Assembly (NCBI GenBank): GCA_016184305.1
Contig: JACPCX010000177.1
Coordinates: forward strand, 1 to 63,207
Direction: 5' to 3'
Length of the DNA stretch: 63,207 nucleotides
DNA from: Candidatus Rokuibacteriota bacterium
Lineage (GTDB): Bacteria > Methylomirabilota > Methylomirabilia > Rokubacteriales > CSP1-6
In this document: piece by piece, positions 1-63,207 of the stretch
Numbering within the stretch: the stretch's first letter is position 1
Layout of the letters: each line of letters starts with the position of its first letter
Made by a program: the position numbers and the translations under genes
The notes under the pieces: model-generated
The model's database searches: none
Seen by the model: the letters and a program-made list of their open reading frames with translations, nothing else
What the model was told of the DNA's origin: nothing

Positions 1-217
1 CGCGTCGACCTCATCGCCGTTGTCCTGGCGGCCGCGGACGAGGAGGACCGACACCGGGGGCTCCTGGCCACTGCCTCCTCCACACTGCCGAGCAATAGCC
101 GGTCCAGCCCAGCCGGGCGTCCCGGATGCGAGCGTCCGCCTCGTCCAATGCCTCCTGGCCGGCCTCCCGCGACCACGTGCCCCACACGGGGCTTCCCCCT
201 GCCGCTCCCTTCTGAGC

Positions 218-1243
218 TCAATGGCCTCGTCGAGCGCCGCCGGGGACGTCCGACTGCCGTCCGCCGCCGCCAGAACGCGCTTGCGCATGCCGCTTCCCCT
301 GGGCGGGCCCGGCGCGCCCGGTCCTGGCCTTGCGCGGGGCGGCCGACGCGGGTGTGCGTGCCCAGCGCTTCAGCCGCTCGACCGGCCATGTATTGATCAC
401 GTGTGCTGCCTCCACCCAGGCGCGCCGCACCGCCATGTCGCGCAGGCGGATGTTGTGGGCCTTGGACCCGCTGAAGTACTGGAGGGCGGCGCCGAAGCTC
501 TCGGGCGCGACGACCCGGAGGTCCACCTGAATCCCCTCCCGGTGACGGATCGACGCCTTGGTCTCCCCCTTCTCCAGCACCTCGGCGACCTGGGGCAGCG
601 CCACGAAGGCCTCCATCACCTCTCGGGGTGATGTGGAGGTGGCGAGGATGTCGATGTCGCCCACCGTCTCCTTGCCGCGGCGGACGGAGCCGGCGGGACT
701 GACCTCCTTCACGCCGCGGACGCGACCGAGGGCCTGCACGAGCTCCTCGGCAAGCGGCAGCGCCTGGCCGAGCCCCATCCGCCCCTGTCCCTACCGGATC
801 GTCCGGATCGCCTTGAGCAGGTTCTGTTCGGTCTTGACCTGGATGCCGGGGAGGCCGCGCAGCTTGCCGGCGCCGGCCTGCTCTTCGAGCTGAGCGACGC
901 TGGTGATCTTGCACTTCTCGTAGAGGAGGCGGGCGGTCTTGGGGCCCACGCCCGGAACGCCCATGAGCTCGACGACAGCGGGCGGCACCTCCCGGCGAAG
1001 CGAGTCGAGATCGTGGATCCGCCCGGTCTGGAGATACTCCTGGATCTTCCCGGCGAGGTCGCGGCCCACCCCCGGAATCTCCTCGAGCCGCTCCTTGGCG
1101 GCGAGGGTTTCGACCTCCTGGGTGAGGGTGTCCAGGTTCTGGGCGGCACGCCGGTAGGCGCGGACCCGGAACGGGTTCGCTCCCTTGACCTCCAGGAGAT
1201 CGGCCATCAGGTCGAAGCAGCGAGCGATTTCGAAGTTCTTCAC
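218..1243 (-). pseudogene. polX: DNA polymerase X / PHP 3'-5' exonuclease (PolX), disrupted
   Basis: VKNFEIARCFDLMADLLEVKGANPFRVRAYRRAA, AGSVRRGKETVGDIDIL, QVDLRVV and GSKAHN are PolX motifs. There is an in-frame TAG at 791-793. After DMAVRR the protein jumps to the PHP C-terminus (AWVEAAHVINTW), so an internal deletion is present. Confidence 0.85.
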
Positions 1244-1319
1244 CCCGCCCTCGCCGCTGACGGCTGGCGCGCCGCCAGGTACTCGACCATCTCTTCGCTC
1301 GTCGGCTTTCACGAGGCTC

Positions 1320-1730
1320 AACTGGGCAGCACGATCTCGAACCGCTCCCACGGCATGGCCGTCCACGTCTCGGTCTGCCCGTGCTCGACGGTCTCGACCG
1401 TGCCGCCCGAGGCGACGACCCGCTCCGTCAGGACCTCGCCCAGCTCCACCACCCTGGTCTCTTTCCCGCAGAGCCGGCAGCTCCAGCCGAACCCTCTCAG
1501 CAGTACACCGCATCCCGTGCACAGCCGGCCGGGCTCACTTTGGCCATCTCTCCCGGAGCCACCGCCTCGCGCAGGACGCTGTATACCACTCGAACTGCAC
1601 GCTCCCCCCCGGCCGCATGCGTCCCTAGGCCCGCTCCGACGTGCTGCACGAACGTGTCCAGGTCCATCAGCAGCGCACCGGGCGGCTCGTCCCGGAGCCT
1701 GGCCTTGAGGGCGCCAGGGAGCTGGGTCAT
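1320..1730 (-). pseudogene. Fused remnants: DUF2267-like fragment followed by an eRF1/baeRF-like C-terminal fragment
   Basis: TQLPGALKARL..DLDTFVQHV..AVRVVYSVLREAVAPGEM resembles DUF2267. In another frame, WSCRLCGKETRVVELGEVLTERVVASGGTVETV resembles the eRF1 domain-3 end. There are no clean starts. Confidence 0.4.
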
Positions 1731-2000
1731 GAACCGGAGCGATGAAATCGCCGGCGCTGTAGATGATGGGCGCCTCCAGTGGATGCCGAGACCTCGGAAC
1801 CCGCGTTCGGGTCGTGAATCACCCCGGCGTATAGCGCGCCCGACCTCAGGATCCCGATGGAGACGGCCAAGCACGGGATCCCGAGAGCGTAGTAGTTCGT
1901 CCCGTCGAGATCCAGCCCTCACGATGCCTCCTGTTCCTGCCCTGGCGTTCCGTGGCGGAGGGTCACGGGCAGGGAGGCTGAGGGGGTGCACGCACCCCCG

Positions 2001-2230
2001 TCAGCGCGCCGCTCGGTCCAGCCGCTCCGTGGCAGGCCCGAGTGGGATGCGGGACATCACGCATTCCGGGAGCGGAACGTGCTCGACACAGTGGTGGCAG
2101 TAGAAGTCCAGCTCGAGGCCGGCGCGGCGTCCCTGGAACTCGAGTGGGTGGCGGCACCAGGCGTGGAAGAGCCGCCCGTCGGCGCTGCGGAACACGGTGA
2201 CGATGGGAGGGACAACCGGGCCGTGCGCCA
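2001..2230 (-). CDS. Small hypothetical protein with possible metal-binding motif (HxWC..CHHC)
   Basis: ORF 2001..2393 has plausible composition (FHAWCRHPLEF..FYCHHCVEH). The start is uncertain. Confidence 0.45.
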
Positions 2231-2389
2231 CTCTCCGCTCCGGGCGCAGGCTCTCGATGCGTGAAGCGCGGGGATGCTCGCGCTGGCCTCCATGGAAGCC
2301 GGTGTCCCCCCGAGATCTCGATCTCCTGGTCGGAGCGCTGATCATGGCCCGTCCTCCCTTCCCTGGCTCCACCTCTCCTAACCCTCCCG

Positions 2390-2953
2390 TCAACCCTCCC
2401 GCCGCTTCCAGCGCTCCGGCCTCGACACGATGCCCTCGTCCATGATCTGCACCATGGCCTTGAAGAGGTCGTCACCGGTCAGCATGCCGAACAGCTTTCC
2501 CCTGTCAACCACCGGTAGCGCCCCGATCTTCTGCTCGTGCATGATCCGGGCGGCCTGGCGGATCTCCGTGTCCGGCCGCACCGTGATCACCCCCCACGTC
2601 ATGACCTCCTTGACGGTGAGGACGTTGAACGCGCGGGCGAGGTTGCCCAGCTGTTCCTGGATCGACGGCTCCAGGATCACCTGCCGGAGGTCCCGGTCGC
2701 TCACGATCCCGACGAGGCGGCTTGCTGCGTCGAGCACGGGGAGGTGGCGCACCTTGCGCGTGCGCATCAGCTTCCAGGCGACGCCCACCGTCGCGTCCTG
2801 GCGCACGGTCAGGGCGGGCCGCGTCATCACGTCTCTCACGCTCAAGGTCTTCTCCGGCCAGGTGGCGGCTTCCAGCTCGGCCAGCTCCCTCCCCGGGCGT
2901 TTGGGCCTCCGGGTCCGCATTTCTCGCGTCACTACTCTCGCTGGATGGTGCAT
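2390..2953 (-). CDS. CBS domain pair protein (AcuB-like)
   Basis: VRDVMTRP..VRHLPVLD..GIVSDRD and VKEVMTWGVITV..KIGALPVV. GGAG lies upstream of the ATG. Confidence 0.9.
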   Translation of the reverse strand: MHHPARVVTREMRTRRPKRPGRELAELEAATWPEKTLSVRDVMTRPALTVRQDATVGVAWKLMRTRKVRHLPVLDAASRLVGIVSDRDLRQVILEPSIQEQLGNLARAFNVLTVKEVMTWGVITVRPDTEIRQAARIMHEQKIGALPVVDRGKLFGMLTGDDLFKAMVQIMDEGIVSRPERWKRREG

Positions 2954-2995
2954 GGCTCCTCCTTCGGAGGGCATTCGTCAACCTATTGAACGACG

Positions 2996-3012
2996 AGCAA
3001 TGACGGTGCCAA
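2996..3012 (-). promoter_or_regulatory. sigma54 (-24/-12) promoter for the CBS gene
   Basis: Minus strand reads TTGGCACCGTCATTGCT (GG-N10-GC, near consensus). Confidence 0.8.
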
Positions 3013-3074
3013 GCGGCCCTGTCGGGCAACCCGCCGATTGTGCGCCGCAGCGAATGACGCGGCGACCGTGCGGA

Positions 3075-3112
3075 TGTGTCATCCCCTCCCCACTTGGGGC
3101 GTGCCATCCCCA
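3075..3112. promoter_or_regulatory. Tandem candidate enhancer sites TG(G/T)G-N9-CCCC
   Basis: TGTGTCATCCCCTCCCCA and TGGGGCGTGCCATCCCCA lie between two divergent sigma54 promoters. Similar pairs occur at 53890 and 57140. Confidence 0.45.
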
Positions 3113-3199
3113 TGTCCGTCTACTGCCCTCCGGGGCCCGAAGTCGAAAAATGCGCGGAGCCAGAGGACGTTGGCCGGCTCCGGGGATCCGGTGCCTCGC

Positions 3200-3215
3200 T
3201 GGCAGCCCGGTTGCA
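3200..3215 (+). promoter_or_regulatory. sigma54 promoter for the M50 protease gene
   Basis: TGGCAGCCCGGTTGCA (GG-N10-GC). Confidence 0.75.
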
Positions 3216-3279
3216 CTGCAGAGCCTGGATGTCGCAGGGGCGGATCGGCGCGATGGTTACCACGGGGGGAGAGAGGGAT

Positions 3280-4410
3280 GTGAGCACGCGTGCCGCCGGA
3301 GGCCGGGTGAGGCTCGGGTCGGTCTGGGGCATCCCCATCGGCCTCCATCCGAGCTGGTTCTTCGTCTTCGCCCTGGTCACGTGGTCCCTGGCGGCGGGGT
3401 ACTTCCCCCAAGAGTACCCCGGGTGGCCCGTCCTCCAATACTGGCTCGTCGGCGCGGCCACGGCCCTGCTGTTCTTCTGTTGCATCCTCGTCCACGAGCT
3501 GGGACACTCCCGTGTCTCGATTCAGAGCGGGATCGCGATCCGCGGGATCACCCTCTTCATCTTCGGGGGCGTCGCGCAGATCGCACGAGAGCCCGCCTCG
3601 CCCCGGGTCGAGCTCAAGATCGCCGTGGCGGGACCCCTCACGAGCCTCGCGCTGGCGGCCGGCTTCGCCGGTGCCTGGCTTGTCGTCCGCGGGGCGGCCG
3701 TTCTCGAGGCGCCCGTGATCTGGCTCGCGCGGATCAACCTGATGGTGGCGATCTTCAACCTCATTCCTGGATTCCCACTTGACGGGGGACGGGTCTTCCG
3801 GGCCCTGGTCTGGCTCTGGACGGGAAACTTCGCCCAGGCGACGTGGGCCGCCTCCCTGGCCGGTCAGGTCTTCGCGGTGGGCTTCATCGGTCTGGGCGTC
3901 CTCACGGCGCTGGGAGGGAACGCGCTCGGCGGCGTGTGGATGATTCTCATCGGCTGGTTTCTCCAGAGCGCGGCGGCGGCCATCCAGGCGCAGGCCGGAC
4001 TGGTCGAGCTGCTACGCGGAGCCACGGTGACCCAGGCGATGGATCCGGACTGCCCTCGCGTGCCGCGAACGATCACCCTGGCCCGGCTGGTCCATGACGA
4101 GGTGCTCGGCCGGGGCCGGCGCTGCTTCTTCGTGACCGAGGACGGCCACCTGCACGGCCTGCTCACGCTTCACGAGTTGAAAACGGTCCCGCGGGAGCGG
4201 TGGGAGCGGGTCACGGCGGCAGAGGTCATGACCCCGACCGAGCGGCTCGTCACCGTCACACCCGAGCAGGATCTCTTCGCCGCCCTGCAGAAGATGGACG
4301 ATGCCCGCGTGAGCCAGATGCCGGTCGTGGCCGGCGGCAGGCTCCTGGGAACCGTCAGCCGAGAGCAGGTGCTCCATTATGTGCGCGTCCGCGCCGAGCT
4401 GGGGACATAG
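3280..4410 (+). CDS. Site-2 protease (peptidase M50) with C-terminal CBS pair
   Basis: HELGH zinc motif, AVAGP, NLIPGFPLDGGR, followed by two CBS domains. GTG start after a purine-rich RBS. Confidence 0.92.
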   Translation: MSTRAAGGRVRLGSVWGIPIGLHPSWFFVFALVTWSLAAGYFPQEYPGWPVLQYWLVGAATALLFFCCILVHELGHSRVSIQSGIAIRGITLFIFGGVAQIAREPASPRVELKIAVAGPLTSLALAAGFAGAWLVVRGAAVLEAPVIWLARINLMVAIFNLIPGFPLDGGRVFRALVWLWTGNFAQATWAASLAGQVFAVGFIGLGVLTALGGNALGGVWMILIGWFLQSAAAAIQAQAGLVELLRGATVTQAMDPDCPRVPRTITLARLVHDEVLGRGRRCFFVTEDGHLHGLLTLHELKTVPRERWERVTAAEVMTPTERLVTVTPEQDLFAALQKMDDARVSQMPVVAGGRLLGTVSREQVLHYVRVRAELGT

Positions 4411-4466
4411 CGGCGTCGCCGCGGCCCGAGCGAGTGCGCCTCCGAGCCGTGGGAGTCCGTCGGGGG

Positions 4467-4785
4467 TTACCAGGGAAAATCCGGGTCGTCCTCGATCTTC
4501 TGCTCCCTCCGGAGCGCGGCGAGCACGTCGCGTCCCGTGAGGATGCGGACCAGGTTGCTGTCCCCGACGACGGGCAGACTTCCGATGCGCCGCTGGAACA
4601 TGGTGAGGCCGGCCTGGGCGAGCGTCGCCTCGGGCTGGATAGTCGCCACCGACCACGTCATTACGTCCCGGACCCGCCGGGCCTTGAGCATCTGGGGCGC
4701 CGCCCCGACGTGCCCGGCGAGCGCGGGGACGAAGACGGCGTGCTCGATGTCCCGATCGGTGAGGCTCCCGAGGAGGCGCCCGGCC
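4467..4785 (-). pseudogene. 5'-truncated CBS domain protein
   Basis: GRLLGSLTDRDIE..VRDVMTWSVATI..RIGSLPVV. Most of the first CBS domain is missing. Confidence 0.65.
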
Positions 4786-4949
4786 CATAGGAAACATTAC
4801 CGCCAGTTCGCATCACGCTCCCCCATGCAGCGGGCATCCAGGACCCCCTGAAAGGCCCCGGCGTCGTCGAGCCGCCGGCCCCGGACCCGCTTCCTGGAGC
4901 CGAGACCGCCCGGCTCTGATCCGGCTCCTGCGGCGATCCTGCTCCCGGG

Positions 4950-5180
4950 GTCGGCGTTGCGCCCTTCGCGCGCGAAGCTCCGGCGCCAGGGCGACGGATA
5001 GACCTCCGCCACCACCGACCGCCCGACCGGGATGTCCCAGCCGTCGAAGGGCCAGAAATGGACCCGGTCACCCGCCTGCTGGCAGACGTAGGCGCAGCCA
5101 CGGCAGGCCGGCGTGGGTGGACTTGGCCACCGAGCCCTGCACGTCGAAATGGCAGACTGACTTGGCCGCGCCAGCCCGTA
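4950..5180 (-). pseudogene. Frameshifted fragment of a conserved hypothetical protein
   Basis: SVCHFDVQGSVAKSTHAGLPWL in one frame continues as GDRVHFWPFDGWDIPVGRSVVAEVYPS in another. Confidence 0.55.
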
Positions 5181-5293
5181 CCCGCAAGATCGAACACTTC
5201 GGGGGCTCGGAGTATGCGCACCTGGCGCGCGGTTGTCCCGAGTGGGGCGCCGTCGCCCCACGGCTCTCCCTGCGGCCCCTGAGGGATTCGATC

Positions 5294-5307
5294 ATGGCCT
5301 GCATCGT
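5294..5307. promoter_or_regulatory. Degenerate Crp/Fnr-type box (possible autoregulation)
   Basis: ATGGCCTGCATCGT, 12/14 identical to the box at 10759. Confidence 0.45.
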
Positions 5308-5366
5308 GTAATCGATGGGGATGACATAAGAAAGGACGCCGCCGCCCCTGTGTTATCCTGGCGCCG

Positions 5367-6068
5367 ATGTCCGCCCGCGAGGTGCAGTCGTTCCTGAAGC
5401 ACAGTCCCGTCTTTGCCTCGCTCCCGGCGCGAGAGATCGAGACCCTCAGCGCCGTCGTCTCCGAGGACAGCTTCCGCGCCCGCGACTACGTCTTCATGGA
5501 GGGCGACCCGTCCCTGTCGCTGTGCATCGTCAAGTCCGGGCGGGTCAAGATCGTCAGGCACTCGCGATCCGGCAAGGACGTGGTGCTGGAGCTGCTCGGG
5601 CCGGGAGAGCTCTTCGGCGGCGTCGCGGTGATCGAGAAGCGCCCGTACCCGGCCAGCGCCCAGGCCACCGAGCCCAGCGTGATCCTCAAGCTCCCCGCCG
5701 ACGCCGTCATCGGTCTCTCCGAGCGGTACCCGACGGTGATCAAGGAGATGGCCCTCATGATCGGCCGCCGGCTCCGGGACGCGCATGACTCGGTGAAGTC
5801 ACTCGCCGTGGACCCCGTGGAGGCGCGCCTCGCCGCGACGCTCATCCGGCTGGGAGAGCGCGAGGGGACCAGGAGCCGGCAGGGGCTCACGCTCCCCTTC
5901 CATCTGACCCGACAGGGGCTGGCCGACATGACGGGCACCACGGTCGAGACGACCATCCGGGTCTTGAGCCGTTGGTCGAAGGACGGGCTGATCCTCGACG
6001 ACGGGGGCCGGCTCATCCTCACCGATCTCGAATCACTCCGCGCCCTCGCCCAGGGCGAGGAAGCGTAG
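5367..6068 (+). CDS. Crp/Fnr family regulator (DNR/HcpR/NnrR-like, no FNR Cys cluster)
   Basis: cNMP-binding fold (FMEGD..SGRVKI..GPGELFG..YPASAQA) and HTH with TVETTIRVLS (E-x3-R). Confidence 0.93.
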   Translation: MSAREVQSFLKHSPVFASLPAREIETLSAVVSEDSFRARDYVFMEGDPSLSLCIVKSGRVKIVRHSRSGKDVVLELLGPGELFGGVAVIEKRPYPASAQATEPSVILKLPADAVIGLSERYPTVIKEMALMIGRRLRDAHDSVKSLAVDPVEARLAATLIRLGEREGTRSRQGLTLPFHLTRQGLADMTGTTVETTIRVLSRWSKDGLILDDGGRLILTDLESLRALAQGEEA

Positions 6069-6094
6069 CCCACGTCCCCTCGGCCGGATATCCC

Positions 6095-6538
6095 GTGCCC
6101 CCGCTCATCCGCCGCTACATCAAGACGAGCTTCCTCTTCCTCCTGACCGGCCTGCTCCTCGGCGGCTATATCCTCGTGGGCGAGTTCGCCGTCGGCGCCT
6201 ATCCCCCGCGGCTCATGATCACCGCGCATGCGCATCTGCTCCTCGTGGGCTTCATGCTCATGATCGTCATGGGCGTCGCGACGTGGATGTTCCCGCGCCC
6301 GGGCCGCGACGACACGCATTACCGACCAGAGCTGGCGGAGGCCGTCTACTGGCTCATGACGTCGGGGACCGCGCTGCGCGCCGTCGCCGAGGTGTGGGGC
6401 GGCTTCTCGCCCGCGCCATTCCTCCGGCTCGCCATCGCCCTCGGCGGTCTCGCCCAGCTCGCCGGAGCCGCGCTCTTCGTCCTGAACATGTGGTGGCGCG
6501 TCCGGATGCCCACCGTCGCTCCCCCGCCCTCACGGTAA
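6095..6538 (+). CDS. Four-helix membrane protein with HxH motif (COX1-like fragment family)
   Basis: YIKTSFLFLL..TAHAHLLLVGFMLMIVMGVATWMFPRP. Confidence 0.75.
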   Translation: MPPLIRRYIKTSFLFLLTGLLLGGYILVGEFAVGAYPPRLMITAHAHLLLVGFMLMIVMGVATWMFPRPGRDDTHYRPELAEAVYWLMTSGTALRAVAEVWGGFSPAPFLRLAIALGGLAQLAGAALFVLNMWWRVRMPTVAPPPSR

Positions 6539-6622
6539 CCGCAGTACCGCTCGCGCGGACCCCCCGGCTACCGGTGGAGTCCGTGCCGCGGTGGCGTCCC
6601 GGCTTGTACCCCCCTTCACCAC

Positions 6623-6640
6623 CTATGACAAAGGTCATAG
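6623..6640. promoter_or_regulatory. Crp/Fnr-type palindromic operator
   Basis: Perfect palindrome CTATGAC-AAAG-GTCATAG (TGA-N6-TCA), about 50 bp upstream of the DUF542 gene. Confidence 0.75.
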
Positions 6641-6689
6641 AGAGGGCCCAAGACCTCCGGTAGCCTGACAGGCAAGGAGGAGACAGACC

Positions 6690-6941
6690 ATGACGCACTC
6701 TTGCGGTTGCCATTCCGCCGGTTCCCCGGAGATCTCGAAGGCGCTGCCGGCCTTCACCGCCGAGCAGACGGTGGAGGCGGTGTCGCGCCTCTCCCCAGGC
6801 GCGCTCGACGTGATGAAGGGCATGGGCATCAATCACTGCTGCGGCGGCCACCTCACGCTGCGCGAGGCCGCAGCCTCGGCGGGACTCGCGCTGGAGGCGC
6901 TGATCGAGGCCCTGCAGCGGACGGAGGGCGCGACGGCATGA
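6690..6941 (+). CDS. DUF542 (ScdA_N / RIC N-terminal) domain protein
   Basis: MGINHCCGGHLTLREAA, matching the RIC/YtfE DxCCGG motif. Strong RBS AAGGAGG. Confidence 0.85.
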   Translation: MTHSCGCHSAGSPEISKALPAFTAEQTVEAVSRLSPGALDVMKGMGINHCCGGHLTLREAAASAGLALEALIEALQRTEGATA

Positions 6942-7822
6942 TCTCGGCCGATTTCACCCTCGCCCGCCTCCTGGACGAGCACCCCGAGCTCGTGGAGGTG
7001 CTCGCGGATCTCAATCCGCACTTCAAGCATCTCCGCAATCAGCTGCTGCGCAAGGTGATGGCGCCGCGGGTCACCGTGGCGCAGGCCGCGCGCATCGCCG
7101 GCGTGCCGGAGGAGCAGATGCTGGAGGCGCTGAGGCGCGCGCTGGGCGAGCCGGCGGCCCCGGCCCCTTCCCCCGCCCTCTCCCCGCAGAGCACAGTTGG
7201 CTGCCCCGCGCCCTCCCTCTGCGAGGAAGAGGGCGGGAGCGGGCACGAGGGGAGAGGCGCCGAGGAGGGTGGATCGGCCATACCCGCGGCGCTGGCCGCC
7301 GTGCCCGCCTCGCGCCAGGTGCACATCGACGTCCGCCAGGACATCGCGCGCGGCCAGGAGCCCTTTGCCCGCATCATGGGCGCCGTCAAGGGGCTCGGCG
7401 AGGGCGACGTACTCGTGCTCCGCGCGCCTTTCGAGCCCGTCCCGCTCTACGACGTGCTCGGCAAGCGCGGCCTCGCCCACTGGTCCGAGCCCCTCGGCGC
7501 GGCCGACTGGCGGGTGTGGTTCTACCGGGAGGCTGCCGTGGCCGGCGCGGCAGACGCAGCCGCGCCATCAGCGCCGTCCGCCCCGGCGCCGAGCGTCATC
7601 GTGCGCATCGACGTCCGGGGACTCGAGCCGCCGCAGCCGATGGTGCGCGTGCTCGAGCAGCTGGACGGGCTCGGGGCCGGCCAGGGGCTCGAGGTGATCC
7701 ACGACCGGCGCCCGCTCTTCCTCTACCCACAGCTCGACGAGCGCGGCTTTGCGCATGACACCGACGAGCCCGAGGCCGGCGTGGTCCGTATCCTGATCCG
7801 GCGGAAGAGCGCCACGGGATGA
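6938..7822 (+). CDS. DUF1858 + tandem DUF2249 (TusA/SirA-like) domain protein
   Basis: LLDEHPELVEVL..TVAQAARIAGV, DVRQDIARGQEPFARIM..APFEPVPLY, and DVRGLEPPQPM..HDRRPLFLYPQL. Confidence 0.85.
   Translation: MISADFTLARLLDEHPELVEVLADLNPHFKHLRNQLLRKVMAPRVTVAQAARIAGVPEEQMLEALRRALGEPAAPAPSPALSPQSTVGCPAPSLCEEEGGSGHEGRGAEEGGSAIPAALAAVPASRQVHIDVRQDIARGQEPFARIMGAVKGLGEGDVLVLRAPFEPVPLYDVLGKRGLAHWSEPLGAADWRVWFYREAAVAGAADAAAPSAPSAPAPSVIVRIDVRGLEPPQPMVRVLEQLDGLGAGQGLEVIHDRRPLFLYPQLDERGFAHDTDEPEAGVVRILIRRKSATG
7175..7258. repeat. Palindromic REP-like element embedded in frame in the DUF2249 gene linker
   Basis: CCTCTCCCC (7177-7185) pairs with GGGGAGAGG (7249-7257), with a nested CCCTCT/AGAGGG stem. Confidence 0.55.
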
Positions 7823-9123
7823 CCCCGCCCCGCCCGGGTGGCGGCGTCCCGTCGGTCACACTGCCCCTTCGTTACATGGTCGCCGCGGCCATCGCCTTCG
7901 TCCTGGCGGCGGCAGGCACCGTGTGGCTTGCCTCCGAGCTGGCGGGCCACTACTACCAGCCCCGCGTCGTGGCGCTCACCCACACGGTGACCCTCGGCTG
8001 GATCACGCTCACGATCATGGGGGCAAGCTATCAGCTCGTCCCCATCGTCCTCGAGCGGCCGGTCTGGAGCGAAAGGCTCGCGCGCTGGCAGTTCCTGATC
8101 CTGGCGGGCGGGATCGCGGGCATGATCGCGCACTTGTACCTCGGCACCTGGCCGGGGCTCGGGCTGGCGGCGGGCGTCGTCGCCCTCGGCGCCACGCTCC
8201 ATCTGATCAACGCCCTGGCGAGCCTCCGGGGCGTCAGGACCTGGAGCTTCACCTCGCGGCTCCTGGCGGTGGCGCTCTCGGGCCTGGCCCTGACCGTCCT
8301 CTTTGGCCTCGCCCTGGCGGCGGACCGCCTCTGGAAGTTCCTGCCGGGAGAGTTCTTCCCCACGCTGCACGCCCACTTCCACCTGGCGCTCCTCGGCTGG
8401 GTGGCGCCGATGGTGATGGGCGTGGCGGCGCGCGTGTATCCCATGTTCCTCCTCGCCCGCGATCCGGAAGGGTGGCCCGGGGCGCTGCAGCTCTGGGGCC
8501 TCGCGCTCGGCAGCCCCGTCGTGGCGCTCGGGCTCCTCGCGGTGCCCATCCTCGTCCTCCCCGGGGCGCTGGCCGTCGGGGCCGCCGTCGCCGGACACCT
8601 CGCGTGGGTCTCCGAGATGGCCGCCAGCCGCAAGCGGCCGGCGCTGGACTGGGGGCTCCGCCTCGCGCTCACCGGCACGGCATTCCTCATCCCGGCGGGC
8701 CTCATGGGCCTCGGCTTCGCCGCGGACATGCTTGGCGGACCCCGGATGGGGCTCGCCTACGGCGTGCTCGCCCTCGGCGGCTGGGTCTCCCTCACCATCG
8801 TCGGCATGCTGTTCAAGATCGTGCCCTTCCTCGTCTGGTATCGCGCGTACAGCCCCAAGGCGGGGAAGGCGCCGGTGCCGACCCTCGCCCAGCTGTCGTG
8901 GCCGAGGGCCGAGGCCTGCACCTATGGGCTCCTCACCGTGGGCGTGAGCGCGCTCGCGCTCGCCGTGGGTGTGGGCGATCCCCTCTGGATCGGCGGCGCA
9001 GGCGCCATCGTCGTGCTCGGGGCGCTTGCCTTCGCGGTCTCGCTGGCGCGCGTGCTGACACATCTGGCGCCCACCCCGGGACGCCACCTTCCTGCCAGCA
9101 CGCTCAGCGTGCACACGCGATGA
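7819..9123 (+). CDS. Polytopic membrane protein with conserved His (COX1-/NnrS-like), DUF2249-associated
   Basis: About 12 hydrophobic segments; LTHTVTLGW, LHAHFHLALLGW, GMLFKIVPFLVW. Confidence 0.8.
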   Translation: MTPPRPGGGVPSVTLPLRYMVAAAIAFVLAAAGTVWLASELAGHYYQPRVVALTHTVTLGWITLTIMGASYQLVPIVLERPVWSERLARWQFLILAGGIAGMIAHLYLGTWPGLGLAAGVVALGATLHLINALASLRGVRTWSFTSRLLAVALSGLALTVLFGLALAADRLWKFLPGEFFPTLHAHFHLALLGWVAPMVMGVAARVYPMFLLARDPEGWPGALQLWGLALGSPVVALGLLAVPILVLPGALAVGAAVAGHLAWVSEMAASRKRPALDWGLRLALTGTAFLIPAGLMGLGFAADMLGGPRMGLAYGVLALGGWVSLTIVGMLFKIVPFLVWYRAYSPKAGKAPVPTLAQLSWPRAEACTYGLLTVGVSALALAVGVGDPLWIGGAGAIVVLGALAFAVSLARVLTHLAPTPGRHLPASTLSVHTR

Positions 9124-10559
9124 GCCTCTTCGACCGCGCGCCCTTCATCGTGATCTGGGAGACGACCCGCGCCTGCGCGCTGTCCTGCGTGCATTGTCGC
9201 GCCGAGGCGATCTCCCGCCGCGATCCTGGCGAGCTCACCACCGAGGAAGGGAAGCGGCTGCTGGACCGCGTCGCGGCCTTCGGCGATCCCGCGCCGATCC
9301 TCGTGCTGACCGGGGGGGATCCGCTCCGCCGCCCCGACATCACCGAGCTCGTGTCCCATGGCACGGCGCGCGGCATCAGCATGTCGCTCACACCCAGCGG
9401 CACCGCCGCCGTCACCGAGCCGCGGCTCCGCGCCCTGCGCGATGCCGGGCTGGCCCGGCTCGCGGTGAGCCTCGATGGCGCCACGGCGGAGGCTCACGAC
9501 GCCTTCCGCCGGGTCCGCGGCTCCCACCGCTACACCATGCGCATCATCGAGCACGCGCGGGCGCTCTCGCTGCCGCTCCAGATCAACACGACCGTCTGCA
9601 AGCAGACGCTGCGCGATCTGCCGGCGCTCGCGCGGCAGATGGAGGAGTACGGCGTCGTCCTCTGGGCCCTCTTCTTCCTGATCCCCGTGGGACGGGCCGT
9701 GGCGGATCAGGGGCTGCCCGCGGAGGAGATCGAGCGGGTGCTCGAGTGGGCGGCCGATCTCGCCACGCGGGCCCCGTTCGGCGTCAAGACCACCGAGGCG
9801 CCCCACTACCACCGCGTGCTCGCTCAGCGGGGCCAGTCGAGCCGGCCGGCGAGCATCGGGGCCGACGCCGCTCCCGGCCGCCCCGTGGCGGCCGCCCCCG
9901 GCCTCATCGGACGCGCCGGCCGCGCCGTCACGGACGGCAACGGCTTCGTCTTCGTCGATCACGTGGGCCGGATCTGCCCCAGCGGCTTCCTCCCCATGCC
10001 GGCGGGCAATGTCAGGACCGACGACCTGGTCGCCGTGTACCGCGAGCACCCGCTCTTCACGTCCCTGCGCGATCCCGCCCGGCTCGGCGGCCGCTGCGGC
10101 CGCTGCGAGTACCGCGATGGCTGCGGCGGAAGCCGGGCGCGCGCGTGGGCCGCGTCGAAGGACCCGCTCGCCGAGGACCCCGGCTGCGCCCATGTGCCGG
10201 GGCGCGCGCGTCCCGGGTCTGCGTGTGCCGCGACGGCCGCCCCCGTGATCGCGGGAGGATCGGATGCGCGTCCCGAGGTCACCGGAGAGCAGGTGACGCA
10301 GGCGCTCCGGACGGTGTTCGATCCAGAGCTCGGGATGTCCATCGTCGAGCTCGGCCTTGTCTACGGCATCGCCATCGACAACGGCGCAGTCAGGATCACG
10401 ATGACGCTGACGACGCCGGGCTGCCCGATCCAACACGTCATGCTTCAGTGGGTCCGGGAAGCCCTGATGCCAGTCCCCGGGGTGGAGCAGGTCGAGGTGG
10501 CCATCACCTTCGACCCGCCGTGGACGCCGGAGCGCATCATGCTCCCCTCGTCCCGCTGA
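9120..10559 (+). CDS. Radical SAM/SPASM protein (TIGR04053 / AhbD-NirJ-like) fused to C-terminal DUF59 (SufT/PaaD-like)
   Basis: WETTRACALSCVHCRA, LTGGDPL, SPASM CGRCEYRDGCGGSRARA..DPGC, then DPELGMSIVELGLVY..TTPGCP..FDPPW. Confidence 0.9.
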   Translation: MSLFDRAPFIVIWETTRACALSCVHCRAEAISRRDPGELTTEEGKRLLDRVAAFGDPAPILVLTGGDPLRRPDITELVSHGTARGISMSLTPSGTAAVTEPRLRALRDAGLARLAVSLDGATAEAHDAFRRVRGSHRYTMRIIEHARALSLPLQINTTVCKQTLRDLPALARQMEEYGVVLWALFFLIPVGRAVADQGLPAEEIERVLEWAADLATRAPFGVKTTEAPHYHRVLAQRGQSSRPASIGADAAPGRPVAAAPGLIGRAGRAVTDGNGFVFVDHVGRICPSGFLPMPAGNVRTDDLVAVYREHPLFTSLRDPARLGGRCGRCEYRDGCGGSRARAWAASKDPLAEDPGCAHVPGRARPGSACAATAAPVIAGGSDARPEVTGEQVTQALRTVFDPELGMSIVELGLVYGIAIDNGAVRITMTLTTPGCPIQHVMLQWVREALMPVPGVEQVEVAITFDPPWTPERIMLPSSR

Positions 10560-10757
10560 CCCGACTCCACCGCCCCACACAGCCCGGGGGCACCCGGCCC
10601 ATTGACAGCGTCCCGGGCGCCTGTCGTCCGCGTCCGCCTCCGGGACCTGGCCGAGCTCCGCGTCAAGAACTCCGGCGCCGGACGGCCGCGACCCAGCTCG
10701 GCCCGGGCCGGAGGGGAACCGGCGGCGGCCCCTCCCGCGCAGGCGGATTCTTCTCCG

Positions 10758-10773
10758 TATGACCTGCATCATA
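10758..10773. promoter_or_regulatory. Crp/Fnr-type operator upstream of the HCO/eNOR operon
   Basis: TATGA-CCTGCA-TCATA, same arms as the 6623 box. Confidence 0.7.
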
Positions 10774-10848
10774 GGGTGCGGTTCCGCCCGCATTCTACCG
10801 TCTGGTCATCACGCGGGGTGCTTCACCCACTCACACGGAGGGCGAGGA

Positions 10849-11019
10849 ATGGCGGACAAGGGCGGCGCGCGCGGCAAGGATCCGGAGGAGAAAGTCCCAC
10901 TGGCCCAGGCGTTCTTCGACAACATCTTCCTGCTGCTCGTGCTGGGGATCGTGGTCCCCACCGTCTTCTACACGATCTGGGGTCTCTTCGAGATCGCCAG
11001 CATCCCGCTCGCGAAATAG
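10849..11019 (+). CDS. Small single-TM subunit of the heme-copper enzyme (subunit IIa-like)
   Basis: FFDNIFLLLVLGIVVPTVFYTIWGLFEIASIPLAK, immediately upstream of subunit II, with RBS. Confidence 0.8.
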   Translation: MADKGGARGKDPEEKVPLAQAFFDNIFLLLVLGIVVPTVFYTIWGLFEIASIPLAK

Positions 11020-11029
11020 GAGGACCGCC

Positions 11030-11557
11030 ATGAGCCTGCAGACTCTCCAGGGCGTCTGGTGGAAGAAGGTCGACGCGAGCGAGAAGATGTGGATCGGCAT
11101 CGCGCTGGTCTGGTGCCTGATCCTCTTCGCCATGATGCCGCTCTGGCATCTCAAGGGCGGGCAGAACCCCTCCTTCGAGACCTACCGGACCAGCCCCGAG
11201 CAGTTCCTGAAGAAGGTCGAGGCCTTCGTGGAAAAGGGGCCCAAGGCGGGTGAGGAGAAGGGCCTTCCGGTGATCGCCCCCGATCCGAAGACCGAGGTCT
11301 TCATGCTGGGGCGCCTCTGGCAGTGGTACCCGGCGCTCAAGCTGAAGAAGGGCGAGACCTACCGCCTGCACCTCTCCTCCATGGATCTGGTCCACGGCTT
11401 CTCCCTCTTCCCCCTCAACCTGAACTTCATGGTTCTTCCGGGCTACGAGTACGTCCTGACCATCACGCCGACCACCACGGGCGAGGTCTTCGTGGTCTGC
11501 AACGAGTTCTGCGGGATCGGGCACCACCAGATGGTGGGCAAGATCACGGTCGAGTAG
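11030..11557 (+). CDS. Heme-copper oxidase/eNOR subunit II (CuA)
   Basis: One TM helix, DLVHGF and CNEFCGIGHHQM CuA ligands. Confidence 0.93.
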   Translation: MSLQTLQGVWWKKVDASEKMWIGIALVWCLILFAMMPLWHLKGGQNPSFETYRTSPEQFLKKVEAFVEKGPKAGEEKGLPVIAPDPKTEVFMLGRLWQWYPALKLKKGETYRLHLSSMDLVHGFSLFPLNLNFMVLPGYEYVLTITPTTTGEVFVVCNEFCGIGHHQMVGKITVE

Positions 11558-11568
11558 AGGAGACAAGC

Positions 11569-13236
11569 ATGGAAGCCGTCTACAGAACCTGCGCGCAGAC
11601 CGGTCTCAAGGTCCACAACCACGCCGAGCGCCTCATCAGGGCGAACGCCGTGGCCGGCGTCGTCTCGATTCTCTTCGGCGGCATCGCGGCCATCCTGGTG
11701 CTGCTCACACGGTGGCCGGCAGTGCACCTGCTGGATCCCACCAGCTTCTACCGGGCGCTGACCTTCCACGGCATCAACATGCTCATCTTCTGGATCATCT
11801 TCTTCGAGGTCGCCGTCCTGTACTTCGCGGGCCCCATCGTGCTGGGCTCGCGCCTGGCCTGGCCCAGGATCGGGTGGGTCTCCTTCGTCCTCATGGTGGC
11901 GGGTACGCTCCTCATCAACATCGCCATCCTGCAGGGCAAGGCCGACGTGATGTTCACCTCCTACGCTCCGATGCAGGCCGCGTCCCACTTCTATCTCGGC
12001 TGGATCCTCTTCGCCGTGGGCGCGCTGGTCGCGGTCTGCAACTTCTTCGCGAGCCTCGTGGTGGCCAAGGCCGAGCGCACCTACACCGGCTCCATCCCGC
12101 TCGTCACCTTCGGGGCGGCCACCGCCGGCATCATCGCGGTCGTCACGCTGGCCCACGGTGCCATCATCTACATCCCCACCTGGCTCTGGTCGCTGGGGAT
12201 CATCGAGAAGATCGACCCGGGAATCTACCGCCTGATCTGGTGGGGCCTCGGCCACTCCTCGCAGCAGATCAACGTGACCGCCATGGTCAGCATCTGGTAC
12301 CTCCTGGCCACGCTCACCGTCGGCGCGACGCCCATCAACGAGAAGGTGTGCCGCTCGGCCTTCCTCCTCTACATCCTCTTCATCAACCTGGCCTCGGCCC
12401 ACCACCTGCTCGTGGACCCGCAGCTGTCCCCCGCGTGGAAGATCTGGAACACCAGCTACGGCATGTACCTGGCGGTGCTGGCCAGCATGATCCACGGCAT
12501 GACGGTGCCCGCCTCGGTGGAGGTGGCGCAGCGGAAGAAGGGCCTCACCAAGGGGCTCTTCGAGTGGCTCGCCAAGGCGCCCTGGGGCAATCCGGGCTTC
12601 GCGGCGCTCGCGCTGTCGCTCTCCCTCTTCGGCTTCATCGGCGGCATCACCGGCGTCACCTTCGGCGCCGAGCAGATCAACATCATCTCCCACAACACGC
12701 TCCGGATCACCGGCCACTTCCACGCCACCGTGGTGGCGGGCACGACGATCGCCTTCATGGGGCTCACCTACTACGTGGTGCCGCTCATCTTCCGGCGCCA
12801 TCTGATCTCCACGAAGCTCGCCACGGCGCAGATTTACCTCTTCGGCATCGGCATGACGATCTTCATCGGCGGCATGACGACGGCCGGCTCCTACGCCATC
12901 CCGCGGCGCCACTGGGACGTGCAGTTCGCCACGTCGCTCTTCCAGCCGCCGGTGGAGGCCGCAGCGTTCGCCTTCCTGGGCATCATGGGCGTGGGCGGAC
13001 TCTTCGCGCTCGCGGGCGGCGCTCTCTACGTGCTGATCACGGTGGGCTCGGTGCTCTTCGGGCGCCGCGTGCCTGACACCCCCGGCGCGGTCCCGCTGGC
13101 CGCCATGCCCCAGGACAAGGGGCAGCACGTGCCGATCAAGGGCACCACGGTCCTGGTCCTTGTCTTTCTCGCATCCTTCATCATCTACTACTTCCTCAAC
13201 TGGAAGTGGCTGGCCGCCATCTGGATCGTGAAGTGA
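11569..13236 (+). CDS. Heme-copper superfamily subunit I, eNOR-type nitric oxide reductase
   Basis: All six His present (LTFHG, GLGHSSQQ, SAHHL, TGHFHA). The HPEVY Tyr position is Gln. Confidence 0.85.
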   Translation: MEAVYRTCAQTGLKVHNHAERLIRANAVAGVVSILFGGIAAILVLLTRWPAVHLLDPTSFYRALTFHGINMLIFWIIFFEVAVLYFAGPIVLGSRLAWPRIGWVSFVLMVAGTLLINIAILQGKADVMFTSYAPMQAASHFYLGWILFAVGALVAVCNFFASLVVAKAERTYTGSIPLVTFGAATAGIIAVVTLAHGAIIYIPTWLWSLGIIEKIDPGIYRLIWWGLGHSSQQINVTAMVSIWYLLATLTVGATPINEKVCRSAFLLYILFINLASAHHLLVDPQLSPAWKIWNTSYGMYLAVLASMIHGMTVPASVEVAQRKKGLTKGLFEWLAKAPWGNPGFAALALSLSLFGFIGGITGVTFGAEQINIISHNTLRITGHFHATVVAGTTIAFMGLTYYVVPLIFRRHLISTKLATAQIYLFGIGMTIFIGGMTTAGSYAIPRRHWDVQFATSLFQPPVEAAAFAFLGIMGVGGLFALAGGALYVLITVGSVLFGRRVPDTPGAVPLAAMPQDKGQHVPIKGTTVLVLVFLASFIIYYFLNWKWLAAIWIVK

Positions 13237-13243
13237 GGCGGTC

Positions 13244-14668
13244 ATGCGCACATCGGGCCATCGCATCCCCTCTCCCTCCCTCGGGGGGGAGAGGGAGATC
13301 AGCTCGCTCACGGTCGTGCCGGCCGCCACCCGGCGGCTCCTGATCGGGTGGCTCTCGCTCGCGCTGGCGTCGTTGGTGGTGGCCGGCATCTTCGCCGCGA
13401 TCGCCGCCTTCGCGCGCACGCCGGTCGTCCACACCCTCTTCTCCCCCAACGCGTTCCGGCTGGCGCTGACCTCGCACGTCACCTTCGCCTTCACCGTCTG
13501 GTTCGTCACCTTCGCGGGCGTGCTCTGGATCTACGTGGCCTGGCGGTCCAACTACCCCCTGGGCGTCGGCGCCTCCTGGGCCGCGCTGTCCCTGGCCGCG
13601 CTGGGCTCGGCGGCCATGGCGGTGCCGGCCTTCCTGGCCTCGGGCCAGCCCTACCTCAACGACTATCTCCCCGTGATCGACCAGCCGTTTTTCTGGGCAG
13701 GCCTGGTCCTGGTGGCGGCGGGCTTGAGCCTGGAGGCCGCGGCCTATCTGGCCGCCGCACTCCAGGGCGAGCGCCGGGCGCGGCGCCAGGGCGCGGCAGC
13801 CGGCTCGCCCGAGGGGCTCGCCATGGCGGCGGGCGCCGTCGCCATGCTGCTCGCCGTCGCGGCCACCGTGCTCGCCTTCTGGCGCCTCGATCCGGCCCTG
13901 CCCTTCGGCTACTCGCTCCGCGCCCTCGTCTGGGGCGGCGGGCACATCCTCCAGTACCTGCATGTGACCGGCATGGCCACGGGGTGGATCGTCGCCATCT
14001 CGGTGGCCCTGGTCACCGTGTTTCCCGCGCGCCGCGTCCTCCGGATACTCCTCTGGGTGCTCCTGCCCTTCATGGCGGCGGCCACCGCCTCGTACCTGGT
14101 GTGGCGGCCCGAGGAGCTCCTCATCAACCACCTGATCACGATCCTCACCTTCGGCGGCCTCGGCGCCGCCGGGGTGCCCGTGTTCTTCATGGCGGCGAGC
14201 GCCGTGGTGGCGGCGGGGCGCCCGCTGCCGTGGGCGAGCCCGCTCTTCGGCGGCACCGTCGTCTCCTTCGCGCTCTACGCCATCGGCGGCGTCATGGGGC
14301 TCATCGGCTTCACCCAGGACACGCGAGTGCCGGCCCATTACCACGGCATGGTCGGCGCCGTGACGCTCGCCTACATGGGGCTCACGCCCATGCTGCTCGA
14401 GATCTGCGGCCGCCGCCCGTGGAGCGCGAGGCTCACCCGGTGGCAGCCCTATCTCTACGGCATCGGGCTCCTCGGCATCATGATCGGCATGCACTGGGCC
14501 GGCGGGCACGGCGCCCCGCGAAAGACCTTCGGCTTCACCTGGGCCACTGCGCAGGCCATCCTGGGGATGAACATCATGGGGGCCGGCTCCGTACTCGCGA
14601 TCCTGGGCGGGCTCGCCTTCGTGCTCAACATGGGAATCCCGCTCGTCACGCGGAGGCGCCAATGCTGA
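13244..14668 (+). CDS. Degenerate heme-copper subunit I paralog (COX1 fold)
   Basis: About 12 TM; LTSHVTF, WGGGHILQ, VPAHYHG, GAPRK. The HH pair is absent. Confidence 0.75.
   Translation: MRTSGHRIPSPSLGGEREISSLTVVPAATRRLLIGWLSLALASLVVAGIFAAIAAFARTPVVHTLFSPNAFRLALTSHVTFAFTVWFVTFAGVLWIYVAWRSNYPLGVGASWAALSLAALGSAAMAVPAFLASGQPYLNDYLPVIDQPFFWAGLVLVAAGLSLEAAAYLAAALQGERRARRQGAAAGSPEGLAMAAGAVAMLLAVAATVLAFWRLDPALPFGYSLRALVWGGGHILQYLHVTGMATGWIVAISVALVTVFPARRVLRILLWVLLPFMAAATASYLVWRPEELLINHLITILTFGGLGAAGVPVFFMAASAVVAAGRPLPWASPLFGGTVVSFALYAIGGVMGLIGFTQDTRVPAHYHGMVGAVTLAYMGLTPMLLEICGRRPWSARLTRWQPYLYGIGLLGIMIGMHWAGGHGAPRKTFGFTWATAQAILGMNIMGAGSVLAILGGLAFVLNMGIPLVTRRRQC
13268..13295. repeat. CCCTCTCCC..GGGAGAGGG palindrome at the 5' end of the paralog gene
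   Basis: CCCTCTCCC-N10-GGGAGAGGG, same family as the 7175 element. Confidence 0.55.
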
Positions 14669-15531
14669 TCGCCGCCTACGTCGAGTCGCTCAAGCTGCGC
14701 GTCGGCACCTTCATCGGCATGGCGGCGGTCCTCGGTTACATCGCCACGGCCCCCGCGGGTCTGGCGCTGCCGTCGCTGGCAATCCTCTTCGCCGTCACCG
14801 TCATGGCGGCGGGCGGCGCGGGCGCGCTGAACCATTTCCTCGACCGGGACCTCGACGCCCGGATGCCCCGCACCGCCAGGCGTCCCCTGCCCTCGGGGCG
14901 CATCCGCCACCCCTGGCACGTGGTGGCGCTGGGGCTGGGGCTCGTGATGCTCGCGGTGAGCCTGGCCCTGTGGCAGCTGAACCGGCTGGTCGCTCTTCAC
15001 GTGTTCCTCGGGGCCTTCACCTACGTGGTCGTCTACACGATCTGGCTCAAGCGGCGCTCCTGGCTCAACGTGGTGATCGGCGGACTGGCCGGCTCCTTCG
15101 CCGTGCTGGCGGGCGGCGCGCTGGCCCGCCCCGAGCTCTGCCTGCCGCCGGTCATCTTCGCCGCCGTGCTCTTCTTCTGGAGCCCGTCGCATTTCTGGTC
15201 TCTCGCCATCGCCTACAAGACCGAGTATGCGGGAGCCCTGATCCCCATGCTCCCCGCGGTCAAGGGAGAGGCCCGCACCGCCCGGAGCATCCTTCTCAAC
15301 ACGGTGGGGCTCCTGGCCTCGAGCCTCCTGCCCTTCGCCCTCGGCATGCTCGGCTGGGTCTACCTCGTCCTCGGCGTGCTGCTCGGTGGAGGACTCCTCC
15401 TGACTCGCAACCTGCAGCTCGCGCGCCGGCCGGGGGACCGAAGGCTCGCGCTCACCAACTTTCACGCCTCGAACCTCTTCCTCCTGCTCCTGTTCCTGGC
15501 CGTGGTCATCGACGTCGTGGCTCGACGCTAA
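14662..15531 (+). CDS. ctaB: Protoheme IX farnesyltransferase (heme O synthase)
   Basis: NHFLDRDLDARMPRTARRPLPSG, YTIWLKRRS, FWSPSHFWSLAI..EY..IPMLP. Confidence 0.93.
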   Translation: MLIAAYVESLKLRVGTFIGMAAVLGYIATAPAGLALPSLAILFAVTVMAAGGAGALNHFLDRDLDARMPRTARRPLPSGRIRHPWHVVALGLGLVMLAVSLALWQLNRLVALHVFLGAFTYVVVYTIWLKRRSWLNVVIGGLAGSFAVLAGGALARPELCLPPVIFAAVLFFWSPSHFWSLAIAYKTEYAGALIPMLPAVKGEARTARSILLNTVGLLASSLLPFALGMLGWVYLVLGVLLGGGLLLTRNLQLARRPGDRRLALTNFHASNLFLLLLFLAVVIDVVARR

Positions 15532-15684
15532 GCCTGCGCGCGCACCGGGCCAGCGGGGCCTGGCGAGGCGCCGGGCCGCCTGGAGGCGGGCTTCCTGCCG
15601 ATCACATACGCTCATGCGGCTGGCAGGCCCACTTCCTGCTAAGGTAGGGGCCGACCCGAGACAGCTGGGAGGGCAAGCCGAAGC

Positions 15685-17208
15685 GTGCGCGCGGGAATCG
15701 GCCGGCAGATCAACATCGCCATCGGGGCGGGCTTCGCCCTCGTCCTCGTGGTGGGCGGAATCTCCGTGCTGCTGGCCTGGACCATCTCCGCGGGAGTTGA
15801 GGAGGGGCGGCACCGGCGGTTCGAGGTCGATGCCATCAACCGGATCCACAGCACCGTTCACCACTTCGTCGCTCACCTCCACCTGGCGCTCCTGGGCACT
15901 GCAGCGCCCGGGCACCCGTCCCCCGCGGAGATCCTCGACGAGCTGAAGCGGCGGATCGCCGCATACCATGCCTTCGAGCGGACCCAGGGGAGCGATGAGT
16001 CACGCCAGGAGCTGGGTCGCCTCTCGGAGCTGCAGGCCCTGGTGGCCCAGCTCGAGGTCGCCTCCCGAGCGGTGCTCGGGGCCCTTGGCCGAGGTCAGCC
16101 ACCCACCGCCGCCGAGGTGGTGGCCATCAACGAGCTGGCCCATGAGCGGGTCGCGGGAATCGTCCAGGAGCTGCACACCGTACACGAGCGGAAGCTCGAG
16201 CGCGCCATCGACGGAACCCAGCGGCGGATGTTCCTGATCTCGAGCTTGTACGTGACGTTCGCGGTGGGCGGCGCATCGCTGCTCCTCCTCGGCAACCGGT
16301 TCCTGTCCCGGCGCCTCGTCTCGCCCATCGGCCGTCTCGCCCAGGCTGCCCTGCGCATCGCCGGTGGCGACCTCGCCCAGCGCGTTCCCGTCCGATCCGG
16401 GGACGAGGTGGGGCGGCTCTCCCGGGCGTTCAACGTCATGACCGAGCGCCTGGAGGCGCACGAGGCCGAGCGGCTGAACTTTCAGGCGGAGCTCGAGCGG
16501 CAGGTCAAGGAGCGAACGCGCGAGCTCGAGGACACCGCAGCAAGGCTCCAGGCCACGCAGGCCGAGCTCATCCGGTCCGAGCGGATCGCCGTGACGGGCC
16601 AGATCGCGGCCGGGGTCACGCACGAGATCCGCACCCCCCTCAACTCCCTCGCGATCAACGTCCAGCTGCTCCGCCGGGAGCTCTCGGCCGAGGCCGCCCC
16701 GGCGTCGCTGCGCGAGGCCCTCGGCACCTTCGCCATGGTGGAGTACGAGATCACGCGGATCAACCGGATCCTGGAGGAGTTCGTCAGGTTCGCGCGTCTC
16801 CCGGCGCCGCGGTTCGAGACCGTCGAGATCGGCGCCCTCCTGCAGGAGATCCTTGGGCTGCTGGGCCCCCAGGCGGCCAGGGCCGGCGTGCGCCTCGAGG
16901 CCCGGCGGCTCTCGCCGGGGGCCGCCGTGAGAGGGGATCCGGATCAGCTGCGCGAGGTCTTCCTCAACCTGGGCCAGAACGCGCTGCAGGCCATGCCGAA
17001 CGGGGGCGCGCTCGGCCTGGAGGTGACCCGGGAGGCGATCTTCGTTCCCTTCGTCAGCAGCAAGGCCGACGGTCTCGGCCTCGGGCTTCCCATCGTCAAG
17101 CGGATCGTCGAGGAGCACGGGGGAAGCGTGTCGTGCCAGAACCGTGTCGGGGGCGGGGCCAGCTTCCTCGTCCGGCTTCGCGCCGCCGGGCCCTCCACCG
17201 GGGGGTGA
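15685..17208 (+). CDS. HAMP sensor histidine kinase; ATPase domain lacks the G1 box
   Basis: 2 TM, HAMP, HEIRTPLN, N box LNLGQNALQAM, then directly IFVPF and GLGLGL. Confidence 0.8.
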   Translation: MRAGIGRQINIAIGAGFALVLVVGGISVLLAWTISAGVEEGRHRRFEVDAINRIHSTVHHFVAHLHLALLGTAAPGHPSPAEILDELKRRIAAYHAFERTQGSDESRQELGRLSELQALVAQLEVASRAVLGALGRGQPPTAAEVVAINELAHERVAGIVQELHTVHERKLERAIDGTQRRMFLISSLYVTFAVGGASLLLLGNRFLSRRLVSPIGRLAQAALRIAGGDLAQRVPVRSGDEVGRLSRAFNVMTERLEAHEAERLNFQAELERQVKERTRELEDTAARLQATQAELIRSERIAVTGQIAAGVTHEIRTPLNSLAINVQLLRRELSAEAAPASLREALGTFAMVEYEITRINRILEEFVRFARLPAPRFETVEIGALLQEILGLLGPQAARAGVRLEARRLSPGAAVRGDPDQLREVFLNLGQNALQAMPNGGALGLEVTREAIFVPFVSSKADGLGLGLPIVKRIVEEHGGSVSCQNRVGGGASFLVRLRAAGPSTGG

Positions 17209-17211
17209 GCG

Positions 17212-18561
17212 GTGGAACACCTCATCCTCCTGGCCGAGGACGATTCCCACACGCGCGAGGGCCTGCGCCGGGCCATGACGCGGGCCGGGTACCGGACGCT
17301 GACGGCAGCTGACGGGGGGGCGGCCCTCGCCATCCTGAAGTCGGAAGCCGTCGATGTTCTCCTCTCCGACCTGAAGATGCCGGGCGTGGACGGCATGGCC
17401 CTGCTCGACCGGGTCCGGGCCGATTTTCCGGAAACGGCCGTGATCATCCTCACGGGCTTCGCCACCGTCGGCCTCGCCGTCGAGGCGATGAAGAAAGGCG
17501 CCTACGACTTCCTCACCAAGCCCATCGATCTCGGCAAGCTCGAGCTTCTGCTGGGGCACGCCCTGGAGGCCCGGAGACTCACCCGGGAGAACCGCGAGCT
17601 CAGGCTCCGCCTGCGCGAGACCGCCGGGCTCAAGCCGCTCCTGGGTCGCTCCGCCGCCATGCAGCGCCTCCGGGAGACGATCGAGCTGGTGGCCGCCACC
17701 GATGCGGCGGTCCTGGTCCTCGGGGAAAGCGGCACGGGGAAGGAGCTGGCGGCGCATGCCATTCACTACGGCGGGGCGCGGGCCGAGCGCCCCTTCGTCA
17801 AGGTGAGCTGCGCCGCGCTTCCCGACGGGCTGCTCGAGTCGGAGCTGCTCGGTCACGAGCGCGGGGCCTTCACCGGCGCCCGGGACCGACGCAAGGGCCG
17901 GTTCGAGCTGGCCCACGGGGGCACGCTGTTCCTGGACGAGGTGGGAGACATGAGCCCCCAGACCCAGGCGAAGCTCCTCCGCGTCCTCCAGGAGCGGGAG
18001 TTCGAGCGGGTGGGCGGGACGGACACGATCCGCGTGGACGTCCGGCTCATCACCGCCACCAACCGCGACCTCGAGGGCCTCGTGGCCGAGGGCGCGTTCC
18101 GCGAAGATCTCTACTACCGGCTGAATGTCGTTCCCCTCCGGATGCCGCCCTTGCGCGAGCGCGTCGAGGACATCCCGGCCCTGACGGCGCATTTCCTCGG
18201 CGCCTGCGCCGAGCGGTGGGGCAAGCCCATCCCGGAACCGACCCCCGAGGCCCTGGCGCTCCTCTGCCGCTACTCCTGGCCCGGCAATGTCCGCGAGCTG
18301 CAGCACGTCGTGGAGTCCATGCTCGTGTTCTCGCGGGGCGGCCCGATTGCGGCCGAGGACCTCCCTCCTGCCATTCGGGGCGACGAGAGGACTCCCGATC
18401 CGGCAGAGCGCCACTCCGGAGCCACGCTCCGGAACCTTGAGCGCCAGGCTGTCGCCCGGACGCTTCTCGCCACCGGCGGGAACCGGCGCAAGGCGGCCGA
18501 GATCCTGGGGATCGGGCTCAAGACCCTCTATCGGAAGATCCAGGAGTTCCATCTCCGGTAG
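17212..18561 (+). CDS. sigma54-dependent response regulator (NtrC/AtoC family)
   Basis: REC (EDD, SDLKMP), GESGTGKE, GAFTGA, LDEV, Fis HTH. Confidence 0.95.
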   Translation: MEHLILLAEDDSHTREGLRRAMTRAGYRTLTAADGGAALAILKSEAVDVLLSDLKMPGVDGMALLDRVRADFPETAVIILTGFATVGLAVEAMKKGAYDFLTKPIDLGKLELLLGHALEARRLTRENRELRLRLRETAGLKPLLGRSAAMQRLRETIELVAATDAAVLVLGESGTGKELAAHAIHYGGARAERPFVKVSCAALPDGLLESELLGHERGAFTGARDRRKGRFELAHGGTLFLDEVGDMSPQTQAKLLRVLQEREFERVGGTDTIRVDVRLITATNRDLEGLVAEGAFREDLYYRLNVVPLRMPPLRERVEDIPALTAHFLGACAERWGKPIPEPTPEALALLCRYSWPGNVRELQHVVESMLVFSRGGPIAAEDLPPAIRGDERTPDPAERHSGATLRNLERQAVARTLLATGGNRRKAAEILGIGLKTLYRKIQEFHLR

Positions 18562-18619
18562 AAGTCTCCGAAGCTGCCTCCTGTCTCCTCCCGCCCGCGG
18601 CCGCGTGGCCGGTAGCCCT

Positions 18620-18664
18620 TGTCATCTTGACCGCAACGGACTGGCCCGGCGAGTCGTTTTGACA
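18620..18664. promoter_or_regulatory. Paired bEBP enhancer sites
   Basis: TGTCATCTTGAC and GTCGTTTTGACA, about 3 helical turns apart, 100-140 bp upstream of the sigma54 promoter. Confidence 0.55.
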
Positions 18665-18763
18665 AACCCGGCTGCCGCGGCTCCCCCCCGGACATTCGCT
18701 CTCTGCCGCCCAGGGCCCCGTGCTTGAAGCGGTTCTGGCGCCGGAGCCTCGTGTCGCCTCACG

Positions 18764-18779
18764 TGGCACCCCCTGTGCT
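18764..18779 (+). promoter_or_regulatory. sigma54 promoter
   Basis: TGGCACCCCCTGTGCT (GG-N10-GC). Confidence 0.65.
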
Positions 18780-18797
18780 GGTGGGACTGGCACTGCG

Positions 18798-19178
18798 ATG
18801 AGACAGCCGGAGTCGATCCTGGTCGTGTCGCCAGATGCCACCAGCCTGCAGGGGCTGACGCGAGTGCTCCTGCAGGGGGGGCTGCCGGTGACCGCGGCCC
18901 TGGGGTGGGCCGAGGGGGAGTCCCGGCTCCAGCGAGTTCCCGTCTCTCTGCTCGTCGCGGACATCGAGGAGGTGGGCCCTGAGGAGCTGATCCTGCTCCG
19001 CCGCCTGCGGGCCGGGTTTCCTCACGTGGGGATCATCGCGCTGGTCTCCCTCTCCACCTCGGAGGCCCGGGCGGCCAAGGCCGAAGGCCTCGTGCTGGCC
19101 ATCCTCGACAAGCCCATCGCTCTCGCCCAACTGGAGGAGGCCGTGAGCTCGGCCCTCTCCCGCAAGGCCTTGCGGTGA
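18798..19178 (+). CDS. Atypical single-domain receiver protein
   Basis: ILVVSPD..LLVADIE..LDKP. The first acidic pair is degenerate. Confidence 0.6.
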   Translation: MRQPESILVVSPDATSLQGLTRVLLQGGLPVTAALGWAEGESRLQRVPVSLLVADIEEVGPEELILLRRLRAGFPHVGIIALVSLSTSEARAAKAEGLVLAILDKPIALAQLEEAVSSALSRKALR

Positions 19179-19327
19179 ACATCATCCTGGCCTCGCCCTG
19201 GCGGCGACGCTCCTGCTGGCCTGGGGCCGGGGATTCATGATCGAGCCCGTGGTGAAGGAGCATGAGGGTGCCGCGGGGGTACGGAGGAGCGACGGGGAGC
19301 ACACCACCGAGAAAAGGGGGACGAACG

Positions 19328-20089
19328 ATGAAGGACGCATTAGTAGGCATTTGGACCTGTATCTGGCTGCTGGCGACCGGACTTGCCCTCACCGGCACCG
19401 TCATGGCACAGACCGCATCGCCGAGCAGCGTGGCCATCGGCGGGCAGCTCTACGATAAGTGGTGGAAGGCGGTACCCGGCGTGAAGCCGCCCGACGGCAA
19501 CCATCCCCTGTGGGCATCGCAATCCACGAACAAGCGGAAGGGGCTGGACACGTGGCGGTGCAAAGAGTGCCACGGGTGGGATTACAGGGGGAAGGATGGT
19601 GCCTACGGCTCTGGCTCCCACAAGACAGGCTTCCCAACGGTCATGGGCGCGCAGACCATGAGCGTGGCCCAGCTCAAAGCCATCCTGAAGGGCTCCACCA
19701 GTGGCAAGCACGATTTCTCTCCATTCCTGGATGACACCGCCCTGACCAACCTCGCGGCCTTCCTGAAGCATGGGCTGGTGGATCTGCCCGGGGCCATTGA
19801 CGCCAAGGCGAAGAAGCCCGCGAAGGCGGACATGGCCCGCGGCAAGCAGTTGGCCGTCGTCTGCACCGTCTGCCACGGTCCCGAGGGGAAGACACTGAAC
19901 TTCGGGAAGCCGGGCGAACCTGAGTACGTCGGGACGGTGGCCAAAGAGAATCCCTGGGAGTTCTTGCACAAGGTCCGCGTCGGCCAGCCGGGCTCGGAGC
20001 CTGCCATGCCCACGGGAGTGGAGCTCGGGTGGAGTCTGCAAGATGTCCTCGACGTCTTGGCCTATTCCCAGACCCTCCCTGACAAGTGA
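19328..20089 (+). CDS. Periplasmic diheme cytochrome c
   Basis: Signal peptide, CKECH and CTVCH, distal Met (PAMP). Confidence 0.9.
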   Translation: MKDALVGIWTCIWLLATGLALTGTVMAQTASPSSVAIGGQLYDKWWKAVPGVKPPDGNHPLWASQSTNKRKGLDTWRCKECHGWDYRGKDGAYGSGSHKTGFPTVMGAQTMSVAQLKAILKGSTSGKHDFSPFLDDTALTNLAAFLKHGLVDLPGAIDAKAKKPAKADMARGKQLAVVCTVCHGPEGKTLNFGKPGEPEYVGTVAKENPWEFLHKVRVGQPGSEPAMPTGVELGWSLQDVLDVLAYSQTLPDK

Positions 20090-20325
20090 GACAAGGAGAA
20101 CGGTCTCCCCTGAGGCGAGCAGCGATGCCGACCTCAGCCGAAGGGGCGAGCCGAGCCCTCGGATGGTGGAGAGGCAAACAGGCACACACTCTGGCGCGCG
20201 GCTTAGAGCAATCGGGCTCTTGTTGCTCTCTTGTCGCCGGGGGCGGCCTTCGCTGGCCGTCCGCCGGACACCGAGGAGACGGGCACGGTGGAGACTGAAA
20301 TGAACCCCCGGTGGGGAGGAGCGCC

Positions 20326-21165
20326 ATGCTGACCTGGACGGGGCGAGCCGTCGTGGTGGGTCTCACCCTTCTCGCCCTGGGCGCCCCTCCCTCCCCCCCC
20401 GCAGCTGCGGGGGAGGAAGAGACGGAGGCGGTGAGCCTGCCCGCGACCCTGATCACCGAGGGCGCCGTGCCCGGCACCGAGGTGGAGGGAAGCTTCACCA
20501 TGTCGAAGGCCGAGACGGAGTGGGGGTACGTCTTCGGCCTAAGCAGTCTCCAGTATGCGCCCGTGCCGTCCTTCGGCGTCAAGCTGGTGCTTCCGGTGGT
20601 CGTCCGCGACCCAGTGGGCTCCGAGCCCACCGAGGCCGGCATGGGCGATGTGGGCCTCATGCTTAAATACGCCCCCGTGCTGCTGCCCGCCAAGCAGTTC
20701 GCCCTTGCCGGAGGTCTGGCCCTGACCTTGCCCACGGGGAGCGAACGGCGGGAGCTGGGCGGGCAATTCGCCGTGGCGCCCTTCCTCGCCGCGGGCAAGG
20801 GGCTAGGCGCCTGGAGCCTCCAGGCGGATGTCGCCTATCGCTGGCAGCTCAACGACCCGCGGGAGCTCGAGCCCGAGGAGGAGGGGGGCGAGCCGGTGAG
20901 GCCTCACAAGGAGCATGGCGTCACGGCCAACCTTACCGTGACCTATTCGCCCCTGAAGTGGCTGGCCGCGCTGCTCGAGCTGAACAGCGTGACGGTGCTC
21001 CACCGGGGCGAGCCTCTGACAGAGCGGGTGCAACTCTACCTGACCCCCGGAGTGAGCGTGGAGCCGGCCGCGGGGTGGAATCTCCGGGCCGGGGTCCACC
21101 TCCCGGTGACGAGCGCCAGGGAGGTCGACTGGAGCCTCATCGTCATCCTCACCCGAGGCTTCTAG
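20326..21165 (+). CDS. Outer-membrane beta-barrel / MetA-phenol-degradation-like transporter family
   Basis: Signal peptide, GMGDVGLMLKY, LTLPTG, alternating beta strands, C-terminal Phe. Confidence 0.7.
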   Translation: MLTWTGRAVVVGLTLLALGAPPSPPAAAGEEETEAVSLPATLITEGAVPGTEVEGSFTMSKAETEWGYVFGLSSLQYAPVPSFGVKLVLPVVVRDPVGSEPTEAGMGDVGLMLKYAPVLLPAKQFALAGGLALTLPTGSERRELGGQFAVAPFLAAGKGLGAWSLQADVAYRWQLNDPRELEPEEEGGEPVRPHKEHGVTANLTVTYSPLKWLAALLELNSVTVLHRGEPLTERVQLYLTPGVSVEPAAGWNLRAGVHLPVTSAREVDWSLIVILTRGF

Positions 21166-21172
21166 CCGCGCC

Positions 21173-21200
21173 CATCACGCGCCGCGCGCGGCGCGTGATG
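21173..21200. repeat. Perfect 28-bp palindrome after the barrel gene
   Basis: CATCACGCGCCGCGCGCGGCGCGTGATG is its own reverse complement. No U-tract follows. Confidence 0.8.
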
Positions 21201-21524
21201 CTGGCGCTCATCGCGGCTGCGCTCTTCCAGCTCCGGGCCGGGCTGATGCTCGCCGTCCGGGAGTGGGTGAGACACGGTGACGACACGTGGTCACGCTCGG
21301 TGACGCGAGCGTCCTCATCCTGCGCGATAGGCAGAAGACAGGCCGGCTCCGCCATGCCCCCGAGAGCGGCCCTTTCGAGCTCAACCGGGACGAGGCCGCC
21401 AGGCGCCCGCGCTTCACGTTCAGCCCCGGAGTCAAGCCCGTGATCCGCCTTGCGTGGGGCCGTCGGGCGCCGCCTTGCTCCTGGGCCTTTTCTTGAGCGG
21501 CCTGGGTGGCGGGGCAGCAGCCTG

Positions 21525-23090
21525 CTACGAGGGGCCCGGCACCGCCTCGGCCGCGGGCAGAAGCCCCGCGGCGGGTAGCTCCCGGAGCTCCAGGATCAGC
21601 GCATCGAGGCGAGCCGCCGTGTGGCGGGAGTACTCGTACAGGTGCTTGTGCATCAGCGCGAGCGTGACGGCGTCCCGGATGGCGCGGGGGCGCCGGAGGG
21701 CCGTCTCCAGGACCATGGAGAGCGTCAGCCAGGCGCGGCGCGGCGAGGCGTTGAGCACGCAGGCCCAGACGATGCGGAGCAGCAGCGTGAGATCGCCGGG
21801 CGTGGTCGCGAGCCGGGATGTGCGGAGCGCCCCCCGCCCCAGGATCAGCGCCATGGCGCGCCTGCGGTAGTTCCCGTAGTCGTAGAGCCGCTCCAGCAGC
21901 CTCCGGTAGCCCTCGTAGAGCTCCAGGCGTGACATGCCCTTGGGGATGATGTTGGTGAAGACGAACTGGTCCCCCACCGACTCGGCGATGAGCCGGCCGG
22001 CCGCCTTGAGCCGATCGTAGAGCGGCGTCTTGGGCACGGCATTGAGCATCCCGGTCATGGAGATGGGGATGCGGGCGGCCTGGATGAAGCGGAACTGCTC
22101 CTCGAAGATCTCCGGGTCGTCGCTGTCGAATCCCACGATCATCCCGGCCATGACCTCGATGCCGGCGGCCTGGATGCGGTGGACCGAGGTGAGGATGTCC
22201 TCCCGCATGTTCTGCGTCTTCCCGGTGGACTCGAGACTGGCTCTCCGCGGCGACTCGATGCCCACGAAGATGGTCGAGAAGTCGGCCCGCCTCATGAGCG
22301 CCAAGAGCTCGTCGTCCTGGGCCACGTTGAGGGACACCTCGGTCATGAACTCCACGGGGTAGCCGTTGGCCTCCTGCCACGTGGCCAGCGCCAGCAGCAG
22401 CTTCTTGGCTTCCTTCTTGTTGCCGATGAAGTTGTCGTCCACCACGAAGATGTTCCGCACGCCGAGCCGGTGGATTTCCTCCACCTCGGCCATGACCTGC
22501 TCCACCGACTTGGTGCGCGGGCGGCGGCCGTACATGACGATGATATCGCAGAAGTCGCAGTTGAAGGGGCAGCCGCGGGCGAACTGGATGGCCATGCTGC
22601 GGTAGCGCCCGATCTTGAGGAGGTCGAAGCGCGGCAGCGGCGAGTCCAGCATGCTGGGCTTCTCCTCCTGCCGGTACTCCGCCTGCCACGCGCCGGCCTC
22701 ATACTCCCGGATGAATTGCGGCCAGGTGTACTCGGCCTCGTCCACGAAGAGCACGTCCACGCGCCCGCGCAGCTCGTCGGGGCAGAGCGAGGCGAAGGGG
22801 CCGCCCGCCACCACGAACTTCCCGCGCCGGCGAAGCTCCTCGATGATCTCGAACATCCGCGTCTTGTGGACCACGTAGCCCGTGACGCCCACGATGTCGG
22901 CGTCGGTGTCGAAGTCTATGGACTCGACGTTCTCGTCGCAGAGGACGATCTCATGCCCCGCGGGCGTGAGCGCCGCCACCGTGGGGAGCGAGAGGTTGGG
23001 GAAGGCGCAGCGCTTGCCGAGGCTCGGCAGGATGCGGTCGAAGGTCCAGAAGGACTCGGGATTCCTTGGCGCGATCAGGTAGATCTTCAC
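21525..23090 (-). CDS. B12-binding radical SAM protein (class B, DUF4070; HpnP-related family)
   Basis: RGCPFNCDFC, VDDNFIGN, GIES, N-terminal cobalamin-binding domain. Confidence 0.9.
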   Translation of the reverse strand: MKIYLIAPRNPESFWTFDRILPSLGKRCAFPNLSLPTVAALTPAGHEIVLCDENVESIDFDTDADIVGVTGYVVHKTRMFEIIEELRRRGKFVVAGGPFASLCPDELRGRVDVLFVDEAEYTWPQFIREYEAGAWQAEYRQEEKPSMLDSPLPRFDLLKIGRYRSMAIQFARGCPFNCDFCDIIVMYGRRPRTKSVEQVMAEVEEIHRLGVRNIFVVDDNFIGNKKEAKKLLLALATWQEANGYPVEFMTEVSLNVAQDDELLALMRRADFSTIFVGIESPRRASLESTGKTQNMREDILTSVHRIQAAGIEVMAGMIVGFDSDDPEIFEEQFRFIQAARIPISMTGMLNAVPKTPLYDRLKAAGRLIAESVGDQFVFTNIIPKGMSRLELYEGYRRLLERLYDYGNYRRRAMALILGRGALRTSRLATTPGDLTLLLRIVWACVLNASPRRAWLTLSMVLETALRRPRAIRDAVTLALMHKHLYEYSRHTAARLDALILELRELPAAGLLPAAEAVPGPS

Positions 23091-23310
23091 GTGGGTGTCT
23101 GAACCCCCGCGGCGCTGGGAGAGAGGCCAGAGCCGCTGAGGTCCCGGGGATCATACCCGACCCCCCGCCCCGGCGCAACCAATTCCCTTATCCCCCCGGG
23201 CCGCGGGCGAGGGATGACAGCGACTCAGATCGCGTGAAGAAAGTCGCGCCGTCCGAGGTTCCGGCGGGGGCGGGCGGGCAACAGCCCGGGTGCCCGCCCC
23301 CGGGGTGAAG

Positions 23311-23324
23311 ATGATCTGGGTCAT
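23311..23324. promoter_or_regulatory. Crp/Fnr-type operator in the divergent region before SCO
   Basis: ATGA-TCTGGG-TCAT. Confidence 0.6.
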
Positions 23325-23441
23325 AACGCCCGGCGCACCGACGCCGTCACACTGATCCATGGAGGGCTTCGGTCACGCGACGGACAGGGAAGCGATGATG
23401 AGTCTACCGGTGAGGAGGCCCCGAGGGGTCATGTTGATCTC

Positions 23442-24326
23442 ATGGTGAGCGCGCTGTTCTCCCACCGGCTCTTCGCGCCGTCGCTGGTCCTGGGCATCTT
23501 CGGCCTCGGGGCGCTGACGGTGGCCTTCCTCCTCTTCGGTCCGGGCATGGCGCCGTGGGCCGACACGCTCCTCACCGCCTGCTTCGGCTGGAACGCCGAG
23601 ACCCGCCACTATCGCCTCGACTCCCTCATCCTGACGCTGCTGCAGCCGCCGCTCTTCGTCGCGGTCGTCTCCTTCTTCTACCCGGACGAGCTGCGGGCAT
23701 TCCTCCGGTCCCACGCCGGACGCGTCCTCGCGGGCACCACGCCGGCGCTGTTCCTCGCGCTCGCCGCCTCGCTCCTGGCCACCAGCGAGATCTCGGCCTC
23801 GGGTGTGGCGCCGGCCCCGGCGGGGCTGGCAGCGCCGCTGCGCCAGGGCGGCCCGGCCCCCGCGTTCTCGCTGACCGACCATCGGGGGCGCACGGTGTCG
23901 CTCGGGAGCTTCAAGGGCCGCCCCGTGGCCATGACGTTCGTCTACGCGAACTGCCACGCCACCTGCCCGATCCTCATCCAGAGACTCAAGGCCATCGAGG
24001 CAAGAACGGCGCCCGGCGCGGCCGCCTTCGTGGCCGTGAGCCTGGACCCGGAGCGCGACACTCCAGGTGCCCTTGCCCACGCGGCCCACCAGTGGGAAGT
24101 CGGGGAGCGGTGGCACCTGCTCAGCGGCCCCACCGAGGCCGTGCGCGCTGTCCTCCGCGCCTACGGCGTCCAGTGGGCGCCGCTCCCCGAGGGCGAGATC
24201 GCCCACGACAATCTCGTGCTCCTCATCGACGCGCGGGGACGGCTGGCATTCACGTATCGCGGGCTCGCGCACCCGGAGGACCGCCAGGTGGCCGACCTTG
24301 CTCGGCTCGCGAGAGAGCAGGGCTAG
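23442..24326 (+). CDS. SCO1/SenC copper chaperone with N-terminal membrane domain
   Basis: YANCHATCP (CxxxC), SLDPERDT, IAH. Confidence 0.9.
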   Translation: MVSALFSHRLFAPSLVLGIFGLGALTVAFLLFGPGMAPWADTLLTACFGWNAETRHYRLDSLILTLLQPPLFVAVVSFFYPDELRAFLRSHAGRVLAGTTPALFLALAASLLATSEISASGVAPAPAGLAAPLRQGGPAPAFSLTDHRGRTVSLGSFKGRPVAMTFVYANCHATCPILIQRLKAIEARTAPGAAAFVAVSLDPERDTPGALAHAAHQWEVGERWHLLSGPTEAVRAVLRAYGVQWAPLPEGEIAHDNLVLLIDARGRLAFTYRGLAHPEDRQVADLARLAREQG

Positions 24327-24330
24327 GCCC

Positions 24331-26010
24331 ATGTACTCTCCCGGGTCGCGAGAGCCCGCCGCGGCGGGCCCCGCCGAGGGTGCGCCCACGCCGCCGCCGC
24401 GCCCGGCGCCCCGGGCGGTCCCCTTCACCATCTTTCCCGCTCCCAGCCGGCCCACGGAACCTCTCCACCGCCGCGGGCTCGCCGCGGTGGGTATGGCCTA
24501 TCAGTGGGTTGAGGTGCTGCTCGACCGCCTGGTCTCGGCGCCGCTGAACCCGCTCTATCACAGCGGGACCATCGCGGTGTTCTCGCTGGCGGTGGCGCTC
24601 GTGACCGGCATCTATCTCTTCCTCTTTTATCGGGTCGGCACGGATGCCGCGCATCAGTCCATCGAGGGCATCATGGCGCACCCCCTGGGGATCGGGTCGC
24701 TGATGCGCTCGCTCCACCGTTATTCCTCGGATGCGGCCATGCTGGCCGCGGCGCTCCACGGCCTCAAGATGTTCCTCACCGACCGGTTCTGGGGCGCGCG
24801 GTGGATCGGCTGGGTCACGGGGCTCACCCTGCTGGCGCTCGTCTGGGTCACGGGCGCCACGGGCTACTGGCTCGTGTGGGACACGCAGGCCCAGGTGCTC
24901 TCCGTGACCTCGGCGAAGCTCCTCGACGTGCTGCCGGTCTTCGGCGAGCCGCTGATCCGCACCTTCCTCGATGCGGGCCGCATCCAGAACTTCCTCTTCT
25001 TCGTTGTCCTCTTCATCCACATCACCATCCCGATCCTGCTCGGGGTGGCCTACTGGATGCACGTCATGCGCCTCTCGCGCGCGCGCTTCATGCCGCCGCG
25101 CGTGGTCCTGTGGGTGACGGGGGCCGCGCTCGTGATCGCCAGCGTGCTCCGGCCGGGGCTCTCGGGCCCGCCCGCCGATCTCGGGCGGTTGCCCGGCATC
25201 GTCCCGCTGGACTGGTTCTACTTCTTCTATTTCCCGCTGACGCGGCTCGATCCGCTCTGGGGCTGGGGCATCGTCGGCGTCGGGAGCGTCGTCACGCTCG
25301 CCGTGCCCTGGGTGCTGCGCGGGGCCGCGCCGCCGCGGGCGAAGGTGGAGAACCCCGCCTGCACGGGCTGCACCCGCTGCTGGAAGGACTGCCCCTACGA
25401 GGCCATCATCATGGTCCCGCGTCCGGCCGACGGCAGCCGCTACAAGCAGATGGCGGTGGTGAACCCCGCCAAGTGCGTGGGCTGCGGCATCTGCGTGGGC
25501 GCCTGCGACTCCGCCGGCATCCTCCTCGGCGACCAGCCCGTGAGCCTGCTGGGCCAGGCCGTGGCGAGCCGGCTGCGCAGCGTGGCCGCGGCCTCGGGCG
25601 GCCAGGCCCCGGTGCTCGTCTACACCTGCCGGCTCATGCGCGGGCTCCAGGGCCGGCTCAGGGCCGACGGGACCCTCGAGGGACTCCCGGGCGTCACGGT
25701 CATGGGCCTCCCCTGCGTGGGCACGCTCCACCCGGACATGATCACCAAGTCCCTCGAGGCCGGCGCCCGCGGCATCTTCGTGGCCGGCTGCGTCCCCGAG
25801 GACTGCCCGTACCGCGAGGGCAGCCTCTGGCTCGCCGAGCGCCTCCAGGGGCAGCGTCTGCCCTCCCTCAAGACGTTGCCCGAGGGCCGCCTGCGGGTGC
25901 GCTGGTACTCCCCCGTGGAGGTGGGACGCTTCCTCGCCGAGCTCCGCGCCTTCCAGCGCCAGCTTCCCGCCGGAGCGGGGACGCCGCGGACCGAGGCGGT
26001 CCAGGCATGA
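24331..26010 (+). CDS. Cytochrome b (N-terminal) + 2x[4Fe-4S] + MvhD/FlpD [2Fe-2S] fusion
   Basis: RSLHRYSSD..ALH, FIHITIP..WMH, CTGCTRCWKDCP, CVGCGICVGAC, PCVG..GC.PEDCPYREG. Confidence 0.85.
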   Translation: MYSPGSREPAAAGPAEGAPTPPPRPAPRAVPFTIFPAPSRPTEPLHRRGLAAVGMAYQWVEVLLDRLVSAPLNPLYHSGTIAVFSLAVALVTGIYLFLFYRVGTDAAHQSIEGIMAHPLGIGSLMRSLHRYSSDAAMLAAALHGLKMFLTDRFWGARWIGWVTGLTLLALVWVTGATGYWLVWDTQAQVLSVTSAKLLDVLPVFGEPLIRTFLDAGRIQNFLFFVVLFIHITIPILLGVAYWMHVMRLSRARFMPPRVVLWVTGAALVIASVLRPGLSGPPADLGRLPGIVPLDWFYFFYFPLTRLDPLWGWGIVGVGSVVTLAVPWVLRGAAPPRAKVENPACTGCTRCWKDCPYEAIIMVPRPADGSRYKQMAVVNPAKCVGCGICVGACDSAGILLGDQPVSLLGQAVASRLRSVAAASGGQAPVLVYTCRLMRGLQGRLRADGTLEGLPGVTVMGLPCVGTLHPDMITKSLEAGARGIFVAGCVPEDCPYREGSLWLAERLQGQRLPSLKTLPEGRLRVRWYSPVEVGRFLAELRAFQRQLPAGAGTPRTEAVQA

Positions 26011-26552
26011 CCGGGCCCGTCTTCGAGCCCCGCCGCCCGCCCCTGGCCTGTCTCGCGGGCTTCGCGCTCCTGCTCACCGCCGTCTCCTGGGGGCTCGGCG
26101 CCTTCGCCGCCTTCCCCTGGGCCGCCTCCGACCCGCAGAGCGCGGTGGTCCGCGTGGCCGTCAAGCACGTCGCCTCCTTCGAGCACGAGGCCGCCGCGCG
26201 GTCGAAGGAGGAGATCGAGAAGCTCCCCCGCCACATGCGCCCGCAGAGCCCCGAGGGCTCGCGAACCGGCCGCCGCGTCCGGAGCCTGCTCAGCCTGGCG
26301 GTGGACGGCCAGCCGCAGCTCCGGAAGAGCTATTCGCCGGGCGGCCTCCGCGGCGACGGCCCCACCTTCGCCTACGAGGAGGTCTCCGTGGCTCCCGGCC
26401 GCCGCCGGCTCCAGGTCACCCTCGCCGACGGCCACGCCGACCGGGACCAGGAGCGGCCGCGCCGCTGGACGCTCGAGCAGGACGTGGAGATCAAGCCGGG
26501 GCAGGCGCTGCTGATCGAGTTCTCCGAGGACGCCGGGCTCACGCTCCGGTAA
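26007..26552 (+). CDS. Membrane-anchored hypothetical protein
   Basis: Overlaps the previous stop (ATGA). N-terminal hydrophobic helix, LPRHMR motif. Confidence 0.7.
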   Translation: MTGPVFEPRRPPLACLAGFALLLTAVSWGLGAFAAFPWAASDPQSAVVRVAVKHVASFEHEAAARSKEEIEKLPRHMRPQSPEGSRTGRRVRSLLSLAVDGQPQLRKSYSPGGLRGDGPTFAYEEVSVAPGRRRLQVTLADGHADRDQERPRRWTLEQDVEIKPGQALLIEFSEDAGLTLR

Positions 26553-26629
26553 CCTCCACTGCGCGCTGGCGTCGCGTCCCCTCAGTGGTCTAGAATCCTC
26601 TACATCCCGTCCTTCTACAACGAGGCCGC

Positions 26630-26922
26630 CCTGATCCGCGACATGGGGATCACGGTCTTCCTCATCGAGCATGACATGAAGGTGATCATGGACGAGCCCT
26701 CGATGGGGCTGTCGCCGCTGTACGCGGACCGGATCTTCGATATCATCCAGGAGCTCAATCGCCAGGGCATCGCCATCCTGCTGGTGGAGCAGAACGCCAA
26801 CATGGCCCTCGGCATCGCGCAGCGCGGCTACGTGCTGCAGACCGGGCGCGTGGTGCTGGCCGACACGGCGGTGAACCTGGGTCAACCACCCCACGATGCG
26901 CAAGGCATACCTCGAGCTGTGA
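26630..26922 (+). pseudogene. Collapsed livG/livF-type ABC ATPase remnant
   Basis: LivG-type LIEHDMKVIM is fused to LivF-type DEPSMGL..LVEQNANMAL..YVLQTG. The end MRKAYLEL* is in a shifted frame. Confidence 0.75.
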
Positions 26923-26936
26923 CCACAGGAGGCCCC

Positions 26937-27860
26937 ATGAACAAGATCGAGCGAGTCCGCGCAGCCCTGGCCGGCACGCCGCTGGACCATCCCCCCTTCA
27001 CCATCTGGTATCACTTCGGCAATCAGCACGCGCCGGCCGAGCGCGCGGCCCAGGTGCACCTCGAGCTCTTCGAGCATTACGATCTGGACCTGCTGAAGGT
27101 CATGAACGACTACGACTACCCCATGCCGCAGGGGATGGAGGTCATGGCGACCCCCGCCGACCTCGGGAGGCTCGCCCCCTTCGATCCGCTGGAGACCCCG
27201 CTGGGCACCCAGCTCCGCGCCATCGAGCAGATCGCCCGGGCGCTCGCGGGCAAGGCGCTCTTCGTGGACACGCTCTTCAACGCCTGGAACACGCTCCGGC
27301 GCAACCTGGTCAAGGAGGCCATGCCGGCCCTCATGAGCGAGCATCCGAAAGCACTGGACGAAGCGCTCCGCGTGGTGAATGACAACCTCATCCGCTACGC
27401 GCGCGCCACCCTCGAGCGGGGCGCCGCCGGGATCTTCTTCTCGGTGCCGGCCGCGCCCGACAGCGTCACGCGCCAGCAGTTCGAGCGGTTCATGCGCCCC
27501 TTCGACCTCGAGCTGCTCGAGGCCGTTCGGGGGCTCGGCGAGTGCCATGTCCTGCACGCCCACGGCGAGGCGCTCTACCTCGACCGGCTCCTCGACTATC
27601 CCGTGCACGCGCTGTCCTGGTCCGACCTCCACGGCGGGCCCACCATCGCCGACGCCCGGAAGCGCACGCCGCTCACGCTCATGACGGGCCTGGACCATGT
27701 GGGCTTCCCCTACGTCTCGGCCGGGGTGATCCGCGAGCAAGTGCGGCGCGCCCGCGCCGAGGCGGGCCCCACCGGGTTCATCGTGGCCCCGGGCTGTGCC
27801 GTGCCGACGTACAGCTTCCCCCCGCTGATCGCCGCCGCCCGCGACGCCGCGCGGGGGTGA
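26937..27860 (+). CDS. Uroporphyrinogen decarboxylase (URO-D/MtaA-like) family protein
   Basis: ERVRAAL..WYHF..DLLKVM, GAAGIFF, LHAHG, IVAPGC. RBS AGGAGG. Confidence 0.85.
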   Translation: MNKIERVRAALAGTPLDHPPFTIWYHFGNQHAPAERAAQVHLELFEHYDLDLLKVMNDYDYPMPQGMEVMATPADLGRLAPFDPLETPLGTQLRAIEQIARALAGKALFVDTLFNAWNTLRRNLVKEAMPALMSEHPKALDEALRVVNDNLIRYARATLERGAAGIFFSVPAAPDSVTRQQFERFMRPFDLELLEAVRGLGECHVLHAHGEALYLDRLLDYPVHALSWSDLHGGPTIADARKRTPLTLMTGLDHVGFPYVSAGVIREQVRRARAEAGPTGFIVAPGCAVPTYSFPPLIAAARDAARG

Positions 27861-28096
27861 CGGACGCGGGTCCGCTCCTCGCCGCCCTGGATGTCGGCAC
27901 GGGATCTCTCCGGGCGCTTGTCGTCGACGGCGACGGCCGGGTCATGGCCTCGGCCGCCCGGCCCGTGGACATCCACCGGGGCGAGGGCGCCAGGGTTCGA
28001 GGGGGCGACTACGACATCCTGGCGGGACGGCGACGGGATCTCTACCTGGCCTTGCGCGATCAGTTCGGCCGGGCCGCCGCCCCGCCGGATTCCTGA
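27857..28096 (+). pseudogene. FGGY carbohydrate kinase remnant (probably internal deletion)
   Basis: AALDVGTGSLRALVVD N-terminus joined to a short C-terminal-like tail; only about 79 aa. Confidence 0.7.
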
Positions 28097-28854
28097 GCGC
28101 CGGCTGGAGACCAGACGAACACGGCCGCGGTCTTCCTGAACGGGGCGATCAATTCCCTTCCGTTATTTACGAGCCGCTCCTTGAGGAATCGGGCGAGGTA
28201 GGCTCGGGGCCCTGGACCCTCGAGCCCCATGTAGGTCATCCAGAAGTCACACGCCTCGTCCAGGTCCATGAACGGCTGATCCGAGCAGTACTCGACGAGG
28301 GTGACCCGGGGCTCCATGCCGAGAGCGCGCAGGCCCGCGAGCGTCTCGTCGGCGTGGCTCCGGTGCTCGTAGGGCCGGCCCAGGAGAGCCGGGTACAACT
28401 CCCTGTAGAAGAACTTGTCCTGGTCCTCCGGGCGGGGCGCGTCCCGGATCAGCAACACCAGCCGGCGCGCCAGCCGCTTCGCGTCGGCCAGGAAGGGCGA
28501 GTCCGCGTTCAGGAGCCCGCCCACGTGGGCACAGACGACGAGGTCATGCGGCTCCACGGAAACCTCGCCCCATGCCGCCTCGATCACCGTCACCCTGCCG
28601 AGCCCGGCCAGGGCGGCGGCCTCCCGGAGCGCTCCAGCCATGGCCGCCGAGGGCTCCACCGCCGTGACCCGGCCCATTCGCCGCGCCAGCGGCAGCGCCA
28701 GCGCCCCGCAGCCGGCTCCCACGTCGAGGGCGCTCTTGCACTCATCGAGCGCTGGCCCGATGACGGCCAGCACCCTGGACGCGAAGTCGCTCCGCGCCAG
28801 GGCGCGCGCGTACCAGGCCGCCGTCCGCTCCGTCCAGAACTCGGAGTGCGGCAT
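28060..28854 (-). CDS. Class I SAM-dependent methyltransferase
   Basis: ALDVGAGCG, VTAVEPS, HDLVVCAH. Confidence 0.85.
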   Translation of the reverse strand: MPHSEFWTERTAAWYARALARSDFASRVLAVIGPALDECKSALDVGAGCGALALPLARRMGRVTAVEPSAAMAGALREAAALAGLGRVTVIEAAWGEVSVEPHDLVVCAHVGGLLNADSPFLADAKRLARRLVLLIRDAPRPEDQDKFFYRELYPALLGRPYEHRSHADETLAGLRALGMEPRVTLVEYCSDQPFMDLDEACDFWMTYMGLEGPGPRAYLARFLKERLVNNGRELIAPFRKTAAVFVWSPAGAQESGGAAARPN

Positions 28855-28892
28855 GCCGCGACCGCCGCGCCTGAGGGCAAGGCTCAACGAGC

Positions 28893-29417
28893 TTAGCCGA
28901 GCCCCGCGATCAGCCGCTCCACCGCCGCCTCCGCCCAGGCGATGGAGGCCGTCTTGCCCTGCTCGGCCTCCACGGCCGCGAACTCGCGGGACAGGGCCCG
29001 GACGGCCTGATCGTCCAGCACCGCATCGGCCAGCGGGAAGAGGATCCCGTTCTCCTTGTCGATGTGTTGCCTCAGGAGCTCCACGTACTGCCTGGCCTTG
29101 GCGGCCCGATGGGAGGGCTCGCCCGCGGCCATGGCGGCGACCAGGGCGCGGCCCTGCGCGTGCTCCTCGAGCATCACGGCGATGGGCCCGCCTTCGTGCG
29201 GGACCCCGTGCTTGACCATGGCCGGGAACAGCAGCTGCTCCTCCTTGGCGTGGTGATTGCGGTCGGCGAAGGCGCGCAGCCACTCGACCAGCTCCTCCCA
29301 CCAGCCGGCCGGCAGCCCCCCGCTCCCCTTGAGCCGGTCGGCGCCGCGCTCCAGAGTATCCAGCGCGCGCAGGATCACGCGGTGCTCCTCGATCAGGACC
29401 TGCGTCGGTGACTTCAT
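28893..29417 (-). CDS. Hemerythrin-like (HHE) domain protein
   Basis: EEH, NHHAKEE, EEH, HIDKEN..LFP. Confidence 0.9.
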   Translation of the reverse strand: MKSPTQVLIEEHRVILRALDTLERGADRLKGSGGLPAGWWEELVEWLRAFADRNHHAKEEQLLFPAMVKHGVPHEGGPIAVMLEEHAQGRALVAAMAAGEPSHRAAKARQYVELLRQHIDKENGILFPLADAVLDDQAVRALSREFAAVEAEQGKTASIAWAEAAVERLIAGLG

Positions 29418-29434
29418 GCGTTGCTCCCCTCCCG

Positions 29435-30286
29435 TCATATCTTGAACAGCTCCCGCGCGTTGTCGCGGATCAGCTTCTGCCGGGCTTCCGGCCTGAGGCC
29501 GAGTCCGTCCACCTGGTCGAGGCTCTCCTTCCACGACAACCCGTTGGTGCCCCACACCGCCCGGTCCATGCCCATGCGGCTGTTGATGAAGTTGAGGATC
29601 TCGGGCTTCAGGTACTTCGGCATCCAGGCGTCCACGCCGAACCACACATTGTCCCACTTGTAGCAGACGCTGATCAGCTCCTCCACCCAGGGCCAGCCCG
29701 TGTGCGCGCCGAGGATGCGCAGCGTCGGGAAGTCGCAGGCGATCTGGTCGAGATACATCGGCCGCGCGTGCTCGCTCGGCATGGATTCGAGCACGTGCCC
29801 CACCTGCATGGAAACCGGCACGTCCAGCTCGACGCACTTGGAGTAGAGCGGGTACATCTTCCGGTCGTGCAGCGGGATGTCGAAGCCGTAGATGTGGACG
29901 TAGACGCCCTTGAAGTTGTGCTTCCTCACGGCCAGCTCGATCTCGGCCAGGCTCTCCTTGATGCGGAAGGGGTTGTAGCCCGCCAGCCCCACGAAGCGGT
30001 CGGGGTACTTCTCCGTGTACTGCGTCACCTCCTCGAGCGTGGTGTCCATGTACATCCACTTGTTCCAGTACGACCACATCTTGGTCTGGGTGATGAAGAC
30101 CTTCTCCACCCTCGCCTCGTCCATCTTCGCGAGCATCGTCGGGATGGACTCGAACTGGGGCAGGCTGCCGATGGCGCGCTCCATGCGGCAGATGAGCTCC
30201 CCCTTCTTCGCGTCCGTCCACTTGGCGATGAACTCCGGCGTCGCCACGTAGTACATGATGTCGATGGCCTGCGGTCTGTCGCTCAT
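29435..30286 (-). CDS. Amidohydrolase_2 family protein, atypical metal ligands
   Basis: YPDRFVGLA, FKGV, ELDVPV, GAHTGWPW, WGTN. IDIMY in place of IDxHxH. Confidence 0.85.
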   Translation of the reverse strand: MSDRPQAIDIMYYVATPEFIAKWTDAKKGELICRMERAIGSLPQFESIPTMLAKMDEARVEKVFITQTKMWSYWNKWMYMDTTLEEVTQYTEKYPDRFVGLAGYNPFRIKESLAEIELAVRKHNFKGVYVHIYGFDIPLHDRKMYPLYSKCVELDVPVSMQVGHVLESMPSEHARPMYLDQIACDFPTLRILGAHTGWPWVEELISVCYKWDNVWFGVDAWMPKYLKPEILNFINSRMGMDRAVWGTNGLSWKESLDQVDGLGLRPEARQKLIRDNARELFKI

Positions 30287-30353
30287 CACAGTCTCCTTTT
30301 CTCGGTTCGGCGTGATTCCATCAGGAGCGCGGCCCGCGCTCGCGTGTGACGCC

Positions 30354-30533
30354 TCAGGAGCCGCCCGCGCGGCCGCGGCGGATGGCGCCAATCAGCAGCA
30401 GCGCCACGCCGACCAGCAAGGGGATCCAGTACCCCGGCACCTGGAAAGCTCGGACCAGCACGATGCCGCCGCCGATCACGGTCACGATCAGCCCGGCCAT
30501 CATCATGCCCTTCCCCGAATGTCCGCATTTCAT
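30354..30533 (-). CDS. Small 2-TM membrane protein (59 aa, not in the ORF track)
   Basis: MKCGHSGKGMMMAGLIVTVIGGGIVLVRAFQVPGYWIPLLVGVALLLIGAIRR.. with an upstream GGGGG RBS. Confidence 0.6.
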   Translation of the reverse strand: MKCGHSGKGMMMAGLIVTVIGGGIVLVRAFQVPGYWIPLLVGVALLLIGAIRRGRAGGS

Positions 30534-30557
30534 GTCCAGCCCCCCTTTCGCACAGCC

Positions 30558-31331
30558 TCACACCATGGTCAGACCGCCGCTCACGCTGAGCGTCTGGCCG
30601 GTGATGAAGCCCGCGGCAGGGGAGGCCAGGAAGGCCACGGCGCCCGCGATGTCCTCGGGCTGGCCCACACGGCCCAGCGGGATGGCGCGGGTGACCGCCG
30701 CGATGACCCTGGCCGTCTTCTCCGATTGCTGCCGGATCCCCTCGAGCAGCGGCGTTTCCGTGAGCCCGGGGCACACCACGTTCACGGTGATCTGGTGGCG
30801 CGCCATCTCCCGGGCCAGCGTCTTGGAGAAGGCGATGATGGCCCCCTTGGTGCCGGCGTACACGCTCTCCCCCGTGGAGCCCACGCGCCCGGCGTCGGAG
30901 GCGATGCTGATGACGCGGCCCGACCCGCGCTTGACCATGTGCGGGAGCGCGGCCTTGCAGACGTACAGCACGCTCTTGAAGTTGATGGCGATGATCTTGT
31001 CCCAGGTCTCCTCCGCGGTGTCGAGGAACATCTCCATCTTGTCCCAGCCGGCGTTGTTCACCACGATGTCGAGCTGGCCGAACTGCGCCACCACCTGCGC
31101 GACGGCGCCCTCCACCTCCGGGCGCTTCGTGAGGTCCACGCCGACCGCCAGCCCCTTCGTCCCCCACGCCTCGACCTCCCGGCGCACGCCCTCGGCGCTC
31201 TCCGCCAGGATGTCGAGCGCCGCCACCTGGGCCCCCTCCTGGGCCAGCGCGAGCGCGATGGCCCGGCCGATGCCCCTGCCCGCGCCCGTCACGAGCGCCG
31301 TCTTCCCCCTGAGCGTCGTGCTGCCGTTCAT
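30558..31331 (-). CDS. badH: SDR, 2-hydroxycyclohexanecarboxyl-CoA dehydrogenase-like
   Basis: [35 protein letters not shown]. Confidence 0.7.
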
Positions 31332-31347
31332 GCGCGTCTCTCCTCTC

Positions 31348-32124
31348 TCACCTGTTCTTCCACACGGGTTTCCGCTTCTCGACGAAGGCCCGCAGCCCTT
31401 CCTCCGCGTCTTCCGTCCTCATGAGCTCGCCGTGGTACAGCTCATCGAGCGTCGAGAGCCCCTGCTCGAAGTCCACGCCGAGGGCCTCCTTCACCGCGCG
31501 CTTCGTGTAGCGCAGCACCGCCGCGCTCTGGGAGGTGACGCGCGCCAGCTCCTCGCCGACGGCGGCCGCCAGGGCCTCCGGCGCCACCACGCGGTCGACG
31601 AGGCCGATCCGCAGCGCTTCGCCGGCCGTGATGATCTCACCCGAGAGCAGAAGCCGGAGGGTGCGGCTGAGCCCCACGCGCTTCGGGTAGTGCACCGCCG
31701 CGATGGGCGGGAAGACGCCCACCTTGATCTCGGGCTGGCCGAAGGTGGCATTGTCCGTGGCGACCACCACGTCGCAGAAGGTCGCCAGCTCAGCCCCCCC
31801 GCCCAGCGCCGCGCCCTGCACCGCCGCCACCGTGAGGCAGTCCACGGCGTGGAGCCGCCGGAACACCCCGTGGAACGCGTCGATCATGAGCCTGGCGCGC
31901 TCCCCGATGTGATCCTCGACGCTGACCCCTGCCGAGAAGGCCTTGCCTTCCGCGGCGAAGACGAGCGCCTTGACACCGGACCGCTCGCCGGCCGCCTCGA
32001 TGCTCTGCGCCAGCTCCTCGATCATGTCGATGGTGAGGATGTTCAGCGGGGGGCGGGCGAGCGTGATCCGGACGACCTCGCCCTCGTCCGCGTATCGGAT
32101 GAACCGGCCGTCGCTCATCGGCAT
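31348..32124 (-). CDS. dch: Enoyl-CoA hydratase, cyclohexa-1,5-dienecarbonyl-CoA hydratase-like
   Basis: [37 protein letters not shown], in a BCR context. Confidence 0.7.
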
Positions 32125-32136
32125 GTCCTCCCTGCG

Positions 32137-33432
32137 TCACTTCCGCAAGTCGAGCACGCGCTGGGCCTTGCCCGCGCTCCGCTCGATGGTCTTCGGCGGC
32201 ACGACGGTGACTTCCACCGTCACGCCGATCATCTCGTAGATCTTCCGGCGCGCCACGGCGCCCAGCGCGGCCAGCGCCTCCTTGCCCGCCTCGGCCACGT
32301 TGCTGCGCGCCTCCACCCGGACCTCGAGCGTGTCCAGCGCGGTGTCGCGCCTGAGCACGAGCAGGTAATGCGGCTCGAGATCCGGCACCTGCAGGAGCGC
32401 GTGCTCGATCTGCGAGGGGTAGACGTTCACGCCCCGGAGGATCAGCATGTCGTCCGTGCGCCCCGTGATCCGCCCGATGCGCGAGAGCGTGCGGCCGCAG
32501 CGGCACGGCTCGGTGATGAGCGTCGTGAGGTCCCGCGTCCGGTAGCGGAGCAGCGGGAGGGCCTCCTTGGTGAGCGTGGTGAAGACCAGCTCTCCGGTCA
32601 CGCCGGGCGGCACCGGCTCGAAGGTCACCGGATCCAGCACCTCCGGCAGGAAGTGATCCTCGGCCACGTGCATGCCCTGCTTCTCCGGGCACTCCACGGA
32701 GACGCCTGGTCCGATCACCTCCGACAGGCCGTAGATGTTCAGCGCCAGGATGTTGAGGCGCGCCTCGAGGGCGTCCCGCATCCCCTCGCTCCAGGGCTCG
32801 GCTCCGAAGAAGCCCACCCGGAGCTTGAGGTCGTTGGGCGCGACCCCGGCCTCTTCCAGCGCCTCCGCCAGGTACAGCCCGTAGGAGGGCGTGCAGCAGA
32901 GCACCGTGCTCCCGAAGTCCTTGAGGGCCATCAGCTGGCGGTCGGTGAAACCGCCGGAGATCGGGATCACCGCGGCGCCCACCCGCTCTCCGCCATAGTG
33001 GAAGCCGAGTCCGCCGGTGAAGAGGCCGTAGCCGTAGGCGTTGTGAAGCACGTCGCTCCGCCCGACCCCGCCCATCATGAGGGTCCGCGCCATCACCTCG
33101 CTCCAGGTATCCATGTCCCCCCGGGTGTAGGCCACGACGGTGGGCTTGCCGGTGGTGCCGGAGGAGGCGTGGATGCGGACGATCTCCTCCATGGGCACCG
33201 CCAGGAGCCCGAACGGATAGGTGTCGCGGAAATCGGTCTTGACGGTGAACGGAAGGTGGCGCAGATCGGCCAGCGACCGCATATCCCCCGCCGTCACTCC
33301 CGCCGCGCGGAGGCGCTCGCGGTACAGCGGCACGCGCTCGGCGGCCCGCGCGATCTGCCGCTTGAGCCGCGCGACCTGGACGCGCGTGAGCTCCTCGCGG
33401 GGCATCCGCTCGACGGCACTCGGATCAGTCAT
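32137..33432 (-). CDS. paaK: Phenylacetate-CoA ligase (PaaK/PadJ)
   Basis: RIHASSGTTGKPT, YGYGLFTGGLG, GAEPW, YGLSE, RYRTRD, GRTDDM. Confidence 0.93.
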   Translation of the reverse strand: MTDPSAVERMPREELTRVQVARLKRQIARAAERVPLYRERLRAAGVTAGDMRSLADLRHLPFTVKTDFRDTYPFGLLAVPMEEIVRIHASSGTTGKPTVVAYTRGDMDTWSEVMARTLMMGGVGRSDVLHNAYGYGLFTGGLGFHYGGERVGAAVIPISGGFTDRQLMALKDFGSTVLCCTPSYGLYLAEALEEAGVAPNDLKLRVGFFGAEPWSEGMRDALEARLNILALNIYGLSEVIGPGVSVECPEKQGMHVAEDHFLPEVLDPVTFEPVPPGVTGELVFTTLTKEALPLLRYRTRDLTTLITEPCRCGRTLSRIGRITGRTDDMLILRGVNVYPSQIEHALLQVPDLEPHYLLVLRRDTALDTLEVRVEARSNVAEAGKEALAALGAVARRKIYEMIGVTVEVTVVPPKTIERSAGKAQRVLDLRK

Positions 33433-34316
33433 ACCCGTGACTCCTCCCTGACAGGCTCGCGCCCGTGGGCGCGGCGTCCGACGCGTTCCTGGAGCGCCTC
33501 CCAGCGCAGATCCACGTCGGCCTGGATCGCGGCGACATCCGCGTCCGACAGATGCGCGAAGCGCGCCTGCGGCCGCAGGTACTCGGCGACGGGGAGCCCG
33601 GCGGGCTCATGCGTGATCCGGTAGCGCGTCCCGTCCTCGATCTCGTAGAGCGGCACGGCGCGCGACTCCACGCCGAGACGCAAGACCCGCAGAGACGCGT
33701 CGTCGGCGATCCCCCAGCCGGGCACACAGGGGCAGGTGATGAGCAGGAACCGCGTGCCCCTCATCTCGCTCGCACGCTGGACCTTGGCCACGAGGTCGTC
33801 CGGATGCGCCGGGGAGGCCGTCGCCGCATAGGGGATGCGGTGGGCGGCGATGATCTCCATGATCTCCTTCTTGCGCGTGCGCTTGCCGCCGGGCGTGGAG
33901 GCCGTGCGCGCCCCCCACGGCGTGGCGGAGGACTTCTGGTTGCCGGTGTTCTGATAGGCCTCGTTGTCGAAGCAGACGTAGATGAAGTCCTCGTTGCGCT
34001 CGGCGGCCCCGGAGAGAGCCTGCAGCCCGATGTCGTAGGTTCCGCCGTCGCCCGCCAGGCAGACCACCGTCGCCCGCTCGCCGCGTGCGCGATAGGCACG
34101 GGCCAGGCCCGAGGCGGCCGCGGCCGTGGTCTCGAAGGCCGTGTGGAACACCGGCACGGTCACCGAGGAGAGCGGCATGGGCCCCATCATGATCGCGACG
34201 CACGAGGGGGCGACGACGACCACGGCGTCAGGGGGCACCGACCGGAGGACGAAGCGGACGGCGAGCGCCACCGCGCACCCCGGACAGGAGGCATGGCCGG
34301 ACAGGAAGCGGTCCAT
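33429..34316 (-). CDS. padI: 2-oxoacid:acceptor oxidoreductase beta (TPP) subunit, phenylglyoxylate dehydrogenase PadI-like
   Basis: GHASCPGC, GDGGTYDIG, DNEAYQNTG. Confidence 0.8.
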   Translation of the reverse strand: MDRFLSGHASCPGCAVALAVRFVLRSVPPDAVVVVAPSCVAIMMGPMPLSSVTVPVFHTAFETTAAAASGLARAYRARGERATVVCLAGDGGTYDIGLQALSGAAERNEDFIYVCFDNEAYQNTGNQKSSATPWGARTASTPGGKRTRKKEIMEIIAAHRIPYAATASPAHPDDLVAKVQRASEMRGTRFLLITCPCVPGWGIADDASLRVLRLGVESRAVPLYEIEDGTRYRITHEPAGLPVAEYLRPQARFAHLSDADVAAIQADVDLRWEALQERVGRRAHGREPVREESRV

Positions 34317-35500
34317 CAGAGCCCCTCCGCCTGTATCGGCTCCGGGTTCATCCCCTCGCGCCCGAGCGCATCACGCGCGATCTGCATCATCCGCTCGGGC
34401 GAGACGTTCACGCCCCCGAGTCCGGCGATGTAGGAGAGCACGGGCGTGGCCCCCTGCCCGAAAGCCGAGAGCGCCGCGCGCACCTCCTGGCAGAAGATGC
34501 CCCCGCTCCCGATGGAGCAGTTGCGGTCCACGACCGCGACCCTGCCGGCCCCCGCCAGCGCCGTGGCGATCTCGGCGGCCGGGAAAGGGCGGAAGAGGCG
34601 CAGCCTGAGGAGCCCAGCGGGAACTCCTGCCTCGCGCAGCCGGTCCACGGCTTCGCGCGCCGTGCCGGCCATGCCGCCCGCCGCCACCAGGACCACCCGG
34701 GCATCCTCGGTGCGGTAGCTCTCGGTGGCCCCGTAACCGCGGCCGGTCAGTTCGCCGTAGTGCCGTCCGGCCTCCGCCACGGCGCCGAGCGCCTGTCCCA
34801 TGGCCTCCTGCATGGCGAGCCGGTTGGCACGCCATTGCGCCGGCGTCGTGGTGTTCCCCACGCTCAGCGGGCGGGCGGGATCGAGGCGCCGCGCGGGCTC
34901 GAAGGGCGGAAGGAAGCGGGCCACCACCTCCTCGCCCGGCACCTCCACCGGCTCCAGCGTGTGCGAGATGTACATGGCCTCGATGACCACCATGGCGGGC
35001 AGCAGCACCGACTCGCCGACCCGGTAGGCCTGCAAGACCGTGTCCAGCGCCTCCTGGCCCGACTCGCAATAGAACTGCATCCAGCCCGTGTCGCGCTGCG
35101 AGAGGCTGTCGGTCTGATCCGCCCAGAAGCCCCAGGGCAACGCGAGGGTCCGGTTGACGTTCACCATGACCACCGGCGTCCGCGCGCCGGCCGCGAAGTG
35201 GAGCATCTCGTGCATGAGGGCGATGCCCTGGGAAGAGGTCGCCGTGAAGACGCGCGCCCCCGCCAGCGAGGCCGCGATGCAGGCAGCCATGGCGGAGTGC
35301 TCGCTCTCGACGGTGATCATCTCGCCCGTGAGCTCTCCCGTCTGGGCGAACTCGAGGAGCTTCTCGAGCACCGGCGTCTGGGGCGTGATGGGGTAAACCG
35401 GGATGACCTGAGGCTTCGCGCGGAGCGCGCCGTAAGCCACGGCGTGGTTGCCCGTGAGCAGCATCCGCCGCTGTCCCGCAACCGTCTCGACGCCCGTCAT
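34316..35500 (-). CDS. padG: 2-oxoacid:acceptor oxidoreductase alpha subunit (PadG-like)
   Basis: YPITPQT, VESEHSAM, TATSSQG, RDTGW. Confidence 0.8.
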   Translation of the reverse strand: MTGVETVAGQRRMLLTGNHAVAYGALRAKPQVIPVYPITPQTPVLEKLLEFAQTGELTGEMITVESEHSAMAACIAASLAGARVFTATSSQGIALMHEMLHFAAGARTPVVMVNVNRTLALPWGFWADQTDSLSQRDTGWMQFYCESGQEALDTVLQAYRVGESVLLPAMVVIEAMYISHTLEPVEVPGEEVVARFLPPFEPARRLDPARPLSVGNTTTPAQWRANRLAMQEAMGQALGAVAEAGRHYGELTGRGYGATESYRTEDARVVLVAAGGMAGTAREAVDRLREAGVPAGLLRLRLFRPFPAAEIATALAGAGRVAVVDRNCSIGSGGIFCQEVRAALSAFGQGATPVLSYIAGLGGVNVSPERMMQIARDALGREGMNPEPIQAEGL

Positions 35501-37179
35501 CGCTCGCTCACCATCTGCAGCGCCCCGCGCGGGCACTCGTGCACGCAGAGGCCGCACCCCTTGCAGTGGTCGCTGGAGATCCGGTAGCCGCCGTCGACTC
35601 TCCGGCTCACCGCCATGTCGGGGCAGTAGAGGAGGCAGTTGTCACAGTCCACGCAGTGGCCGCAGGCGAAGCAGCGCGCCGTCTCGGCGCGGGCCGCGGC
35701 GGCATCGAGTCCCTCCACCACCTCGGCGAAGGAGCCGATCCGCCCGCCAGCCGGCCGCTCGGGCCGCTCGGCGCGCTCCCCCCGCGGGAAATAGTCGAGA
35801 TTGACCTCCGAGAAGGCGACGATATGTCCCGGCATCGCCACGGCCCCCGGATGAGGCGCAGGCTGCGCCTCTGCCGCGCCCGAGAGGAGCTCGTGGATCT
35901 GACGCGCGGCTCGTGTCCCCGCCCCAATGGCATGCGTCACGGTCCGCTGGCTGGAGGCCGCATCGCCCCCGGCGAACACCCGCTGCGCCGGCGTGCTCCC
36001 GTCTGCCGCGGCCTCGACGAGCCCCCGCCGGCCGCGGAGCGCCGCGGGAAGCCCCGAGAGGTCGGTCCCCTGCCCGATGGCGAGCAGCACGCTGTCCGCG
36101 GGGATCACCTCGGGGGGCCCCGGCAGAAAGACGGGACGGATCGCGCCGTCCCGGCCGCGCTCGAGCCTGGCCGGCGCGACGGCCACGCCGGTGACCCGGC
36201 CTCCCAGTTCCACGAGCCGCGCCACGCCGTGCCCATTCCTGATCTCGATGCCCTCGCCGAGGGCCTGGCTCACCTCCTCGGCGAGCGCCGGCATCTCCTC
36301 CCGCGCCTCGAGGGCGACCACGGTCACCGAGGGGACTCCCAGGCGTCGGGCCGAGCGGACCACATCCATGGCAGTGCTGCCGCCGCCCACCACCACGAGG
36401 CGCCGCCCCAGGGCTCTGCGCGTCCCGGAGGCGAGATCGCGGAGGAAGGCGAGCCCGCTGCCGACGCCCTGCGCCTGCTCGCCGCCGAGCCCGAGGCCCA
36501 GCGGCAAAGAGGCGCCCGTGGCGAGGAACACCGCATCGTGAGCCGCCACCGTCTCCCACGAGAGATTGGCGCCGAGGCGCTGGCCCGTGAGGACCTCCAC
36601 GCCGGGGCCGAGGCTCAGCTCGATCTCCCGCGCGAGCACCGCCCGCGGCAGCCGGTACTCGGGGATGCCGTAGCGCAGGAGGCCGCCGAGCTCCGCCTCG
36701 GCCTCGTAGAGGCGCAACCGGTAGCCCCGGCGCGAAAGGTGGTAGGCGCAGGCCAGTCCGGCGGGGCCGCCGCCCACCACCGCCACCCGCTCCGGCCTCG
36801 GGAGCTCCGGCCGGGCGAGGTTGCCATGCCGAAGCCCCCAGTCACCCACGAAGCGCTCGAGGGCGTTGATGGCCACAGCGCCGTCGTGCTGGCCGCGATT
36901 GCAGGCCGACTCGCACGGATGCGCGCAGAGGCGCCCCATGATGGCCGGGAACGGGTTCTCCTCGCGGATCAGGGCCCAGGCAGCCGCCAGGTCCCCGCGG
37001 CGCGCCAGCTCGATCCAGCGCGCGACAGGCTCGCCGGCGGGGCAGGCCGCGCGGCAGGGCGCCGTCGCCTCCACGTACACCGGCCGCCTGGTGCGCCAGC
37101 CGCCGGTCTTGACCTCGAGCGTGGTCCGGCCGGGCTCCGTCCAGCACAGGGGACGCGCGGCGCCGAGCTCCCGGGCCAT
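35497..37179 (-). CDS. GltD/DsrL-like FAD-NAD(P)H oxidoreductase with C-terminal 2x[4Fe-4S] (delta-like) domain
   Basis: CRAACP..CAHPCESAC, GGGPAG, YGIP, GGGSTAMD, CVDCDNCLLYCP, CKGCGLCVHECP. Confidence 0.88.
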   Translation of the reverse strand: MARELGAARPLCWTEPGRTTLEVKTGGWRTRRPVYVEATAPCRAACPAGEPVARWIELARRGDLAAAWALIREENPFPAIMGRLCAHPCESACNRGQHDGAVAINALERFVGDWGLRHGNLARPELPRPERVAVVGGGPAGLACAYHLSRRGYRLRLYEAEAELGGLLRYGIPEYRLPRAVLAREIELSLGPGVEVLTGQRLGANLSWETVAAHDAVFLATGASLPLGLGLGGEQAQGVGSGLAFLRDLASGTRRALGRRLVVVGGGSTAMDVVRSARRLGVPSVTVVALEAREEMPALAEEVSQALGEGIEIRNGHGVARLVELGGRVTGVAVAPARLERGRDGAIRPVFLPGPPEVIPADSVLLAIGQGTDLSGLPAALRGRRGLVEAAADGSTPAQRVFAGGDAASSQRTVTHAIGAGTRAARQIHELLSGAAEAQPAPHPGAVAMPGHIVAFSEVNLDYFPRGERAERPERPAGGRIGSFAEVVEGLDAAAARAETARCFACGHCVDCDNCLLYCPDMAVSRRVDGGYRISSDHCKGCGLCVHECPRGALQMVSER

Positions 37180-37183
37180 CGGG

Positions 37184-37723
37184 CTAACCCGGACCCGCCG
37201 CCGCGTGGTAGCCGGCGGAGCAGGCTTCGAGGTTCTCCCGGTTGCGGGCCGGGCTGCCCTCCTCCACCGCGGCCTGCATGTCCTCGAGGGAGACGAGCCC
37301 CGTCGCGCGCGCGAAGACCCCGAGCAGAACGGTGGAGACGATGGGGCCGAGCCCGGCCCGCCCGGCAATCCCCGTCGCGTCCGCCGCGACGAGCCTGACC
37401 CCCGGCGGCAGCGCGCCTTCGAGAGGGGCTCCGCTGTTGACAACGACGGTCCCTCCCGGCTCGATGTCGGCCACGATGGCACCGCCATCCAGCATGGTGG
37501 GGTCGAGGACGATGGCGTAGCGGGGGCGCTCGATGTCGCAGCGCAGCCGGATGGGCTTGTCGTCGGCCCGGACGAAGGCGGTGACGGGCGCGCCCCGCCG
37601 CTCTCCGCCATAGGCGGCGAAGGCCTGGACATGCCGGCCCGACCGGAAGAAGGCCCCGGCCAGGATCTGGCATCCGACCTGGGCCCCCTGGCCGCCCCGT
37701 CCGTGAATCCTGACCTCGAGCAT
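37184..37723 (-). CDS. padE: 2-oxoacid:acceptor oxidoreductase gamma subunit (PadE-like)
   Basis: EVRIHGRGGQG, YGGERRGAPV. Confidence 0.82.
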   Translation of the reverse strand: MLEVRIHGRGGQGAQVGCQILAGAFFRSGRHVQAFAAYGGERRGAPVTAFVRADDKPIRLRCDIERPRYAIVLDPTMLDGGAIVADIEPGGTVVVNSGAPLEGALPPGVRLVAADATGIAGRAGLGPIVSTVLLGVFARATGLVSLEDMQAAVEEGSPARNRENLEACSAGYHAAAGPG

Positions 37724-37772
37724 GCTTGCCTGCACTCCCGGCGCCCCCCGAGGGCGGCGCGAATGAGCTAGG

Positions 37773-38225
37773 TCAGGGGCTGACGTCGCGCTCCATCTGG
37801 ATCATCGGCCCGTGGTGGAAGCCCTGGCGCAGGAAGAACTCACGCACGTCGGCCTGGGTCAGGTCGATGAGGGTGGCCACCTTCTGGATGGCCCGGAGCT
37901 GCTCGGCGCTCCGCACGAACCTGTCGATGAGCGCATGCGCGATCCCGCGCCCCCGGTAGGGCGGGTCCACGCCGATCAGGTCCACCCACGCCGTGGGCCG
38001 GGACATGCCGAACTCGGACTCGGCCACCCAGCCGAACAGGAAGCCCGCCATCCGCCCGTCGGTCTCTGCCACCAGGGACATCCACGGGGGCCGGAGGGCG
38101 GCCATCTCGAGCCGTCGATCCCAGTACTCCTTGCGGGTCTGGCTCGACAGCTTCTCGTCGATCCGCATGAGGGCAGGCAGATCGGAGGGCTCGATCGCAC
38201 GAACGCTGACGTCGCCTCGGCTCAT
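37773..38225 (-). CDS. GNAT acetyltransferase (BadL-like by context)
   Basis: IGVDPPYRGRGIA, FFLRQGF. Confidence 0.85.
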   Translation of the reverse strand: MSRGDVSVRAIEPSDLPALMRIDEKLSSQTRKEYWDRRLEMAALRPPWMSLVAETDGRMAGFLFGWVAESEFGMSRPTAWVDLIGVDPPYRGRGIAHALIDRFVRSAEQLRAIQKVATLIDLTQADVREFFLRQGFHHGPMIQMERDVSP

Positions 38226-38236
38226 GGCACTCTCCT

Positions 38237-39037
38237 TCAGGCGGCAGTGGCCATGGACATTTTCCGGAGACGCTGGAGCCCCAGCAGGGCCGCACCCAGC
38301 GCCGCCGTGAGGTGCGGGTTCTCGGGCACGTGGACCGGCACGCCCAGCTTCTCGCGCAGCGCCGCCACCATGCCCTCCTGGAGCGCCACGCCGCCGATGA
38401 GGGTGACGTCGCCGTCGAGCCCCACGCGCGTGAGCATCGACAGGGCTCGGTCCGCCAGCGAGTTGTGGATCCCGCGCAGGATGTTCTCCACCGACACGCC
38501 TTCGGAGATGTGGTTGATGATCTCCGACTCGGCCAGCACCGCGCAGACGCTGGAGATGGCCTGGGGCTTGCCCGCCCTGAGGGACATCGGCCCGATGTCC
38601 GCCACGGTGACCTCGAGGTACTTGGCCGCACGCTCGAGGAAGCCCCCGGACCCCGCGGCGCACTTCTCGTTCATGTGGAACTCCTTCACCTTCCCGCCCT
38701 CCCGCAGCTTGATCGCGCGCGAGCACTGCGCCCCGATGTCCAGCACGTATCGCGTGCTGGGGACCACGGTCGCGGCCCCCCGCGCCCCGCAGGTCAGGTC
38801 CGTGATCTGGATGTCCCGGAAGGACACCGCGTACCGGCCCAGCCCCGTGGTGGCGACGTAGGCCACCTCCTCGCTCGCCAGCCCCCCCTCGGCCTGGGCC
38901 GCGTCCAGCACCTCGCGCGCGACCTTCTCGAAGTCCGCCTTGGTCCGGATGGCGGCGCGGCCGCGCAACTGGCCGTCACCATCCACGATGACGCACTTCG
39001 TCGTTCCCGATCCGATGTCGATCCCGGCCACGAGCAT
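38237..39037 (-). CDS. Benzoyl-CoA reductase ATPase/activator subunit (BcrD/BzdP-like)
   Basis: GIDIGS, ATTGLGR, LDIGAQ, MNEKCAAGSG, SSVCAVLAESE. Confidence 0.85.
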   Translation of the reverse strand: MLVAGIDIGSGTTKCVIVDGDGQLRGRAAIRTKADFEKVAREVLDAAQAEGGLASEEVAYVATTGLGRYAVSFRDIQITDLTCGARGAATVVPSTRYVLDIGAQCSRAIKLREGGKVKEFHMNEKCAAGSGGFLERAAKYLEVTVADIGPMSLRAGKPQAISSVCAVLAESEIINHISEGVSVENILRGIHNSLADRALSMLTRVGLDGDVTLIGGVALQEGMVAALREKLGVPVHVPENPHLTAALGAALLGLQRLRKMSMATAA

Positions 39038-39039
39038 GG

Positions 39040-39849
39040 CTACGCCCTCCCCGCGGTTTCCGTTGCGGCGATCTCGGCACGCTCCAGCGCGAAGAGCGCG
39101 GCCCCCAGGGCCCCCATGAAGTGCCCCTGCTCGTGGACGTTTATCGAGCGGCCCAGCACTGCCTCGAGCCCCTTCACCATGCCGATATTTCGCGAGACCC
39201 CGCCCGTGAAGGTGATCTCCTCCTCCACACCCACGCGGCGCACCAGCGCCATGGTCCGCGTGGCGATGGCCTTGTGGACGCCGCCCAGGATGTCCTCCAC
39301 CGTCTTCCGCTGGGCGAGGTAGGACATGATGTCCGACTCGACGAACACCGTGCAGACCGACGTCAGCCGCACGGGGTTCTTGGCCCGGAGCGAGATCGGG
39401 CCGATCTCGTCGAGCCCCATGCCGGTCACCTCGGCCGCCGCCGACAGGAAGCGCCCCGTTCCGGCGGCGCACTTGTCGTTCATGGAAAAGTCCATGACCG
39501 AGCCGTCGGGGCCGACCTTGATCGCCTTCGTGTCCTGGCCGCCCATGTCGATCACGGTGCGCGTGCGCGGGAAGATCGAGTGCGCCCCGCGGGCGTGGCA
39601 GGTGATCTCGGTAATCTGGGCGTCGCCGAAGGTGACCTTGTACCGGCCGTACCCCGTGCCGACGACGTACCCCACGGCCTCGCGGGGCAGCCCCGCCGCC
39701 TTGCAGGCCTCGACGAAGGCGTTCTCGCCGGCCCTGGTCACGTTCGCTCCGGTGGGGATCAACGATCGGGCCACGATGGACCGGGACTCATCCAGAATCA
39801 CCGCCTTCGTCTGGGTCGAGCCGACATCGACTCCCGCGCCGAAAATCAT
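39040..39849 (-). CDS. Benzoyl-CoA reductase ATPase/activator subunit (BzdQ/BcrA-like, short form)
   Basis: [45 protein letters not shown]. Confidence 0.88.
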
Positions 39850-40724
39850 GAAGTCCTCCTCCGAAGCGTGAGATTCGCCAGCGTGATCGGCCGGAGCTGG
39901 CCGGCCGTCAGGATCAGCTCGGACTTGGCGTAGACCTGGCTGGCGATCATCAGGATCGCGGCCAGCCCGACAGCGGCCGGCCCCGTGGACGGGACGGTCA
40001 GCGCCAGCGTGCCGAGCAGGAGCGGCGCCAGGTAGCCCGCCGCGAGAATGAAGGCGCCCGCCCGCCCCCCCCTGAGCTCGGCCGTGGAGCGGACGAACGC
40101 GGGGCCCCCGGGCCAGGCGACGAAGCCGCGCCACACCAGCAGACCCGCCACCACCGCCACCAGCGTGGCGAACAGAAAGGCGCCGTCCGGCGACCGGCCA
40201 GCTCCCGCCTCCACCAGGATCAGCAGGCCCGCCCCCGAGATGATGGCCGACAGCAGAAAGACCAGCGGCATCAGCGGGACGTCCCACGCGGCGATGCCAC
40301 GGGCGTGCCGAAGGATGAACCCTTGGGCCAGGCAGAGCCCGATGGCGGCCGCCGCCGCCGGGTAGCGATGCCATGCGAACGGGAAGATGACCTCGGCCGA
40401 GGCCAGCGCCATGAAGATACCGCCCACCCACAGCTCCCGCGACATCCACGAGGTTCGGAGGCGGCTGAGAACACGCGGGCCGCGCAACGGGCGCCCGGCC
40501 TCGGTGGCCACGGCGATGAACCCCGCCAGGACCAGGGCCGGCCCGAGCCAGGAGGCCACCTTGAGGACTCCGGGGCCACCCAGCCAGACTTCCACGAGGG
40601 CCGCCAAGTAGAGGCCGGCGCCGAGACCCCCGAGGGCGAAGTTGATGACCGCAGGCTTGCCCCAGAGCGTCTGGGGCGTGGCGGGGATCAGCTCCACGGT
40701 GCGCGCAGTCGAGACCGTGCTCAT
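39846..40724 (-). CDS. padD: NrfD/DmsC-type membrane anchor (PadD-like)
   Basis: [25 protein letters not shown], about 8 TM. Confidence 0.8.
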
Positions 40725-40727
40725 GGC

Positions 40728-41363
40728 TCACTCCACCACGTAGAAGACGGACGGCTCGGTGCCGCACTCGGGCAGGAGCGGCTGCGCCTTCGTCTTGGCC
40801 CGCAGCCTGGCCACGGGGCTCTTGGGATCGTCCAGGTCGCCGAACGTGATCACGTTGGCGATGCAGGCGACGGCGCACATGGGCGTGGCCTCCTGGTCGA
40901 TCCCCGGCGTGAGCCCCTGCGCCCGCCCGCCATCCACCCGCTCCTTGCAGAAGTTGCACTTGGTCATGACGCCGACCCGCTCGGGCTGGGCCGTCGCCCG
41001 CTCCGGCGGCGTGAGGGCGTCGAAGTAGCCACGCGCCTCATGGATGAGGTGCCGCGCGTGGTAGGGGCAGGCCACGGCGCAGTAGCCGCAGCCGACGCAG
41101 GCCCCGTACTCCACCCAGACAATGCCGTCCTCGCGCTGGCGCGAGGCGCCCGTGGGGCACACGGGCACGCATGGCGGGTCGGCGCAGTGCATGCACTGCA
41201 TGGGAAGGAAGAGCCGCCTCACGTCCGGATACTCGCCGACCTCGCAGTCGGCGACGAAGCGCCACACCTGGCCGGCCGGCAGGCCGTGCTCCTGCATGCA
41301 GGCGATCGTGCAGGTCTGGCAACCCACGCAGCGTCTGACGTCGATCACCATGCCCCAGCGCAT
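40728..41363 (-). CDS. padC: 4x[4Fe-4S] electron-transfer subunit (PadC-like)
   Basis: [44 protein letters not shown]. Confidence 0.85.
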
Positions 41364-44098
41364 CACGCCCTCCTTACCGTTACGGGCACCAGGTCGGCCC
41401 CGCTGCCCGTGGCGTCGGTGAGCGCGAGGTCCATGCTTTCCACCTGATTGAGGTTCGGCATGCCGAGGTCGCGGGCGAAGGGCGTGGCCCAGTGTCCGAA
41501 CTGCTGCAGGATCACGACGACATCTGGCCGGACGCCTTCCCGCAGGATCGCGAGCCCCTGGGTCTTGCCGGTGGGCGACTCGACATCCACCAGGTCGCCG
41601 TTCGCGATGCCAAGCCGCGTCGCCGCTCCCCGGTTCAGCATGACGCCGAAGTGGCCCTTCACGTGCCGCGCCACGTCGGCCAGGATCGGGAGCGAGACGT
41701 TGGCGCCCCAGGAGTACTGCATGCTCCGGCTCGTCAGGAGCCAGAAGGGGAAGTCCGCGGCGCTCTTCCCACGCAACACCGCCGTCTGCTGCCAGATGCC
41801 GGGGAAGTCCTTCCACTTGGGCAGCGGCTGGTACTCGTCGAGCTGCACGTCCCACCACTTGATGCCTCGCTCGTGCAGCCGCGCCGACAGCTCCTCGCCG
41901 ATGCGCTTGATGCGCTCCTGGTAGGGCATCTCGTAGCGCAGCCCCTGGGCCAACATGGTCGTGTGCAGGAAGTACTGCCGCATGGAGAACGGCACGAAGA
42001 AGGCGCCGTTGCGCTTGAACCAATCCAGGTCCAGCTCCACCCGGCCGTCCGTGAGGGCGCCTGTCGCCGCGCGGCATACCCGGTCCCAGATCTCGGTGGC
42101 GGCGGGCCTGTCACCGGGTTTGAACGAGTGGTCGTACCCCTTGTCGCGCAGCGGGATCGTCGTCCCCGCCCCGCGGTTCACCGCCTCGAGATAGCCGTCC
42201 AGGATGCCGACACGGTCAGCCAGCTCGGTGGCCACGTCCGTCAGATCGCGCGTGTCGAATGGCGTGGCGGCCACCGGCTGGCGGAGGGCCCAGCCCAAGT
42301 GGTGCCAGTACTGCTCCTGGTACTTGGTGCCGCCGATGCGGTAGAGCTGCAGCGACTCGATGTCGCTGGCGTCCGGGAGGAGCAGGTCCGCGTACCAGTT
42401 GGTCTCGTCCTGCGTATAGGCGAAGGCCGCCACGAACGGGAAGCGCTCCAGCTCGCGCTCGATGCGGCCGGTTTCCCAGCTCGACACCGCGGGATTGGTC
42501 CGGTAGATGATCCACACCTCCGGCAGCGTGGGCGCCGGCCAGCGCTCGGGTGCGGCGTCCTTGTCGAGAAAGAGCCACGGCAGGTGCGCGGGGCCCAGTG
42601 CCGGCGACCAGGGCGAGTTGTTCGCCAGCGGGACCAGCGTCCGGTAGGCGTTCCGGATATGCGGCGAGCCCTTCCAGCCCTCGCGGGTCGTGGCGTTGGT
42701 CGACTGCTCCATGAAGCCGTCGGGCCCCGGCCGAACGGAGTCGTGGCGATTCTGGGCGGGGCGGTTGAGCCGCACCGCCGTGCCCAGGATCCCGCCGGGC
42801 ACCTCGAGGGCGCCCACGAGAGCCGCCAGCAGGGTGCGAGCCCAGCAGGCCTCGTAGGCGCCCCAGCCGTTCGAGACGGTCTTGCCGAGCAGGATGGCCA
42901 CGGGGCGGTGCGGGTACGTGACGCCCTCGATCTCGATGGTGGCGCCCACGTGGGCGTGGCGCAGGTAGGCCGCCGCCAGGCGGCGGATCGTCTCCGCGGG
43001 CACATCCGCGATCTCCGCGGCCCACTCGGGCGTGTACGGCGTGACGTGCTCGATCAGCAGCCCGAAAGCCGGCCGCACCCGCTGGCTGACGCTGATGACG
43101 GCCTCGTCCGCCCCCACCTCGACGCCGGCCGCCAGGTACTCGCCCTCCATCGCCGGGCGCCTGCACCGCGGGTCGTCGAAGGGCACGGTGCGCTCCCGGT
43201 CCAGGTCCCACACGAGCGGCTTCCTCGTGGCCGGGTCCCTGAGGAAGTACCCTCCCGGCCCCACGAGGTAGGGCGAGCTCGTCATGTTCGTGAGGAACGG
43301 CACGTCGCAGACGCTCCGCCAGTCGTGTTCTACCAGGATCGCGTGCAGGAGGGCGAAGAGCACGGCGGCATCGGTTTTCGGCCGGATGGGCACCCACTCG
43401 ACAGCGCCCGCCCCCGTGATGCTCAGGTGCGGCTCCAGCTGCACCCACTGCAGCCCCCGTACCCGCGCCTCGGAGTGCCGGTAGACGCCGGTGACGCCGC
43501 CCGAGGCATCCCCGTTGTTGCCGAAGGACAGCACGAAGTCGCAGCGGGGCACGTCCGCGGCCACGATGAAGGCGCGGTGCCAGAACTCGCCGTACAGGTG
43601 CTCGGAGTGATAGCACTTGACGCCCTGGCCGCTGCCGATCCCCTGGTCCACCGGTCCCCAGGCGGAGAGGAATGCGGCCATCGTGCCGAGGAAGGCCGGC
43701 GCGATGCCACCCGCCCCGAAGGTCACCGCCAGCCGCGGGTAGCCCGCCTCATCCACGAGCCCCTTGGCGCGCAGCGCCGAGAGCCGCCCCCCGAGCATGT
43801 CGAACGCCTCGTCCCAGGAGATAGGCTCCCACCCCGGGTCCTCGCTCCGCCCCTTGCGGGGATTGGTGCGGCGCATGGGCGTGCGGATCCGGCCTGGGTT
43901 GTAGAGCTTCTGGATGAGCCCGTAGGCGCGGACACAGACCTTCCCGCACGCCGGGTGCTGCTCGGCGAAGTCGCTGTTGGGCTCGACGCCGATGGCGACG
44001 CCGTCCTTGACGATCACCTTCAGGAGATCAGGGCCCGCCACGCACTGGTAGCAGTAGACCGGGACCTTCTCGATCGTCGCTCCGTTGGTCGCTGCCAT
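41363..44098 (-). CDS. padB: Molybdopterin oxidoreductase, phenylacetyl-CoA:acceptor oxidoreductase large subunit
   Basis: YCYQCVAGPDLLKV, CVRAYGLIQKLYNP, KCYHSEHLYGEFWHR. No Tat signal. pad gene context. Confidence 0.85.
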   Translation of the reverse strand: MAATNGATIEKVPVYCYQCVAGPDLLKVIVKDGVAIGVEPNSDFAEQHPACGKVCVRAYGLIQKLYNPGRIRTPMRRTNPRKGRSEDPGWEPISWDEAFDMLGGRLSALRAKGLVDEAGYPRLAVTFGAGGIAPAFLGTMAAFLSAWGPVDQGIGSGQGVKCYHSEHLYGEFWHRAFIVAADVPRCDFVLSFGNNGDASGGVTGVYRHSEARVRGLQWVQLEPHLSITGAGAVEWVPIRPKTDAAVLFALLHAILVEHDWRSVCDVPFLTNMTSSPYLVGPGGYFLRDPATRKPLVWDLDRERTVPFDDPRCRRPAMEGEYLAAGVEVGADEAVISVSQRVRPAFGLLIEHVTPYTPEWAAEIADVPAETIRRLAAAYLRHAHVGATIEIEGVTYPHRPVAILLGKTVSNGWGAYEACWARTLLAALVGALEVPGGILGTAVRLNRPAQNRHDSVRPGPDGFMEQSTNATTREGWKGSPHIRNAYRTLVPLANNSPWSPALGPAHLPWLFLDKDAAPERWPAPTLPEVWIIYRTNPAVSSWETGRIERELERFPFVAAFAYTQDETNWYADLLLPDASDIESLQLYRIGGTKYQEQYWHHLGWALRQPVAATPFDTRDLTDVATELADRVGILDGYLEAVNRGAGTTIPLRDKGYDHSFKPGDRPAATEIWDRVCRAATGALTDGRVELDLDWFKRNGAFFVPFSMRQYFLHTTMLAQGLRYEMPYQERIKRIGEELSARLHERGIKWWDVQLDEYQPLPKWKDFPGIWQQTAVLRGKSAADFPFWLLTSRSMQYSWGANVSLPILADVARHVKGHFGVMLNRGAATRLGIANGDLVDVESPTGKTQGLAILREGVRPDVVVILQQFGHWATPFARDLGMPNLNQVESMDLALTDATGSGADLVPVTVRRA

Positions 44099-44130
44099 GG
44101 GTGGCTTCTCCTTACCGCATCAATACCGCA

Positions 44131-45399
44131 TCAATGGGCGGCGGCGACGAGCTTCTTGTGCTCCAGCGACTCGAAGAACGCGTCGATACGGTTCCTGATC
44201 TGCGCCTCGGCGTAGTAACGCGGATCCTCGAGATCGGACTCGACCATCAGGGTGGGCACACCCAGGTCCCGCGTGAAGTACTCCCGCATATCCCCCTGCC
44301 CCGCCGAGAAGAGCCGGCAGGACTTGATGGAGTGGATGACGAGGGCGTCGGCCTTCCACTCCTCCACGTAACGCTTGATCTGGGCGTAGCGCGTCACGAT
44401 CGAGCGGTTCGTGAGGTTCTCGCGGAGCATCTGCTCGGCGATGGACTCCAGCGGCCGCCTGGGGTCGTGCCGGAAGCCGAATTCCCAGATGCCGCCCACC
44501 GTGGAGTACGTGGAGGCCACCCCGACGGCCCCCCACTTGGAGAACAGGTTGCGGAAGCTCTTGTAGAAGGGGTACGGCGGAGGCCCCTCCACCACCGTGC
44601 GGAAGCGCTCCTCCGACAGGGGCCCGAGCCCCTGCGCCACCAGCCCCTCGAACTCCTTCACGGCCGTGTCGAAGAAGTCCGCGGCCTCGCGGGTCCCGCG
44701 GAGCACATTGATGGGCCCCATCATGTTGATCGCGTCGAAGTAGGCGTCGAAGGGCGCCGGGTGATGCTTGCAGAGCTCCTTGGCGCGGGCGTAGCCCTCT
44801 TCCGCCCGCGCGGCGTGGGCCAGGATCTCGCGCAGCTCGTCGATGTCGAACTTCTTCCCCGACACGCTCTCGCAGAGCGCGATGAGCTCCTTGAGCTGCG
44901 CGGTGACGTAGCGGATGTCCTGCTCGGTGGGCTCCGCCGTGCGGGCGAAGGGGACATCCAGCATGAAGAGCTTGGACCCGCTGATGTCGGCCAGGTGCTC
45001 GAACCACTTCACGTAGACGTTGCAGCCGACGTAGTTGCACACGGTGATCGTCGGGAACGGGATCGGCTTGCCCGGCCCCATGCCGCCGTCGAGGAACAGG
45101 CCGATGTCGGCCTTGACGTAGGCGCAGTTGTCGCTGGAGTAGCCGGCCTGCTCGGCCTTGAGGATCAGCGGCAGCGACTTCTTGCGGATGGCGGCCTGGA
45201 GCGCCGTGACCTCGGGGAACATCGGCAGCACGTGGCAGGCGCGGAGCAGCTCCACGCAGTTCCCGGAGATCATCAGCGCGCCGGTGGGCACCCCCTCGGC
45301 CTCCGCCCGCCCCAGCTCCTCCATCCACGCGGACATGAGCTGACGCGACACCGCGTGGACCTGCCCCTGGTACTGCCGTTCCGTCACTTGCGCCGGCAT
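44131..45399 (-). CDS. Benzoyl-CoA reductase / 2-hydroxyacyl-CoA dehydratase family subunit (BcrB/BzdO-like)
   Basis: FPEVTA, DNCAYVKADIG, GCNVYVKWFE, IKSCR, ESDLEDPRY. Confidence 0.88.
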   Translation of the reverse strand: MPAQVTERQYQGQVHAVSRQLMSAWMEELGRAEAEGVPTGALMISGNCVELLRACHVLPMFPEVTALQAAIRKKSLPLILKAEQAGYSSDNCAYVKADIGLFLDGGMGPGKPIPFPTITVCNYVGCNVYVKWFEHLADISGSKLFMLDVPFARTAEPTEQDIRYVTAQLKELIALCESVSGKKFDIDELREILAHAARAEEGYARAKELCKHHPAPFDAYFDAINMMGPINVLRGTREAADFFDTAVKEFEGLVAQGLGPLSEERFRTVVEGPPPYPFYKSFRNLFSKWGAVGVASTYSTVGGIWEFGFRHDPRRPLESIAEQMLRENLTNRSIVTRYAQIKRYVEEWKADALVIHSIKSCRLFSAGQGDMREYFTRDLGVPTLMVESDLEDPRYYAEAQIRNRIDAFFESLEHKKLVAAAH

Positions 45400-45429
45400 C
45401 GTTTGGCCTCCCTGGGTCGCCGCGTCAGG

Positions 45430-45497
45430 CCGGGCTCGCTCCGCTCGCCAACCTCTTCCATATTTCGCTCGCCTCGCCTTCGGCTGCGGCTCGCCAA
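45430..45497. repeat. Intergenic GCTCGC-rich REP-like element
   Basis: Repeated GCTCGC/CCTCGC units. Similar GGCGAGC(CGAGCC) motifs occur at about 20114-20160 and 47582-47642. Confidence 0.4.
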
Positions 45498-46652
45498 TCA
45501 ATCGAACATCATGGATTCGACGAAGGTCTCGATCTCGTTGCGGGTGCGCTCGAAGGTCCACATCTTCTCCTCGAACTCCACGAGCATGTGGGGGATCCCC
45601 GCAAGCTCCAGCCCCTGCCTCATCAGCACGTAGTCGAAGAGCGCCGGCTCGCAGAACTTGGCCGGCATGAAGATCACGGCCTGCGCATTCGCCCGGCGTA
45701 CCTTCTCGATGAGCCCGACGGAGCGATGCTCCCGGCCCTCGTGCCGCGTCGAGGAGGGCACCGCCTGGTTCACGTAGGCCGCCCCCAGCCGATCGTAGGG
45801 ATCGCCCTCGCCCGCCACGTCGCCGGTTATCCAGCGCCAGCCGAGCAGCAGGTCGTCCTCGACCACGTAGCAGCCCGCGTCCTCCAGGACCTCGAGAAGC
45901 CCGATGGGGGGCTGCTCGCAGAAGGCGCCCTCGATCACGACCCGCAGCCGGTCCCGGGGCCGGGCACTGCGCCGCGGCAGCTCCGCCAGCAGCGTGTCGA
46001 GCGAGGGTATAGCCTCCTCGGGCGGCACGAGGGTCGCGGCGCGGAGCACCACGTACAGATCCACGGTGGACAGCTTCTGAGGCTCCGCGATCCGGAAGGC
46101 GTAGAACGCCCGCAGCCGCGCCCTGAGGGCATTGTAGACGTCGATGCTCTTGCCGAGGGCCATCGGCGTGACGCCGAGCCCGAGGGCCTTCTCGGCCGCT
46201 GCGGCCAGCCGGCGCAGCTCGCTGGCGCAGTAGACCGCCACGGACGCGGAGGTGGAGTTTTGCGGCAGGTGCAGGTACTCCACGAACACGTCCTGGAAGT
46301 TCCGCTGGTAGATGCTGCTGAGGTTGCGGGCCACGTCGCAGATGTTCGAGTAGACGAAGCCGTCCACCCCCTTGACCAGCCCCTGAAAGCCCAGCTCGAG
46401 CGTGGACTTCGCGATGGAGCAGACGAAGGACTGGAAGCGCGCGTCCGCGTGGGTCAGCTCCACCGAGGTGCCGCCGCCGAGGAGTGACAGCGGGAGCATC
46501 CCCGCCGCGTGGATGACCTCGGCCGGCGCCCACACGGGGTAGACCGCGACGACCTTCCCGCCCGGGTGCTGGCTTTTCCACTGCTCGGCCACGGCGCCCA
46601 GCGGCTGGGTCACGAGATCACGGCAACGCTCGATGATCGCCTCGGCGGTCAT
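45498..46652 (-). CDS. Benzoyl-CoA reductase / 2-hydroxyacyl-CoA dehydratase family subunit (BcrC/BzdN-like)
   Basis: PAEVIHAAG, QSFVCSI, ICDVARNL, GAFCEQPP, KFCEPAL. Confidence 0.88.
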   Translation of the reverse strand: MTAEAIIERCRDLVTQPLGAVAEQWKSQHPGGKVVAVYPVWAPAEVIHAAGMLPLSLLGGGTSVELTHADARFQSFVCSIAKSTLELGFQGLVKGVDGFVYSNICDVARNLSSIYQRNFQDVFVEYLHLPQNSTSASVAVYCASELRRLAAAAEKALGLGVTPMALGKSIDVYNALRARLRAFYAFRIAEPQKLSTVDLYVVLRAATLVPPEEAIPSLDTLLAELPRRSARPRDRLRVVIEGAFCEQPPIGLLEVLEDAGCYVVEDDLLLGWRWITGDVAGEGDPYDRLGAAYVNQAVPSSTRHEGREHRSVGLIEKVRRANAQAVIFMPAKFCEPALFDYVLMRQGLELAGIPHMLVEFEEKMWTFERTRNEIETFVESMMFD

Positions 46653-47275
46653 GCTGGCCTCCTCAGGCCGCTCTCGCTCTCGGGAGCCCCCTCCCGGTCC
46701 GCGGAACGCTCAAGAAATCCGTACAGGAACAGTCCCCCGACCTGGGCCGCGAGGGTCCGCGCGTCTTCGGCGGAGCGCAGGAAAGGCCGGGTGGCGATGC
46801 CGTTGAGCATGCCGAGCAGCAGGTTCGTGGCAGACAGGAGCTCGTCGCCGGAGCGGCCATACGGATCCAGCTCGCGCAGGACACCCAGCCCCCGGAGCAG
46901 ATACGACTGCCGCTTCGTGGCGATCTCCGAGCGCTGCGGCTCGGGCAGCAGATCGTAGTCCCGGTTGATGATCTTGAGCGCCTGCGCGTGGTGGAAGCCG
47001 AAGCCGAGGTGGGTCTGGAGCAGTGCGAGAAGCCGCCCCTCCGGGCTGCGCGCCTCGACCAGCGCAGCGTCGAGACTCGCGATCAGGCGGTCGAGAGAGC
47101 GGTCGAGCACCATGAACAGGAGCTCGTCCTTGCCGCCGACATAGTGATAGAGCCCGGCCAGCGACAGCCCGGCGGCGCGCGCGATCTCCCTGATCGACGC
47201 CTGGTGGAATCCGCGGCGCGCGATCACATCGGCCGCCCCTTTCAGGATCCCCTCGTACCGCTCCCCGATCGCCAT
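46649..47275 (-). CDS. TetR/AcrR family regulator heading the aromatic gene run
   Basis: RGFHQASIREIARAAGLSLAGLYHY..KDELL. GGAGG RBS before the ATG at 47275. Confidence 0.92.
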   Translation of the reverse strand: MAIGERYEGILKGAADVIARRGFHQASIREIARAAGLSLAGLYHYVGGKDELLFMVLDRSLDRLIASLDAALVEARSPEGRLLALLQTHLGFGFHHAQALKIINRDYDLLPEPQRSEIATKRQSYLLRGLGVLRELDPYGRSGDELLSATNLLLGMLNGIATRPFLRSAEDARTLAAQVGGLFLYGFLERSADREGAPESESGLRRPA

Positions 47276-47376
47276 TCCGAACCTCCACCCGGTCAGTGTC
47301 CCGTTCAACTGTTCGGTTGGCGCTTATAGTAGGGCGTTCTTGCGGAGGCTGAAATGCTGAGCCTGCCTCATTTATC

Positions 47377-47392
47377 TAGTGCGTTTGCACTA
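47377..47392. promoter_or_regulatory. Palindromic operator upstream of the aromatic gene run
   Basis: TAGTGC-GTTT-GCACTA in an AT-rich patch. Confidence 0.55.
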
Positions 47393-47495
47393 TTTAGTCA
47401 TGTCTTGGAGGGCCCGTGGAGTCTCGGATACTGACGAAAGGCTCGACGTTCAGGTCAGGAGAGAAGGGCTGACCAAACTTCCGCAGTTGGGCTAA

Positions 47496-47702
47496 CAGCG
47501 TGCTGAAAAACTCGCAGGCGGCTCAAAAAGGTCCAGATGCGAGGCGGGGCCAGACGGCCGCACGCGAGGCGCACTCCGCTTGGCGAGCCGAGCCGGAGGT
47601 GAGGTGAGCGGATCCGAAGATCCGGGCGAGCGTGAGCGAGCCACGTCGAGCTTGCGGCCGAGGGCGCCGTACCTCCGCAGATGGGCCTTTTTCAGCGGCC
47701 TG
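47496..47702. mobile_element. MITE-like non-autonomous element with terminal inverted repeats
   Basis: Left CAGCGTGCTGAAAAA and inner CAGGCGGCTCAAAAAGGTCCAGATGCG both match the reverse complement of the right end, CAGGCCGCTGAAAAAGGCCCATCTGCG. Flanked by CTAA / CTAG. Confidence 0.65.
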
Positions 47703-48338
47703 CTAGAGGAGCCGCCGATGGTTGGCATACGCCACGGCCTCGAGGCGGCTGTGTACACCCATCTTCCCGAAGATGTTCTGGACGTGATTCCTCACCGTGG
47801 CGGGGCTCACGTGCAGGCGCTCCGCCAGAATCTTGGTCCGGGCGCCGCCGGCCAGGAGCCGCAGGATCTCGAGCTCCCGGCGCGTGAGCGGGACCGCGGC
47901 CTGGTCGCCGTCCACCGGCGCCGACAGCCGCTCGTGGACCAGGGCCAGGAGCTCCTTGGAGGCGGTGACGTCGCGGAACATGTGGATCACCATGCCATAG
48001 GGCACGCGGTCCCCGGGCATGACCAGCACGCTGATGTTGAGCCACACGGGGCGCCCCGCCTTCGTCCGGGTCCGCATGTCGAAGTTCTGGATCGACTCCC
48101 CGAGCTTCACGAGCGTCATGACGTGACAGCCCTGGTAGCAGAGCCGGTTGCCCTTGTCGTCCTGCCCGACGAAGACGTCACAGCAGAGGCGCCCGATCGC
48201 CTCCCGAGTCGAGTACCCGAGAATCCTCTCGGCGGCGCGGTTCCAGAGAACGACGCGCCCGTCGCCCCCGATGGCGAAGGCTCCGTCGCCGGCCCGCGCC
48301 AGCGCCTGATCGAGGTCGGTCGGCTCATGATCACGCAT
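47703..48338 (-). CDS. PAS + LuxR HTH regulator
   Basis: WNRAAERILGY..CCDVF..CYQGCH and LTRRELEIL..SPATVRNHVQNI. Confidence 0.92.
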   Translation of the reverse strand: MRDHEPTDLDQALARAGDGAFAIGGDGRVVLWNRAAERILGYSTREAIGRLCCDVFVGQDDKGNRLCYQGCHVMTLVKLGESIQNFDMRTRTKAGRPVWLNISVLVMPGDRVPYGMVIHMFRDVTASKELLALVHERLSAPVDGDQAAVPLTRRELEILRLLAGGARTKILAERLHVSPATVRNHVQNIFGKMGVHSRLEAVAYANHRRLL

Positions 48339-48371
48339 GCTGTGCTCCCTTCCGTCTCCCGTCCGCGTCGG

Positions 48372-48743
48372 TCAAAGCGGCGGGGACCCGAGGACCCGGC
48401 TCACCACCTGGGCCAGGCCCGAGGCGGAGAACGGCTTGACGACAAATGCCGATGCCCCGGCGGCCATCGCCGCCTGCCGGCTCTCGGCCGACGGAAAGCC
48501 CGTGATGACGATGGCCGGGGCCGGTACGGGCGCCGTCCGGGCGGCGCGCACCACATCCAGCCCGTCCCCGTCGGGCAGCCTCAGATCGGAGACGACCAGA
48601 GCCACAGGCTCCGATCCAAGGAGAAAGAGCCCCTGACACCTCGAGTCAGCACAGACCACCCGGTACCCCTGACGCCTCAGGAGGCGCTCGTAGGTTACAC
48701 GCAAATCCGCCTCGTCGTCCACGACCAGGACGAGGTGCGGCAT
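48372..48743 (-). CDS. Single-domain response regulator
   Basis: VVDDE, SDLRLPD, ITG, KPF. Confidence 0.9.
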   Translation of the reverse strand: MPHLVLVVDDEADLRVTYERLLRRQGYRVVCADSRCQGLFLLGSEPVALVVSDLRLPDGDGLDVVRAARTAPVPAPAIVITGFPSAESRQAAMAAGASAFVVKPFSASGLAQVVSRVLGSPPL

Positions 48744-48766
48744 GCCCTCCCCTCGACCCGCCGGCC

Positions 48767-49195
48767 TCAGCCCTTGACTCCCGCCCTCTGCTCGGCGCTC
48801 TTGACGAAGGCGCGGAGGATGTCCGTCTCGGTCAGGATCCCTATGACCCGCTCCCCGTCCACCACGGGGAGGGCCCCGATCTTGTGTTCCAGCATGAGCC
48901 GGGCGGCGTCCTGTACCTCGCGGTCAGGTCCCACGGTGATCACCGTCCTCGACATGACCTTGCCCACCGTCAGCTTCGCCAGCAGGTAGTTCACCTCCCA
49001 GACGGAGAGGCTCGTCGCCTGCGACGGCAGGTTGAGGCGGATGTCCCGGTCCGTCACGATACCCGCGAGCCGGGTCCCCTCGGTGACCAGCAGGTGGCGG
49101 ATCCGCTCCTTCAGCATCAGCTGCCGCGCCTCGAACACCGGTACGTCCGGTTTCACGGTGATCGGCTCGCCCGTCATCAGCTCTCTGATTCGCAT
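48767..49195 (-). CDS. CBS domain pair protein (AcuB-like)
   Basis: IRHLLV..GIVTDRD..KIGALPVV..TETD. Confidence 0.92.
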   Translation of the reverse strand: MRIRELMTGEPITVKPDVPVFEARQLMLKERIRHLLVTEGTRLAGIVTDRDIRLNLPSQATSLSVWEVNYLLAKLTVGKVMSRTVITVGPDREVQDAARLMLEHKIGALPVVDGERVIGILTETDILRAFVKSAEQRAGVKG

Positions 49196-50334
49196 CACAT
49201 CCTCCTCTCGGCGTGAGAGATGGACACCGCCGGCCTCGCGACCAATCGGCGGATCAACAGCAGCACTTCCTCCACGGTGGTCCAGAGCCCCTGCACGTGG
49301 GTGTGCAGCGTGAGATCGGGCTGGAGAGACTCCTCGTAGTCGAGCACGAGCTCGGCCGCCCGAGCGGCCGCGGGCGGCTCGGCACGGGCGGGCCGCGCGA
49401 AGCGGAGATCCCAGCGCGCGGCCCGCTCCCGCTCCACGCAGGTTTCCACGGGGCAGAGGAGCTGCACCTCGGCGAAGTTCGGAATGAGCCGCCGCGCCAG
49501 GTCGCGCCACGCGCGCCGCGGGGCGCCCGCGTCCACGATGACGCAGACGCCGGCCTCGGTGAGCACCTTGGCGGCGCAGACCAGCGTGCGGTGGATGATG
49601 TCCAGGGCGGCGGCCGGGGCGAGGGCGGCGGGGAGGACTTCCTCGCACACCTCCTCGGCGGTGATGACCCTCGCGGACAGCCCCCGCGCGGCCAGGGAGT
49701 CCCTGACCGCGCGCGCAAGCGTCGTCTTCCCGCTGCCCGGCCGGCCGGTGATCCAGAGCGCCCAGCCCGGGCTGGCGGGTTCCGGTCGCGGCGGAGCGGC
49801 GGGCCCCAGCGCCCGCGCCAGCGCCACGACGCGCAGGGCTGCCGCCGCCGTGTCCTGGACGTCGGTCCGCACCACGATCTCGGGGGACAGGGCCGGCTCG
49901 TAAGGGACATCGGCGCCGGGCACCGTGGCCCCGGGCTGCCCCGCGCGCGCATAGATGCCTGGCGGGGCGTGGCCCCCCGTCCGGCGGGCCTCACGCTCCC
50001 GGCATAGCTCCAGCGGACAGGAGATCTGCACCTCGGCGAAGCGCGGGATCCTCGCGCGCGCCAGGTCACGCCACGCCCGGCGATGCGCCGTGGCGTCCAC
50101 GATGACCGGGACGCCCTGCTCCGTGAGCTCCGCCGCCATGAGCACCAGCGCGCGGTACACGGCATCACGCTCCGCGTCACTGTAGGTCGGCGACGGTGTC
50201 AGCACCTTCCGGATTGCATCCAGCTCCAGCACGCTCACCGGCTCTCCGAGCGCGCGCAGCGCCGTGGCCGCCGCGCGGGCCAGAGCCGACTTGCCGCTGC
50301 CGGGAAGCCCCGTGATCCACATCGCCCAGCTCAC
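49195..50334 (-). CDS. Tandem adenylyl-sulfate-kinase-like (two P-loop domains) protein
   Basis: WITGLPGSGKS..IVDATAHRRAWR..VPYE, repeated as WITGRPGSGKT..IVDAGAPRRAWR..LDYE. Confidence 0.85.
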   Translation of the reverse strand: MSWAMWITGLPGSGKSALARAAATALRALGEPVSVLELDAIRKVLTPSPTYSDAERDAVYRALVLMAAELTEQGVPVIVDATAHRRAWRDLARARIPRFAEVQISCPLELCREREARRTGGHAPPGIYARAGQPGATVPGADVPYEPALSPEIVVRTDVQDTAAAALRVVALARALGPAAPPRPEPASPGWALWITGRPGSGKTTLARAVRDSLAARGLSARVITAEEVCEEVLPAALAPAAALDIIHRTLVCAAKVLTEAGVCVIVDAGAPRRAWRDLARRLIPNFAEVQLLCPVETCVERERAARWDLRFARPARAEPPAAARAAELVLDYEESLQPDLTLHTHVQGLWTTVEEVLLLIRRLVARPAVSISHAERRM

Positions 50335-51455
50335 GGCGCCGCTCCCAGGAGCGTCGGGATCCGGGCCGCATCGACGGGCCCGCCCTCCATCATGAGGCGC
50401 GCGAAGCGCAGGAGCGCAGTCCGGGTCTCGGCGGGCAGCACCGGGTACCACCGCGGGTGCGCGATCACGAGCGCGCGGAAGGCGAAGAACGGCGGCAGGA
50501 TCTCGCCCAGCTCAGCGTCGCCGCTCTCCTCGAGATACGTGTCCACGAACGTCCTGAAGAGCCCGAGGAATGGCTCCGCCACGCCCGCCCCGCCCAGGAC
50601 CGCGCTCCGCCTCAAGCCGAAGAAGAGGTAGTTCACGGCGAGCGCCGCCACGTCGTCGGCCGGCTCGCCCCACTCGCCGCGGCTCCGATCCAGCACCGAG
50701 AAGTCGGTGCCCTCGCGGAAGAGCAGGTTCCACGGATGGAAATCCCCGTGGACCCAGGAGAGGCGGTGGGCGCGACTGCGGAGCCTCCAGCGCCAGGACA
50801 CGGCCGCGCGCTCCAGGGCCTCGCAGGCCTCAGGCGGCAGGAGCGGGAAGGGGTGGGGATAGCTGTCGAGGATGCCCATGAGGCATTCGCCGTGGCCCAC
50901 GAGCTCGCGGATGCGCCGCTCGTAGAGCGTGGGCTCGCTGCGCTTGGCGGCGTGGGTGCCGGCGAGGAACCGGGCGAGTTCCCGCGCGCGCTCCACGTCG
51001 AGCGGCCGGGCCGGCGCCTTCAGCAAGCGCTCCAGGTCCAGCCAGTACGGCGCCCCGTCGGCCTTCTCGACAAGCTGGAAGAACTCGACGGCGTCCCCAG
51101 CCGAGACGAGCTCCCCCGACGCCCTGACGAGCCCCACGTCCACGCTCCTCACGTGGCGGGGAAAGCCGTTGTAGGCGGTGTGGCCGTATACCGCCTGCCA
51201 GACGCGGTCGGCGGGGTAGTCGTGGCCGAAGCCCTGAACGGGGCGCGTGCGCGCCACGACGAACAGGCGCGGCGCGCCGTCGATCCTGCACTCCACCTCG
51301 AACGGCACGCCGTAGCCGAAGCCCTTGGGATCCCCCGAGTCGGCATCCGCGGCCTTGAGCGGCCGCAGGGCGAGCACCTCGACGGGTCGGCCGAAGACCC
51401 CCGACAGATAGCGCGCGAGCCCCTCCGCGCCGATTGTGCCCGCCGGGCTACCCAC
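50331..51455 (-). CDS. APH/choline-kinase-like phosphotransferase
   Basis: VHGDFHPWN, LDRSRGEWGEPADD. Confidence 0.88.
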   Translation of the reverse strand: MGSPAGTIGAEGLARYLSGVFGRPVEVLALRPLKAADADSGDPKGFGYGVPFEVECRIDGAPRLFVVARTRPVQGFGHDYPADRVWQAVYGHTAYNGFPRHVRSVDVGLVRASGELVSAGDAVEFFQLVEKADGAPYWLDLERLLKAPARPLDVERARELARFLAGTHAAKRSEPTLYERRIRELVGHGECLMGILDSYPHPFPLLPPEACEALERAAVSWRWRLRSRAHRLSWVHGDFHPWNLLFREGTDFSVLDRSRGEWGEPADDVAALAVNYLFFGLRRSAVLGGAGVAEPFLGLFRTFVDTYLEESGDAELGEILPPFFAFRALVIAHPRWYPVLPAETRTALLRFARLMMEGGPVDAARIPTLLGAAP

Positions 51456-51490
51456 CGAGCGCGTCGGGCCGGGTCGCGGCGAATCCAGGA

Positions 51491-51506
51491 AGCCGCGCCC
51501 ATGCCA
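51491..51506 (-). promoter_or_regulatory. Candidate sigma54 promoter for the kinase genes
   Basis: TGGCATGGGCGCGGCT (GG-N10-GC, weak -12). Confidence 0.5.
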
Positions 51507-51534
51507 CCCGGACCACGTCGCGCCTCATGCCCCC

Positions 51535-51981
51535 CTACTTCCCTCGTATCGTGAGCACCGGGCAGCCCGCCATCGCGATCACGCGCTCGGCGACGCTGCC
51601 GAGGAAGAACCGTGCGAGCCCCGTGCGCCCATGCGTCCCCATCACCACGAGGTCCACGCGCTTGGCCTTCGCCGCGCGCACGATGCGATCGTACGGGACG
51701 CCCTCGAGCAGGAGCCCCTTCGCCCGCGCCCCGGCCTTCTTGGCCTTGGTCACCAGCGCATCCAGATGCTTCTGGCCCGCCGCGCGCGCAGAGGCCTCGA
51801 TCTCCTGGTACACCTTCGGCGAGATGTACCCGTCGCCGACCATCGGAATGGCCGGCGTCAGCACGTGGGCCACCAGGAGCTCTGCGCGGTCGGCCCTGGC
51901 CATCTCCACGGCCCTGGCGAACGCGCTCCCCGACGCCTTGGAGAAATCCGTGGGATGCATGATGCGGCGAAGCTTGCCCAT
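51535..51981 (-). CDS. Universal stress protein
   Basis: HPTDFS, DLVVMGTHGRTG..LGSVAERV..CPVL. Confidence 0.95.
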   Translation of the reverse strand: MGKLRRIMHPTDFSKASGSAFARAVEMARADRAELLVAHVLTPAIPMVGDGYISPKVYQEIEASARAAGQKHLDALVTKAKKAGARAKGLLLEGVPYDRIVRAAKAKRVDLVVMGTHGRTGLARFFLGSVAERVIAMAGCPVLTIRGK

Positions 51982-52003
51982 CGAGCGACTCCTCTCTGAT
52001 GCC

Positions 52004-52810
52004 CTACTCGAGGATCCGGATCTCCTCGCTGAGGGCGATGTGGCGCTGCCCGTGCGAGTCGTCTACCAGGAGGTGGCCGTCGCCGTCAACACCGAGGGCG
52101 CGCCCCTCGAACCCCCCGCCCTCTCCCCGGACCTCGATGCGCCGGCCCGTGAGAATGTCGCGCTCCCGCCAGGCCGCCAGGATCGGCTCGGGCCCGCCGG
52201 CCTTGTAGCGCCGCGCCCAACCGTCCAGGTGCGTCAGGTACGAGGCGGCCAGCGCGTTGCGGTCGACCTCCTGACCGAGAACCGCCGCCAGAGACGTGGC
52301 ATTCACCCCCGCCGGCCCCAGCGCCGCGCGCAGCGCGGACAGCGGGACATTGACGTTGATGCCGATGCCGAGGATCAGGAACTCGATCTCATCGCCGCGG
52401 GTCGCGCACTCCACCAGCGACCCGGCCACCTTCTTGCGGTCCACCAGCAGGTCGTTGGGCCACTTGATGGCCGGGCTCGGCCCCAGCTCCTTCACCGCAT
52501 CCGCCGCCGCCAGCGAGGCGATGAACGAGAAGCACGGCGCCTGCCTGGGCGCGAAGTGCGGGCGGAAGAGCACCGAGGCGTAGAGGTTGACCCCGCTGGG
52601 GGAGAACCACTCGCGGCCGAGGCGGCCTCGGCCCGCCCGCTGCGACTCGGCCAGGACCACGGTGCCCTCCACGGCTCCCTCGCGCGCCAGGCTCCGGAGC
52701 GCGACGTTCGTGGACTGCACCTCGCCGAACACGTAGAGCTGCCGTCCCACCGTGGACGCCCCGAGCCCTCGCCGGATCCCTTCAACCGACAGGAGATCCG
52801 TCGCGATCAT
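52004..52810 (-). CDS. birA: Biotin-[acetyl-CoA carboxylase] ligase (no HTH)
   Basis: STN, QRAGRGRLGREW, IKWPND, KKVAG, GIGINVN. Confidence 0.9.
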   Translation of the reverse strand: MIATDLLSVEGIRRGLGASTVGRQLYVFGEVQSTNVALRSLAREGAVEGTVVLAESQRAGRGRLGREWFSPSGVNLYASVLFRPHFAPRQAPCFSFIASLAAADAVKELGPSPAIKWPNDLLVDRKKVAGSLVECATRGDEIEFLILGIGINVNVPLSALRAALGPAGVNATSLAAVLGQEVDRNALAASYLTHLDGWARRYKAGGPEPILAAWRERDILTGRRIEVRGEGGGFEGRALGVDGDGHLLVDDSHGQRHIALSEEIRILE

Positions 52811-53283
52811 CGCGCAACCTCCCTGGCGGCACGGCTCGCCACCTCCGCCTCCGTCATCCGCATGAGCAACACCGGCAGCTGGGCGTGACGCAGCACGGCC
52901 TCCGCCACCGAGCCGAACACCAGGCGGCCCAGCCCGCTGCGGCCGTGAGTCGTCATCGCGACGAGGTCGGCGCCGATCTCGCGGGCGCAGGCGACGATCT
53001 CTGCTGCCGGATCGCCTCGACGCACGTGGGTCTGAGCCCGGACCGCCTTCGCGCGCAGCTCCGCGGCCAGAGGCGCCAGGTACTCCTCGGCATCCAGCCG
53101 CCTGGCCTCCACGTCCTCCACGACCACGTGGCGCGAGCCCTCGATGACCTGGGGCGGCACAGGCTGGAGGACGCGCAGCAGCGCGACCTCCATGTCGAGC
53201 GGACCCGCGATCTCCAGCACGAAGGGGAGGATCGCCTCGGCCACCGGCGAGCCATCGAGCGGGACGACAGCGAGCCTATACAC
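52807..53283 (-). CDS. Universal stress protein
   Basis: VPLDGS, MTTHGRSGLGRLVFGSVAE. Confidence 0.93.
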   Translation of the reverse strand: MYRLAVVPLDGSPVAEAILPFVLEIAGPLDMEVALLRVLQPVPPQVIEGSRHVVVEDVEARRLDAEEYLAPLAAELRAKAVRAQTHVRRGDPAAEIVACAREIGADLVAMTTHGRSGLGRLVFGSVAEAVLRHAQLPVLLMRMTEAEVASRAAREVAR

Positions 53284-53767
53284 GGCCCACCTCCCGGCTC
53301 GGCCGAGCCTGCCCCGCACCCTTCGGGGCCTCGAGCGGAGCCCCGGGCGCCCGCAGCAGCAGGATGGGCGTGGTCGTGCCGCGAAGCACCGACTCCGCCA
53401 CGCTGCCGAGGATCAGTCGACCGAGTCCGCTGCGGCCATGCGTGGTCATCACGATGAGGTCCCCCTTCTGCAGCCGGGCGGCCTCGATGATGGCCGTGGC
53501 AGGGGACCCGTACCACACGGAGGTCTCCACCCCCTTGATCCCCTCCTCACCGAGCCGCGCCGCCACGGCCGTGAGGTACTCCTCTGCTTCGCGCACGACG
53601 GCGACCTGGGCATCGGTAGGATCTGCCCCGGGTAGGGTGTGGGCCTCGGCCGCTCTCAGGAGCACGAGAGCGGCTCCGCTCTCCCGGGCCAGCCCCGCCG
53701 CGGTCTGGATCGCCCCTTCCGCCAGCAATGACCCGTCGAGTGGAACCAGAATGCGTTCGGGTTTCAT
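53276..53767 (-). CDS. Universal stress protein
   Basis: ILVPLDGS, MTTHGRSGLGRLILGSVAE. Confidence 0.93.
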   Translation of the reverse strand: MKPERILVPLDGSLLAEGAIQTAAGLARESGAALVLLRAAEAHTLPGADPTDAQVAVVREAEEYLTAVAARLGEEGIKGVETSVWYGSPATAIIEAARLQKGDLIVMTTHGRSGLGRLILGSVAESVLRGTTTPILLLRAPGAPLEAPKGAGQARPSREVGRV

Positions 53768-53819
53768 GAGCGCCTCCTCGTGTCGCCGGCCTTGGCCCTG
53801 CTCTTCAGGCCACTCAGCT

Positions 53820-53835
53820 AGCAACCGAGGTGCCA
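53820..53835 (-). promoter_or_regulatory. sigma54 promoter for the USP operon
   Basis: TGGCACCTCGGTTGCT, consensus-like. Confidence 0.85.
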
Positions 53836-53889
53836 GCGCCTGAACCTCAATAAACACGGGGTGTTGCGTGAAGAGGAGGACAGGCCCGG

Positions 53890-53926
53890 TGGGACCCAGC
53901 TTCCCCGGTGGGACACGACCGCCCCG
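53890..53926. promoter_or_regulatory. Tandem candidate enhancer sites
   Basis: TGGGACCCAGCTTCCCCG and TGGGACACGACCGCCCCG, 19-bp period. Confidence 0.5.
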
Positions 53927-53973
53927 GGAAGGCGATCGGTGGCGAGGGTGCAACGAGGGCCCGGGACGTGTCG

Positions 53974-55380
53974 CTACTTGATCTGGTACTTGCCGATGAG
54001 GCGGTGGAACGTCTTCCGGTCGATGCCCGCGGCCTTGGCCGCCGCCGAGATGTTCCCGCCGTGGCGCTCGAGCAGATCGCGCAGGTAGGAGCCCTCGAGC
54101 ACATGCATCCAGCGCTCCTTGGCCTCCTTGAGCGGCAGGTCGGCCCCGGACGTCAGGGGCTCGGAGGCCCCCCCCCCCACCGCGCGGCCCGGCTGGGCCT
54201 CCTGGCGCCTCCCGGCGGAGAGGATGTGCTCCGGAAGATCAAGCGTCGTGATCCGCTCTCCGTCGGCCAGCGCGCAGGCCCGCTCGATGATGTTCTGTAG
54301 CTCCCGCACGTTGCCCGGCCACGCGTAGGCCTCGAGGACAGCCAGGGTGTCAGCGTCGAAGCCCGAGAACCGCCCCTGCCCGTACTTCTTGAGGAAGGCG
54401 TGGGCGAGAAGCTTGAGGTCCCCCAGCCGGTCGCGCAGGGGAGGGAGCCGGATCTCGATGACGTTGACCCGGTAGTACAGCTCCTCACGGAACTGCCCTT
54501 TCGCCACCGCTTCGCGGAGATCCCGGTTGGTGGCCGAGACGAGCCGGACGTCCACGTCCATCACCGATGTCCCGCCCACGCGCCGGATCTGGCGCTCCTG
54601 CAGCGCGCGGAGCAGCTTGACCTGGAGCCCCAGCGGCAGTTCGGCGATCTCGTCGAGAAAGAGCGTGCCGCCGTCGGCCGTCTCCATGAGACCGAACTTC
54701 GTCCTGATGGCCCCGGTGAAGGCCCCCTTCTCGTGGCCGAACAGCTCGGATTCCAGCAGATTCTCCGGCAAGGAAGCACAGTCGACGGGAATGAAGGGGT
54801 GGCTCGCCCTGGGGCTATTGGCGTGCACAGCCCGGGCCACCAGCTCCTTGCCCGTGCCTGACTCGCCCATGACGAGGATGTTGGCCTCCGACCGGGCTGC
54901 CTTCTTGATCAGCTCGAACACCTGGACCATCAATGGGCTCCGCCCCACCAGGTTCTCGAGCCCGAAGGCCTCCTGCAGCTGCTCCCGCAGGTTCCGGTTC
55001 TCCTCGTGCAGGAGACGCTGCTTGAGGGCCCGCTCCACCGTCACGGTCAGCTGGTCCACCGAGAAGTTCTTGGGGAGGTAGTCGAAGGCGCCTTCCTTGA
55101 TGGCTTCCACAGCAGACTCGATGGTGGCGAAGGCCGTGATCATGATGACGGGCAGCGTGGGGTCCAGCTCCCGGGCCCGGCGCAGCACCTCGAGCCCGTC
55201 CATGCCGGGCATCTTCACATCCGTCAGCAGCACATCGGGGCGCTCCGTCTCCACCAGCGCGAGCCCTTCCTTCGGGTCCGTGGCGGTGAGGCACTTGAGC
55301 CCCGCCCGGCGAAGGATGCGCATGCAGTTCTCGACCATGTCCGGCTCGTCGTCCAGGATCAGGACACGTCGGGCGCTCAT
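53974..55380 (-). CDS. sigma54-dependent response regulator
   Basis: REC, GESGTGKE, GAFTGA, Fis HTH. Confidence 0.95.
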   Translation of the reverse strand: MSARRVLILDDEPDMVENCMRILRRAGLKCLTATDPKEGLALVETERPDVLLTDVKMPGMDGLEVLRRARELDPTLPVIMITAFATIESAVEAIKEGAFDYLPKNFSVDQLTVTVERALKQRLLHEENRNLREQLQEAFGLENLVGRSPLMVQVFELIKKAARSEANILVMGESGTGKELVARAVHANSPRASHPFIPVDCASLPENLLESELFGHEKGAFTGAIRTKFGLMETADGGTLFLDEIAELPLGLQVKLLRALQERQIRRVGGTSVMDVDVRLVSATNRDLREAVAKGQFREELYYRVNVIEIRLPPLRDRLGDLKLLAHAFLKKYGQGRFSGFDADTLAVLEAYAWPGNVRELQNIIERACALADGERITTLDLPEHILSAGRRQEAQPGRAVGGGASEPLTSGADLPLKEAKERWMHVLEGSYLRDLLERHGGNISAAAKAAGIDRKTFHRLIGKYQIK

Positions 55381-57017
55381 CCCCGGCTCCCCACGGCGAC
55401 TCCCGGAAACGTGATGACGAACGTGGTGCCCTTGCCCGGGTGGGACTCCACGTCGAGCGTGCCCCCGTGATCGCGCACGATCCCATGCGAGATGGACAGG
55501 CCGAGCCCGGTGCCATTGCGCTTCGTGGTGAAGAACGGGTCGAAGATCCGCGGGATGGTCTCCGGCGGAATGCCGGGGCCCGTGTCGCGCACCACGACCC
55601 GCACCGCCCCGGGGCGGCCGGGCACCGAGGAGGTCTCGATCACGATCTCTCCCCCCGCCTCGAGGGCGTCCCGGGCATTGGTCACCAGGTTCAGCACCAC
55701 CTGTTGCAGCGCGTTGCCGTCCCCGGACACCAGCGGTAGTCCGGGCGTGAGATTCCGCTTGAGCGTGATGCCGCCCTTCGAGATCTGTCTGTCCACCAGG
55801 AGCAAGGTTTCCTCCACCACTTGGTTGACGTCCACCGGGGCCTGCTCCCCGGGCGAGTGCCGGGCGAAGGACAGGAGGCCCTGCGCAATGCGGGCCACCC
55901 GCTGGGCGTTCCGATGCAGGACTTCCAGGTCATCGCGCACCTCGTCGGGCAGCGGCCGCGACTCGGCGTCGAGCCGCATGAGCTCGATGCGCGAGGAGAT
56001 GATGCCGATCGGGTTGTTGAGCTCGTGGGCGAGCCCCGCCGCCAGCATGCCCAGCGCCGCCAGCTTCTCGGCCTGGCGGGCCGAGCGCTCGAAGGCAACG
56101 CGGTCGCTGATGTCCTCCATGAGAAGCACGGCGCCCGCGGGCCGGCCGCCCTGACGCAGAAGGCTTCCCTTCACGTTGACGATGGCGCGGCCTCCCTGGA
56201 GCGTGTGGTATTCGAGCGCCTCGAGCGTGATCTCCTCGACCTCGCCCCGCAGCAGGCGCCCGAGATCCCGGCCCAGGAGCCCGAGCGGCACGCCCGGGAA
56301 GAGCTCGTCGTACCGCCTCCCGACGACGTCGGCCTCGGCGATGCCGTGGCGCGCTTCCATGGTCCCGTTCCAGGCCAGCACCCGCCCGGTCTGGTCCAGC
56401 GCCACCAGCCCCTCGCGCAGGCTTTCGACGACGCTCCGGATGAAGCGCTCGCGCGCGCGCGCCTGGGAGGTGAGCACGGCCACCTTGAGCCGCTCGGCCT
56501 CCTCGATCTGGGCCAAGATCCCGACGCCGATGGCCGTGCCGAGGAGCATGGTCAGCCGGATCGCCATGTTGGCCCACTCGATCTCGTTGATGGTCGGCCA
56601 TACCACGGCGAGATAGGCAAGGCCCGAACCCACGGCCACCGTGATGCCCCGCGTCGTCCCGTAGTAGTAGGACTGGACGCCGGCGATGAGCAGCAGCGAG
56701 AGAAAGAGCGTGCTGCCTGCCCCGGCCAGCCCGATGAGGGTGAGCGCGAAGCCCAGATCCGCCAGGAGCACGGCGACGTTCAGCCGCAGCAGCAGCCCAG
56801 GCTTGAACCACAGCCCGAGGTCCAGCGTCATGCTGTAGGCGAGGAAGGCCCCGACGGTGGCGACCAGGCTCCCCCACCCCGGGTGCGACCGCGGGGTGAG
56901 CAGGACCCACGTGATGCCGGCGATCACCGCGAGGGCCCGCAGCAACGGCAGCGCCAGCACGCGCGGGCCGCCCACGTGCCGCCCCAGCCGCTCCAGGAGC
57001 TCGCCCCATCTGTTCAT
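55377..57017 (-). CDS. Membrane PAS sensor histidine kinase
   Basis: About 5 TM, PAS, HELNNP, N box, DTGPGI, DPFFTTK, GTGLGL. Confidence 0.93.
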   Translation of the reverse strand: MNRWGELLERLGRHVGGPRVLALPLLRALAVIAGITWVLLTPRSHPGWGSLVATVGAFLAYSMTLDLGLWFKPGLLLRLNVAVLLADLGFALTLIGLAGAGSTLFLSLLLIAGVQSYYYGTTRGITVAVGSGLAYLAVVWPTINEIEWANMAIRLTMLLGTAIGVGILAQIEEAERLKVAVLTSQARARERFIRSVVESLREGLVALDQTGRVLAWNGTMEARHGIAEADVVGRRYDELFPGVPLGLLGRDLGRLLRGEVEEITLEALEYHTLQGGRAIVNVKGSLLRQGGRPAGAVLLMEDISDRVAFERSARQAEKLAALGMLAAGLAHELNNPIGIISSRIELMRLDAESRPLPDEVRDDLEVLHRNAQRVARIAQGLLSFARHSPGEQAPVDVNQVVEETLLLVDRQISKGGITLKRNLTPGLPLVSGDGNALQQVVLNLVTNARDALEAGGEIVIETSSVPGRPGAVRVVVRDTGPGIPPETIPRIFDPFFTTKRNGTGLGLSISHGIVRDHGGTLDVESHPGKGTTFVITFPGVAVGSRG

Positions 57018-57180
57018 CAGCCACAATTATACGGCCTGATGCCCCGGCGCCGGCGCCTCCCCGCCCCCGCCTCTCACGAGAGTTCCCTTCACCTGCCGGA
57101 CCAGGGACGGGAGCGAGACGAGCGAAAGGAGGGGTGACGTGGGACAGGAGCAGCCCTGTGTCATGCCCCCCCCTGAAACC

Positions 57181-58323
57181 TCAGTCCTCCACGTAGACTC
57201 CGTTGTGGCCGACGTTGTGGGCCGCCTTGGAGGTCGGGAAGTAGGTGAGCCCGTGGGGACCGGGATCGGTACGGATCGAACGGATCACTTCGCCGGTCGT
57301 CGTGTCGATGACGGCCACCTCGCCGTGGTACCGGCCGGTGATCCAGAACTGCTTGCCGTCCGGCGAGAGCTGCCCCATGTCCGGGCTGCCGCCGATCTTC
57401 CACTCCCGGACCACCTTCCTCGACGCGACGTCGATGATCGAAATGGATCCGCCCAGACGGTTGCTCACGTAGAGCGACTTCCGATCGTGGCTCATGAGGA
57501 TGCCGTGGGTGCCCTTGCCCGTGGGGATGAACGCGATCTGCTTCCACAGCTCCGGGTCGATCACGTGGACGCCGTTCTTCTTCTGGTTCGCGACGTACAT
57601 GAGATGGCTCCCGGGCACCCGCACGACGTCGATCGGCAGCCCGCCCACCTTCATCGTCGCCACCACTTCGAGCCTGGCGAGATCGACCTTCACGAGCCAT
57701 CCCGAGTACTCCGTGCTGGCCACGAGATAGCTCCCGTCCCGCGAGAAGGCCAGATGATCCACGCCGGGCTGCGGAATCGGCACGCTCTTCACCAGCGTCC
57801 ACGTCTTCGGATCGCGGAAATCGAGTCGCAGGTAGCGCTCCGCCACCACTATCGCGTACTTGCCGTCCGGGGTGAAGTAAAGGTTATACGGATCGAGCAC
57901 CGGGATCTCGCCCACGACCTTCGCGGTCGATGGATCGATGACCGTCAGAGAATTGCCCTTCGTGTTGTTGACGTAGAGCCGGGTCAGGTCCCACGACGGG
58001 GTGACGTGATGGGGCTCCTTGCCGGTCGGATAGGTTCCGATGATCTGATAGGTCTTCGGATCGATCACGTGCACGGTGTTCGCGATCGTGTTCGGCACAT
58101 AGACCCGCTCCGGATAATGCCCCAGGGCGCTCTTGCCGATCGCGTGCGGGTTCGCCACGGCCGGCAGGGTCACCGGGCCCTTCTCCGCCTCGACCGCGGG
58201 GGGCGGGCCCGCATCACGCCCGTGGCCGTGGGAGTCCGTCTCGGCTCCCTGAGCCACGGAGCTCAGGCTGAGGAGAAAGAACACCAGGAATCCCCTACGC
58301 GCGACCCGGCGTGCACGCCTCAT
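57181..58323 (-). CDS. Secreted YncE/YVTN beta-propeller protein
   Basis: Signal peptide and repeated YVxN..VID / PHH / PHG blades. Confidence 0.88.
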   Translation of the reverse strand: MRRARRVARRGFLVFFLLSLSSVAQGAETDSHGHGRDAGPPPAVEAEKGPVTLPAVANPHAIGKSALGHYPERVYVPNTIANTVHVIDPKTYQIIGTYPTGKEPHHVTPSWDLTRLYVNNTKGNSLTVIDPSTAKVVGEIPVLDPYNLYFTPDGKYAIVVAERYLRLDFRDPKTWTLVKSVPIPQPGVDHLAFSRDGSYLVASTEYSGWLVKVDLARLEVVATMKVGGLPIDVVRVPGSHLMYVANQKKNGVHVIDPELWKQIAFIPTGKGTHGILMSHDRKSLYVSNRLGGSISIIDVASRKVVREWKIGGSPDMGQLSPDGKQFWITGRYHGEVAVIDTTTGEVIRSIRTDPGPHGLTYFPTSKAAHNVGHNGVYVED

Positions 58324-58889
58324 GGAACCTCTCCCTGTGCGAGTGTGTGCTGCACGCGCCCCGCCCGAGGGGGCCGCATCAAGACATGCACCCTGGTACC
58401 CCACACGGCGATCGTACCCGCGCCTCGCCGACCATTGCCAGGAGCTCGGTGAGCGCAGCCAACGCTGACGGCGTCCTCGCGGCGGCCGGCCCCCCGCCGT
58501 GCCGCCTCGCCCTGATCGCCCCCGCCCTGTGACCCCCTCGCCCGGCCATCCGTCCCCCCCACTCGGGCGGGCGCCCCGAGGGGACGCGCCGCGCTCCGCC
58601 AGCGCGCCCGACCGCCGAGGGATCTGCCCGTGGCCCAGCGAGGCGCTCCCTGTCGTCGATGATGAGGATCGTGTCGCGGTCCGTCATAGCGCGCCCAGAC
58701 ATGGCGCGGGGCGCCGACGGGTCTCTCCCCCGCTTGCGGCGCCCCGCGGTCCTGCTGTCTCATGGTGGAGGGTAAGGGATTCGTAGCGTCCGACCCTCCA
58801 AGTTCCCGTGATTTATCGACCCCTTCCCCGCCCCAAGCGGCACCAAGCGGCATCCCGCGTCCACCGGCGTCCACGGCTCAGCATCCTAC

Positions 58890-59400
58890 TACACCATCGC
58901 CCGACAGGCCGCCTTCCGCGTCCGAGCCCCGTCCCGATGAACCCCGCGAGCAGAAGCGGGAGGAGAGGCGCCCCGACCCAACCAAGAGGTCGGACCCGGC
59001 TGATGGGCCGTAAAGCGGCGCAATGGAGCCGCCAGGAGCCGTTTCTGCGCGAGCGCCGCAGTACGCCGACTGCCGCACAGTTCCTCACGCACCATGCTGC
59101 CGCCCACCTCACGGCGCTCGTGCGGCGGCGGCACATCCAGCGCCACCCAGCAGAGGCGGTAGAGGTCCTCGCCCAGCGTGCCTCGCTCGACGGCGCCCTC
59201 GAGGTCTCGGCGGCTCGCCACGATGCGCCGCCTGTCGAGGTTGATACGGCGGGAAGCGCCCACACCACGGCCTTCGCCCTCCTGGAGGCATCGGAGGGGC
59301 GTCCCCTCGGCGTCCGGGCCAAGCAGAGGACCTCGGCTATCTGCCCGACGATCTCAAGCCCGCGGCACGAATCGCAAAGTAAAGGCCTCGCGGATGAGGG
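58890..59400 (-). pseudogene. Degenerate sigma54 activator AAA+ fragment
   Basis: GASRRINLD..RIVAS.RDLEGAVERG...EDLYRL..LDVPP. Frameshifted. Confidence 0.55.
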
Positions 59401-59505
59401 CGGAGCTGCTCACCCGGCAGTGGGCGCACGTCGACATCGGGGCCGGCTGGAGGCGCCCCTGCAGGCCGAGCGGGGCGTGACGCGGGTGGCAGTGCCGCTG
59501 AGAAG

Positions 59506-59778
59506 CGGCAAAGTCACGGCACGGTTTCCGGGCGGCGACATGCCGCTCGAGGGCGTCAGCGTCGCGGAACTCAGCGAAAGGATGGCGAGGGAAATGGTGG
59601 GCTGGGACGGGATTGAACCGCCGACACCAGGATTTTCAGTCGGCCCCGGGGAGGAGGACCATGCACCACCATCGTCGCCTATCGATGAGAATCAAGCGGA
59701 TAGCGAGCCCTGAGCGCCGCGTACCCGCGCGATTGCCGCGTATGGTAGCCGATGCTTTCGGCAAAGTTCCGGCAAAGT
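59506..59778. repeat. CGGCAAAGT direct repeats on both sides of the tRNA fragment (arm-type integrase sites?)
   Basis: CGGCAAAGT at 59506, CGGCACGGT at 59517, CGGCAAAGT at 59759 and 59770. 11-bp period within each pair. Confidence 0.6.
59595..59641 (-). other. 3' part of tRNA-Phe(GAA): att-like site, not an intact tRNA
   Basis: GACTGAAAATCCTGGTGTCGGCGGTTCAATCCCGTCCCAGCCCACCA has the anticodon loop, T arm and CCA. There is no D arm or 5' acceptor strand upstream. Confidence 0.85.
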
Positions 59779-59939
59779 CAACGGGCTCCCGGCCGCGGTG
59801 CTCGCGCTCCGAGCAGACCAAGAAACAGGGTAGCGCGCGGAGCGGAAGGTCCAGAGCCTGACCACCATGACCACGGTCCGGTTATCGCACCGCACTGGCT
59901 CCCTATGGGCGACCCTCGGTGGCTCTGCTTGGGCGACCG

Positions 59940-60100
59940 TTGACAATCATCGACGGGGAGACGGTCATCACGGGTTCGTTCAACTTCACGACGGCGGCTG
60001 AGCGGCAGAACGCGGAGGACCTGCTCGTGATCCACGACACGGCGCTGGCCGCCCGGTCACCGAGAACTGGCGCGCTCACGGCGCGCACTCGGTGCGGTAC
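59940..60100 (+). pseudogene. Phospholipase D-family (Nuc-like) C-terminal fragment
   Basis: IIDGETVITGSFNFTTAAERQNAEDLLVI. The HxK part is missing. Confidence 0.7.
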
Positions 60101-60263
60101 GTGGGGCGGTAGGCCACCGAACGCAGTCAACACCAATGCCATGCGAAGCTACGCGGCCCACCCCCTGGCCCCCTCGGGCCCCGAAAGCTTGACAGAAGGG
60201 GCCAGACTCGGACGCTGGCCGCCCCAGGAGACCCAGGAGCCGCTGCCACAGCTTGCGGAAGCT

Positions 60264-61493
60264 TCAATGGCCCCTTGAACGTGAGCCCGGGGGCTCACTG
60301 CGCGCTGCGATGACCAGGAACCCGTCCGGGGCGAGACTGGTCGCCAGCATCACTTCGTTGATGTCGCGATGCTCCGACCATGCGCTCAGCCGCTGATGCT
60401 CGGGACCGAGCCACGACGACACGATCGCGGCCCGGAGGCCGACGTACGAGGCCAGCGCGTGCACCCGCGCGCGCAAGTCGTCGCCGCCGAAGGCGCGCCG
60501 ACGGCCATCGTCCGTGTCCTTCTCGAGCCCTTCGACGGCAGCAAGGCCGATGGCCAGACCGAGCTCGCGGAACGCGAGGCGCCGCGACTCCGGCTGTCGC
60601 CGGTCTCCGCGCTGTGAGTAATGGGCCAGGCCGTCGTGGGCGGCCTCGAGCAAGCGCTCGAGGAGCATCCCGTCCTCGAACGCGCCTCGCGCCATGAGCT
60701 GCCCGACTCGATAGGCATCCGCCAGGAGACCGCCCAGGCCGAGGGGATCATCCGTCCGGAGATCGGTGCCGTCGGTCATCGTGGCGAAGTCCGCTACCGC
60801 GCGCTGGAGGTCCGGCCCCTGCGCCGCGGCCGACATGAGAGCGGCGGTCGTCTCGAGCTGGACGCACGTGATGAGGCCGTCCAGCGGGTCGTGGTGGCCC
60901 ATCGAGGCGACGAGCGGCCGGGACAGATCCGTGCTCATCTTCCACACCATGCGGCGGCCGGCTCGCCCGCCGCCCGCGCGGGCGAACGCGGCGTGGGCCG
61001 CCTCCCCGAGCTCTCGCGCCCAGAGATTGAATCGCCGATCCCCGGTCGCGGCCGAGACCTGGTCGAGGGCGTGCATCCATTTGGTCAGGTAGTGAAAATA
61101 CTGGCCGTCCCGGTCCCACTCGAGCCCCTGGTCGAACGGCTCCCCGGGACCTCGCTCCGGCAGGGCCTTGCCGATGCGCAGACCGCCACGGGTCGGATGG
61201 GCCTCGCCCTCCCGCTCGCCCAGCCCGCTGATCCAGCCGGCGCGCGTGTCATCGGCCCGATATCGCCCAAGCACGTGATGCACCTGGTCGACCAGCCGGA
61301 GCGCGAGGTCCGCGTAAGACCGCTCGCCCGTCAGGCGCGCGAGCCCGAGGAAGTTACAGACGGCGAAGGCGTCCGTCCACAGGTACCGCTGCGTGGGCCG
61401 GTCCGACGTGAGCCCGGTCCGCTCCGCGAAGCGCCGCATGAGCAGGGTCGCCTTCTCGATGGCCTTCCCGATGGCCTCCTCGTGCGACGGCAT
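60264..61493 (-). CDS. Conserved hypothetical protein (RYLWTDAF / DGQYFHYLTKWM motifs)
   Basis: 409-aa ORF with strongly protein-like conserved motifs (HHDPLDG, RLAFRELG, HRDINEVM). Confidence 0.85.
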   Translation of the reverse strand: MPSHEEAIGKAIEKATLLMRRFAERTGLTSDRPTQRYLWTDAFAVCNFLGLARLTGERSYADLALRLVDQVHHVLGRYRADDTRAGWISGLGEREGEAHPTRGGLRIGKALPERGPGEPFDQGLEWDRDGQYFHYLTKWMHALDQVSAATGDRRFNLWARELGEAAHAAFARAGGGRAGRRMVWKMSTDLSRPLVASMGHHDPLDGLITCVQLETTAALMSAAAQGPDLQRAVADFATMTDGTDLRTDDPLGLGGLLADAYRVGQLMARGAFEDGMLLERLLEAAHDGLAHYSQRGDRRQPESRRLAFRELGLAIGLAAVEGLEKDTDDGRRRAFGGDDLRARVHALASYVGLRAAIVSSWLGPEHQRLSAWSEHRDINEVMLATSLAPDGFLVIAARSEPPGSRSRGH

Positions 61494-61526
61494 CGTGCGC
61501 GCGTCGGCGTCGCCTCGGCCTCCCCG

Positions 61527-62477
61527 CTACGAGCCCGCGGGTGCCGGGTGCGCCGCATCCAGGGCTTGAAGCTCTTGCGGCGTCAGCGTGAGCGAGAGCG
61601 CGACGGCGTTTTCCTTGACGTGGGCGACCGACCCGGATTCCGGTATCGCCATGACATTGCCCCCGCGGATGGTCCAGGCCAGCGTGACCGCGGCGGTCGA
61701 GCAACCACGCGCGGCGGCAATGCGCGCGAGCGTGGGATCACGCAGCAATGCGGCGCCTGACCCGCCCAGCGGCGAATAGGCCATGACCGGCATGCCGTGG
61801 CGCTCGCACCATGGCAAGAGATCGCGCTCGATGCCTCGAGTGTCGAGGCTATACCGGACCTGGTTCGTCGCGCAGCGGTCGCCGTTCGGCACACGGAAGA
61901 GCTCTTCCATGTCGCGGACCGTGAAGTTGGACACGCCCCAGGCGCGAATCTTCCCCTTCGCCCGCAGGCTTTCGAACGCCGCGACAATGCTGGAAAGACT
62001 CAGGGATCTTTCCGGCCAGTGCTGAAGGTAGAGATCGAGATGATCCGTGCCGAGACGGGCAAGGCTCGCCTCGCACGCGCGCGCGATGCCGTCTCCCGCC
62101 AGATGAGTCCTCCAGACCTTCGAGACCAGGAAGGCACGATCGCGCTGACCGGCGATCGCACGGCCGACAAGATCCTCCGATCCGTAGATCTCCGCCGTGT
62201 CGATCACGGTCATCCCGAGCGACAGGCCGGCGCGCAGCGCTTCTTCCTCGGCGGCCTGAGGATGTCTTCCCTTTCCAAGGCGCGCCGACCCCTGGCCGAG
62301 CGCAGGGACGATCGTGCCATCGCGGAACTTGACCGTCCGGCCGGTGCTCGGAGCGGCGCCAGGGGCGACAGTTTGCGCCGCCGCGCCCGATGACGCGGCA
62401 AGGATCGCGCCGGCGGAGCATAGGGACGTTGCGCAGAGTCTCGTGAATTCGCGCCGGTTCAGCCGCCTGCGGTTCAT
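61527..62477 (-). CDS. Aldo/keto reductase with Tat-like N-terminus
   Basis: IDTAEIYG, VSKV, DLYLQHW, WGVSNF, AYSPLG. N-terminal NRREF followed by a hydrophobic stretch. Confidence 0.9.
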   Translation of the reverse strand: MNRRRLNRREFTRLCATSLCSAGAILAASSGAAAQTVAPGAAPSTGRTVKFRDGTIVPALGQGSARLGKGRHPQAAEEEALRAGLSLGMTVIDTAEIYGSEDLVGRAIAGQRDRAFLVSKVWRTHLAGDGIARACEASLARLGTDHLDLYLQHWPERSLSLSSIVAAFESLRAKGKIRAWGVSNFTVRDMEELFRVPNGDRCATNQVRYSLDTRGIERDLLPWCERHGMPVMAYSPLGGSGAALLRDPTLARIAAARGCSTAAVTLAWTIRGGNVMAIPESGSVAHVKENAVALSLTLTPQELQALDAAHPAPAGS

Positions 62478-62629
62478 GTCTTTCGCCTCCTGGCCGGGCA
62501 TAGTATCGAAGCGCCTAGTCAACATCAACGCCCTCCGCGCCCTCGCTCCCCCGCCCCTGCGCTCCGTTCCCGGGCCGTCAGGCCCCCAGCCCCGCACGCC
62601 GCCCCCCCGCTGGAGCCGCTGGAGCCGCA

Positions 62630-62940
62630 GGCACAGCCTCGACCTCGACGCGCGGCTCGTGGTGCTCTCGGCCTGCGAGACCGGCCTCGGCCGACTCTCC
62701 CGGGGCGACGACCTGGTGGGGCTGCAGCGCGCCATTCTCTACGCTGGCACCCCGGCGGTGATCACCACGCTCTGGAAGGTGGACGACCGCGCGAGCTTCG
62801 CCCTGATGGAGCAGTTCTACGACGAGCTCCAGCGGCGCGGGCCCGCCCGCGCTCTCCGCGAGGCCGGCCGCGCCACGCTGGCGCAGCACCCGCATCCCTT
62901 CGCCTGGGCCGGCTACGTCCTCACCGGCCTCCCCGACTGA
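62630..62940 (+). pseudogene. CHAT (caspase-like) domain C-terminal fragment
   Basis: LVVLSACETGLG, LWKVDD, HPFAWAGYVLTG. The N-terminal part with the catalytic His is absent. Confidence 0.75.
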
Positions 62941-63096
62941 CTCCCGCGGGCCCCACCGGCGCGCTCCCGGCCGCCCGCCGCCGGCCCCGCTCCCGCTGCC
63001 CTTGACGACGTCCCCGTGGCCATCGCACCATCACGGCGGGGTCGGTCAGACCCGCGCAGGCGCCGGATCACACAGCACCAGACGCGGAGGTTCCCG

Positions 63097-63207
63097 ATGG
63101 ACTTCAGCTTCACTGACGAGCAGGAGCTCTTTCGCAAGACGGTGCGGCAGTTCAGCGAGCGCGAGGTGCGACCGCAGTACGCGGATCGCGAGCGACCGGA
63201 CTATGAT
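63097..63207 (+). CDS. Acyl-CoA dehydrogenase, 5' end (runs off the window)
   Basis: MDFSFTDEQELFRKTVRQFSEREVRP, with GGAGG RBS. Confidence 0.85.
   Translation, partial: MDFSFTDEQELFRKTVRQFSEREVRPQYADRERPDYD

Follow-up and report, generated by a model that had tools for sequence, protein, structure and literature searches.

The three genes at positions 10849 to 13236 (plus strand) of the DNA stretch analyzed here, a window of 63,207 nucleotides, very probably encode a nitric oxide reductase of the eNOR family, which derives from the B-family (ba3-type) heme-copper oxidases. The host is an uncultured bacterium of groundwater and soil. The preliminary description of this DNA had read the genes as an eNOR-type enzyme with glutamine replacing the cross-link tyrosine of the oxidases, and the signature residues and the membership of subunit I in a Gln-type clade agree in pointing to this assignment. 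The eNOR family was first proposed by Hemp and Gennis in 2008 (as cited in PMC11214002); it is already described, published, and assayed, and the locus is a further member.

Residues of the catalytic and CuA subunits

Subunit I (P0001; 555 aa; 11569 to 13236, plus strand), the predicted catalytic subunit with heme and non-heme metal, matches Pfam COX1 (PF00115) with an E-value of 5e-62, and subunit II (175 aa; 11030 to 11557, plus strand) consists of one membrane helix and a CuA cupredoxin domain (PF00116). When subunit I was aligned with HMMER to its counterpart in the Thermus thermophilus ba3 oxidase (E-value of about 1e-41), all six histidines of the metal and heme sites were found to be kept, as had been noticed before: H67, H229, H278, H279, H383, and H385, with codons at 11767, 12253, 12400, 12403, 12715, and 12721, respectively. 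The low-spin heme has His/His ligation (H67 and H385). H229 pairs with ba3 H233, and residues 228 to 233 read GHSSQQ in place of the GHPIVY of ba3; hence, the cross-link Tyr237 is Gln233 here, and the earlier reading of the HPEVY segment as HSSQQ holds. Subunit I also has a K-channel-like set of residues (Ser306, His309, and Tyr244), with Val240 at the position of ba3 Y244. The CuA site claimed for subunit II was recovered with all five ligands (H122, C157, C161, H165, and M168) aligned to those of ba3 subunit II (E-value of 1.6e-13), and Glu18 occupies the position of ba3 E(II)15.

The exchange of tyrosine for glutamine recurs throughout the relatives of subunit I. Our alignment of 127 sequences comprises 118 Gln-type homologs (at least 48% identity, many phyla) and 9 Tyr-type sequences (about 24 to 32% identity), the latter being 6 plasmid B-family oxidases, 2 B-type genes of Rokubacteriales, which carry HxxVY, and the host genome's own A-family oxidase. 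H-x-x-Q-Q is invariant in the Gln-type homologs (118/118), and all 9 others have tyrosine at this site. S306 and H309 are likewise invariant in 118/118, the Tyr-type sequences having threonine or a gap at the position of H309. Judged by these sequences, the change from tyrosine to glutamine is not due to chance.

The preliminary description had proposed a phylogeny of subunit I spanning the oxidase and NO reductase families. Our tree, a quick IQ-TREE search with LG+G4, covers the first 104 of the 127 sequences (97 Gln-type, 6 B-family, and 1 A-family). It places the 97 Gln-type sequences on a single branch (SH-aLRT of 99) and the 6 Tyr-bearing B-family oxidases on another, under a simple model and with long outgroup branches. 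The outgroups come from the B and A families only, and the family placement rests on the signature residues, the published tables, and this tree taken together. In a scan of genome contigs, the best 80 of 476 relatives belong to Gemmatimonadota, Proteobacteria, and others, and Rhodothermus is absent among these 80.

The published sequence signature of eNOR is matched in full: the glutamine site, the Ser/His/Tyr K-channel set, the subunit II glutamate, CuA, the His/His heme, and a gene for heme o synthase. The family is defined by glutamine at the cross-link tyrosine site (PMC8756737, Table A4). The corresponding residues of the Rhodothermus marinus enzyme are Q245, S318, H321, Y256, and E(II)21, with nothing listed at ba3 Y244 (Murali 2024 Dataset S1, PMC11214002). 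By this list, the enzyme described here resembles the eNOR of R. marinus DSM 4252 in the glutamine site, the Ser/His/Tyr set, and the subunit II glutamate; both also have a CuA subunit II, heme A pathway genes alongside, and a database label as an oxidase. There are two differences in gene arrangement: the locus analyzed here has an extra, copper-less paralog of subunit I between subunit I and ctaB, and its CtaA is encoded outside the operon, elsewhere in the genome.

The closest solved structure is that of the B-family ba3 oxidase of T. thermophilus (PDB 1EHK and 1XME). The two enzymes share the fold, subunits I and II plus a small peptide, the six histidines, CuA, and the K-channel residues (S309, Y248, and E(II)15 in ba3), but ba3 Tyr237, Val236, Tyr244, Thr312, and Phe272 correspond to Gln233, Gln232, Val240, His309, and Tyr268 here, and the H-x-x-V-Y motif of a ba3-type O2 reductase is thus replaced at its tyrosine. 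The identity of subunit I to B-family sequences is about 30%. The 23 PDB chains that it matches belong to ba3, other B-type, aa3, and quinol oxidases, and none comes from an NO reductase. Several other NO reductases (bNOR or CuANOR, sNOR, nNOR, and gNOR) are B-family relatives and have lost the tyrosine (PMC11214002). bNOR and sNOR have asparagine at this site (N245 and N243, respectively), and nNOR has glutamate together with a His/Met low-spin heme, whereas we found Gln233 and a His/His heme. In gNOR one metal-site histidine is changed to aspartate and CuA is missing, whereas the enzyme here has three histidines and the CuA ligands. cNOR and qNOR contain a NorB that is related to the C family and has a Glu ligand, and they take electrons from cytochrome c or quinol, in contrast to the CuA cupredoxin subunit II found here.

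Nearer relatives are encoded on the megaplasmids of T. thermophilus (AP031329.1 and NZ_AP024273.1) and Thermomicrobium roseum (NC_011961.1), whose subunit I proteins are 48 to 49% identical to P0001 and have the same QQ/S/H/Y pattern. The Thermus plasmid proteins, which fall within the Gln clade, differ in having lysine for the second histidine of H-x-H and thus a His/Lys low-spin heme, a variant reported for "some eNORs" (Murali 2024, PMC11214002). As in the window, genes for a TIGR04053 radical SAM enzyme and for a mini-protein with DUF542 (ScdA_N) are among the plasmid neighbors; the T. roseum megaplasmid has a CtaA-CtaB fusion downstream of its eNOR genes, and the Thermus plasmid genes adjoin nirS and an Rrf2 regulator.

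Predicted NO reduction and its alternatives

In the mechanism that we propose, electrons would enter from a periplasmic carrier at the CuA of subunit II, pass through the His/His low-spin heme (H67 and H385), and reach a binuclear site formed by a high-spin heme (H383) and a metal on H229, H278, and H279. Protons would probably come from the cytoplasm along a path resembling the K-channel (Glu18 of subunit II, Tyr244, His309, and Ser306), so that the step would be electrogenic. In O2-reducing oxidases the fourth electron for the reduction of O2 comes from the cross-link tyrosine; here, Gln233 takes its place. At the binuclear site two NO would be converted to N2O, NO reduction and inactivity with O2 both being carried over from the purified R. 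marinus eNOR, for which the formation of N2O from NO and a lack of O2 reduction with a range of donors have been reported (PMC11214002). A modified heme A (As) in both heme sites is counted among the features of eNOR (PMC11214002); for the enzyme described here, cofactors of the heme A type, the nature of the active-site metal, and proton uptake are inferred.

Could the enzyme still be an O2 reductase in which Tyr268 of helix VII stands in for the lost tyrosine of helix VI? Such a migration has a precedent, as the tyrosine has moved to another helix in the cbb3 oxidases. Tyr268 is invariant in 118/118 Gln-type sequences, with phenylalanine, leucine, or isoleucine in all 9 Tyr-type ones (Phe272 in ba3), and the host genome has genes for making heme a as well as for an aerobic oxidase of the A family, meaning that the organism does meet O2. 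However, Tyr268 sits 10 residues ahead of the His278/His279 pair, or about 15 Å along the helix, compared with about 6 residues for the migrated tyrosine of cbb3. The only other clade-specific tyrosine near the site is Y244, a K-channel residue that is also present in oxidases. Moreover, no sign of a migrated tyrosine was seen in models or sequences of these families (Murali 2024, PMC11214002), and the R. marinus enzyme failed to reduce O2. We regard a rescue of O2 reduction by Tyr268 as extremely improbable.

A substrate other than NO would make the glutamine signature a poor predictor in this lineage; N2O, peroxide, or the dismutation of NO could be considered. A single eNOR has been assayed so far (PMC11214002), and P0001 is about 48 to 56% identical to the named plasmid homologs. 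However, none of the signature residues, among them the clade-specific E80, Q232, Q233, N235, and H309, varies in the 118 sequences, which come from many phyla; this argues for one conserved chemistry, and members of the clade adjoin nirS in Thermus. Another substrate thus appears very doubtful, and eNOR-type NO reduction is the reading that we follow.

Neighboring genes and a shared operator

A GGAGG-like ribosome-binding site precedes each of the first three genes of the operon. The first (10849 to 11019, plus strand), an open reading frame with its own GGAGG site and no Pfam match, encodes a 56-aa membrane peptide with a single helix, which is probably a small third subunit by analogy to subunit IIa of ba3. 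Subunit II is present in all of the 84 eNOR loci compared; by BLASTP, a homolog of the peptide lies immediately 5' of it in 47 of them and in 21 of the 22 eNOR-type loci of Rokubacteriales.

Downstream of subunit I lies a diverged paralog of it (P0122; 474 aa; 13244 to 14668, plus strand), which matches PF00115 over its full length (E-value of 1.2e-11) and is 23 to 28% identical to eNOR subunit I. It keeps the heme ligands and one metal-site histidine and lacks the His-His pair, a ligand pattern conserved in all 31 aligned members of its family. The paralog is found immediately 3' of subunit I in 15/15 Rokubacteriales loci of the 78 to 100% type with enough flank. The isolate Piscinibacter caeni MQ-18 also has an operon of this kind, 55% identical and with the paralog. 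A PDB sequence search with the paralog gave no match, and the ESM Atlas offered only clusters that are unnamed or COX1-like. We considered the paralog as a substitute for heme a synthase and rejected this idea, as the host genome encodes CtaA and, at two related loci (L078 and L027), the paralog occurs together with two CtaA genes.

The gene for the heme o synthase CtaB/CyoE (14662 to 15531, plus strand; TIGR01473, 256 bits against a cutoff of 210) follows, its start overlapping the preceding stop. CtaB is encoded near eNOR in 43 to 45 of the 84 loci, depending on the coverage filter. Together, ctaB in the operon and the heme a synthase gene ctaA on contig C149 of the host genome fit the heme A-type cofactors of eNOR. 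In relatives the eNOR operon runs on into genes for a SCO chaperone and a cytochrome b/4Fe-4S/FlpD fusion protein. In the window, the SCO1/SenC copper chaperone (23442 to 24326, plus strand; PF02630, 80 bits), which probably serves CuA assembly, and the fusion protein, in which Pfam recognizes cytochrome b, 4Fe-4S dicluster, and FlpD domains (24067 to 26010, plus strand, with an uncertain start that is probably near 24340) are encoded further downstream. SCO homologs occur at 71/84 eNOR loci and are contiguous with CtaB at 6/7 Rokubacteriales loci; homologs of the fusion protein occur at 74/84, with identical architecture at L078 and L027. Both the copper-less paralog and this conserved partner gene accompany eNOR.

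Upstream, four genes form an accessory operon (6690 to 10559, plus strand). Its first gene (6690 to 6941, plus strand) encodes an 83-aa protein that consists solely of the ScdA_N domain (PF04405, 45 bits against a cutoff of 32.5), confirming that the N-terminal domain of RIC is encoded nearby. The others encode a protein with one DUF1858 and two DUF2249 domains (6938 to 7822, plus strand), a 434-aa membrane protein with weak likeness to COX1, for which a PDB sequence search returned only noise (7819 to 9123, plus strand), and a radical SAM/SPASM enzyme of TIGR04053 with a fused DUF59 domain (9114 to 10559, plus strand). The accessory operon lies near eNOR in 5/7 Rokubacteriales loci. Homologs of the ScdA_N protein and the TIGR04053 enzyme (37 to 48% identity) flank the eNOR genes of the T. 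thermophilus plasmids, next to nirS.

A palindrome, the core of TATGAC-N4-GTCATA, precedes these transcription units. It is found as ATGACCTGCATCAT (10759 to 10772), 77 bp ahead of the eNOR operon's first gene; as ATGATCTGGGTCAT (23311 to 23324), 118 bp before the SCO gene; and in a third intergenic copy as ATGACAAAGGTCAT (6625 to 6638), 52 bp before the ScdA_N gene. The window has 5 copies against 0.28 expected, a number reached in none of 100 shuffles. The exact form ATGA-N6-TCAT lies 54 to 108 bp upstream of eNOR in 20 of 21 loci of the order Rokubacteriales (the window counted) and upstream in 7/7 of the longer ones, and the position ahead of the ScdA_N gene is filled in all 5 relatives that hold the accessory operon. 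Among 81 other loci, 42 have some TGA-N6-TCA box, and these 42, mostly from Proteobacteria, hold 36 copies of TTGA-N6-TCA(A/T). No site for the classical FNR box (TTGAT-N4-ATCAA, up to 2 mismatches) was found upstream of the eNOR operon, a sigma-70 promoter scan of 4400 to 15800 returned 0 sites, and no RNA datasets containing 10759 to 14668 were listed. Genome-wide, ATGA-N6-TCAT occurs 70 times, mostly within genes; no further operator targets emerged, the three downstream genes checked encoding a secretin-like protein, an unknown protein, and an ABC ATPase.

A candidate for the protein that binds the operator is the Crp/Fnr-family transcription factor encoded at 5367 to 6068 (plus strand; PF00027 and PF13545), and a gene for a 68 to 69% identical regulator lies beside the accessory operon at two related loci (L143 and L144). 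The preliminary description had called this regulator DNR-like. Its membership in the Crp/Fnr family stands, as does the presence of a Crp/Fnr-type palindrome at the operon, but the regulator is not specifically DNR-like, since its best PDB relatives are of the GlxR/Crp type (E-value of 1e-24, compared with 1e-10 for DNR).

We offer a broader and distinctly speculative hypothesis for Rokubacteriales, which we think unlikely to hold in full: eNOR would be the core of one regulon under the Crp/Fnr box TATGAC-N4-GTCATA, which would also drive the 474-aa, 434-aa, and 137-aa membrane proteins related to subunit I and the ScdA_N/DUF2249/radical SAM operon. The paralog might then be a scaffold for the insertion of heme As or a heme-only NO enzyme or sensor, and an organism without nitrite reductase might respire scavenged NO by way of an electrogenic eNOR, with the cytochrome b/4Fe-4S/FlpD fusion protein feeding it.

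Nitric oxide in the host and its relatives

Where would the NO come from? R. marinus has napA, nirS, nirK, and nosZ. A search for nirK or nirS and nosZ had been suggested for the host, and neither these genes nor those for cNOR and qNOR were found in its 88.8%-complete genome (239 contigs), in which an internal source of NO is thus missing as assembled. A NirK candidate on contig C144 scored 85 bits against a cutoff of 296 and was rejected as a two-domain multicopper oxidase (motifs HWHG, HSH, HPMHLHGH, and HCHELHH; best NCBIfam match CopA-like, 190 bits). Matches to cytochrome d1 (PF02239) were rejected as NirS, being partial (33 to 37 bits); the match that lies within the window falls in a YNCE-like beta-propeller. 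When the NirS of the Thermus plasmid was used as a tblastn query, the host genome gave no match. The nitrate reductase candidates are two enzymes of the type II DMSO reductase family that score below every cutoff, and NapA-like fragments lie on contigs C34 and C95.

These results raise the possibility that the NO reductase serves solely to detoxify or scavenge NO from neighbors or from chemical reactions, outside any denitrification chain in this organism. The operator common to the eNOR operon and the ScdA_N/DUF2249 operon favors such a role, as do the missing nirS, nirK, and nosZ and the patchy spread of the enzyme: of 121 genomes sampled from Rokubacteriales, 22 carry an eNOR-type gene, and one of two other genomes of the same genus, which is 98% complete, has none. 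However, the completeness of 88.8% and the 239 contigs mean that nir genes may be unassembled, and three genomes of Rokubacteriales (ENOR = 1 or 2) have nirS or nirK listed alongside eNOR (Murali 2024 Dataset S8, PMC11214002). We consider a purely scavenging role quite conceivable, if somewhat less than an even bet; it concerns physiology only and is compatible with eNOR as the best explanation of the genes.

The enzyme type is published and assayed and will not surprise the specialist, and only the operator and the copper-less paralog raise a new, modest question. The main value of our analysis lies in correct annotation. As the preliminary description had anticipated for automated pipelines, databases call homologs "cytochrome c oxidase subunit 1" or "cbb3-type", and with these genes and their relatives recorded under "cytochrome c oxidase" or "cbb3-type oxidase", a sink for NO and a source of N2O stays hidden. 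By its index share, the stretch was detected in groundwater and soil metagenomes of 14 or more studies, not counting the one from which it may come. Because a nitrite reductase was not found in this genome, the lineage may use up NO that others produce, a role that would bear on models of partial denitrification.

The subunits and their assignment to eNOR

The genes at 10849-13236 on the forward strand, which the preliminary description took for an eNOR-type nitric oxide reductase in the guise of a cytochrome c oxidase, encode a one-helix peptide of 56 amino acids (10849-11019), subunit II (175 amino acids; 11030-11557) and subunit I (P0001, 555 amino acids; 11569-13236; Pfam COX1, E-value 5e-62), and each has a GGAGG-like site before its start. 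The source genome is metagenome assembled (3.2 Mb in 239 contigs, ~70% G+C, 88.8% complete, and 1.9% contaminated). The best solved relatives of P0001 are the chains of Thermus thermophilus ba3 oxidase (E-value ~1e-41); the PDB copy searched has no closer structure, and none of the 23 PDB matches was a NOR chain. In the alignment with ba3, Q233 of P0001 lies opposite Tyr237 and H229 opposite H233, H278/H279 correspond to H282/H283 and H383-x-H385 to H384/H386, and H67 is the helix-II heme ligand. Subunit II, aligned to its ba3 counterpart, has complete CuA ligands (H122, C157, C161, H165, and M168) and carries Glu18 at the position of E(II)15. Hence, the replacement of Tyr by Gln, the retention of all six metal or heme His residues and the CuA-containing subunit II had been described correctly.

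eNOR subunit I is identified by a conserved Gln where oxygen reductases carry the cross-link Tyr; sNOR has Asn at this site, and cNOR and qNOR have Glu (PMC8756737, Table A4 among the parts covered). In the parts of Murali et al. 2024 covered here (PMC11214002), the purified Rhodothermus marinus eNOR reduces NO with a kcat of 0.68 per s at 25°C, O2 reduction was not seen, and both heme sites contain heme As; eNORs have CuA subunits and a K-channel-like path, CtaA genes are frequent, and the low-spin heme is His/Lys ligated in some members. Dataset S1 of that paper lists Q245, S318, H321, Y256, and E(II)21 as the eNOR residues of the channel and active site, with Y237, S309, T312, Y248, and E(II)15 as ba3 counterparts and a blank eNOR entry at ba3 Y244. 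The window's enzyme has Q233, S306, H309, Y244, and subunit II E18 at these positions, and Val240 aligns with ba3 Y244. The exclusion of sNOR, gNOR, nNOR, and bNOR, a prediction from sequence, rests on their published residues (Asn, Glu, Asp for His, and CuA loss), none of which is present here. The reading as an eNOR holds, and we infer the activity from the published family.

Relatives and clade-specific residues

Close homologs of P0001 carry the names Candidatus Rokubacteria or Methylomirabilota. At least 8,000 proteins in a collection of 5.8 billion match it, the best 120 at 61 to 97% identity, and every named protein among these 120 is labeled cytochrome c oxidase subunit 1 or cbb3-type oxidase, confirming that databases mislabel the enzyme type as an oxidase. 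A tblastn search of plasmids returned 47 records, with identities of 56% (Defluviimonas), 48 to 49% (ten T. thermophilus plasmids), and 48% (the Thermomicrobium roseum megaplasmid), followed by a gap down to annotated b(o/a)3 oxidases at ~27 to 32%. Genome contigs yielded 476 relatives; the best 80 of the 476 (54 to 64% identity) come from Gemmatimonadota, Proteobacteria, and others.

We aligned 104 sequences, comprising subunit I from the plasmid and contig loci, 12 proteins of the large collection and the genome's A-family oxidase, after excluding three loci that are copies of the window itself. H-x-x-Q-Q occurs together with S306, H309, and Y244 in 97 of them, and the remaining 7 have Tyr. 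The proposed subunit I phylogeny (IQ-TREE quick mode, LG+G4, 563 columns) separates the Gln clade from the B-family oxidases, with outgroups from the B and A families only: all 97 Gln-type sequences fall on one branch (SH-aLRT, 99) and six B-family oxidases on another, and P0001 lies among Rokubacteria-type proteins adjoining a Gemmatimonadota group. With 23 loci from Rokubacteriales genomes included, the alignment grew to 127 sequences, of which 118 are Gln type and 9 Tyr type. Both added Tyr-type genes belong to this order and are 31% identical; hence, true B-type oxidases coexist in Rokubacteriales. An eNOR-type match (59 to 100% identity) is present in 22 of 121 genomes sampled across the order, this one included; 14 further genomes have only a match of ~31 to 34%, and one of the 121 (G083), an unpublished genome used for this tally alone, has only a 32% match. 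Two others of the sampled genomes share the genus; in one the gene is present as a copy of 99% identity, and it is missing from the other, which is 98% complete.

Within the 127 aligned sequences, His replaces ba3 Thr312 in all 118 Gln-type proteins, and all 9 Tyr-type proteins have Thr or a gap. Position 385 lacks His in 3 of the 118: it is Lys in two Thermus proteins and aligns as Leu in the third (locus L122). Two T. thermophilus plasmids (L014 and L016, 7983-9668) encode an eNOR-type subunit I with H-F-K for H-F-H, the His/Lys low-spin heme variant; in both, genes for an Rrf2 regulator and then a DUF542 mini-protein come next, and nirS adjoins in strain TF24.

Could another tyrosine compensate for the missing one? 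Y61, Y132, Y142, Y244, Y268, and Y297 are invariant in the 118 Gln-type sequences. Y244 is the K-channel Tyr, present in oxidases too. Y268 (codon 12370-12372; Phe272 in ba3) occurs only in the Gln clade and precedes the His pair on helix VII by ten residues. Helical geometry would put it about 15 Å from that pair toward the cytoplasm, so it probably fits better as a channel residue than as a cross-link partner. By analogy, the R. marinus assay, as given in the covered parts of PMC11214002, also argues against O2 reduction. E80 on helix II (codon 11806-11808) is likewise an invariant, clade-specific Glu (118/118); oxidases have hydrophobic residues at both the E80 and Y268 positions, and neither has an entry in the published residue tables covered (PMC11214002, Dataset S1). 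Q232, N235, N294, and D450 are further clade-specific invariants.

The operon and its copper-less paralog

Directly 3′ of subunit I, on the same strand, lie a 474-amino-acid subunit I paralog (P0122; 13244-14668) and the heme o synthase gene ctaB (14662-15531; TIGR01473, 256 bits). SCO (23442-24326) and a fusion with domain matches to cytochrome b, 4Fe-4S dicluster, and FlpD (24067-26010) are also on the forward strand. Seven longer Rokubacteriales loci have the order operator, small peptide, subunit II, subunit I, paralog, ctaB, SCO, and cytochrome b/4Fe-4S/FlpD fusion, uninterrupted in six. In the window, six extra genes relative to those six split the ancestral operon at 15685-23090 (a histidine kinase, a sigma-54 response regulator, a 152-amino-acid protein, a diheme cytochrome c, a 284-amino-acid protein, and a B12 radical SAM enzyme), and as a result SCO and the fusion sit 8 kb from ctaB.

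Among 84 eNOR loci of other phyla (BLASTP, E-value 1e-5, coverage of at least 50% or, as a second filter, at least 40%), homologs of subunit II occur in 84, of the cytochrome b fusion in 74 and of SCO in 71 (both at the 40% filter), of the small peptide in 47, and of ctaB in 43 (45 at the 40% filter); 20 have a Crp-family gene and 17 a relative of the paralog. This operon composition is at least partly in print. The cytochrome b/4Fe-4S/FlpD fusion may be an electron-input module; similar genes in Ferrigenium are discussed in a 2026 preprint, in the part covered here. Some eNOR loci (e.g., L078) add a second fusion of cytochrome b, 2Fe-2S, FAD, and NAD domains.

The paralog lies directly 3′ of subunit I in all 15 Rokubacteriales loci of the 78 to 100% type with enough flank. 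It has 179 relatives at an E-value of ≤1e-3 among 8,000 candidates scored from the large protein collection; the organism-named ones among the matches listed are mostly Rokubacteria, and one relative of 774 amino acids is fused to a UbiA (heme o synthase) domain. Identity to eNOR subunit I is 23 to 28%. Across a family alignment of 31 sequences (14 Rokubacteria type and 17 proteobacterial), the equivalents of H67, H229, H383, and H385 are kept in all 31, as is x-Tyr in place of the His pair; both heme-ligand sets and one metal-site His are thus retained. Its likeliest role would be that of a putative assembly helper.

Two more forward-strand membrane proteins, of 434 (7819-9123) and 137 (6125-6538) amino acids, have weak partial COX1 likeness (profile positions 302 to 402 and 40 to 142, respectively) and turn up again close to eNOR in related Rokubacteriales loci; PDB and family searches with them found no match. 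The AhbD-like TIGR04053 radical SAM/SPASM enzyme (9114-10559, forward strand; 457 bits) is fused to a DUF59/FeS-assembly domain. On T. thermophilus plasmids, an unfused gene 48% identical to it is flanked by nirS and cytochrome c552 and adjoins the eNOR genes.

Operator, regulator and nitrogen-oxide genes

No classical FNR consensus was found upstream of the eNOR operon. The window contains five exact copies of the palindrome ATGA-N6-TCAT, where 0.28 would be expected, and none of 100 shuffles reached that count. Of the five, three lie between genes: 77 bp before the eNOR operon (10759-10772), 52 bp before the accessory operon encoding the ScdA_N-only protein (6625-6638), and 118 bp before SCO (23311-23324). 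Of 21 Rokubacteriales loci, 20 have the same palindrome, usually TATGAC-N4-GTCATA, 54 to 108 bp before the small gene (19 of 20 if the window is set aside), in otherwise diverged spacers; the longer loci have it before the eNOR operon (7/7) and the ScdA_N operon (5/5). Outside Rokubacteriales, 42 of 81 loci with enough upstream sequence have a TGA-N6-TCA box. Among those 42, TTGA-N6-TCA(A/T)-type boxes (TTGAC-N4-GTCAA type) number 36, mostly in Proteobacteria; none was seen in loci named Gemmatimonadota among the 81. Genome-wide, the 70 copies of ATGA-N6-TCAT are mostly intragenic and led to no additional nitrogen-oxide genes; therefore, it is a local operator and not a proven regulon marker.

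The obvious candidate to bind the palindrome is the Crp/Fnr protein at 5367-6068, and a gene 68 to 69% identical to it adjoins the accessory operon in two relatives. The family assignment of this regulator stood, but its description as DNR-like is unproven, since its closest solved relatives are GlxR/Crp type (E-value 1e-24), ahead of FNR (1e-15) and DNR (1e-10), and its sequence lacks an N-terminal Cys cluster.

All gene absences apply to an 88.8% complete assembly. The genome has only five PF00115 genes, namely, the A-family oxidase (contig C149, adjoined by CtaA), eNOR, and the window's 474-, 434-, and 137-amino-acid relatives; none is a NOR of the C-family type, and the assembly therefore has no cNOR or qNOR. 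The suggested search for nirK, nirS, and nosZ found none: neither NosZ model had a match at the cutoff, and a Thermus NirS query matched nothing. A NirK-model match on contig C144 is a two-domain multicopper oxidase, and the cytochrome d1 matches are beta-propeller fragments. Two type-II DMSO-reductase-family enzymes (C65 and C144) and NapA-like fragments (C34 and C95) leave open a capacity for nitrate reduction. The two enzymes (C65, ~915-19016; C144, 7793-10642) are Nar/Nxr/Ebd-like, below all cutoffs, and their heme b gamma subunits carry fused c-type cytochrome domains; next to the C65 set lie genes for a sigma-54 two-component pair and an Rrf2 regulator.

In summary, this is a member of a family that is in print, has been assayed biochemically, and is already on record for Rokubacteriales: Dataset S8 of PMC11214002, among the parts covered, lists two ENOR in UBA12499 sp001788415 and one in each of two GWA2-73-35 species. 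In itself, it is therefore ordinary, and only the absence of nir genes, the copper-less paralog, and the operator merit a further look.

Follow-up and report, generated by a model that had tools for sequence, protein, structure and literature searches.

A diverged paralog of subunit I of the haem-copper oxidoreductases (HCO), here called X, most likely assists the loading of haem into eNOR, a nitric oxide reductase, and is most likely no replacement for haem A synthase. We put at roughly 0.5 the probability that X, a paralog of eNOR subunit I, binds haem without being catalytic and serves cofactor biogenesis as an assembly helper. The 474-amino-acid protein is encoded at positions 13244 to 14668 on the forward strand of the window (the whole 63,207-nucleotide stretch of Candidatus Rokuibacteriota DNA that was analysed) and was recognized from its open reading frame, Pfam match, alignment and AlphaFold model. 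Its family, which is large and has no name, forms the sister group of eNOR subunit I.

Residue pattern and phylogeny of X

X has the 12-helix fold of HCO superfamily subunit I. Its only Pfam match was PF00115 (COX1), at 44.6 bits (cut-off, 34.8), with residues 34 to 445 lying on profile positions 4 to 429 of 436, and the NCBIfam search gave no matching model. The AlphaFold model was all-helical (pLDDT, 85.6; pTM, 0.88), and its top structural match was subunit I of the Thermus thermophilus ba3 oxidase (3s8f_A; E value, 3.3e-9; TM score, 0.75; ∼19 to 20% identity). A PDB sequence search with the X family profile yielded no match at an E value of 0.001. By alignment, X was 28% identical to the neighbouring eNOR subunit I and 20% identical to the A-family subunit I of the same genome.

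Alignment with two subunit I sequences placed the helix II haem His at H78 (TSHVTF), the two helix X haem His residues at H365 and H367 (AHYH), and the first CuB/FeB His at H234 (GGGHILQ). The position of the His-His pair is occupied by S283-Y284, and the three-His ligand set of CuB/FeB is incomplete, H234 alone being kept; Q237, R426 and K427 are retained as well. An earlier note on this DNA had described a COX1-fold protein that keeps the haem His residues and the first metal His and lacks the His-His pair, a description borne out by the full-length PF00115 match, the alignment columns and the model.

In a set of 149 full-length sequences, each representing one cluster at 50% identity, H365 was kept in all and H78, H234, Q237, H367, R426 and K427 each in 148, and the His-His pair was present in only 2 and absent from 147. 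Thirteen positions were kept in 148 or 149 of the 149 members or were invariant across a 56-row alignment. When 53 eNOR subunit I sequences were compared by column with 129 X sequences, 154 columns were at least 95% conserved in eNOR, of which 23, representing haem-core residues, were retained in at least 80% of the X sequences. Compared with eNOR, X has lost many polar residues of helices VI to VIII, whose columns were mostly hydrophobic or variable in the 129 sequences, as well as the His-His pair and the diagnostic His+4 Gln. The His+4 residue, which follows GH..Q in X and belongs to GHSSQQ in eNOR, was Phe in 85 and Tyr in 12 of the 129 sequences and Gln in none; Gln at this position, that of the cross-linked Tyr, is reported as diagnostic for eNOR (PMC8756737). 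X appears to lack the conserved proton pathway residues, the named channels having been mapped by alignment.

In the tree, whose references were sampled without sNOR, gNOR and nNOR sequences, 39 of 40 X rows fell into one clade (SH-aLRT, 99) that was sister to eNOR (98), with the B-like and A-family sequences outside both. X therefore stands, as judged from sequences, outside the eNOR clade in a separate sister clade with an SH-aLRT support of 99. The family comprised 478 cluster representatives matching X at an E value of 1e-30 or better, and the titles of records with X loci named Methylomirabilota/Rokubacteria, Aquificaceae, Chloroflexi, Acidobacteria, and alpha- and betaproteobacteria (Rhodocyclaceae). 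In the public records inspected, X proteins were named "cytochrome c oxidase subunit I" or "cbb3-type subunit I." A literature search found neither a named description of the family nor an experimental study of any member. The phrase "eNOR scaffold protein of unknown function" in a sentence of a 2026 preprint may or may not refer to X, and the words "scaffold," "ctaB" and "Sco1" were absent from the searched part of the supplements of PMC11214002.

Gene context, fusions and distribution

The eNOR operon of the window has the order subunit II, subunit I, X and ctaB, all on the forward strand. Subunit II (11030 to 11557; Pfam/NCBIfam) is a cupredoxin with a CxExCGxxHxxM motif, which we take to be of the CuA type. 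Subunit I (11569 to 13236; Pfam and alignment) carries the motifs GHSSQQINV, AHH, GHFH and PRRHW and ends with its stop codon at 13236, the ATG of X lying 7 nt further on. At the other end, X shares 7 nt (ATGCTGA) with ctaB, the haem O synthase gene (14662 to 15531; TIGR01473, 255.8 bits; cut-off, 210.3), since the ATG of ctaB is at 14662 and the TGA of X occupies 14666 to 14668; the overlap reported earlier is thus real. A promoter and terminator scan from 10400 to 15900 gave no signal above that of shuffled sequence. A histidine kinase and a sigma-54 regulator come after ctaB. The gene for the Sco1/SenC copper chaperone (23442 to 24326, forward strand) is parted from ctaB by ∼8 kb of other genes in the window and lies directly behind it in related loci. 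It is followed by a gene for a cytochrome b/4Fe-4S/FlpD fusion protein (24427 to 26010, forward strand; start codon approximate), which recurs in the eNOR accessory module. This module of ctaB, Sco1 and the cytochrome b/Fe-S/FlpD gene is conserved with or without X.

A total of 46 genome loci and 80 metagenome loci were inspected. Since the diverse alignment (A4) was too variable, the narrower alignment A5 was used for the locus scan, and the metagenome loci are for that reason biased to members with two peptide patterns, a bias common to both scans. Within 6 kb of X, the 46 genome loci contained ctaB in 44 cases, Sco1 in 25, the cytochrome b/Fe-S/FlpD gene in 21 and an eNOR-like subunit I in 25, and a module gene was found within 3 kb in all 31 genome loci with at least 3 kb on both sides. 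In the 80 metagenome loci the corresponding numbers were 51, 39 and 33 (within 6 kb of X), with subunit I in 36; ctaB stood directly 3′ of X in 37 of the 63 that had at least 1 kb downstream. The CtaB proteins linked to X formed a clade of their own (17 rows; support, 99), and that of the window fell within the CtaB clade accompanying X and eNOR.

Fusions were observed among the 17 long X members scanned, joining X to CtaB (2), Sco1 (3) or TPR domains (6, some of which touch the CcmH/CycH TPR model) or cytochrome b to X (1). In the last (P0150), the cytochrome b domain was 35% identical to the protein of the window over 242 residues (E value, 3e-43). The predicted fold of a natural X-CtaB fusion (P0126) was confident for both domains (pLDDT, 90.3); with a pTM of 0.64 and a disordered linker (residues 446 to 461), it defines no readable X-CtaB interface. 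Fusions of adjacent genes can arise without direct functional contact, a point that counts against a helper.

Other neighbours were a NuoF-like flavoprotein gene adjoining X at locus L105, nirS adjoining X in Hydrogenobacter, and hemerythrin and DUF2249 genes near X, in settings of denitrification islands. Hydrogenobacter carries a pair of X paralogs. The cytochrome b/Fe-S/FlpD neighbour, the cytochrome b-X fusion and the NuoF-like neighbour point to electron input, and they count against a passive chaperone because such a chaperone needs none.

The co-occurrence of X with eNOR and ctaB anticipated in the earlier note is real but not obligatory. X genes L120 and L121 stand between TldD and GrpE-DnaK, and L035 is also alone. 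No X was found within ∼9 kb of eNOR in 20 alphaproteobacterial loci, of 27 alphaproteobacterial genomes with eNOR only 4 had true X (23 lacked it), and eight Methylomirabilota genomes had the eNOR II-I pair without X. X is therefore optional, and it is dispensable for eNOR in many organisms. Its absence from many eNOR hosts, together with the few X genes among unrelated genes, speaks against an assembly helper.

Proposed role in haem loading and alternative explanations

We propose that X goes back to a duplicated eNOR-like subunit I that kept two haem pockets, the His365 site and a bis-His low-spin site (H78/H367), and lost the proton pathway together with the ligands of FeB/CuB. In oxidases an Arg-Arg pair holds the haem propionates, and the Arg-Lys pair of X (R426, K427) lies at its position. 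X and a dedicated haem O synthase would be made together by translational coupling or, in some organisms, as one polypeptide. The pockets may then take up prenylated haem, either as haem O made by CtaB or, once CtaA has acted, as haem A/As, and X would hold or protect it or pass it to nascent eNOR subunit I, probably in a membrane assembly hub with Sco1 and TPR partners beside X. What was observed are the fold, the residues, the tree, the gene neighbourhood, the fusions and the occurrence of X; that it binds haem, hands it over and touches any partner is what we infer from them. The earlier note had offered two roles, replacement of CtaA or a haem-insertion scaffold for eNOR; the latter fits better, given the kept haem core, the ctaB, Sco1 and eNOR context and the fusions, even though X is optional. 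The invariant distal-pocket residues His234 and Gln237 suggest more than storage, which weighs against a simple helper.

A possible, if unlikely, alternative gives X a redox role in haem maturation, as an enzyme or as an electron relay. Electrons would run from a cytoplasmic donor through Fe-S/FlpD and a two-haem cytochrome b to the low-spin haem of X, and at the His365/His234/Gln237 pocket haem would be kept ferrous for CtaB or haem O would be tailored oxidatively, and the latter could add a haem A-type synthase activity that helps when oxygen is very low. Haem O synthase does require ferrous haem in vitro. The cytochrome b/4Fe-4S/FlpD genes within 6 kb of X, the P0150 fusion, the NuoF-like gene at L105 and the retention of His234 and Gln237 are all consistent with such a relay, as is the rarity of ctaA in eNOR loci with X (1 of the 80 from metagenomes). 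A supply question is also raised in a preprint, which asks how O2-dependent haem A synthesis serves eNOR made anoxically (10.64898/2026.01.22.701106). However, the cytochrome b protein was present in 19 of 20 alphaproteobacterial eNOR loci without X, and it is thus independent of X; conversely, it was not found in the 3- to 10-kb flanks of 17 ctaA-ctaB-X loci. The polar proton-path residues conserved in eNOR are lost from X, all X genomes tested possess CtaA (see below), and the haem As of eNOR is described as needing only CtaB with a C20 donor plus CtaA (PMC11214002).

It is distinctly unlikely that X and the cytochrome b/Fe-S/FlpD protein form an electron-driven machine that tailors or reduces haem, working on the product of the dedicated CtaB and supplying the haem As of eNOR. 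If so, it would act when O2 is too scarce for CtaA or when NO interferes, and would represent a second, unrelated solution to the supply of haem A-type cofactors, derived from a recycled oxidase subunit.

There is also a slight chance that X serves instead as a catalytic or sensing subunit with haem alone, for example one that binds NO or O2 and either pairs with subunit II or signals to the neighbouring two-component system. The retained five-coordinate-type haem site with its distal His and Gln, the denitrification-island settings, and the kinase and sigma-54 regulator after ctaB in the window would suit such a subunit. However, these two regulatory genes are not conserved neighbours, Sco1 following ctaB directly in relatives, the Aquificaceae-type ctaA-ctaB-X operons have neither subunit II nor a regulator nearby, and the fusion partners of X are biogenesis proteins rather than signalling domains.

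It is very improbable that X strictly takes the place of CtaA and makes the haem A of this organism. For CtaA, one haem as cofactor and another as substrate have been proposed, a layout that the two haem sites of X, one bis-His and one open, resemble; X is, besides, translationally coupled to ctaB, and the window does lack ctaA, as the earlier note had it. In a search of the whole genome, PF02628 matches were absent from the contig of the window (C123) and confined to contig C149, where ctaA and a second ctaB lie beside a caa3-type oxidase. Thus, the organism has a ctaA of its own. Moreover, all 25 genomes with X that were tested had a CtaA scoring above the Pfam cut-off, and 17 of the 46 genome loci (16 titled Aquificaceae and 1 Acidobacteria) were ctaA-ctaB-X operons with X directly behind. 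The proposed anticorrelation between X and ctaA fails on these distributions, which already contradict a substitution, and the presence of CtaA along with X in every genome tested makes X an addition to it. Murali et al. mention a "CtaA homolog" in eNOR operons; the identification of X with it was rejected because X has no CtaA domain (no PF02628 match).

Finally, a functionless, decaying duplicate, which the lost active-site ligands and the long branches within the family might suggest, is scarcely credible in view of an intact reading frame (GC3, 0.95), the 478 cluster representatives with record titles from several phyla, and the 13 near-invariant positions, whose conservation already contradicts decay.

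Significance and comparison with known systems

The transfer of prenylated haem from CtaB/CtaA into haem-copper subunit I is called unresolved in a 2022 review, in which the haem A route into subunit I is stated as unknown (PMC9145763). X resembles a subunit I reduced to its haem pockets and genetically wired to a haem O synthase and a copper chaperone, and is thus a concrete candidate for the missing transfer step. If X is counted as an oxidase subunit I, aerobic respiration or NO reduction would be overestimated in Rokubacteria, Aquificae and other groups, and the eNOR accessory module bears on N2O production by aerobic denitrifiers.

The closest known protein is eNOR subunit I of the Rhodothermus marinus type (PMC11214002), which has the same fold, belongs to the sister clade and is usually encoded directly upstream of X. 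Both share the haem His residues, the first metal His and the Gln three residues on. In contrast, X lacks the His-His ligands and the diagnostic Gln, is ∼80 residues shorter, keeps 23 of the 154 eNOR-conserved columns and has no known subunit role. Haem As is reported in both eNOR sites (PMC11214002). R. marinus and Magnetospirillum are the hosts from which eNOR has been purified. The R. marinus preparation gave two bands, interpreted as its subunits I and II (bioRxiv 10.1101/2021.10.15.464467), and thus nothing in that description points to a third stoichiometric subunit. The fold is also that of T. thermophilus ba3 subunit I, at 19 to 20% identity, although ba3 has a full CuB site and a cross-linked Tyr. 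CtaA/Cox15 (PF02628) is, like X, a membrane protein encoded beside ctaB, and some bacteria have a CtaA-CtaB fusion (PMC8239418), but its fold and family are unrelated to those of X.

The proposed role is like that of Surf1/Shy1, helpers that are not essential and are confined to certain lineages, and for which holding haem A and delivering it to subunit I has been proposed (PMC9145763). Neither these nor CbaX of Thermus ba3, which may be grouped with them, are related to X in sequence or fold. Surf1 (PF02104) was found in none of 29 to 30 Methylomirabilota genomes, with or without X, in neither of 2 Hydrogenobacter genomes, and in 2 of 5 genomes other than Methylomirabilota; given its absence from Methylomirabilota regardless of X, Surf1 and X show no complementary pattern. 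Although fold, cofactor and pathway differ, a conceptual parallel is offered by NifEN, the scaffold paralog of nitrogenase NifDK, in which a catalytic subunit was duplicated, catalysis was lost and the cofactor is readied before its transfer.

The eNOR operon and its surroundings

The source genome is a Rokubacteria/Methylomirabilota metagenome-assembled genome of 239 contigs (completeness, 88.8%), and the window has a GC content of 70%. On the forward strand, the genes for the cupredoxin subunit II of eNOR (11030-11557) and for a haem-copper subunit I carrying GHSSQQINV, AHH and GHFH (11569-13236) are followed, after a gap of 7 nt, by the 474-aa X ORF (13244-14668), whose stop codon overlaps the start of ctaB (14662-15531) within ATGCTGA. 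Judging from its residues, we class this as an eNOR operon, since subunit I has the Gln at the cross-linked-Tyr position that defines eNOR in the portion of PMC8756737 considered here, and in a related Hydrogenobacter subunit I the low-spin haem has the His/Lys ligation described in the consulted sections of Murali et al. (PMC11214002).

Between ctaB and the pair formed by Sco1 (23442-24326, +) and the cyt b/4Fe-4S/FlpD fusion gene that it precedes (ending at 26010, +) lie some 8 kb of other genes, among them those for a sigma-54 regulator and a histidine kinase. This pair is flanked by genes for a DUF4070-containing, B12-binding radical SAM protein (21525-23090, -) and for a protein of the URO-D family, similar to uroporphyrinogen decarboxylase (26643-27860, +), which may be further tetrapyrrole-related genes.

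A module upstream of the operon (6938-10559, +) was also observed near X in several relatives. It encodes a DUF1858 protein with two DUF2249 domains (6938-7822, +), a 434-aa membrane protein (7819-9123, +) whose N terminus weakly resembles oxidase-fold helices IX-XI (Pfam COX1, 32 bits, below the cut-off; hhalign probability to X, 61%), and a radical SAM/SPASM protein carrying a fused DUF59 domain of the Fe-S assembly type (9120-10559, +), which matched TIGR04053 at 457.5 bits (cut-off, 395) and an AhbD-like model at 306 bits, below its cut-off. The module may represent another maturation system, related to haem or NO. It is preceded by a Crp/Fnr-type regulator gene (5367-6068), a small membrane ORF (~6080-6538, +) that weakly matches the N-terminal part of COX1 (28 bits) and has an HAH motif resembling that of the 434-aa protein, and an 83-aa ORF (6690-6941, +) whose CCGG motif is reminiscent of the N-terminal domain found in iron-centre repair proteins of the ScdA/RIC type.

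The X protein, its family and its gene neighbourhood

The Pfam COX1 match spans the full length of X and lies just above the cut-off (44.6 versus 34.8 bits), and no NCBIfam model matched it. In a three-way alignment, H78 fell on the column of the helix II haem His, H234 on that of the first CuB/FeB His, and H365 and H367 on those of the two helix X haem His residues, with S283-Y284 occupying the position of the His-His pair. The earlier note's description of X (a COX1 fold, retention of the haem His and the first metal His, loss of the HH pair and overlap with ctaB) was right on every point. The AlphaFold model was confident (pLDDT, 85.6; pTM, 0.88), its nearest structural match being Thermus ba3 subunit I (TM, 0.75; 19% identity).

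A word-indexed search returned 179 relatives, mainly Rokubacteria and unnamed metagenome proteins, bearing the names 'hypothetical', 'cytochrome c oxidase subunit 1' or 'cbb3-type subunit I', and a profile run against 1.84 billion cluster representatives yielded 1437 proteins at E ≤0.001 (478 at ≤1e-30). The haem core was nearly invariant among 149 full-length proteins, drawn from the best 150 profile matches plus three others: H365 was present in all 149, and H78, H234, Q237, Y366, H367, R426 and K427 in 148 each. The His-His pair occurred in 2 of the 149. A tree of 53 rows, built by a quick IQ-TREE search, placed one of these two (P0217) among genuine eNOR sequences. Of its 40 X rows, 39 grouped in one clade with an SH-aLRT of 99; the sister group consisted of five eNOR subunit I sequences, the two being joined with a support of 98, and six A-family sequences and a B-like oxidase that has the Tyr lay outside. 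The sister relationship is limited to the sample of the tree, since its references exclude sNOR, gNOR, nNOR and the C-family.

Out of 154 columns at least 95% conserved in 53 eNOR subunit I sequences, only 23 were unchanged in 80% or more of 129 X proteins. The survivors comprise the haem-ligating residues, a Trp-x-x-Gly-His-x-x-Gln stretch and the first member of the Arg-Arg pair, the second being Lys throughout X. X has lost the diagnostic Gln, the ligands of the metal and a series of polar residues of helices VI-VIII. This pattern points to X being a subunit I stripped to its haem pockets.

In the 21 Methylomirabilota-type loci, ctaB always followed X, and eNOR subunit I preceded it in 20, the remaining contig beginning inside X. 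Within 6 kb of X, in 46 genome loci and 80 metagenome loci, respectively (many metagenome contigs being short), ctaB was found in 44 and 51, ctaA in 18 and 1, an eNOR-like subunit I in 25 and 36, Sco1 in 25 and 39, and the cyt b/4Fe-4S/FlpD protein in 21 and 33; as each scan started from two conserved peptides, the family was sampled unevenly. Where at least 1 kb of downstream sequence was present, ctaB lay directly after X in 21/43 genome and 37/63 metagenome loci, and where at least 3 kb was present on both sides, some module gene lay within 3 kb in 31/31 and 16/18. The recurrent order was subunit II, subunit I, X, ctaB, Sco1 and cyt b/Fe-S/FlpD. The X-linked CtaBs of several phyla grouped in a single clade of 17 rows with a support of 99, and five other CtaBs fell outside it.

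Hydrogenobacter has two X paralogs (loci L042 and L082, the latter on G018:C4). One lies behind ctaA-ctaB, and the other in a denitrification island (eNOR II, eNOR I, X, Sco1, nirS and haem d1 genes) whose eNOR has His/Lys low-spin haem ligation. Two metagenome contigs of 41% GC (L120 and L121) carry X alone between TldD/DUF4911 and GrpE-Hsp20-DnaK genes, with oxidase and haem genes absent within ~4 kb; thus, some family members occur outside eNOR and ctaB loci.

A Pfam scan of 17 long X-family members revealed fusions to CtaB (two), Sco1 (three), TPR domains (six) and cytochrome b (one), and no extra domain in the other five. The fused cytochrome b is 35% identical over 242 residues to that of the window's cyt b/Fe-S/FlpD protein, and every identified fusion partner belongs to one and the same gene module.

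Possible roles of X

We favour X as a haem-binding biogenesis helper, with a probability of about one half. This reading is suggested by the retention of haem pockets with loss of the catalytic apparatus, by the coupling and fusion to haem O synthase, by the company of a copper chaperone and TPR domains, and by the absence of X from the purified enzyme, eNOR of R. marinus giving two bands taken as subunits I and II in the portion of bioRxiv 10.1101/2021.10.15.464467 consulted. The scaffold for eNOR haem insertion proposed in the earlier note is plausible. The putative mechanism would be a hand-over of haem by X.

The main rival, that X ends an electron path and performs redox work on haem, is unlikely: it accords with the cyt b/Fe-S/FlpD partner and its fusion to X, with a NuoF-like flavoprotein gene beside the cyt b/Fe-S/FlpD gene in one locus (L105) and with the invariant distal His/Gln (H234, Q237), but eNOR loci that lack X have the cyt b/Fe-S/FlpD protein just as often. 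A haem-only subunit, whether a sensor or catalytic, fits more poorly and seems quite improbable.

The earlier note had also proposed that X may replace CtaA, with anti-correlation of the two as a test. The window indeed lacks ctaA, which a whole-genome search placed on contig C149, where it shares a caa3-type operon with CtaG and another ctaB. No anti-correlation was found: of the 46 X-bearing genomes, 25 were searched for PF02628 and all 25 had a match above cut-off (four matches being weak, 29-37 bits on their own, in long frames), and the order ctaA-ctaB-X occurred in 17/46 genome loci (16 titled Aquificaceae, one Acidobacteria), with no oxidase structural genes within ~5 kb in the two scanned with Pfam. 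Strict replacement is therefore unsupported and very improbable. A dead duplicate, likewise a poorer fit, is scarcely credible.

Murali et al. deal with eNOR, the haem As that it contains and 'a CtaA homolog' encoded in many of the operons; X is not described in the abstract, sections 5-7 or the word-searched supplement of that paper, and such a paralog goes unmentioned in the consulted parts of reviews on oxidase assembly (PMC9145763) and CtaA evolution (PMC8239418). The 'eNOR scaffold protein of unknown function' mentioned in the accessible text of a 2026 preprint (10.64898/2026.01.22.701106) is probably X. As an uncharacterised, widespread, repurposed oxidase subunit, X is a good experimental target.

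eNOR with and without X

Among 201 sampled Methylomirabilota genomes, 20 contained full-length X and one a fragment, and an eNOR cross-match adjoined X wherever the contig allowed. Ten more gave only the weaker, eNOR-type match. The eight examined (loci L074-L081; genomes G093, G217, G091, G117, G142, G209, G171 and G222) all had II-I pairs with eNOR motifs, representing a second eNOR type whose subunit I scored ~700 bits to that of the window with identical active-site motifs. No X, ctaA or Sco1 was present in their flanks of 1.6 to 9 kb per side, and only L077 had a weak ctaB-like match, in a long frame, within 4 kb.

Similarly, 27 of 401 sampled alphaproteobacteria had eNOR subunit I. In 20 of their loci, subunits II and I were accompanied by ctaB (13/20), Sco1 (19/20) and the cyt b protein (19/20), and X was found in none; true X occurred genome-wide in 4 of the 27 (385-413 bits, versus ~200 for eNOR cross-matches). 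Since X is absent from many eNOR loci and genomes, eNOR can be made without it, and X is optional for eNOR.

Sco1 followed by cyt b/4Fe-4S/FlpD (window 23442-26010, +; loci L031, L082, L105 and L163-L182) was a near-constant companion of eNOR operons. The presence of these genes is the rule here, against the 'rather unusual' of the 2026 preprint in its accessible text.

A pattern of Surf1 complementary to that of X was looked for across genomes and not found. In being optional, X can be likened to Surf1: aa3 oxidases are assembled without Surf1, though less well (PMC9145763, consulted parts).

What the first reader, a model, noticed from the sequence alone, without database searches (positions are those of the whole stretch)
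23442..26552. Cytochrome b-ferredoxin-MvhD fusion beside SCO: possible dedicated electron-donor module for eNOR
Seen: four heme-b His, two CxxCxxCxxxC clusters and an MvhD/FlpD-type Cys set in one polypeptide. It is co-oriented with a CuA chaperone and a membrane-anchored partner, behind the same ATGA-N6-TCAT box as the eNOR operon, with no Rieske or cytochrome c1 gene. Known: MvhD normally partners HdrA. Inference: an uncharacterised route between the quinone pool or cytoplasmic Fe-S carriers and the NO reductase (or its maturation), bypassing bc1.
Basis: partly seen in the sequence, partly recalled or inferred. Interest (0 to 1): 0.72.

Follow-up and report, generated by a model that had tools for sequence, protein, structure and literature searches.

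The report
Cytochrome b/iron-sulfur partner of eNOR
Three co-transcribed genes encode a copper chaperone, a membrane cytochrome b fused to cytoplasmic iron-sulfur domains and a small periplasmic protein; this widespread, untested set almost always sits beside one type of nitric-oxide reductase and probably wires it to the cell interior.

Summary
Window 24493-26010 (perhaps starting at 24331) encodes one polypeptide: a bc1-type cytochrome b (helices A-F, four haem His), two CxxCxxCxxxC clusters and an MvhD/FlpD domain. A 3-TM SCO gene precedes it, and an overlapping gene for a TM anchor plus beta-sandwich follows.

The "partner" gene is the split-off C-terminal domain of the family; it is fused in most other phyla.

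Link to eNOR:
- 67 of 80 related loci from many phyla carry a Gln-type (eNOR) haem-copper subunit I within 8 kb. Nine of the other 13 are cut by contig ends, three have a Tyr-type oxidase, and one has none.
- In three lineage samples every genome with the fusion has eNOR (18, 13 and 7 genomes).
- The converse fails. One eNOR subclade (six genomes) and one further genome lack SCO and the fusion.

In this window a 7.9-kb insert splits the operon, and each half keeps an ATGA-N6-TCATA box.

Function is untested. Best reading: a transmembrane electron wire supplying eNOR. The main rival is a reductase for CuA/FeB maturation.

A 2026 preprint describes such genes in one genus as "rather unusual". 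This scan has reported the family before on other genomes. The genome has two ordinary Rieske/cytochrome b pairs elsewhere.

The parts
23311..23324 (.). ATGA-N6-TCAT(A) box, 131 nt upstream of the SCO start; candidate CRP/FNR-type site
   Evidence: same box type conserved before eNOR subunit II in relatives
23442..24326 (+). SCO1/SenC copper chaperone with a 3-TM N-terminal domain (invariant C47 in a CFGW motif; C171-x3-C175 and H255 Cu ligands)
   Evidence: Pfam; alignment A4; hydropathy
24331..26010 (+). Cytochrome b (helices A-F) - 2x[4Fe-4S] - MvhD fusion; conserved core starts at 24493 (505 aa), likely start ATG 24331 (559 aa)
26007..26552 (+). TM anchor + periplasmic beta-sandwich; split-off C-terminal domain of the family, start overlaps the fusion's stop
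   Evidence: (48 blastp hits, all in the fusion cluster)
10759..10772 (.). ATGA-N6-TCAT(A) box upstream of the eNOR operon
11030..11557 (+). eNOR subunit II with CuA motif (CNEFCGIGHHQM)
   Evidence: Pfam COX2; sequence
11566..13236 (+). eNOR subunit I (GHSSQQ: Gln at the cross-linked-Tyr position)
   Evidence: criterion from PMC8756737 section 2.7.1
13244..14668 (+). HCO subunit-I paralogue (GHILQY, a single His where subunit I has the HH pair)
14665..15531 (+). Haem O synthase (CtaB/CyoE)
   Evidence: NCBIfam TIGR01473, 256 bits, over cut-off; frame read
15685..23090 (.). Inserted block that splits the operon: histidine kinase, sigma-54 activator, receiver protein, dihaem cytochrome c, outer-membrane-like protein, B12/radical-SAM gene (minus strand)
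   Evidence: Pfam; relatives have 3.3-5.4 kb between eNOR I and the fusion, against 11.3 kb here
5367..6068 (+). CRP/FNR-family regulator, candidate binder of the boxes
   Evidence: Pfam, NCBIfam (below cut-offs); a CRP-family gene lies within 8 kb in 21 of 80 loci

Best explanation
SCO, the cytochrome b-2[4Fe-4S]-MvhD protein and the anchored beta-sandwich are a conserved redox accessory of the eNOR-type NO reductase. That much is shown by comparative genomics.

The mechanism below is inferred. The fusion is a membrane-spanning electron wire. A cytoplasmic partner at the NAD(P)H or ferredoxin level reduces the exposed MvhD-type [2Fe-2S] centre. Electrons then pass through the two [4Fe-4S] clusters to haem bH, then to haem bL at the periplasmic face. 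From there they reach the CuA domain of eNOR subunit II, directly or via cytochrome c, SCO-bound copper or a complex held together by the beta-sandwich.

The retained Qo-type ef loop (PLDWFY, Asp invariant) leaves exchange with the quinone pool open. In this genome the three genes form their own transcription unit, co-regulated with eNOR through a shared box.
For: Adjacency:
- 67 of 80 loci have a Gln-type HCO I within 8 kb, mostly 2.5-3.8 kb upstream on the same strand.
- By best tblastn hit, SCO starts 0.57-1.11 kb upstream in 66 of 80 loci.
- The beta domain lies directly after MvhD in 55 of 80 loci.

Co-occurrence:
- Phylum sample: 18 of 151 genomes have the fusion, and all 18 are among the 20 with eNOR.
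- Order of G152: the same 13 of 151 genomes have both, on the same contigs.
- Class of G151: 7 of 101 have the fusion, and all 7 have eNOR.

Topology:
- The AF2 model has pLDDT 89 and pTM 0.87, with six TM helices. Foldseek aligns about 285 residues to bc1 cytochrome b.
- Arg-rich loops lie on the Fe-S side (read from the sequence).
- The two Cys of the beta domain are present or absent together (A3), as expected for a periplasmic disulfide.

Periplasmic electron carriers:
- A C-terminal cytochrome c domain is fused in P0149 and P0155 (CxxCH visible).
- A cytochrome c gene lies directly upstream in the three Chloroflexi loci.

Cytoplasmic NAD(P)H link:
- A paralogue with the architecture cytochrome b-Fer2-FAD-NAD occurs in L021 and L059.
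- A NuoF-like gene lies between two fusion paralogues in L027 (Pfam); a same-cluster ORF holds that place in L052.

Context: hemerythrin, NirS, NosR-like, Rrf2 and CRP genes recur in 19, 15, 12, 8 and 21 of the 80 loci.

The Ferrigenium preprint reports both cytochrome b proteins in a denitrifying proteome (section 6.5.2).
Against: - No functional data exist.
- Six genomes of one class carry a 44-45% identical HCO I and lack the fusion. The four inspected show GHGSQQ and no SCO or fusion within about 8 kb. G124 also lacks them. So eNOR can exist without the module.
- The module travels with biogenesis genes (SCO, haem O synthase), which fits a maturation role.
- No cytoplasmic partner gene is conserved in the operon, and none lies in this window's cluster.
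- An outward electron path would cancel the charge separation expected from eNOR's proton channel.
- The 80 loci are the best 80 of 517 confirmed relatives, so more distant members may sit in other contexts.
Confidence: 0.5

Rival explanations
1. Maturation reductase. The wire carries cytoplasmic electrons outward to keep the SCO cysteines or copper, or iron destined for FeB, reduced during assembly of CuA/FeB. It would work like NOX/FRE/STEAP-type metalloreductases or MsrQ.
For: SCO is directly upstream in at least 66 of 80 loci. The long SCO type has its own 3-TM domain with an invariant Cys (A4). The module comes and goes together with SCO, haem O synthase and the paralogue: the minimal COX2-COX1 operons lack all of them. 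NorQ-type genes are nearby in the Nitrospirota loci. The cytochrome b-Fer2-FAD-NAD variant has the logic of NADPH-driven transmembrane reductases.
Against: Cytochrome c domains and genes attached to the family suggest respiratory electron flow. By recall, SCO proteins of other oxidases work without such a partner. The proteins are detectable in a shotgun proteome, which is unusual for an assembly factor.
Confidence: 0.27
2. Rieske-less bifurcating quinol oxidase. Quinol is oxidised at the retained Qo-type pocket. One electron goes to eNOR, and the other runs through bL, bH and the Fe-S clusters to reduce NAD(P)+ or ferredoxin.
For: Asp240 of the PEWY-like loop is invariant in 32 of 32 sequences. 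The fold matches bc1 cytochrome b through helix F. NAD(P)H-type modules are attached to paralogues. The preprint proposes NO-driven NAD+ reduction.
Against: No Rieske-like high-potential acceptor is identified. The beta-sandwich has no conserved metal ligands (A3). Most hosts are heterotrophs with little need for reverse electron flow. The cd1-helix motif of Qo sites is not conserved (read).
Confidence: 0.13
3. Haem A(s) supply. The wire serves haem A synthesis for eNOR, either as electron relay to CtaA or as an oxygen-independent route.
For: eNOR carries haem As, and many eNOR operons have CtaA (PMC11214002). CtaB lies in this operon. CtaA lies nearby in 6 of 80 loci. The preprint raises the anoxic haem A problem.
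Against: No specific evidence supports this. The periplasmic domains and cytochrome c fusions are unexplained by it.
Confidence: 0.05
4. A general respiratory cytochrome b with no special tie to eNOR; adjacency is incidental.
For: Three Chloroflexi loci pair it with a Tyr-type oxidase, and one locus (L008) has no HCO within 4.2 kb upstream.
Against: Co-occurrence and adjacency hold in three distant lineages. In the phylum sample, 0 of 131 genomes without an eNOR-type hit have the fusion.
Confidence: 0.02

Closest known systems
Cytochrome b of Rieske/cytochrome b complexes (bc1; b6 plus subunit IV of b6f)
   Same: Pfam PF00033. Four His as two H-x13-H pairs. Helices A-F with a PEWY-like ef loop. 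Foldseek top hits are bc1 cytochrome b over about 285 residues.
   Different: No Rieske or c1 partner in the operon. Helices G and H are missing. Asp replaces Glu in the loop. A cytoplasmic 2[4Fe-4S]+[2Fe-2S] extension sits where bc1 has only the Qi side.
Cytochrome b/[Fe-S] proteins of the Ferrigenium straubiae eNOR operon (bioRxiv 10.64898/2026.01.22.701106; section 6.5.2 read)
   Same: The same gene kind in the same operon context: one cytochrome b-[Fe-S] protein and one cytochrome b-[Fe-S]-FAD-NADH protein beside eNOR, sco1 and haem O synthase. Burkholderiales loci L021 and L059 show both forms.
   Different: The preprint calls them 'rather unusual' and treats them as Ferrigenium markers. 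Here they are found across many phyla. This window has the MvhD form only, with the beta domain split off and the operon interrupted.
MvhD / C-terminal ferredoxin-MvhD module of HdrA2; QmoC-type cytochrome b-FeS fusions
   Same: The FlpD domain matches solved MvhD (5odc_D, E 8.5e-9). The Fd+MvhD stretch matches the HdrA2 C-terminus (NF040770, positions 570-768, below cut-off). By recall, QmoC likewise joins a membrane cytochrome b to a cytoplasmic Fe-S domain.
   Different: No HdrA, hydrogenase or Qmo genes are nearby. The membrane part is bc1-type, not NarI/HdrE-type.
NOX/FRE/STEAP and MsrQ-type transmembrane dihaem reductases (functional analogy, recalled)
   Same: A cytoplasmic low-potential donor, two stacked b haems and an acceptor outside the membrane. 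The Fer2-FAD-NAD paralogue repeats that logic.
   Different: Unrelated fold and family. The acceptor here is unknown.

Membership tests
Cytochrome b (Rieske/cyt b complexes) | Four conserved His binding two b haems in helices B and D | tested here: met
   H75, H89, H176, H190 invariant in 32/32 sequences; PF00033 at 69 bits against a cut-off of 27
Cytochrome b (Rieske/cyt b complexes) | Encoded and working with a Rieske [2Fe-2S] subunit | tested here: not met
   No Rieske gene in the cluster. The genome's Rieske hits are on contigs C141, C173, C160 and C45; two of them are adjacent to the other cytochrome b genes
Cytochrome b (Rieske/cyt b complexes) | Full eight-helix core or b6+subunit IV, with a PEWY Qo loop | tested here: inconclusive
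   Six TM helices A-F in the AF2 model. The loop reads PLDWFY with invariant Asp. Quinol binding is not testable here
MvhD/FlpD | FlpD domain with the Cys set of the [2Fe-2S] centre | tested here: met
   PF02662 at 55 bits against a cut-off of 22. C379, C408, C433 invariant. C408/C433/C438 align to Cys of 5odc_D. That these Cys are the cluster ligands is recalled
MvhD/FlpD | Partner HdrA or a hydrogenase | not tested
   None in the window's cluster. The genome was not searched for HdrA
eNOR (adjacent haem-copper enzyme) | Gln in place of the cross-linked Tyr in subunit I | tested here: met
   GHSSQQ in window 11566-13236; criterion from PMC8756737
eNOR (adjacent haem-copper enzyme) | CuA-binding subunit II | tested here: met
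   CNEFCGIGHHQM plus an upstream His in 11030-11557; COX2 Pfam hit
eNOR (adjacent haem-copper enzyme) | NO reductase activity, haem As | not testable with these tools
   Biochemistry exists only for the Rhodothermus marinus enzyme (PMC11214002)
SCO1/SenC | Thioredoxin fold with CxxxC and a distal His | tested here: met
   PF02630 at 80 bits; C171, C175, H255 invariant in 24/24 sequences
NarI/HdrE/QmoC-type cytochrome b-FeS | NarI-type dihaem membrane fold | tested here: not met
   Pfam and Foldseek assign the membrane part to bc1-type cytochrome b

The most novel reading that the evidence does not exclude
A Rieske-less Qo-type bifurcation. Quinol is oxidised at the conserved PLDWFY pocket. The high-potential electron goes to NO via SCO/CuA. 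The low-potential electron is driven through bL, bH, two [4Fe-4S] clusters and the MvhD [2Fe-2S] centre to make reduced ferredoxin or NAD(P)H. NO respiration would then directly generate low-potential reductant.
Probability: 0.13. Interest if true: 0.9.

Novelty: new variant of a known kind. Interest (0 to 1): 0.6.

Why it matters
eNOR is a widespread N2O-producing enzyme. [quoted passage not shown]

A conserved cytochrome b/Fe-S/SCO module inside most operons of one large eNOR clade is the obvious candidate for its electron input or its metal-centre maturation.

The module also offers a natural case of a bc1-type cytochrome b working without a Rieske protein.

Tried and rejected
- Complex prediction on cytochrome b residues 1-285 plus SCO gave no verdict (score 0.00 in two runs, controls not folded). 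It counts neither way.
- Foldseek of the beta-sandwich model against the PDB gave no hit at E <= 0.001. Pfam, NCBIfam and the ESM Atlas gave no named family for it.
- P0200, a database protein with SCO fused in front of the cytochrome b, was first taken as a Rosetta-stone link. It has no TM helix between the two parts, which conflicts with the topology, so it may be a frameshift or calling artefact. It is not used as evidence.
- ORF 14970-15647 was a wrong frame. The real gene there is haem O synthase.
- The shuffle-based enrichment of the box was downgraded after the genome-wide count.
- Read laying: the contigs are too short to bridge the left junction of the insert. One RNA-library contig (245 nt, 1 mismatch, 25252-25496) covers part of the fusion gene. 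DNA carry-over cannot be excluded, so expression is not shown.
- Literature searches found no paper other than the Ferrigenium preprint that describes this fusion beside eNOR. Figures and supplements were not seen (PNAS SI Fig. S1 and datasets; Fig. 5 of PMC6431628; the preprint's tables). They may show these genes.
- The N-terminal 98 residues of ORF 26643 looked by eye like an ABC-ATPase remnant. Pfam found nothing there.
Full report
**What is there**

The window has 70% G+C, so genes were picked by third-position G+C. Three co-oriented genes fill 23442-26552.

- Gene 1 (23442-24326, 294 aa) is an SCO1/SenC protein (Pfam 80 bits). It has three N-terminal hydrophobic segments.
- Gene 2 has a conserved core at 24493-26010 (505 aa). 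The core contains Cytochrome_B PF00033 (res 11-195), a 2x[4Fe-4S] ferredoxin (res 282-340) and FlpD/MvhD PF02662 (res 392-491). An in-frame ATG at 24331, 4 nt after the SCO stop, would add a Pro/Ala-rich 54-residue extension. Close homologues of 554-559 aa begin the same way, so 24331 is the likelier start.
- Gene 3 (26007-26552, 181 aa) starts inside the stop codon of gene 2 (ATGA). It has one TM segment and no Pfam or NCBIfam family.

Names attached to close homologues place the organism in Methylomirabilota/Rokubacteria.

**Anatomy of the fusion**

In 32 diverse family members the following are invariant: the four haem His (H75/H89 and H176/H190, each H-x13-H), both CxxCxxCxxxC motifs, three MvhD Cys, and Asp240 of a PEWY-like loop, PLDWFY.

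AlphaFold2 on that alignment gives pLDDT 89 and pTM 0.87, with six TM helices followed by the Fe-S domains. Foldseek's best PDB matches are bc1 cytochromes b over about 285 residues. The membrane part is therefore cytochrome b helices A-F including the Qo-side ef loop.

The C-terminal part aligns with solved MvhD (5odc_D). Query Cys 408, 433 and 438 fall on MvhD Cys. It also resembles the C-terminus of HdrA2, below cut-off.

Arg-rich loops follow helices B, D and F (sequence). This puts the N-terminus and the Fe-S domains in the cytoplasm, as in bc1.

**The 'partner' is a split domain**

Most relatives are about 690-730 aa. Their extra C-terminus is a TM helix plus a domain homologous to gene 3. 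All 48 blastp hits of the gene-3 protein in the locus set fall in the fusion's own cluster. By tblastn it lies directly after the MvhD part in 55 of 80 loci.

In Rokubacteria and many Proteobacteria it is a separate ORF, overlapping or adjacent to the fusion gene.

Its model (pLDDT 91) is a beta-sandwich with no PDB match at E <= 0.001. Two Cys are present together or absent together across 39 sequences. No metal-ligand set is conserved. This fits a periplasmic structural or docking domain with an optional disulfide.

**Family size and context**

- The family has 1628 proteins at E <= 0.001 among the candidates scored in the word-indexed search.
- It has 420 cluster representatives at E <= 1e-30.
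- It has confirmed relatives in 517 species genomes. The 80 best loci were fetched. They span Methylomirabilota, Myxococcota, Bacteroidota/Rhodothermales, Nitrospirota, Verrucomicrobiota, Chloroflexi, Alpha-, Beta- and Gammaproteobacteria and one archaeal MAG.

I called ORFs crudely and clustered them. The recurring order is subunit II (about 175 aa), subunit I (about 570 aa), optionally a subunit-I paralogue and haem O synthase, then SCO, then the fusion with or without the beta gene. Cluster identities were confirmed against the window's proteins and Pfam.

By tblastn, 67 of 80 loci have a subunit I with GHxxQQ within 8 kb. This motif has Gln at the cross-linked-Tyr position, the criterion for eNOR in PMC8756737 (section 2.7.1). 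The other 13 loci divide as follows:
- Nine have less than 3 kb upstream of the fusion. Five of them show a truncated subunit-I ORF at the contig edge.
- Three Chloroflexi loci have a Tyr-type oxidase (GHPxVY) and a cytochrome c gene directly upstream.
- One locus (L008) has no HCO or SCO in the 4.2 kb upstream that the contig holds.

Other recurrent neighbours, counted in the 80 loci:
- CRP/FNR regulators: 21 loci
- hemerythrin: 19
- cd1 nitrite reductase: 15
- cytochrome c: 13
- NosR-like: 12
- Rrf2: 8
- CtaA: 6

The 80 loci are the most query-like of 517, and kin are not independent.

**Co-occurrence in whole genomes**

*Phylum of the window (151 genomes including G000).* The fusion occurs in 18 genomes. 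An eNOR-type subunit I (>= 56% identity) occurs in 20, and all other hits are <= 34%. All 18 fusion genomes are among the 20. Of the two without the fusion:
- G061 breaks off at a contig end inside SCO (L090).
- G124 truly lacks SCO and the fusion for 5.6 kb downstream (L089).

None of the 131 genomes without eNOR has the fusion. That tally includes one genome flagged unpublished (G100).

*Order containing a Bradyrhizobium isolate (151 genomes).* The same 13 genomes have both genes, on the same contigs.

*Class of a Rhodothermales MAG (101 genomes).* Seven genomes have the fusion, and all seven have eNOR at >= 66% identity. Six more carry a 44-45% identical subunit I and lack the fusion. In the four inspected, the motif is GHGSQQ and the operon is only subunit II, subunit I and an unknown 259-aa gene. 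SCO, the paralogue, haem O synthase and the fusion are all missing.

So the fusion implies eNOR, but not every eNOR has the fusion.

**This window's peculiarity**

The eNOR genes lie at 11030-15531:
- subunit II with a CuA motif
- subunit I with GHSSQQ
- a paralogue with GHILQY and a single His where subunit I has the HH pair
- haem O synthase

The SCO unit starts only at 23442. Between them lie a histidine kinase, a sigma-54 activator, a receiver protein, a dihaem cytochrome c, an outer-membrane-like protein and a divergent B12/radical-SAM gene.

In relatives the gap from the end of subunit I to the start of the fusion is 3.3-3.4 kb. In the same-genus genome G037 it is 5.4 kb. Here it is 11.3 kb. 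A contig from a second sample of the same study covers 23035-23581 without a difference, so the right junction is not a one-off misassembly.

Each half has an ATGA-N6-TCATA box, at 10759 and 23311. A third stands before a DUF2249/DUF1858 gene, at 6625. The bare 14-mer is not rare: the genome holds 70 copies, mostly in coding sequence. However, a box lies 227-280 nt before subunit II in L005, L006, L007 and L090, and not in L089. A CRP/FNR regulator is encoded at 5367-6068. Co-regulation is therefore likely but not shown.

**Mechanism**

Every conserved cofactor lies on one line: MvhD [2Fe-2S], two [4Fe-4S], haem bH, haem bL, then the periplasmic face where the SCO and beta-sandwich domains sit.

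Variants attach NAD(P)H-type modules at the cytoplasmic end. L021 and L059 carry a paralogue with the architecture cytochrome b-Fer2-FAD-NAD. L027 has a NuoF-like gene between two fusion paralogues (Pfam), and L052 has a same-cluster ORF in that place. Other variants attach cytochrome c at the periplasmic end (P0149, P0155, the Chloroflexi loci).

I therefore favour an electron wire that feeds eNOR from cytoplasmic reductant, at about 0.5. A maturation reductase for SCO/CuA/FeB is the main rival (0.27). It is favoured by the module travelling with biogenesis genes and by its absence from minimal eNOR operons. Qo-type bifurcation (0.13) would be the most remarkable outcome.

The genome has two ordinary Rieske/cytochrome b pairs, so the module is an addition and not a substitute.

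**What is in print**

- The Ferrigenium straubiae preprint (section 6.5.2 read in full) lists eNOR II, eNOR I, haem O synthase, sco1 and a 'scaffold' gene as common. It calls two cytochrome b/[Fe-S] genes 'rather unusual', proposes a quinol:NAD+ supercomplex, and reports the proteins in a proteome.
- PMC6431628 (passages) notes SCO in the 'ba3-a1' (eNOR) operon of magnetospirilla.
- PMC11214002 (passages and section 7) does not mention these genes in its main text.
- My six searches found nothing else. Figures and supplements were not seen.
- This scan has reported the same family beside eNOR on other genomes at least nine times. Those notes appeared after my own counts and are not independent evidence.

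Noticed in passing
window 13244-14668: Subunit-I paralogue directly after eNOR I. It reads GHILQY at the active-site helix and has one His where the HH pair should be. Paralogues of this kind (GHxxQ[FVLY]) recur in many of the 80 loci. It may be the preprint's 'eNOR scaffold protein'.
   Followed up: partly
window 21525-23090 (minus strand): B12-binding radical SAM gene with DUF4070, divergent from SCO. Its best NCBIfam matches are all below cut-off (TIGR04013 family, PhpK, BchE types). Two genes of the same cluster lie near the fusion in L037. A link to anaerobic cofactor chemistry for eNOR is conceivable.
   Followed up: no
window 5972-10559: Upstream of the eNOR operon lie two ORFs with weak, partial COX1 matches (5972-6538 and 7819-9123, both below cut-off). 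Between them is a DUF2249/DUF1858/TusA-like gene (6701-7822). A radical-SAM plus FeS_assembly_P ORF follows (7923-10559). The first of the three TCATA boxes precedes this group.
   Followed up: no
L058, L065, L074 (Chloroflexi): Here the fusion (737-756 aa, with a different C-terminus) follows a Tyr-type (GHPxVY) haem-copper oxidase and a small cytochrome c gene. So the family is not strictly tied to the Gln-type enzyme.
   Followed up: partly
L085-L088 (four genomes of the class of G151): A distinct eNOR subclade (GHGSQQ, 44-45% identical) has a minimal operon: subunit II, subunit I and an unknown 259-aa protein without a Pfam family. No SCO, paralogue, haem O synthase or fusion is present.
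   Followed up: partly
L027, L052 (Nitrospirota): Two tandem fusion paralogues flank a gene that is NuoF-like in L027 (Pfam) and of the same cluster in L052. Rhodanese-like, subunit-I paralogue and NorQ-type genes follow.
   Followed up: partly
window 26643-26936: The ORF holding the URO-D-like gene (Pfam from about residue 166) begins with 98 residues that look by eye like the end of an ABC-transporter ATPase. Pfam finds nothing there. It may be a gene remnant or an over-extended ORF.
   Followed up: partly
window 25252-25496: A 245-nt contig from a sediment metatranscriptome library matches with one mismatch. This is a weak hint that a near-identical gene is transcribed; DNA carry-over is not excluded.
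   Followed up: partly
G000 contigs C58:3244, C62:3738, C72:11068, C106:5886: These are the only other genomic copies of the box that also read TCATA. They could be further members of the same regulon.
   Followed up: no
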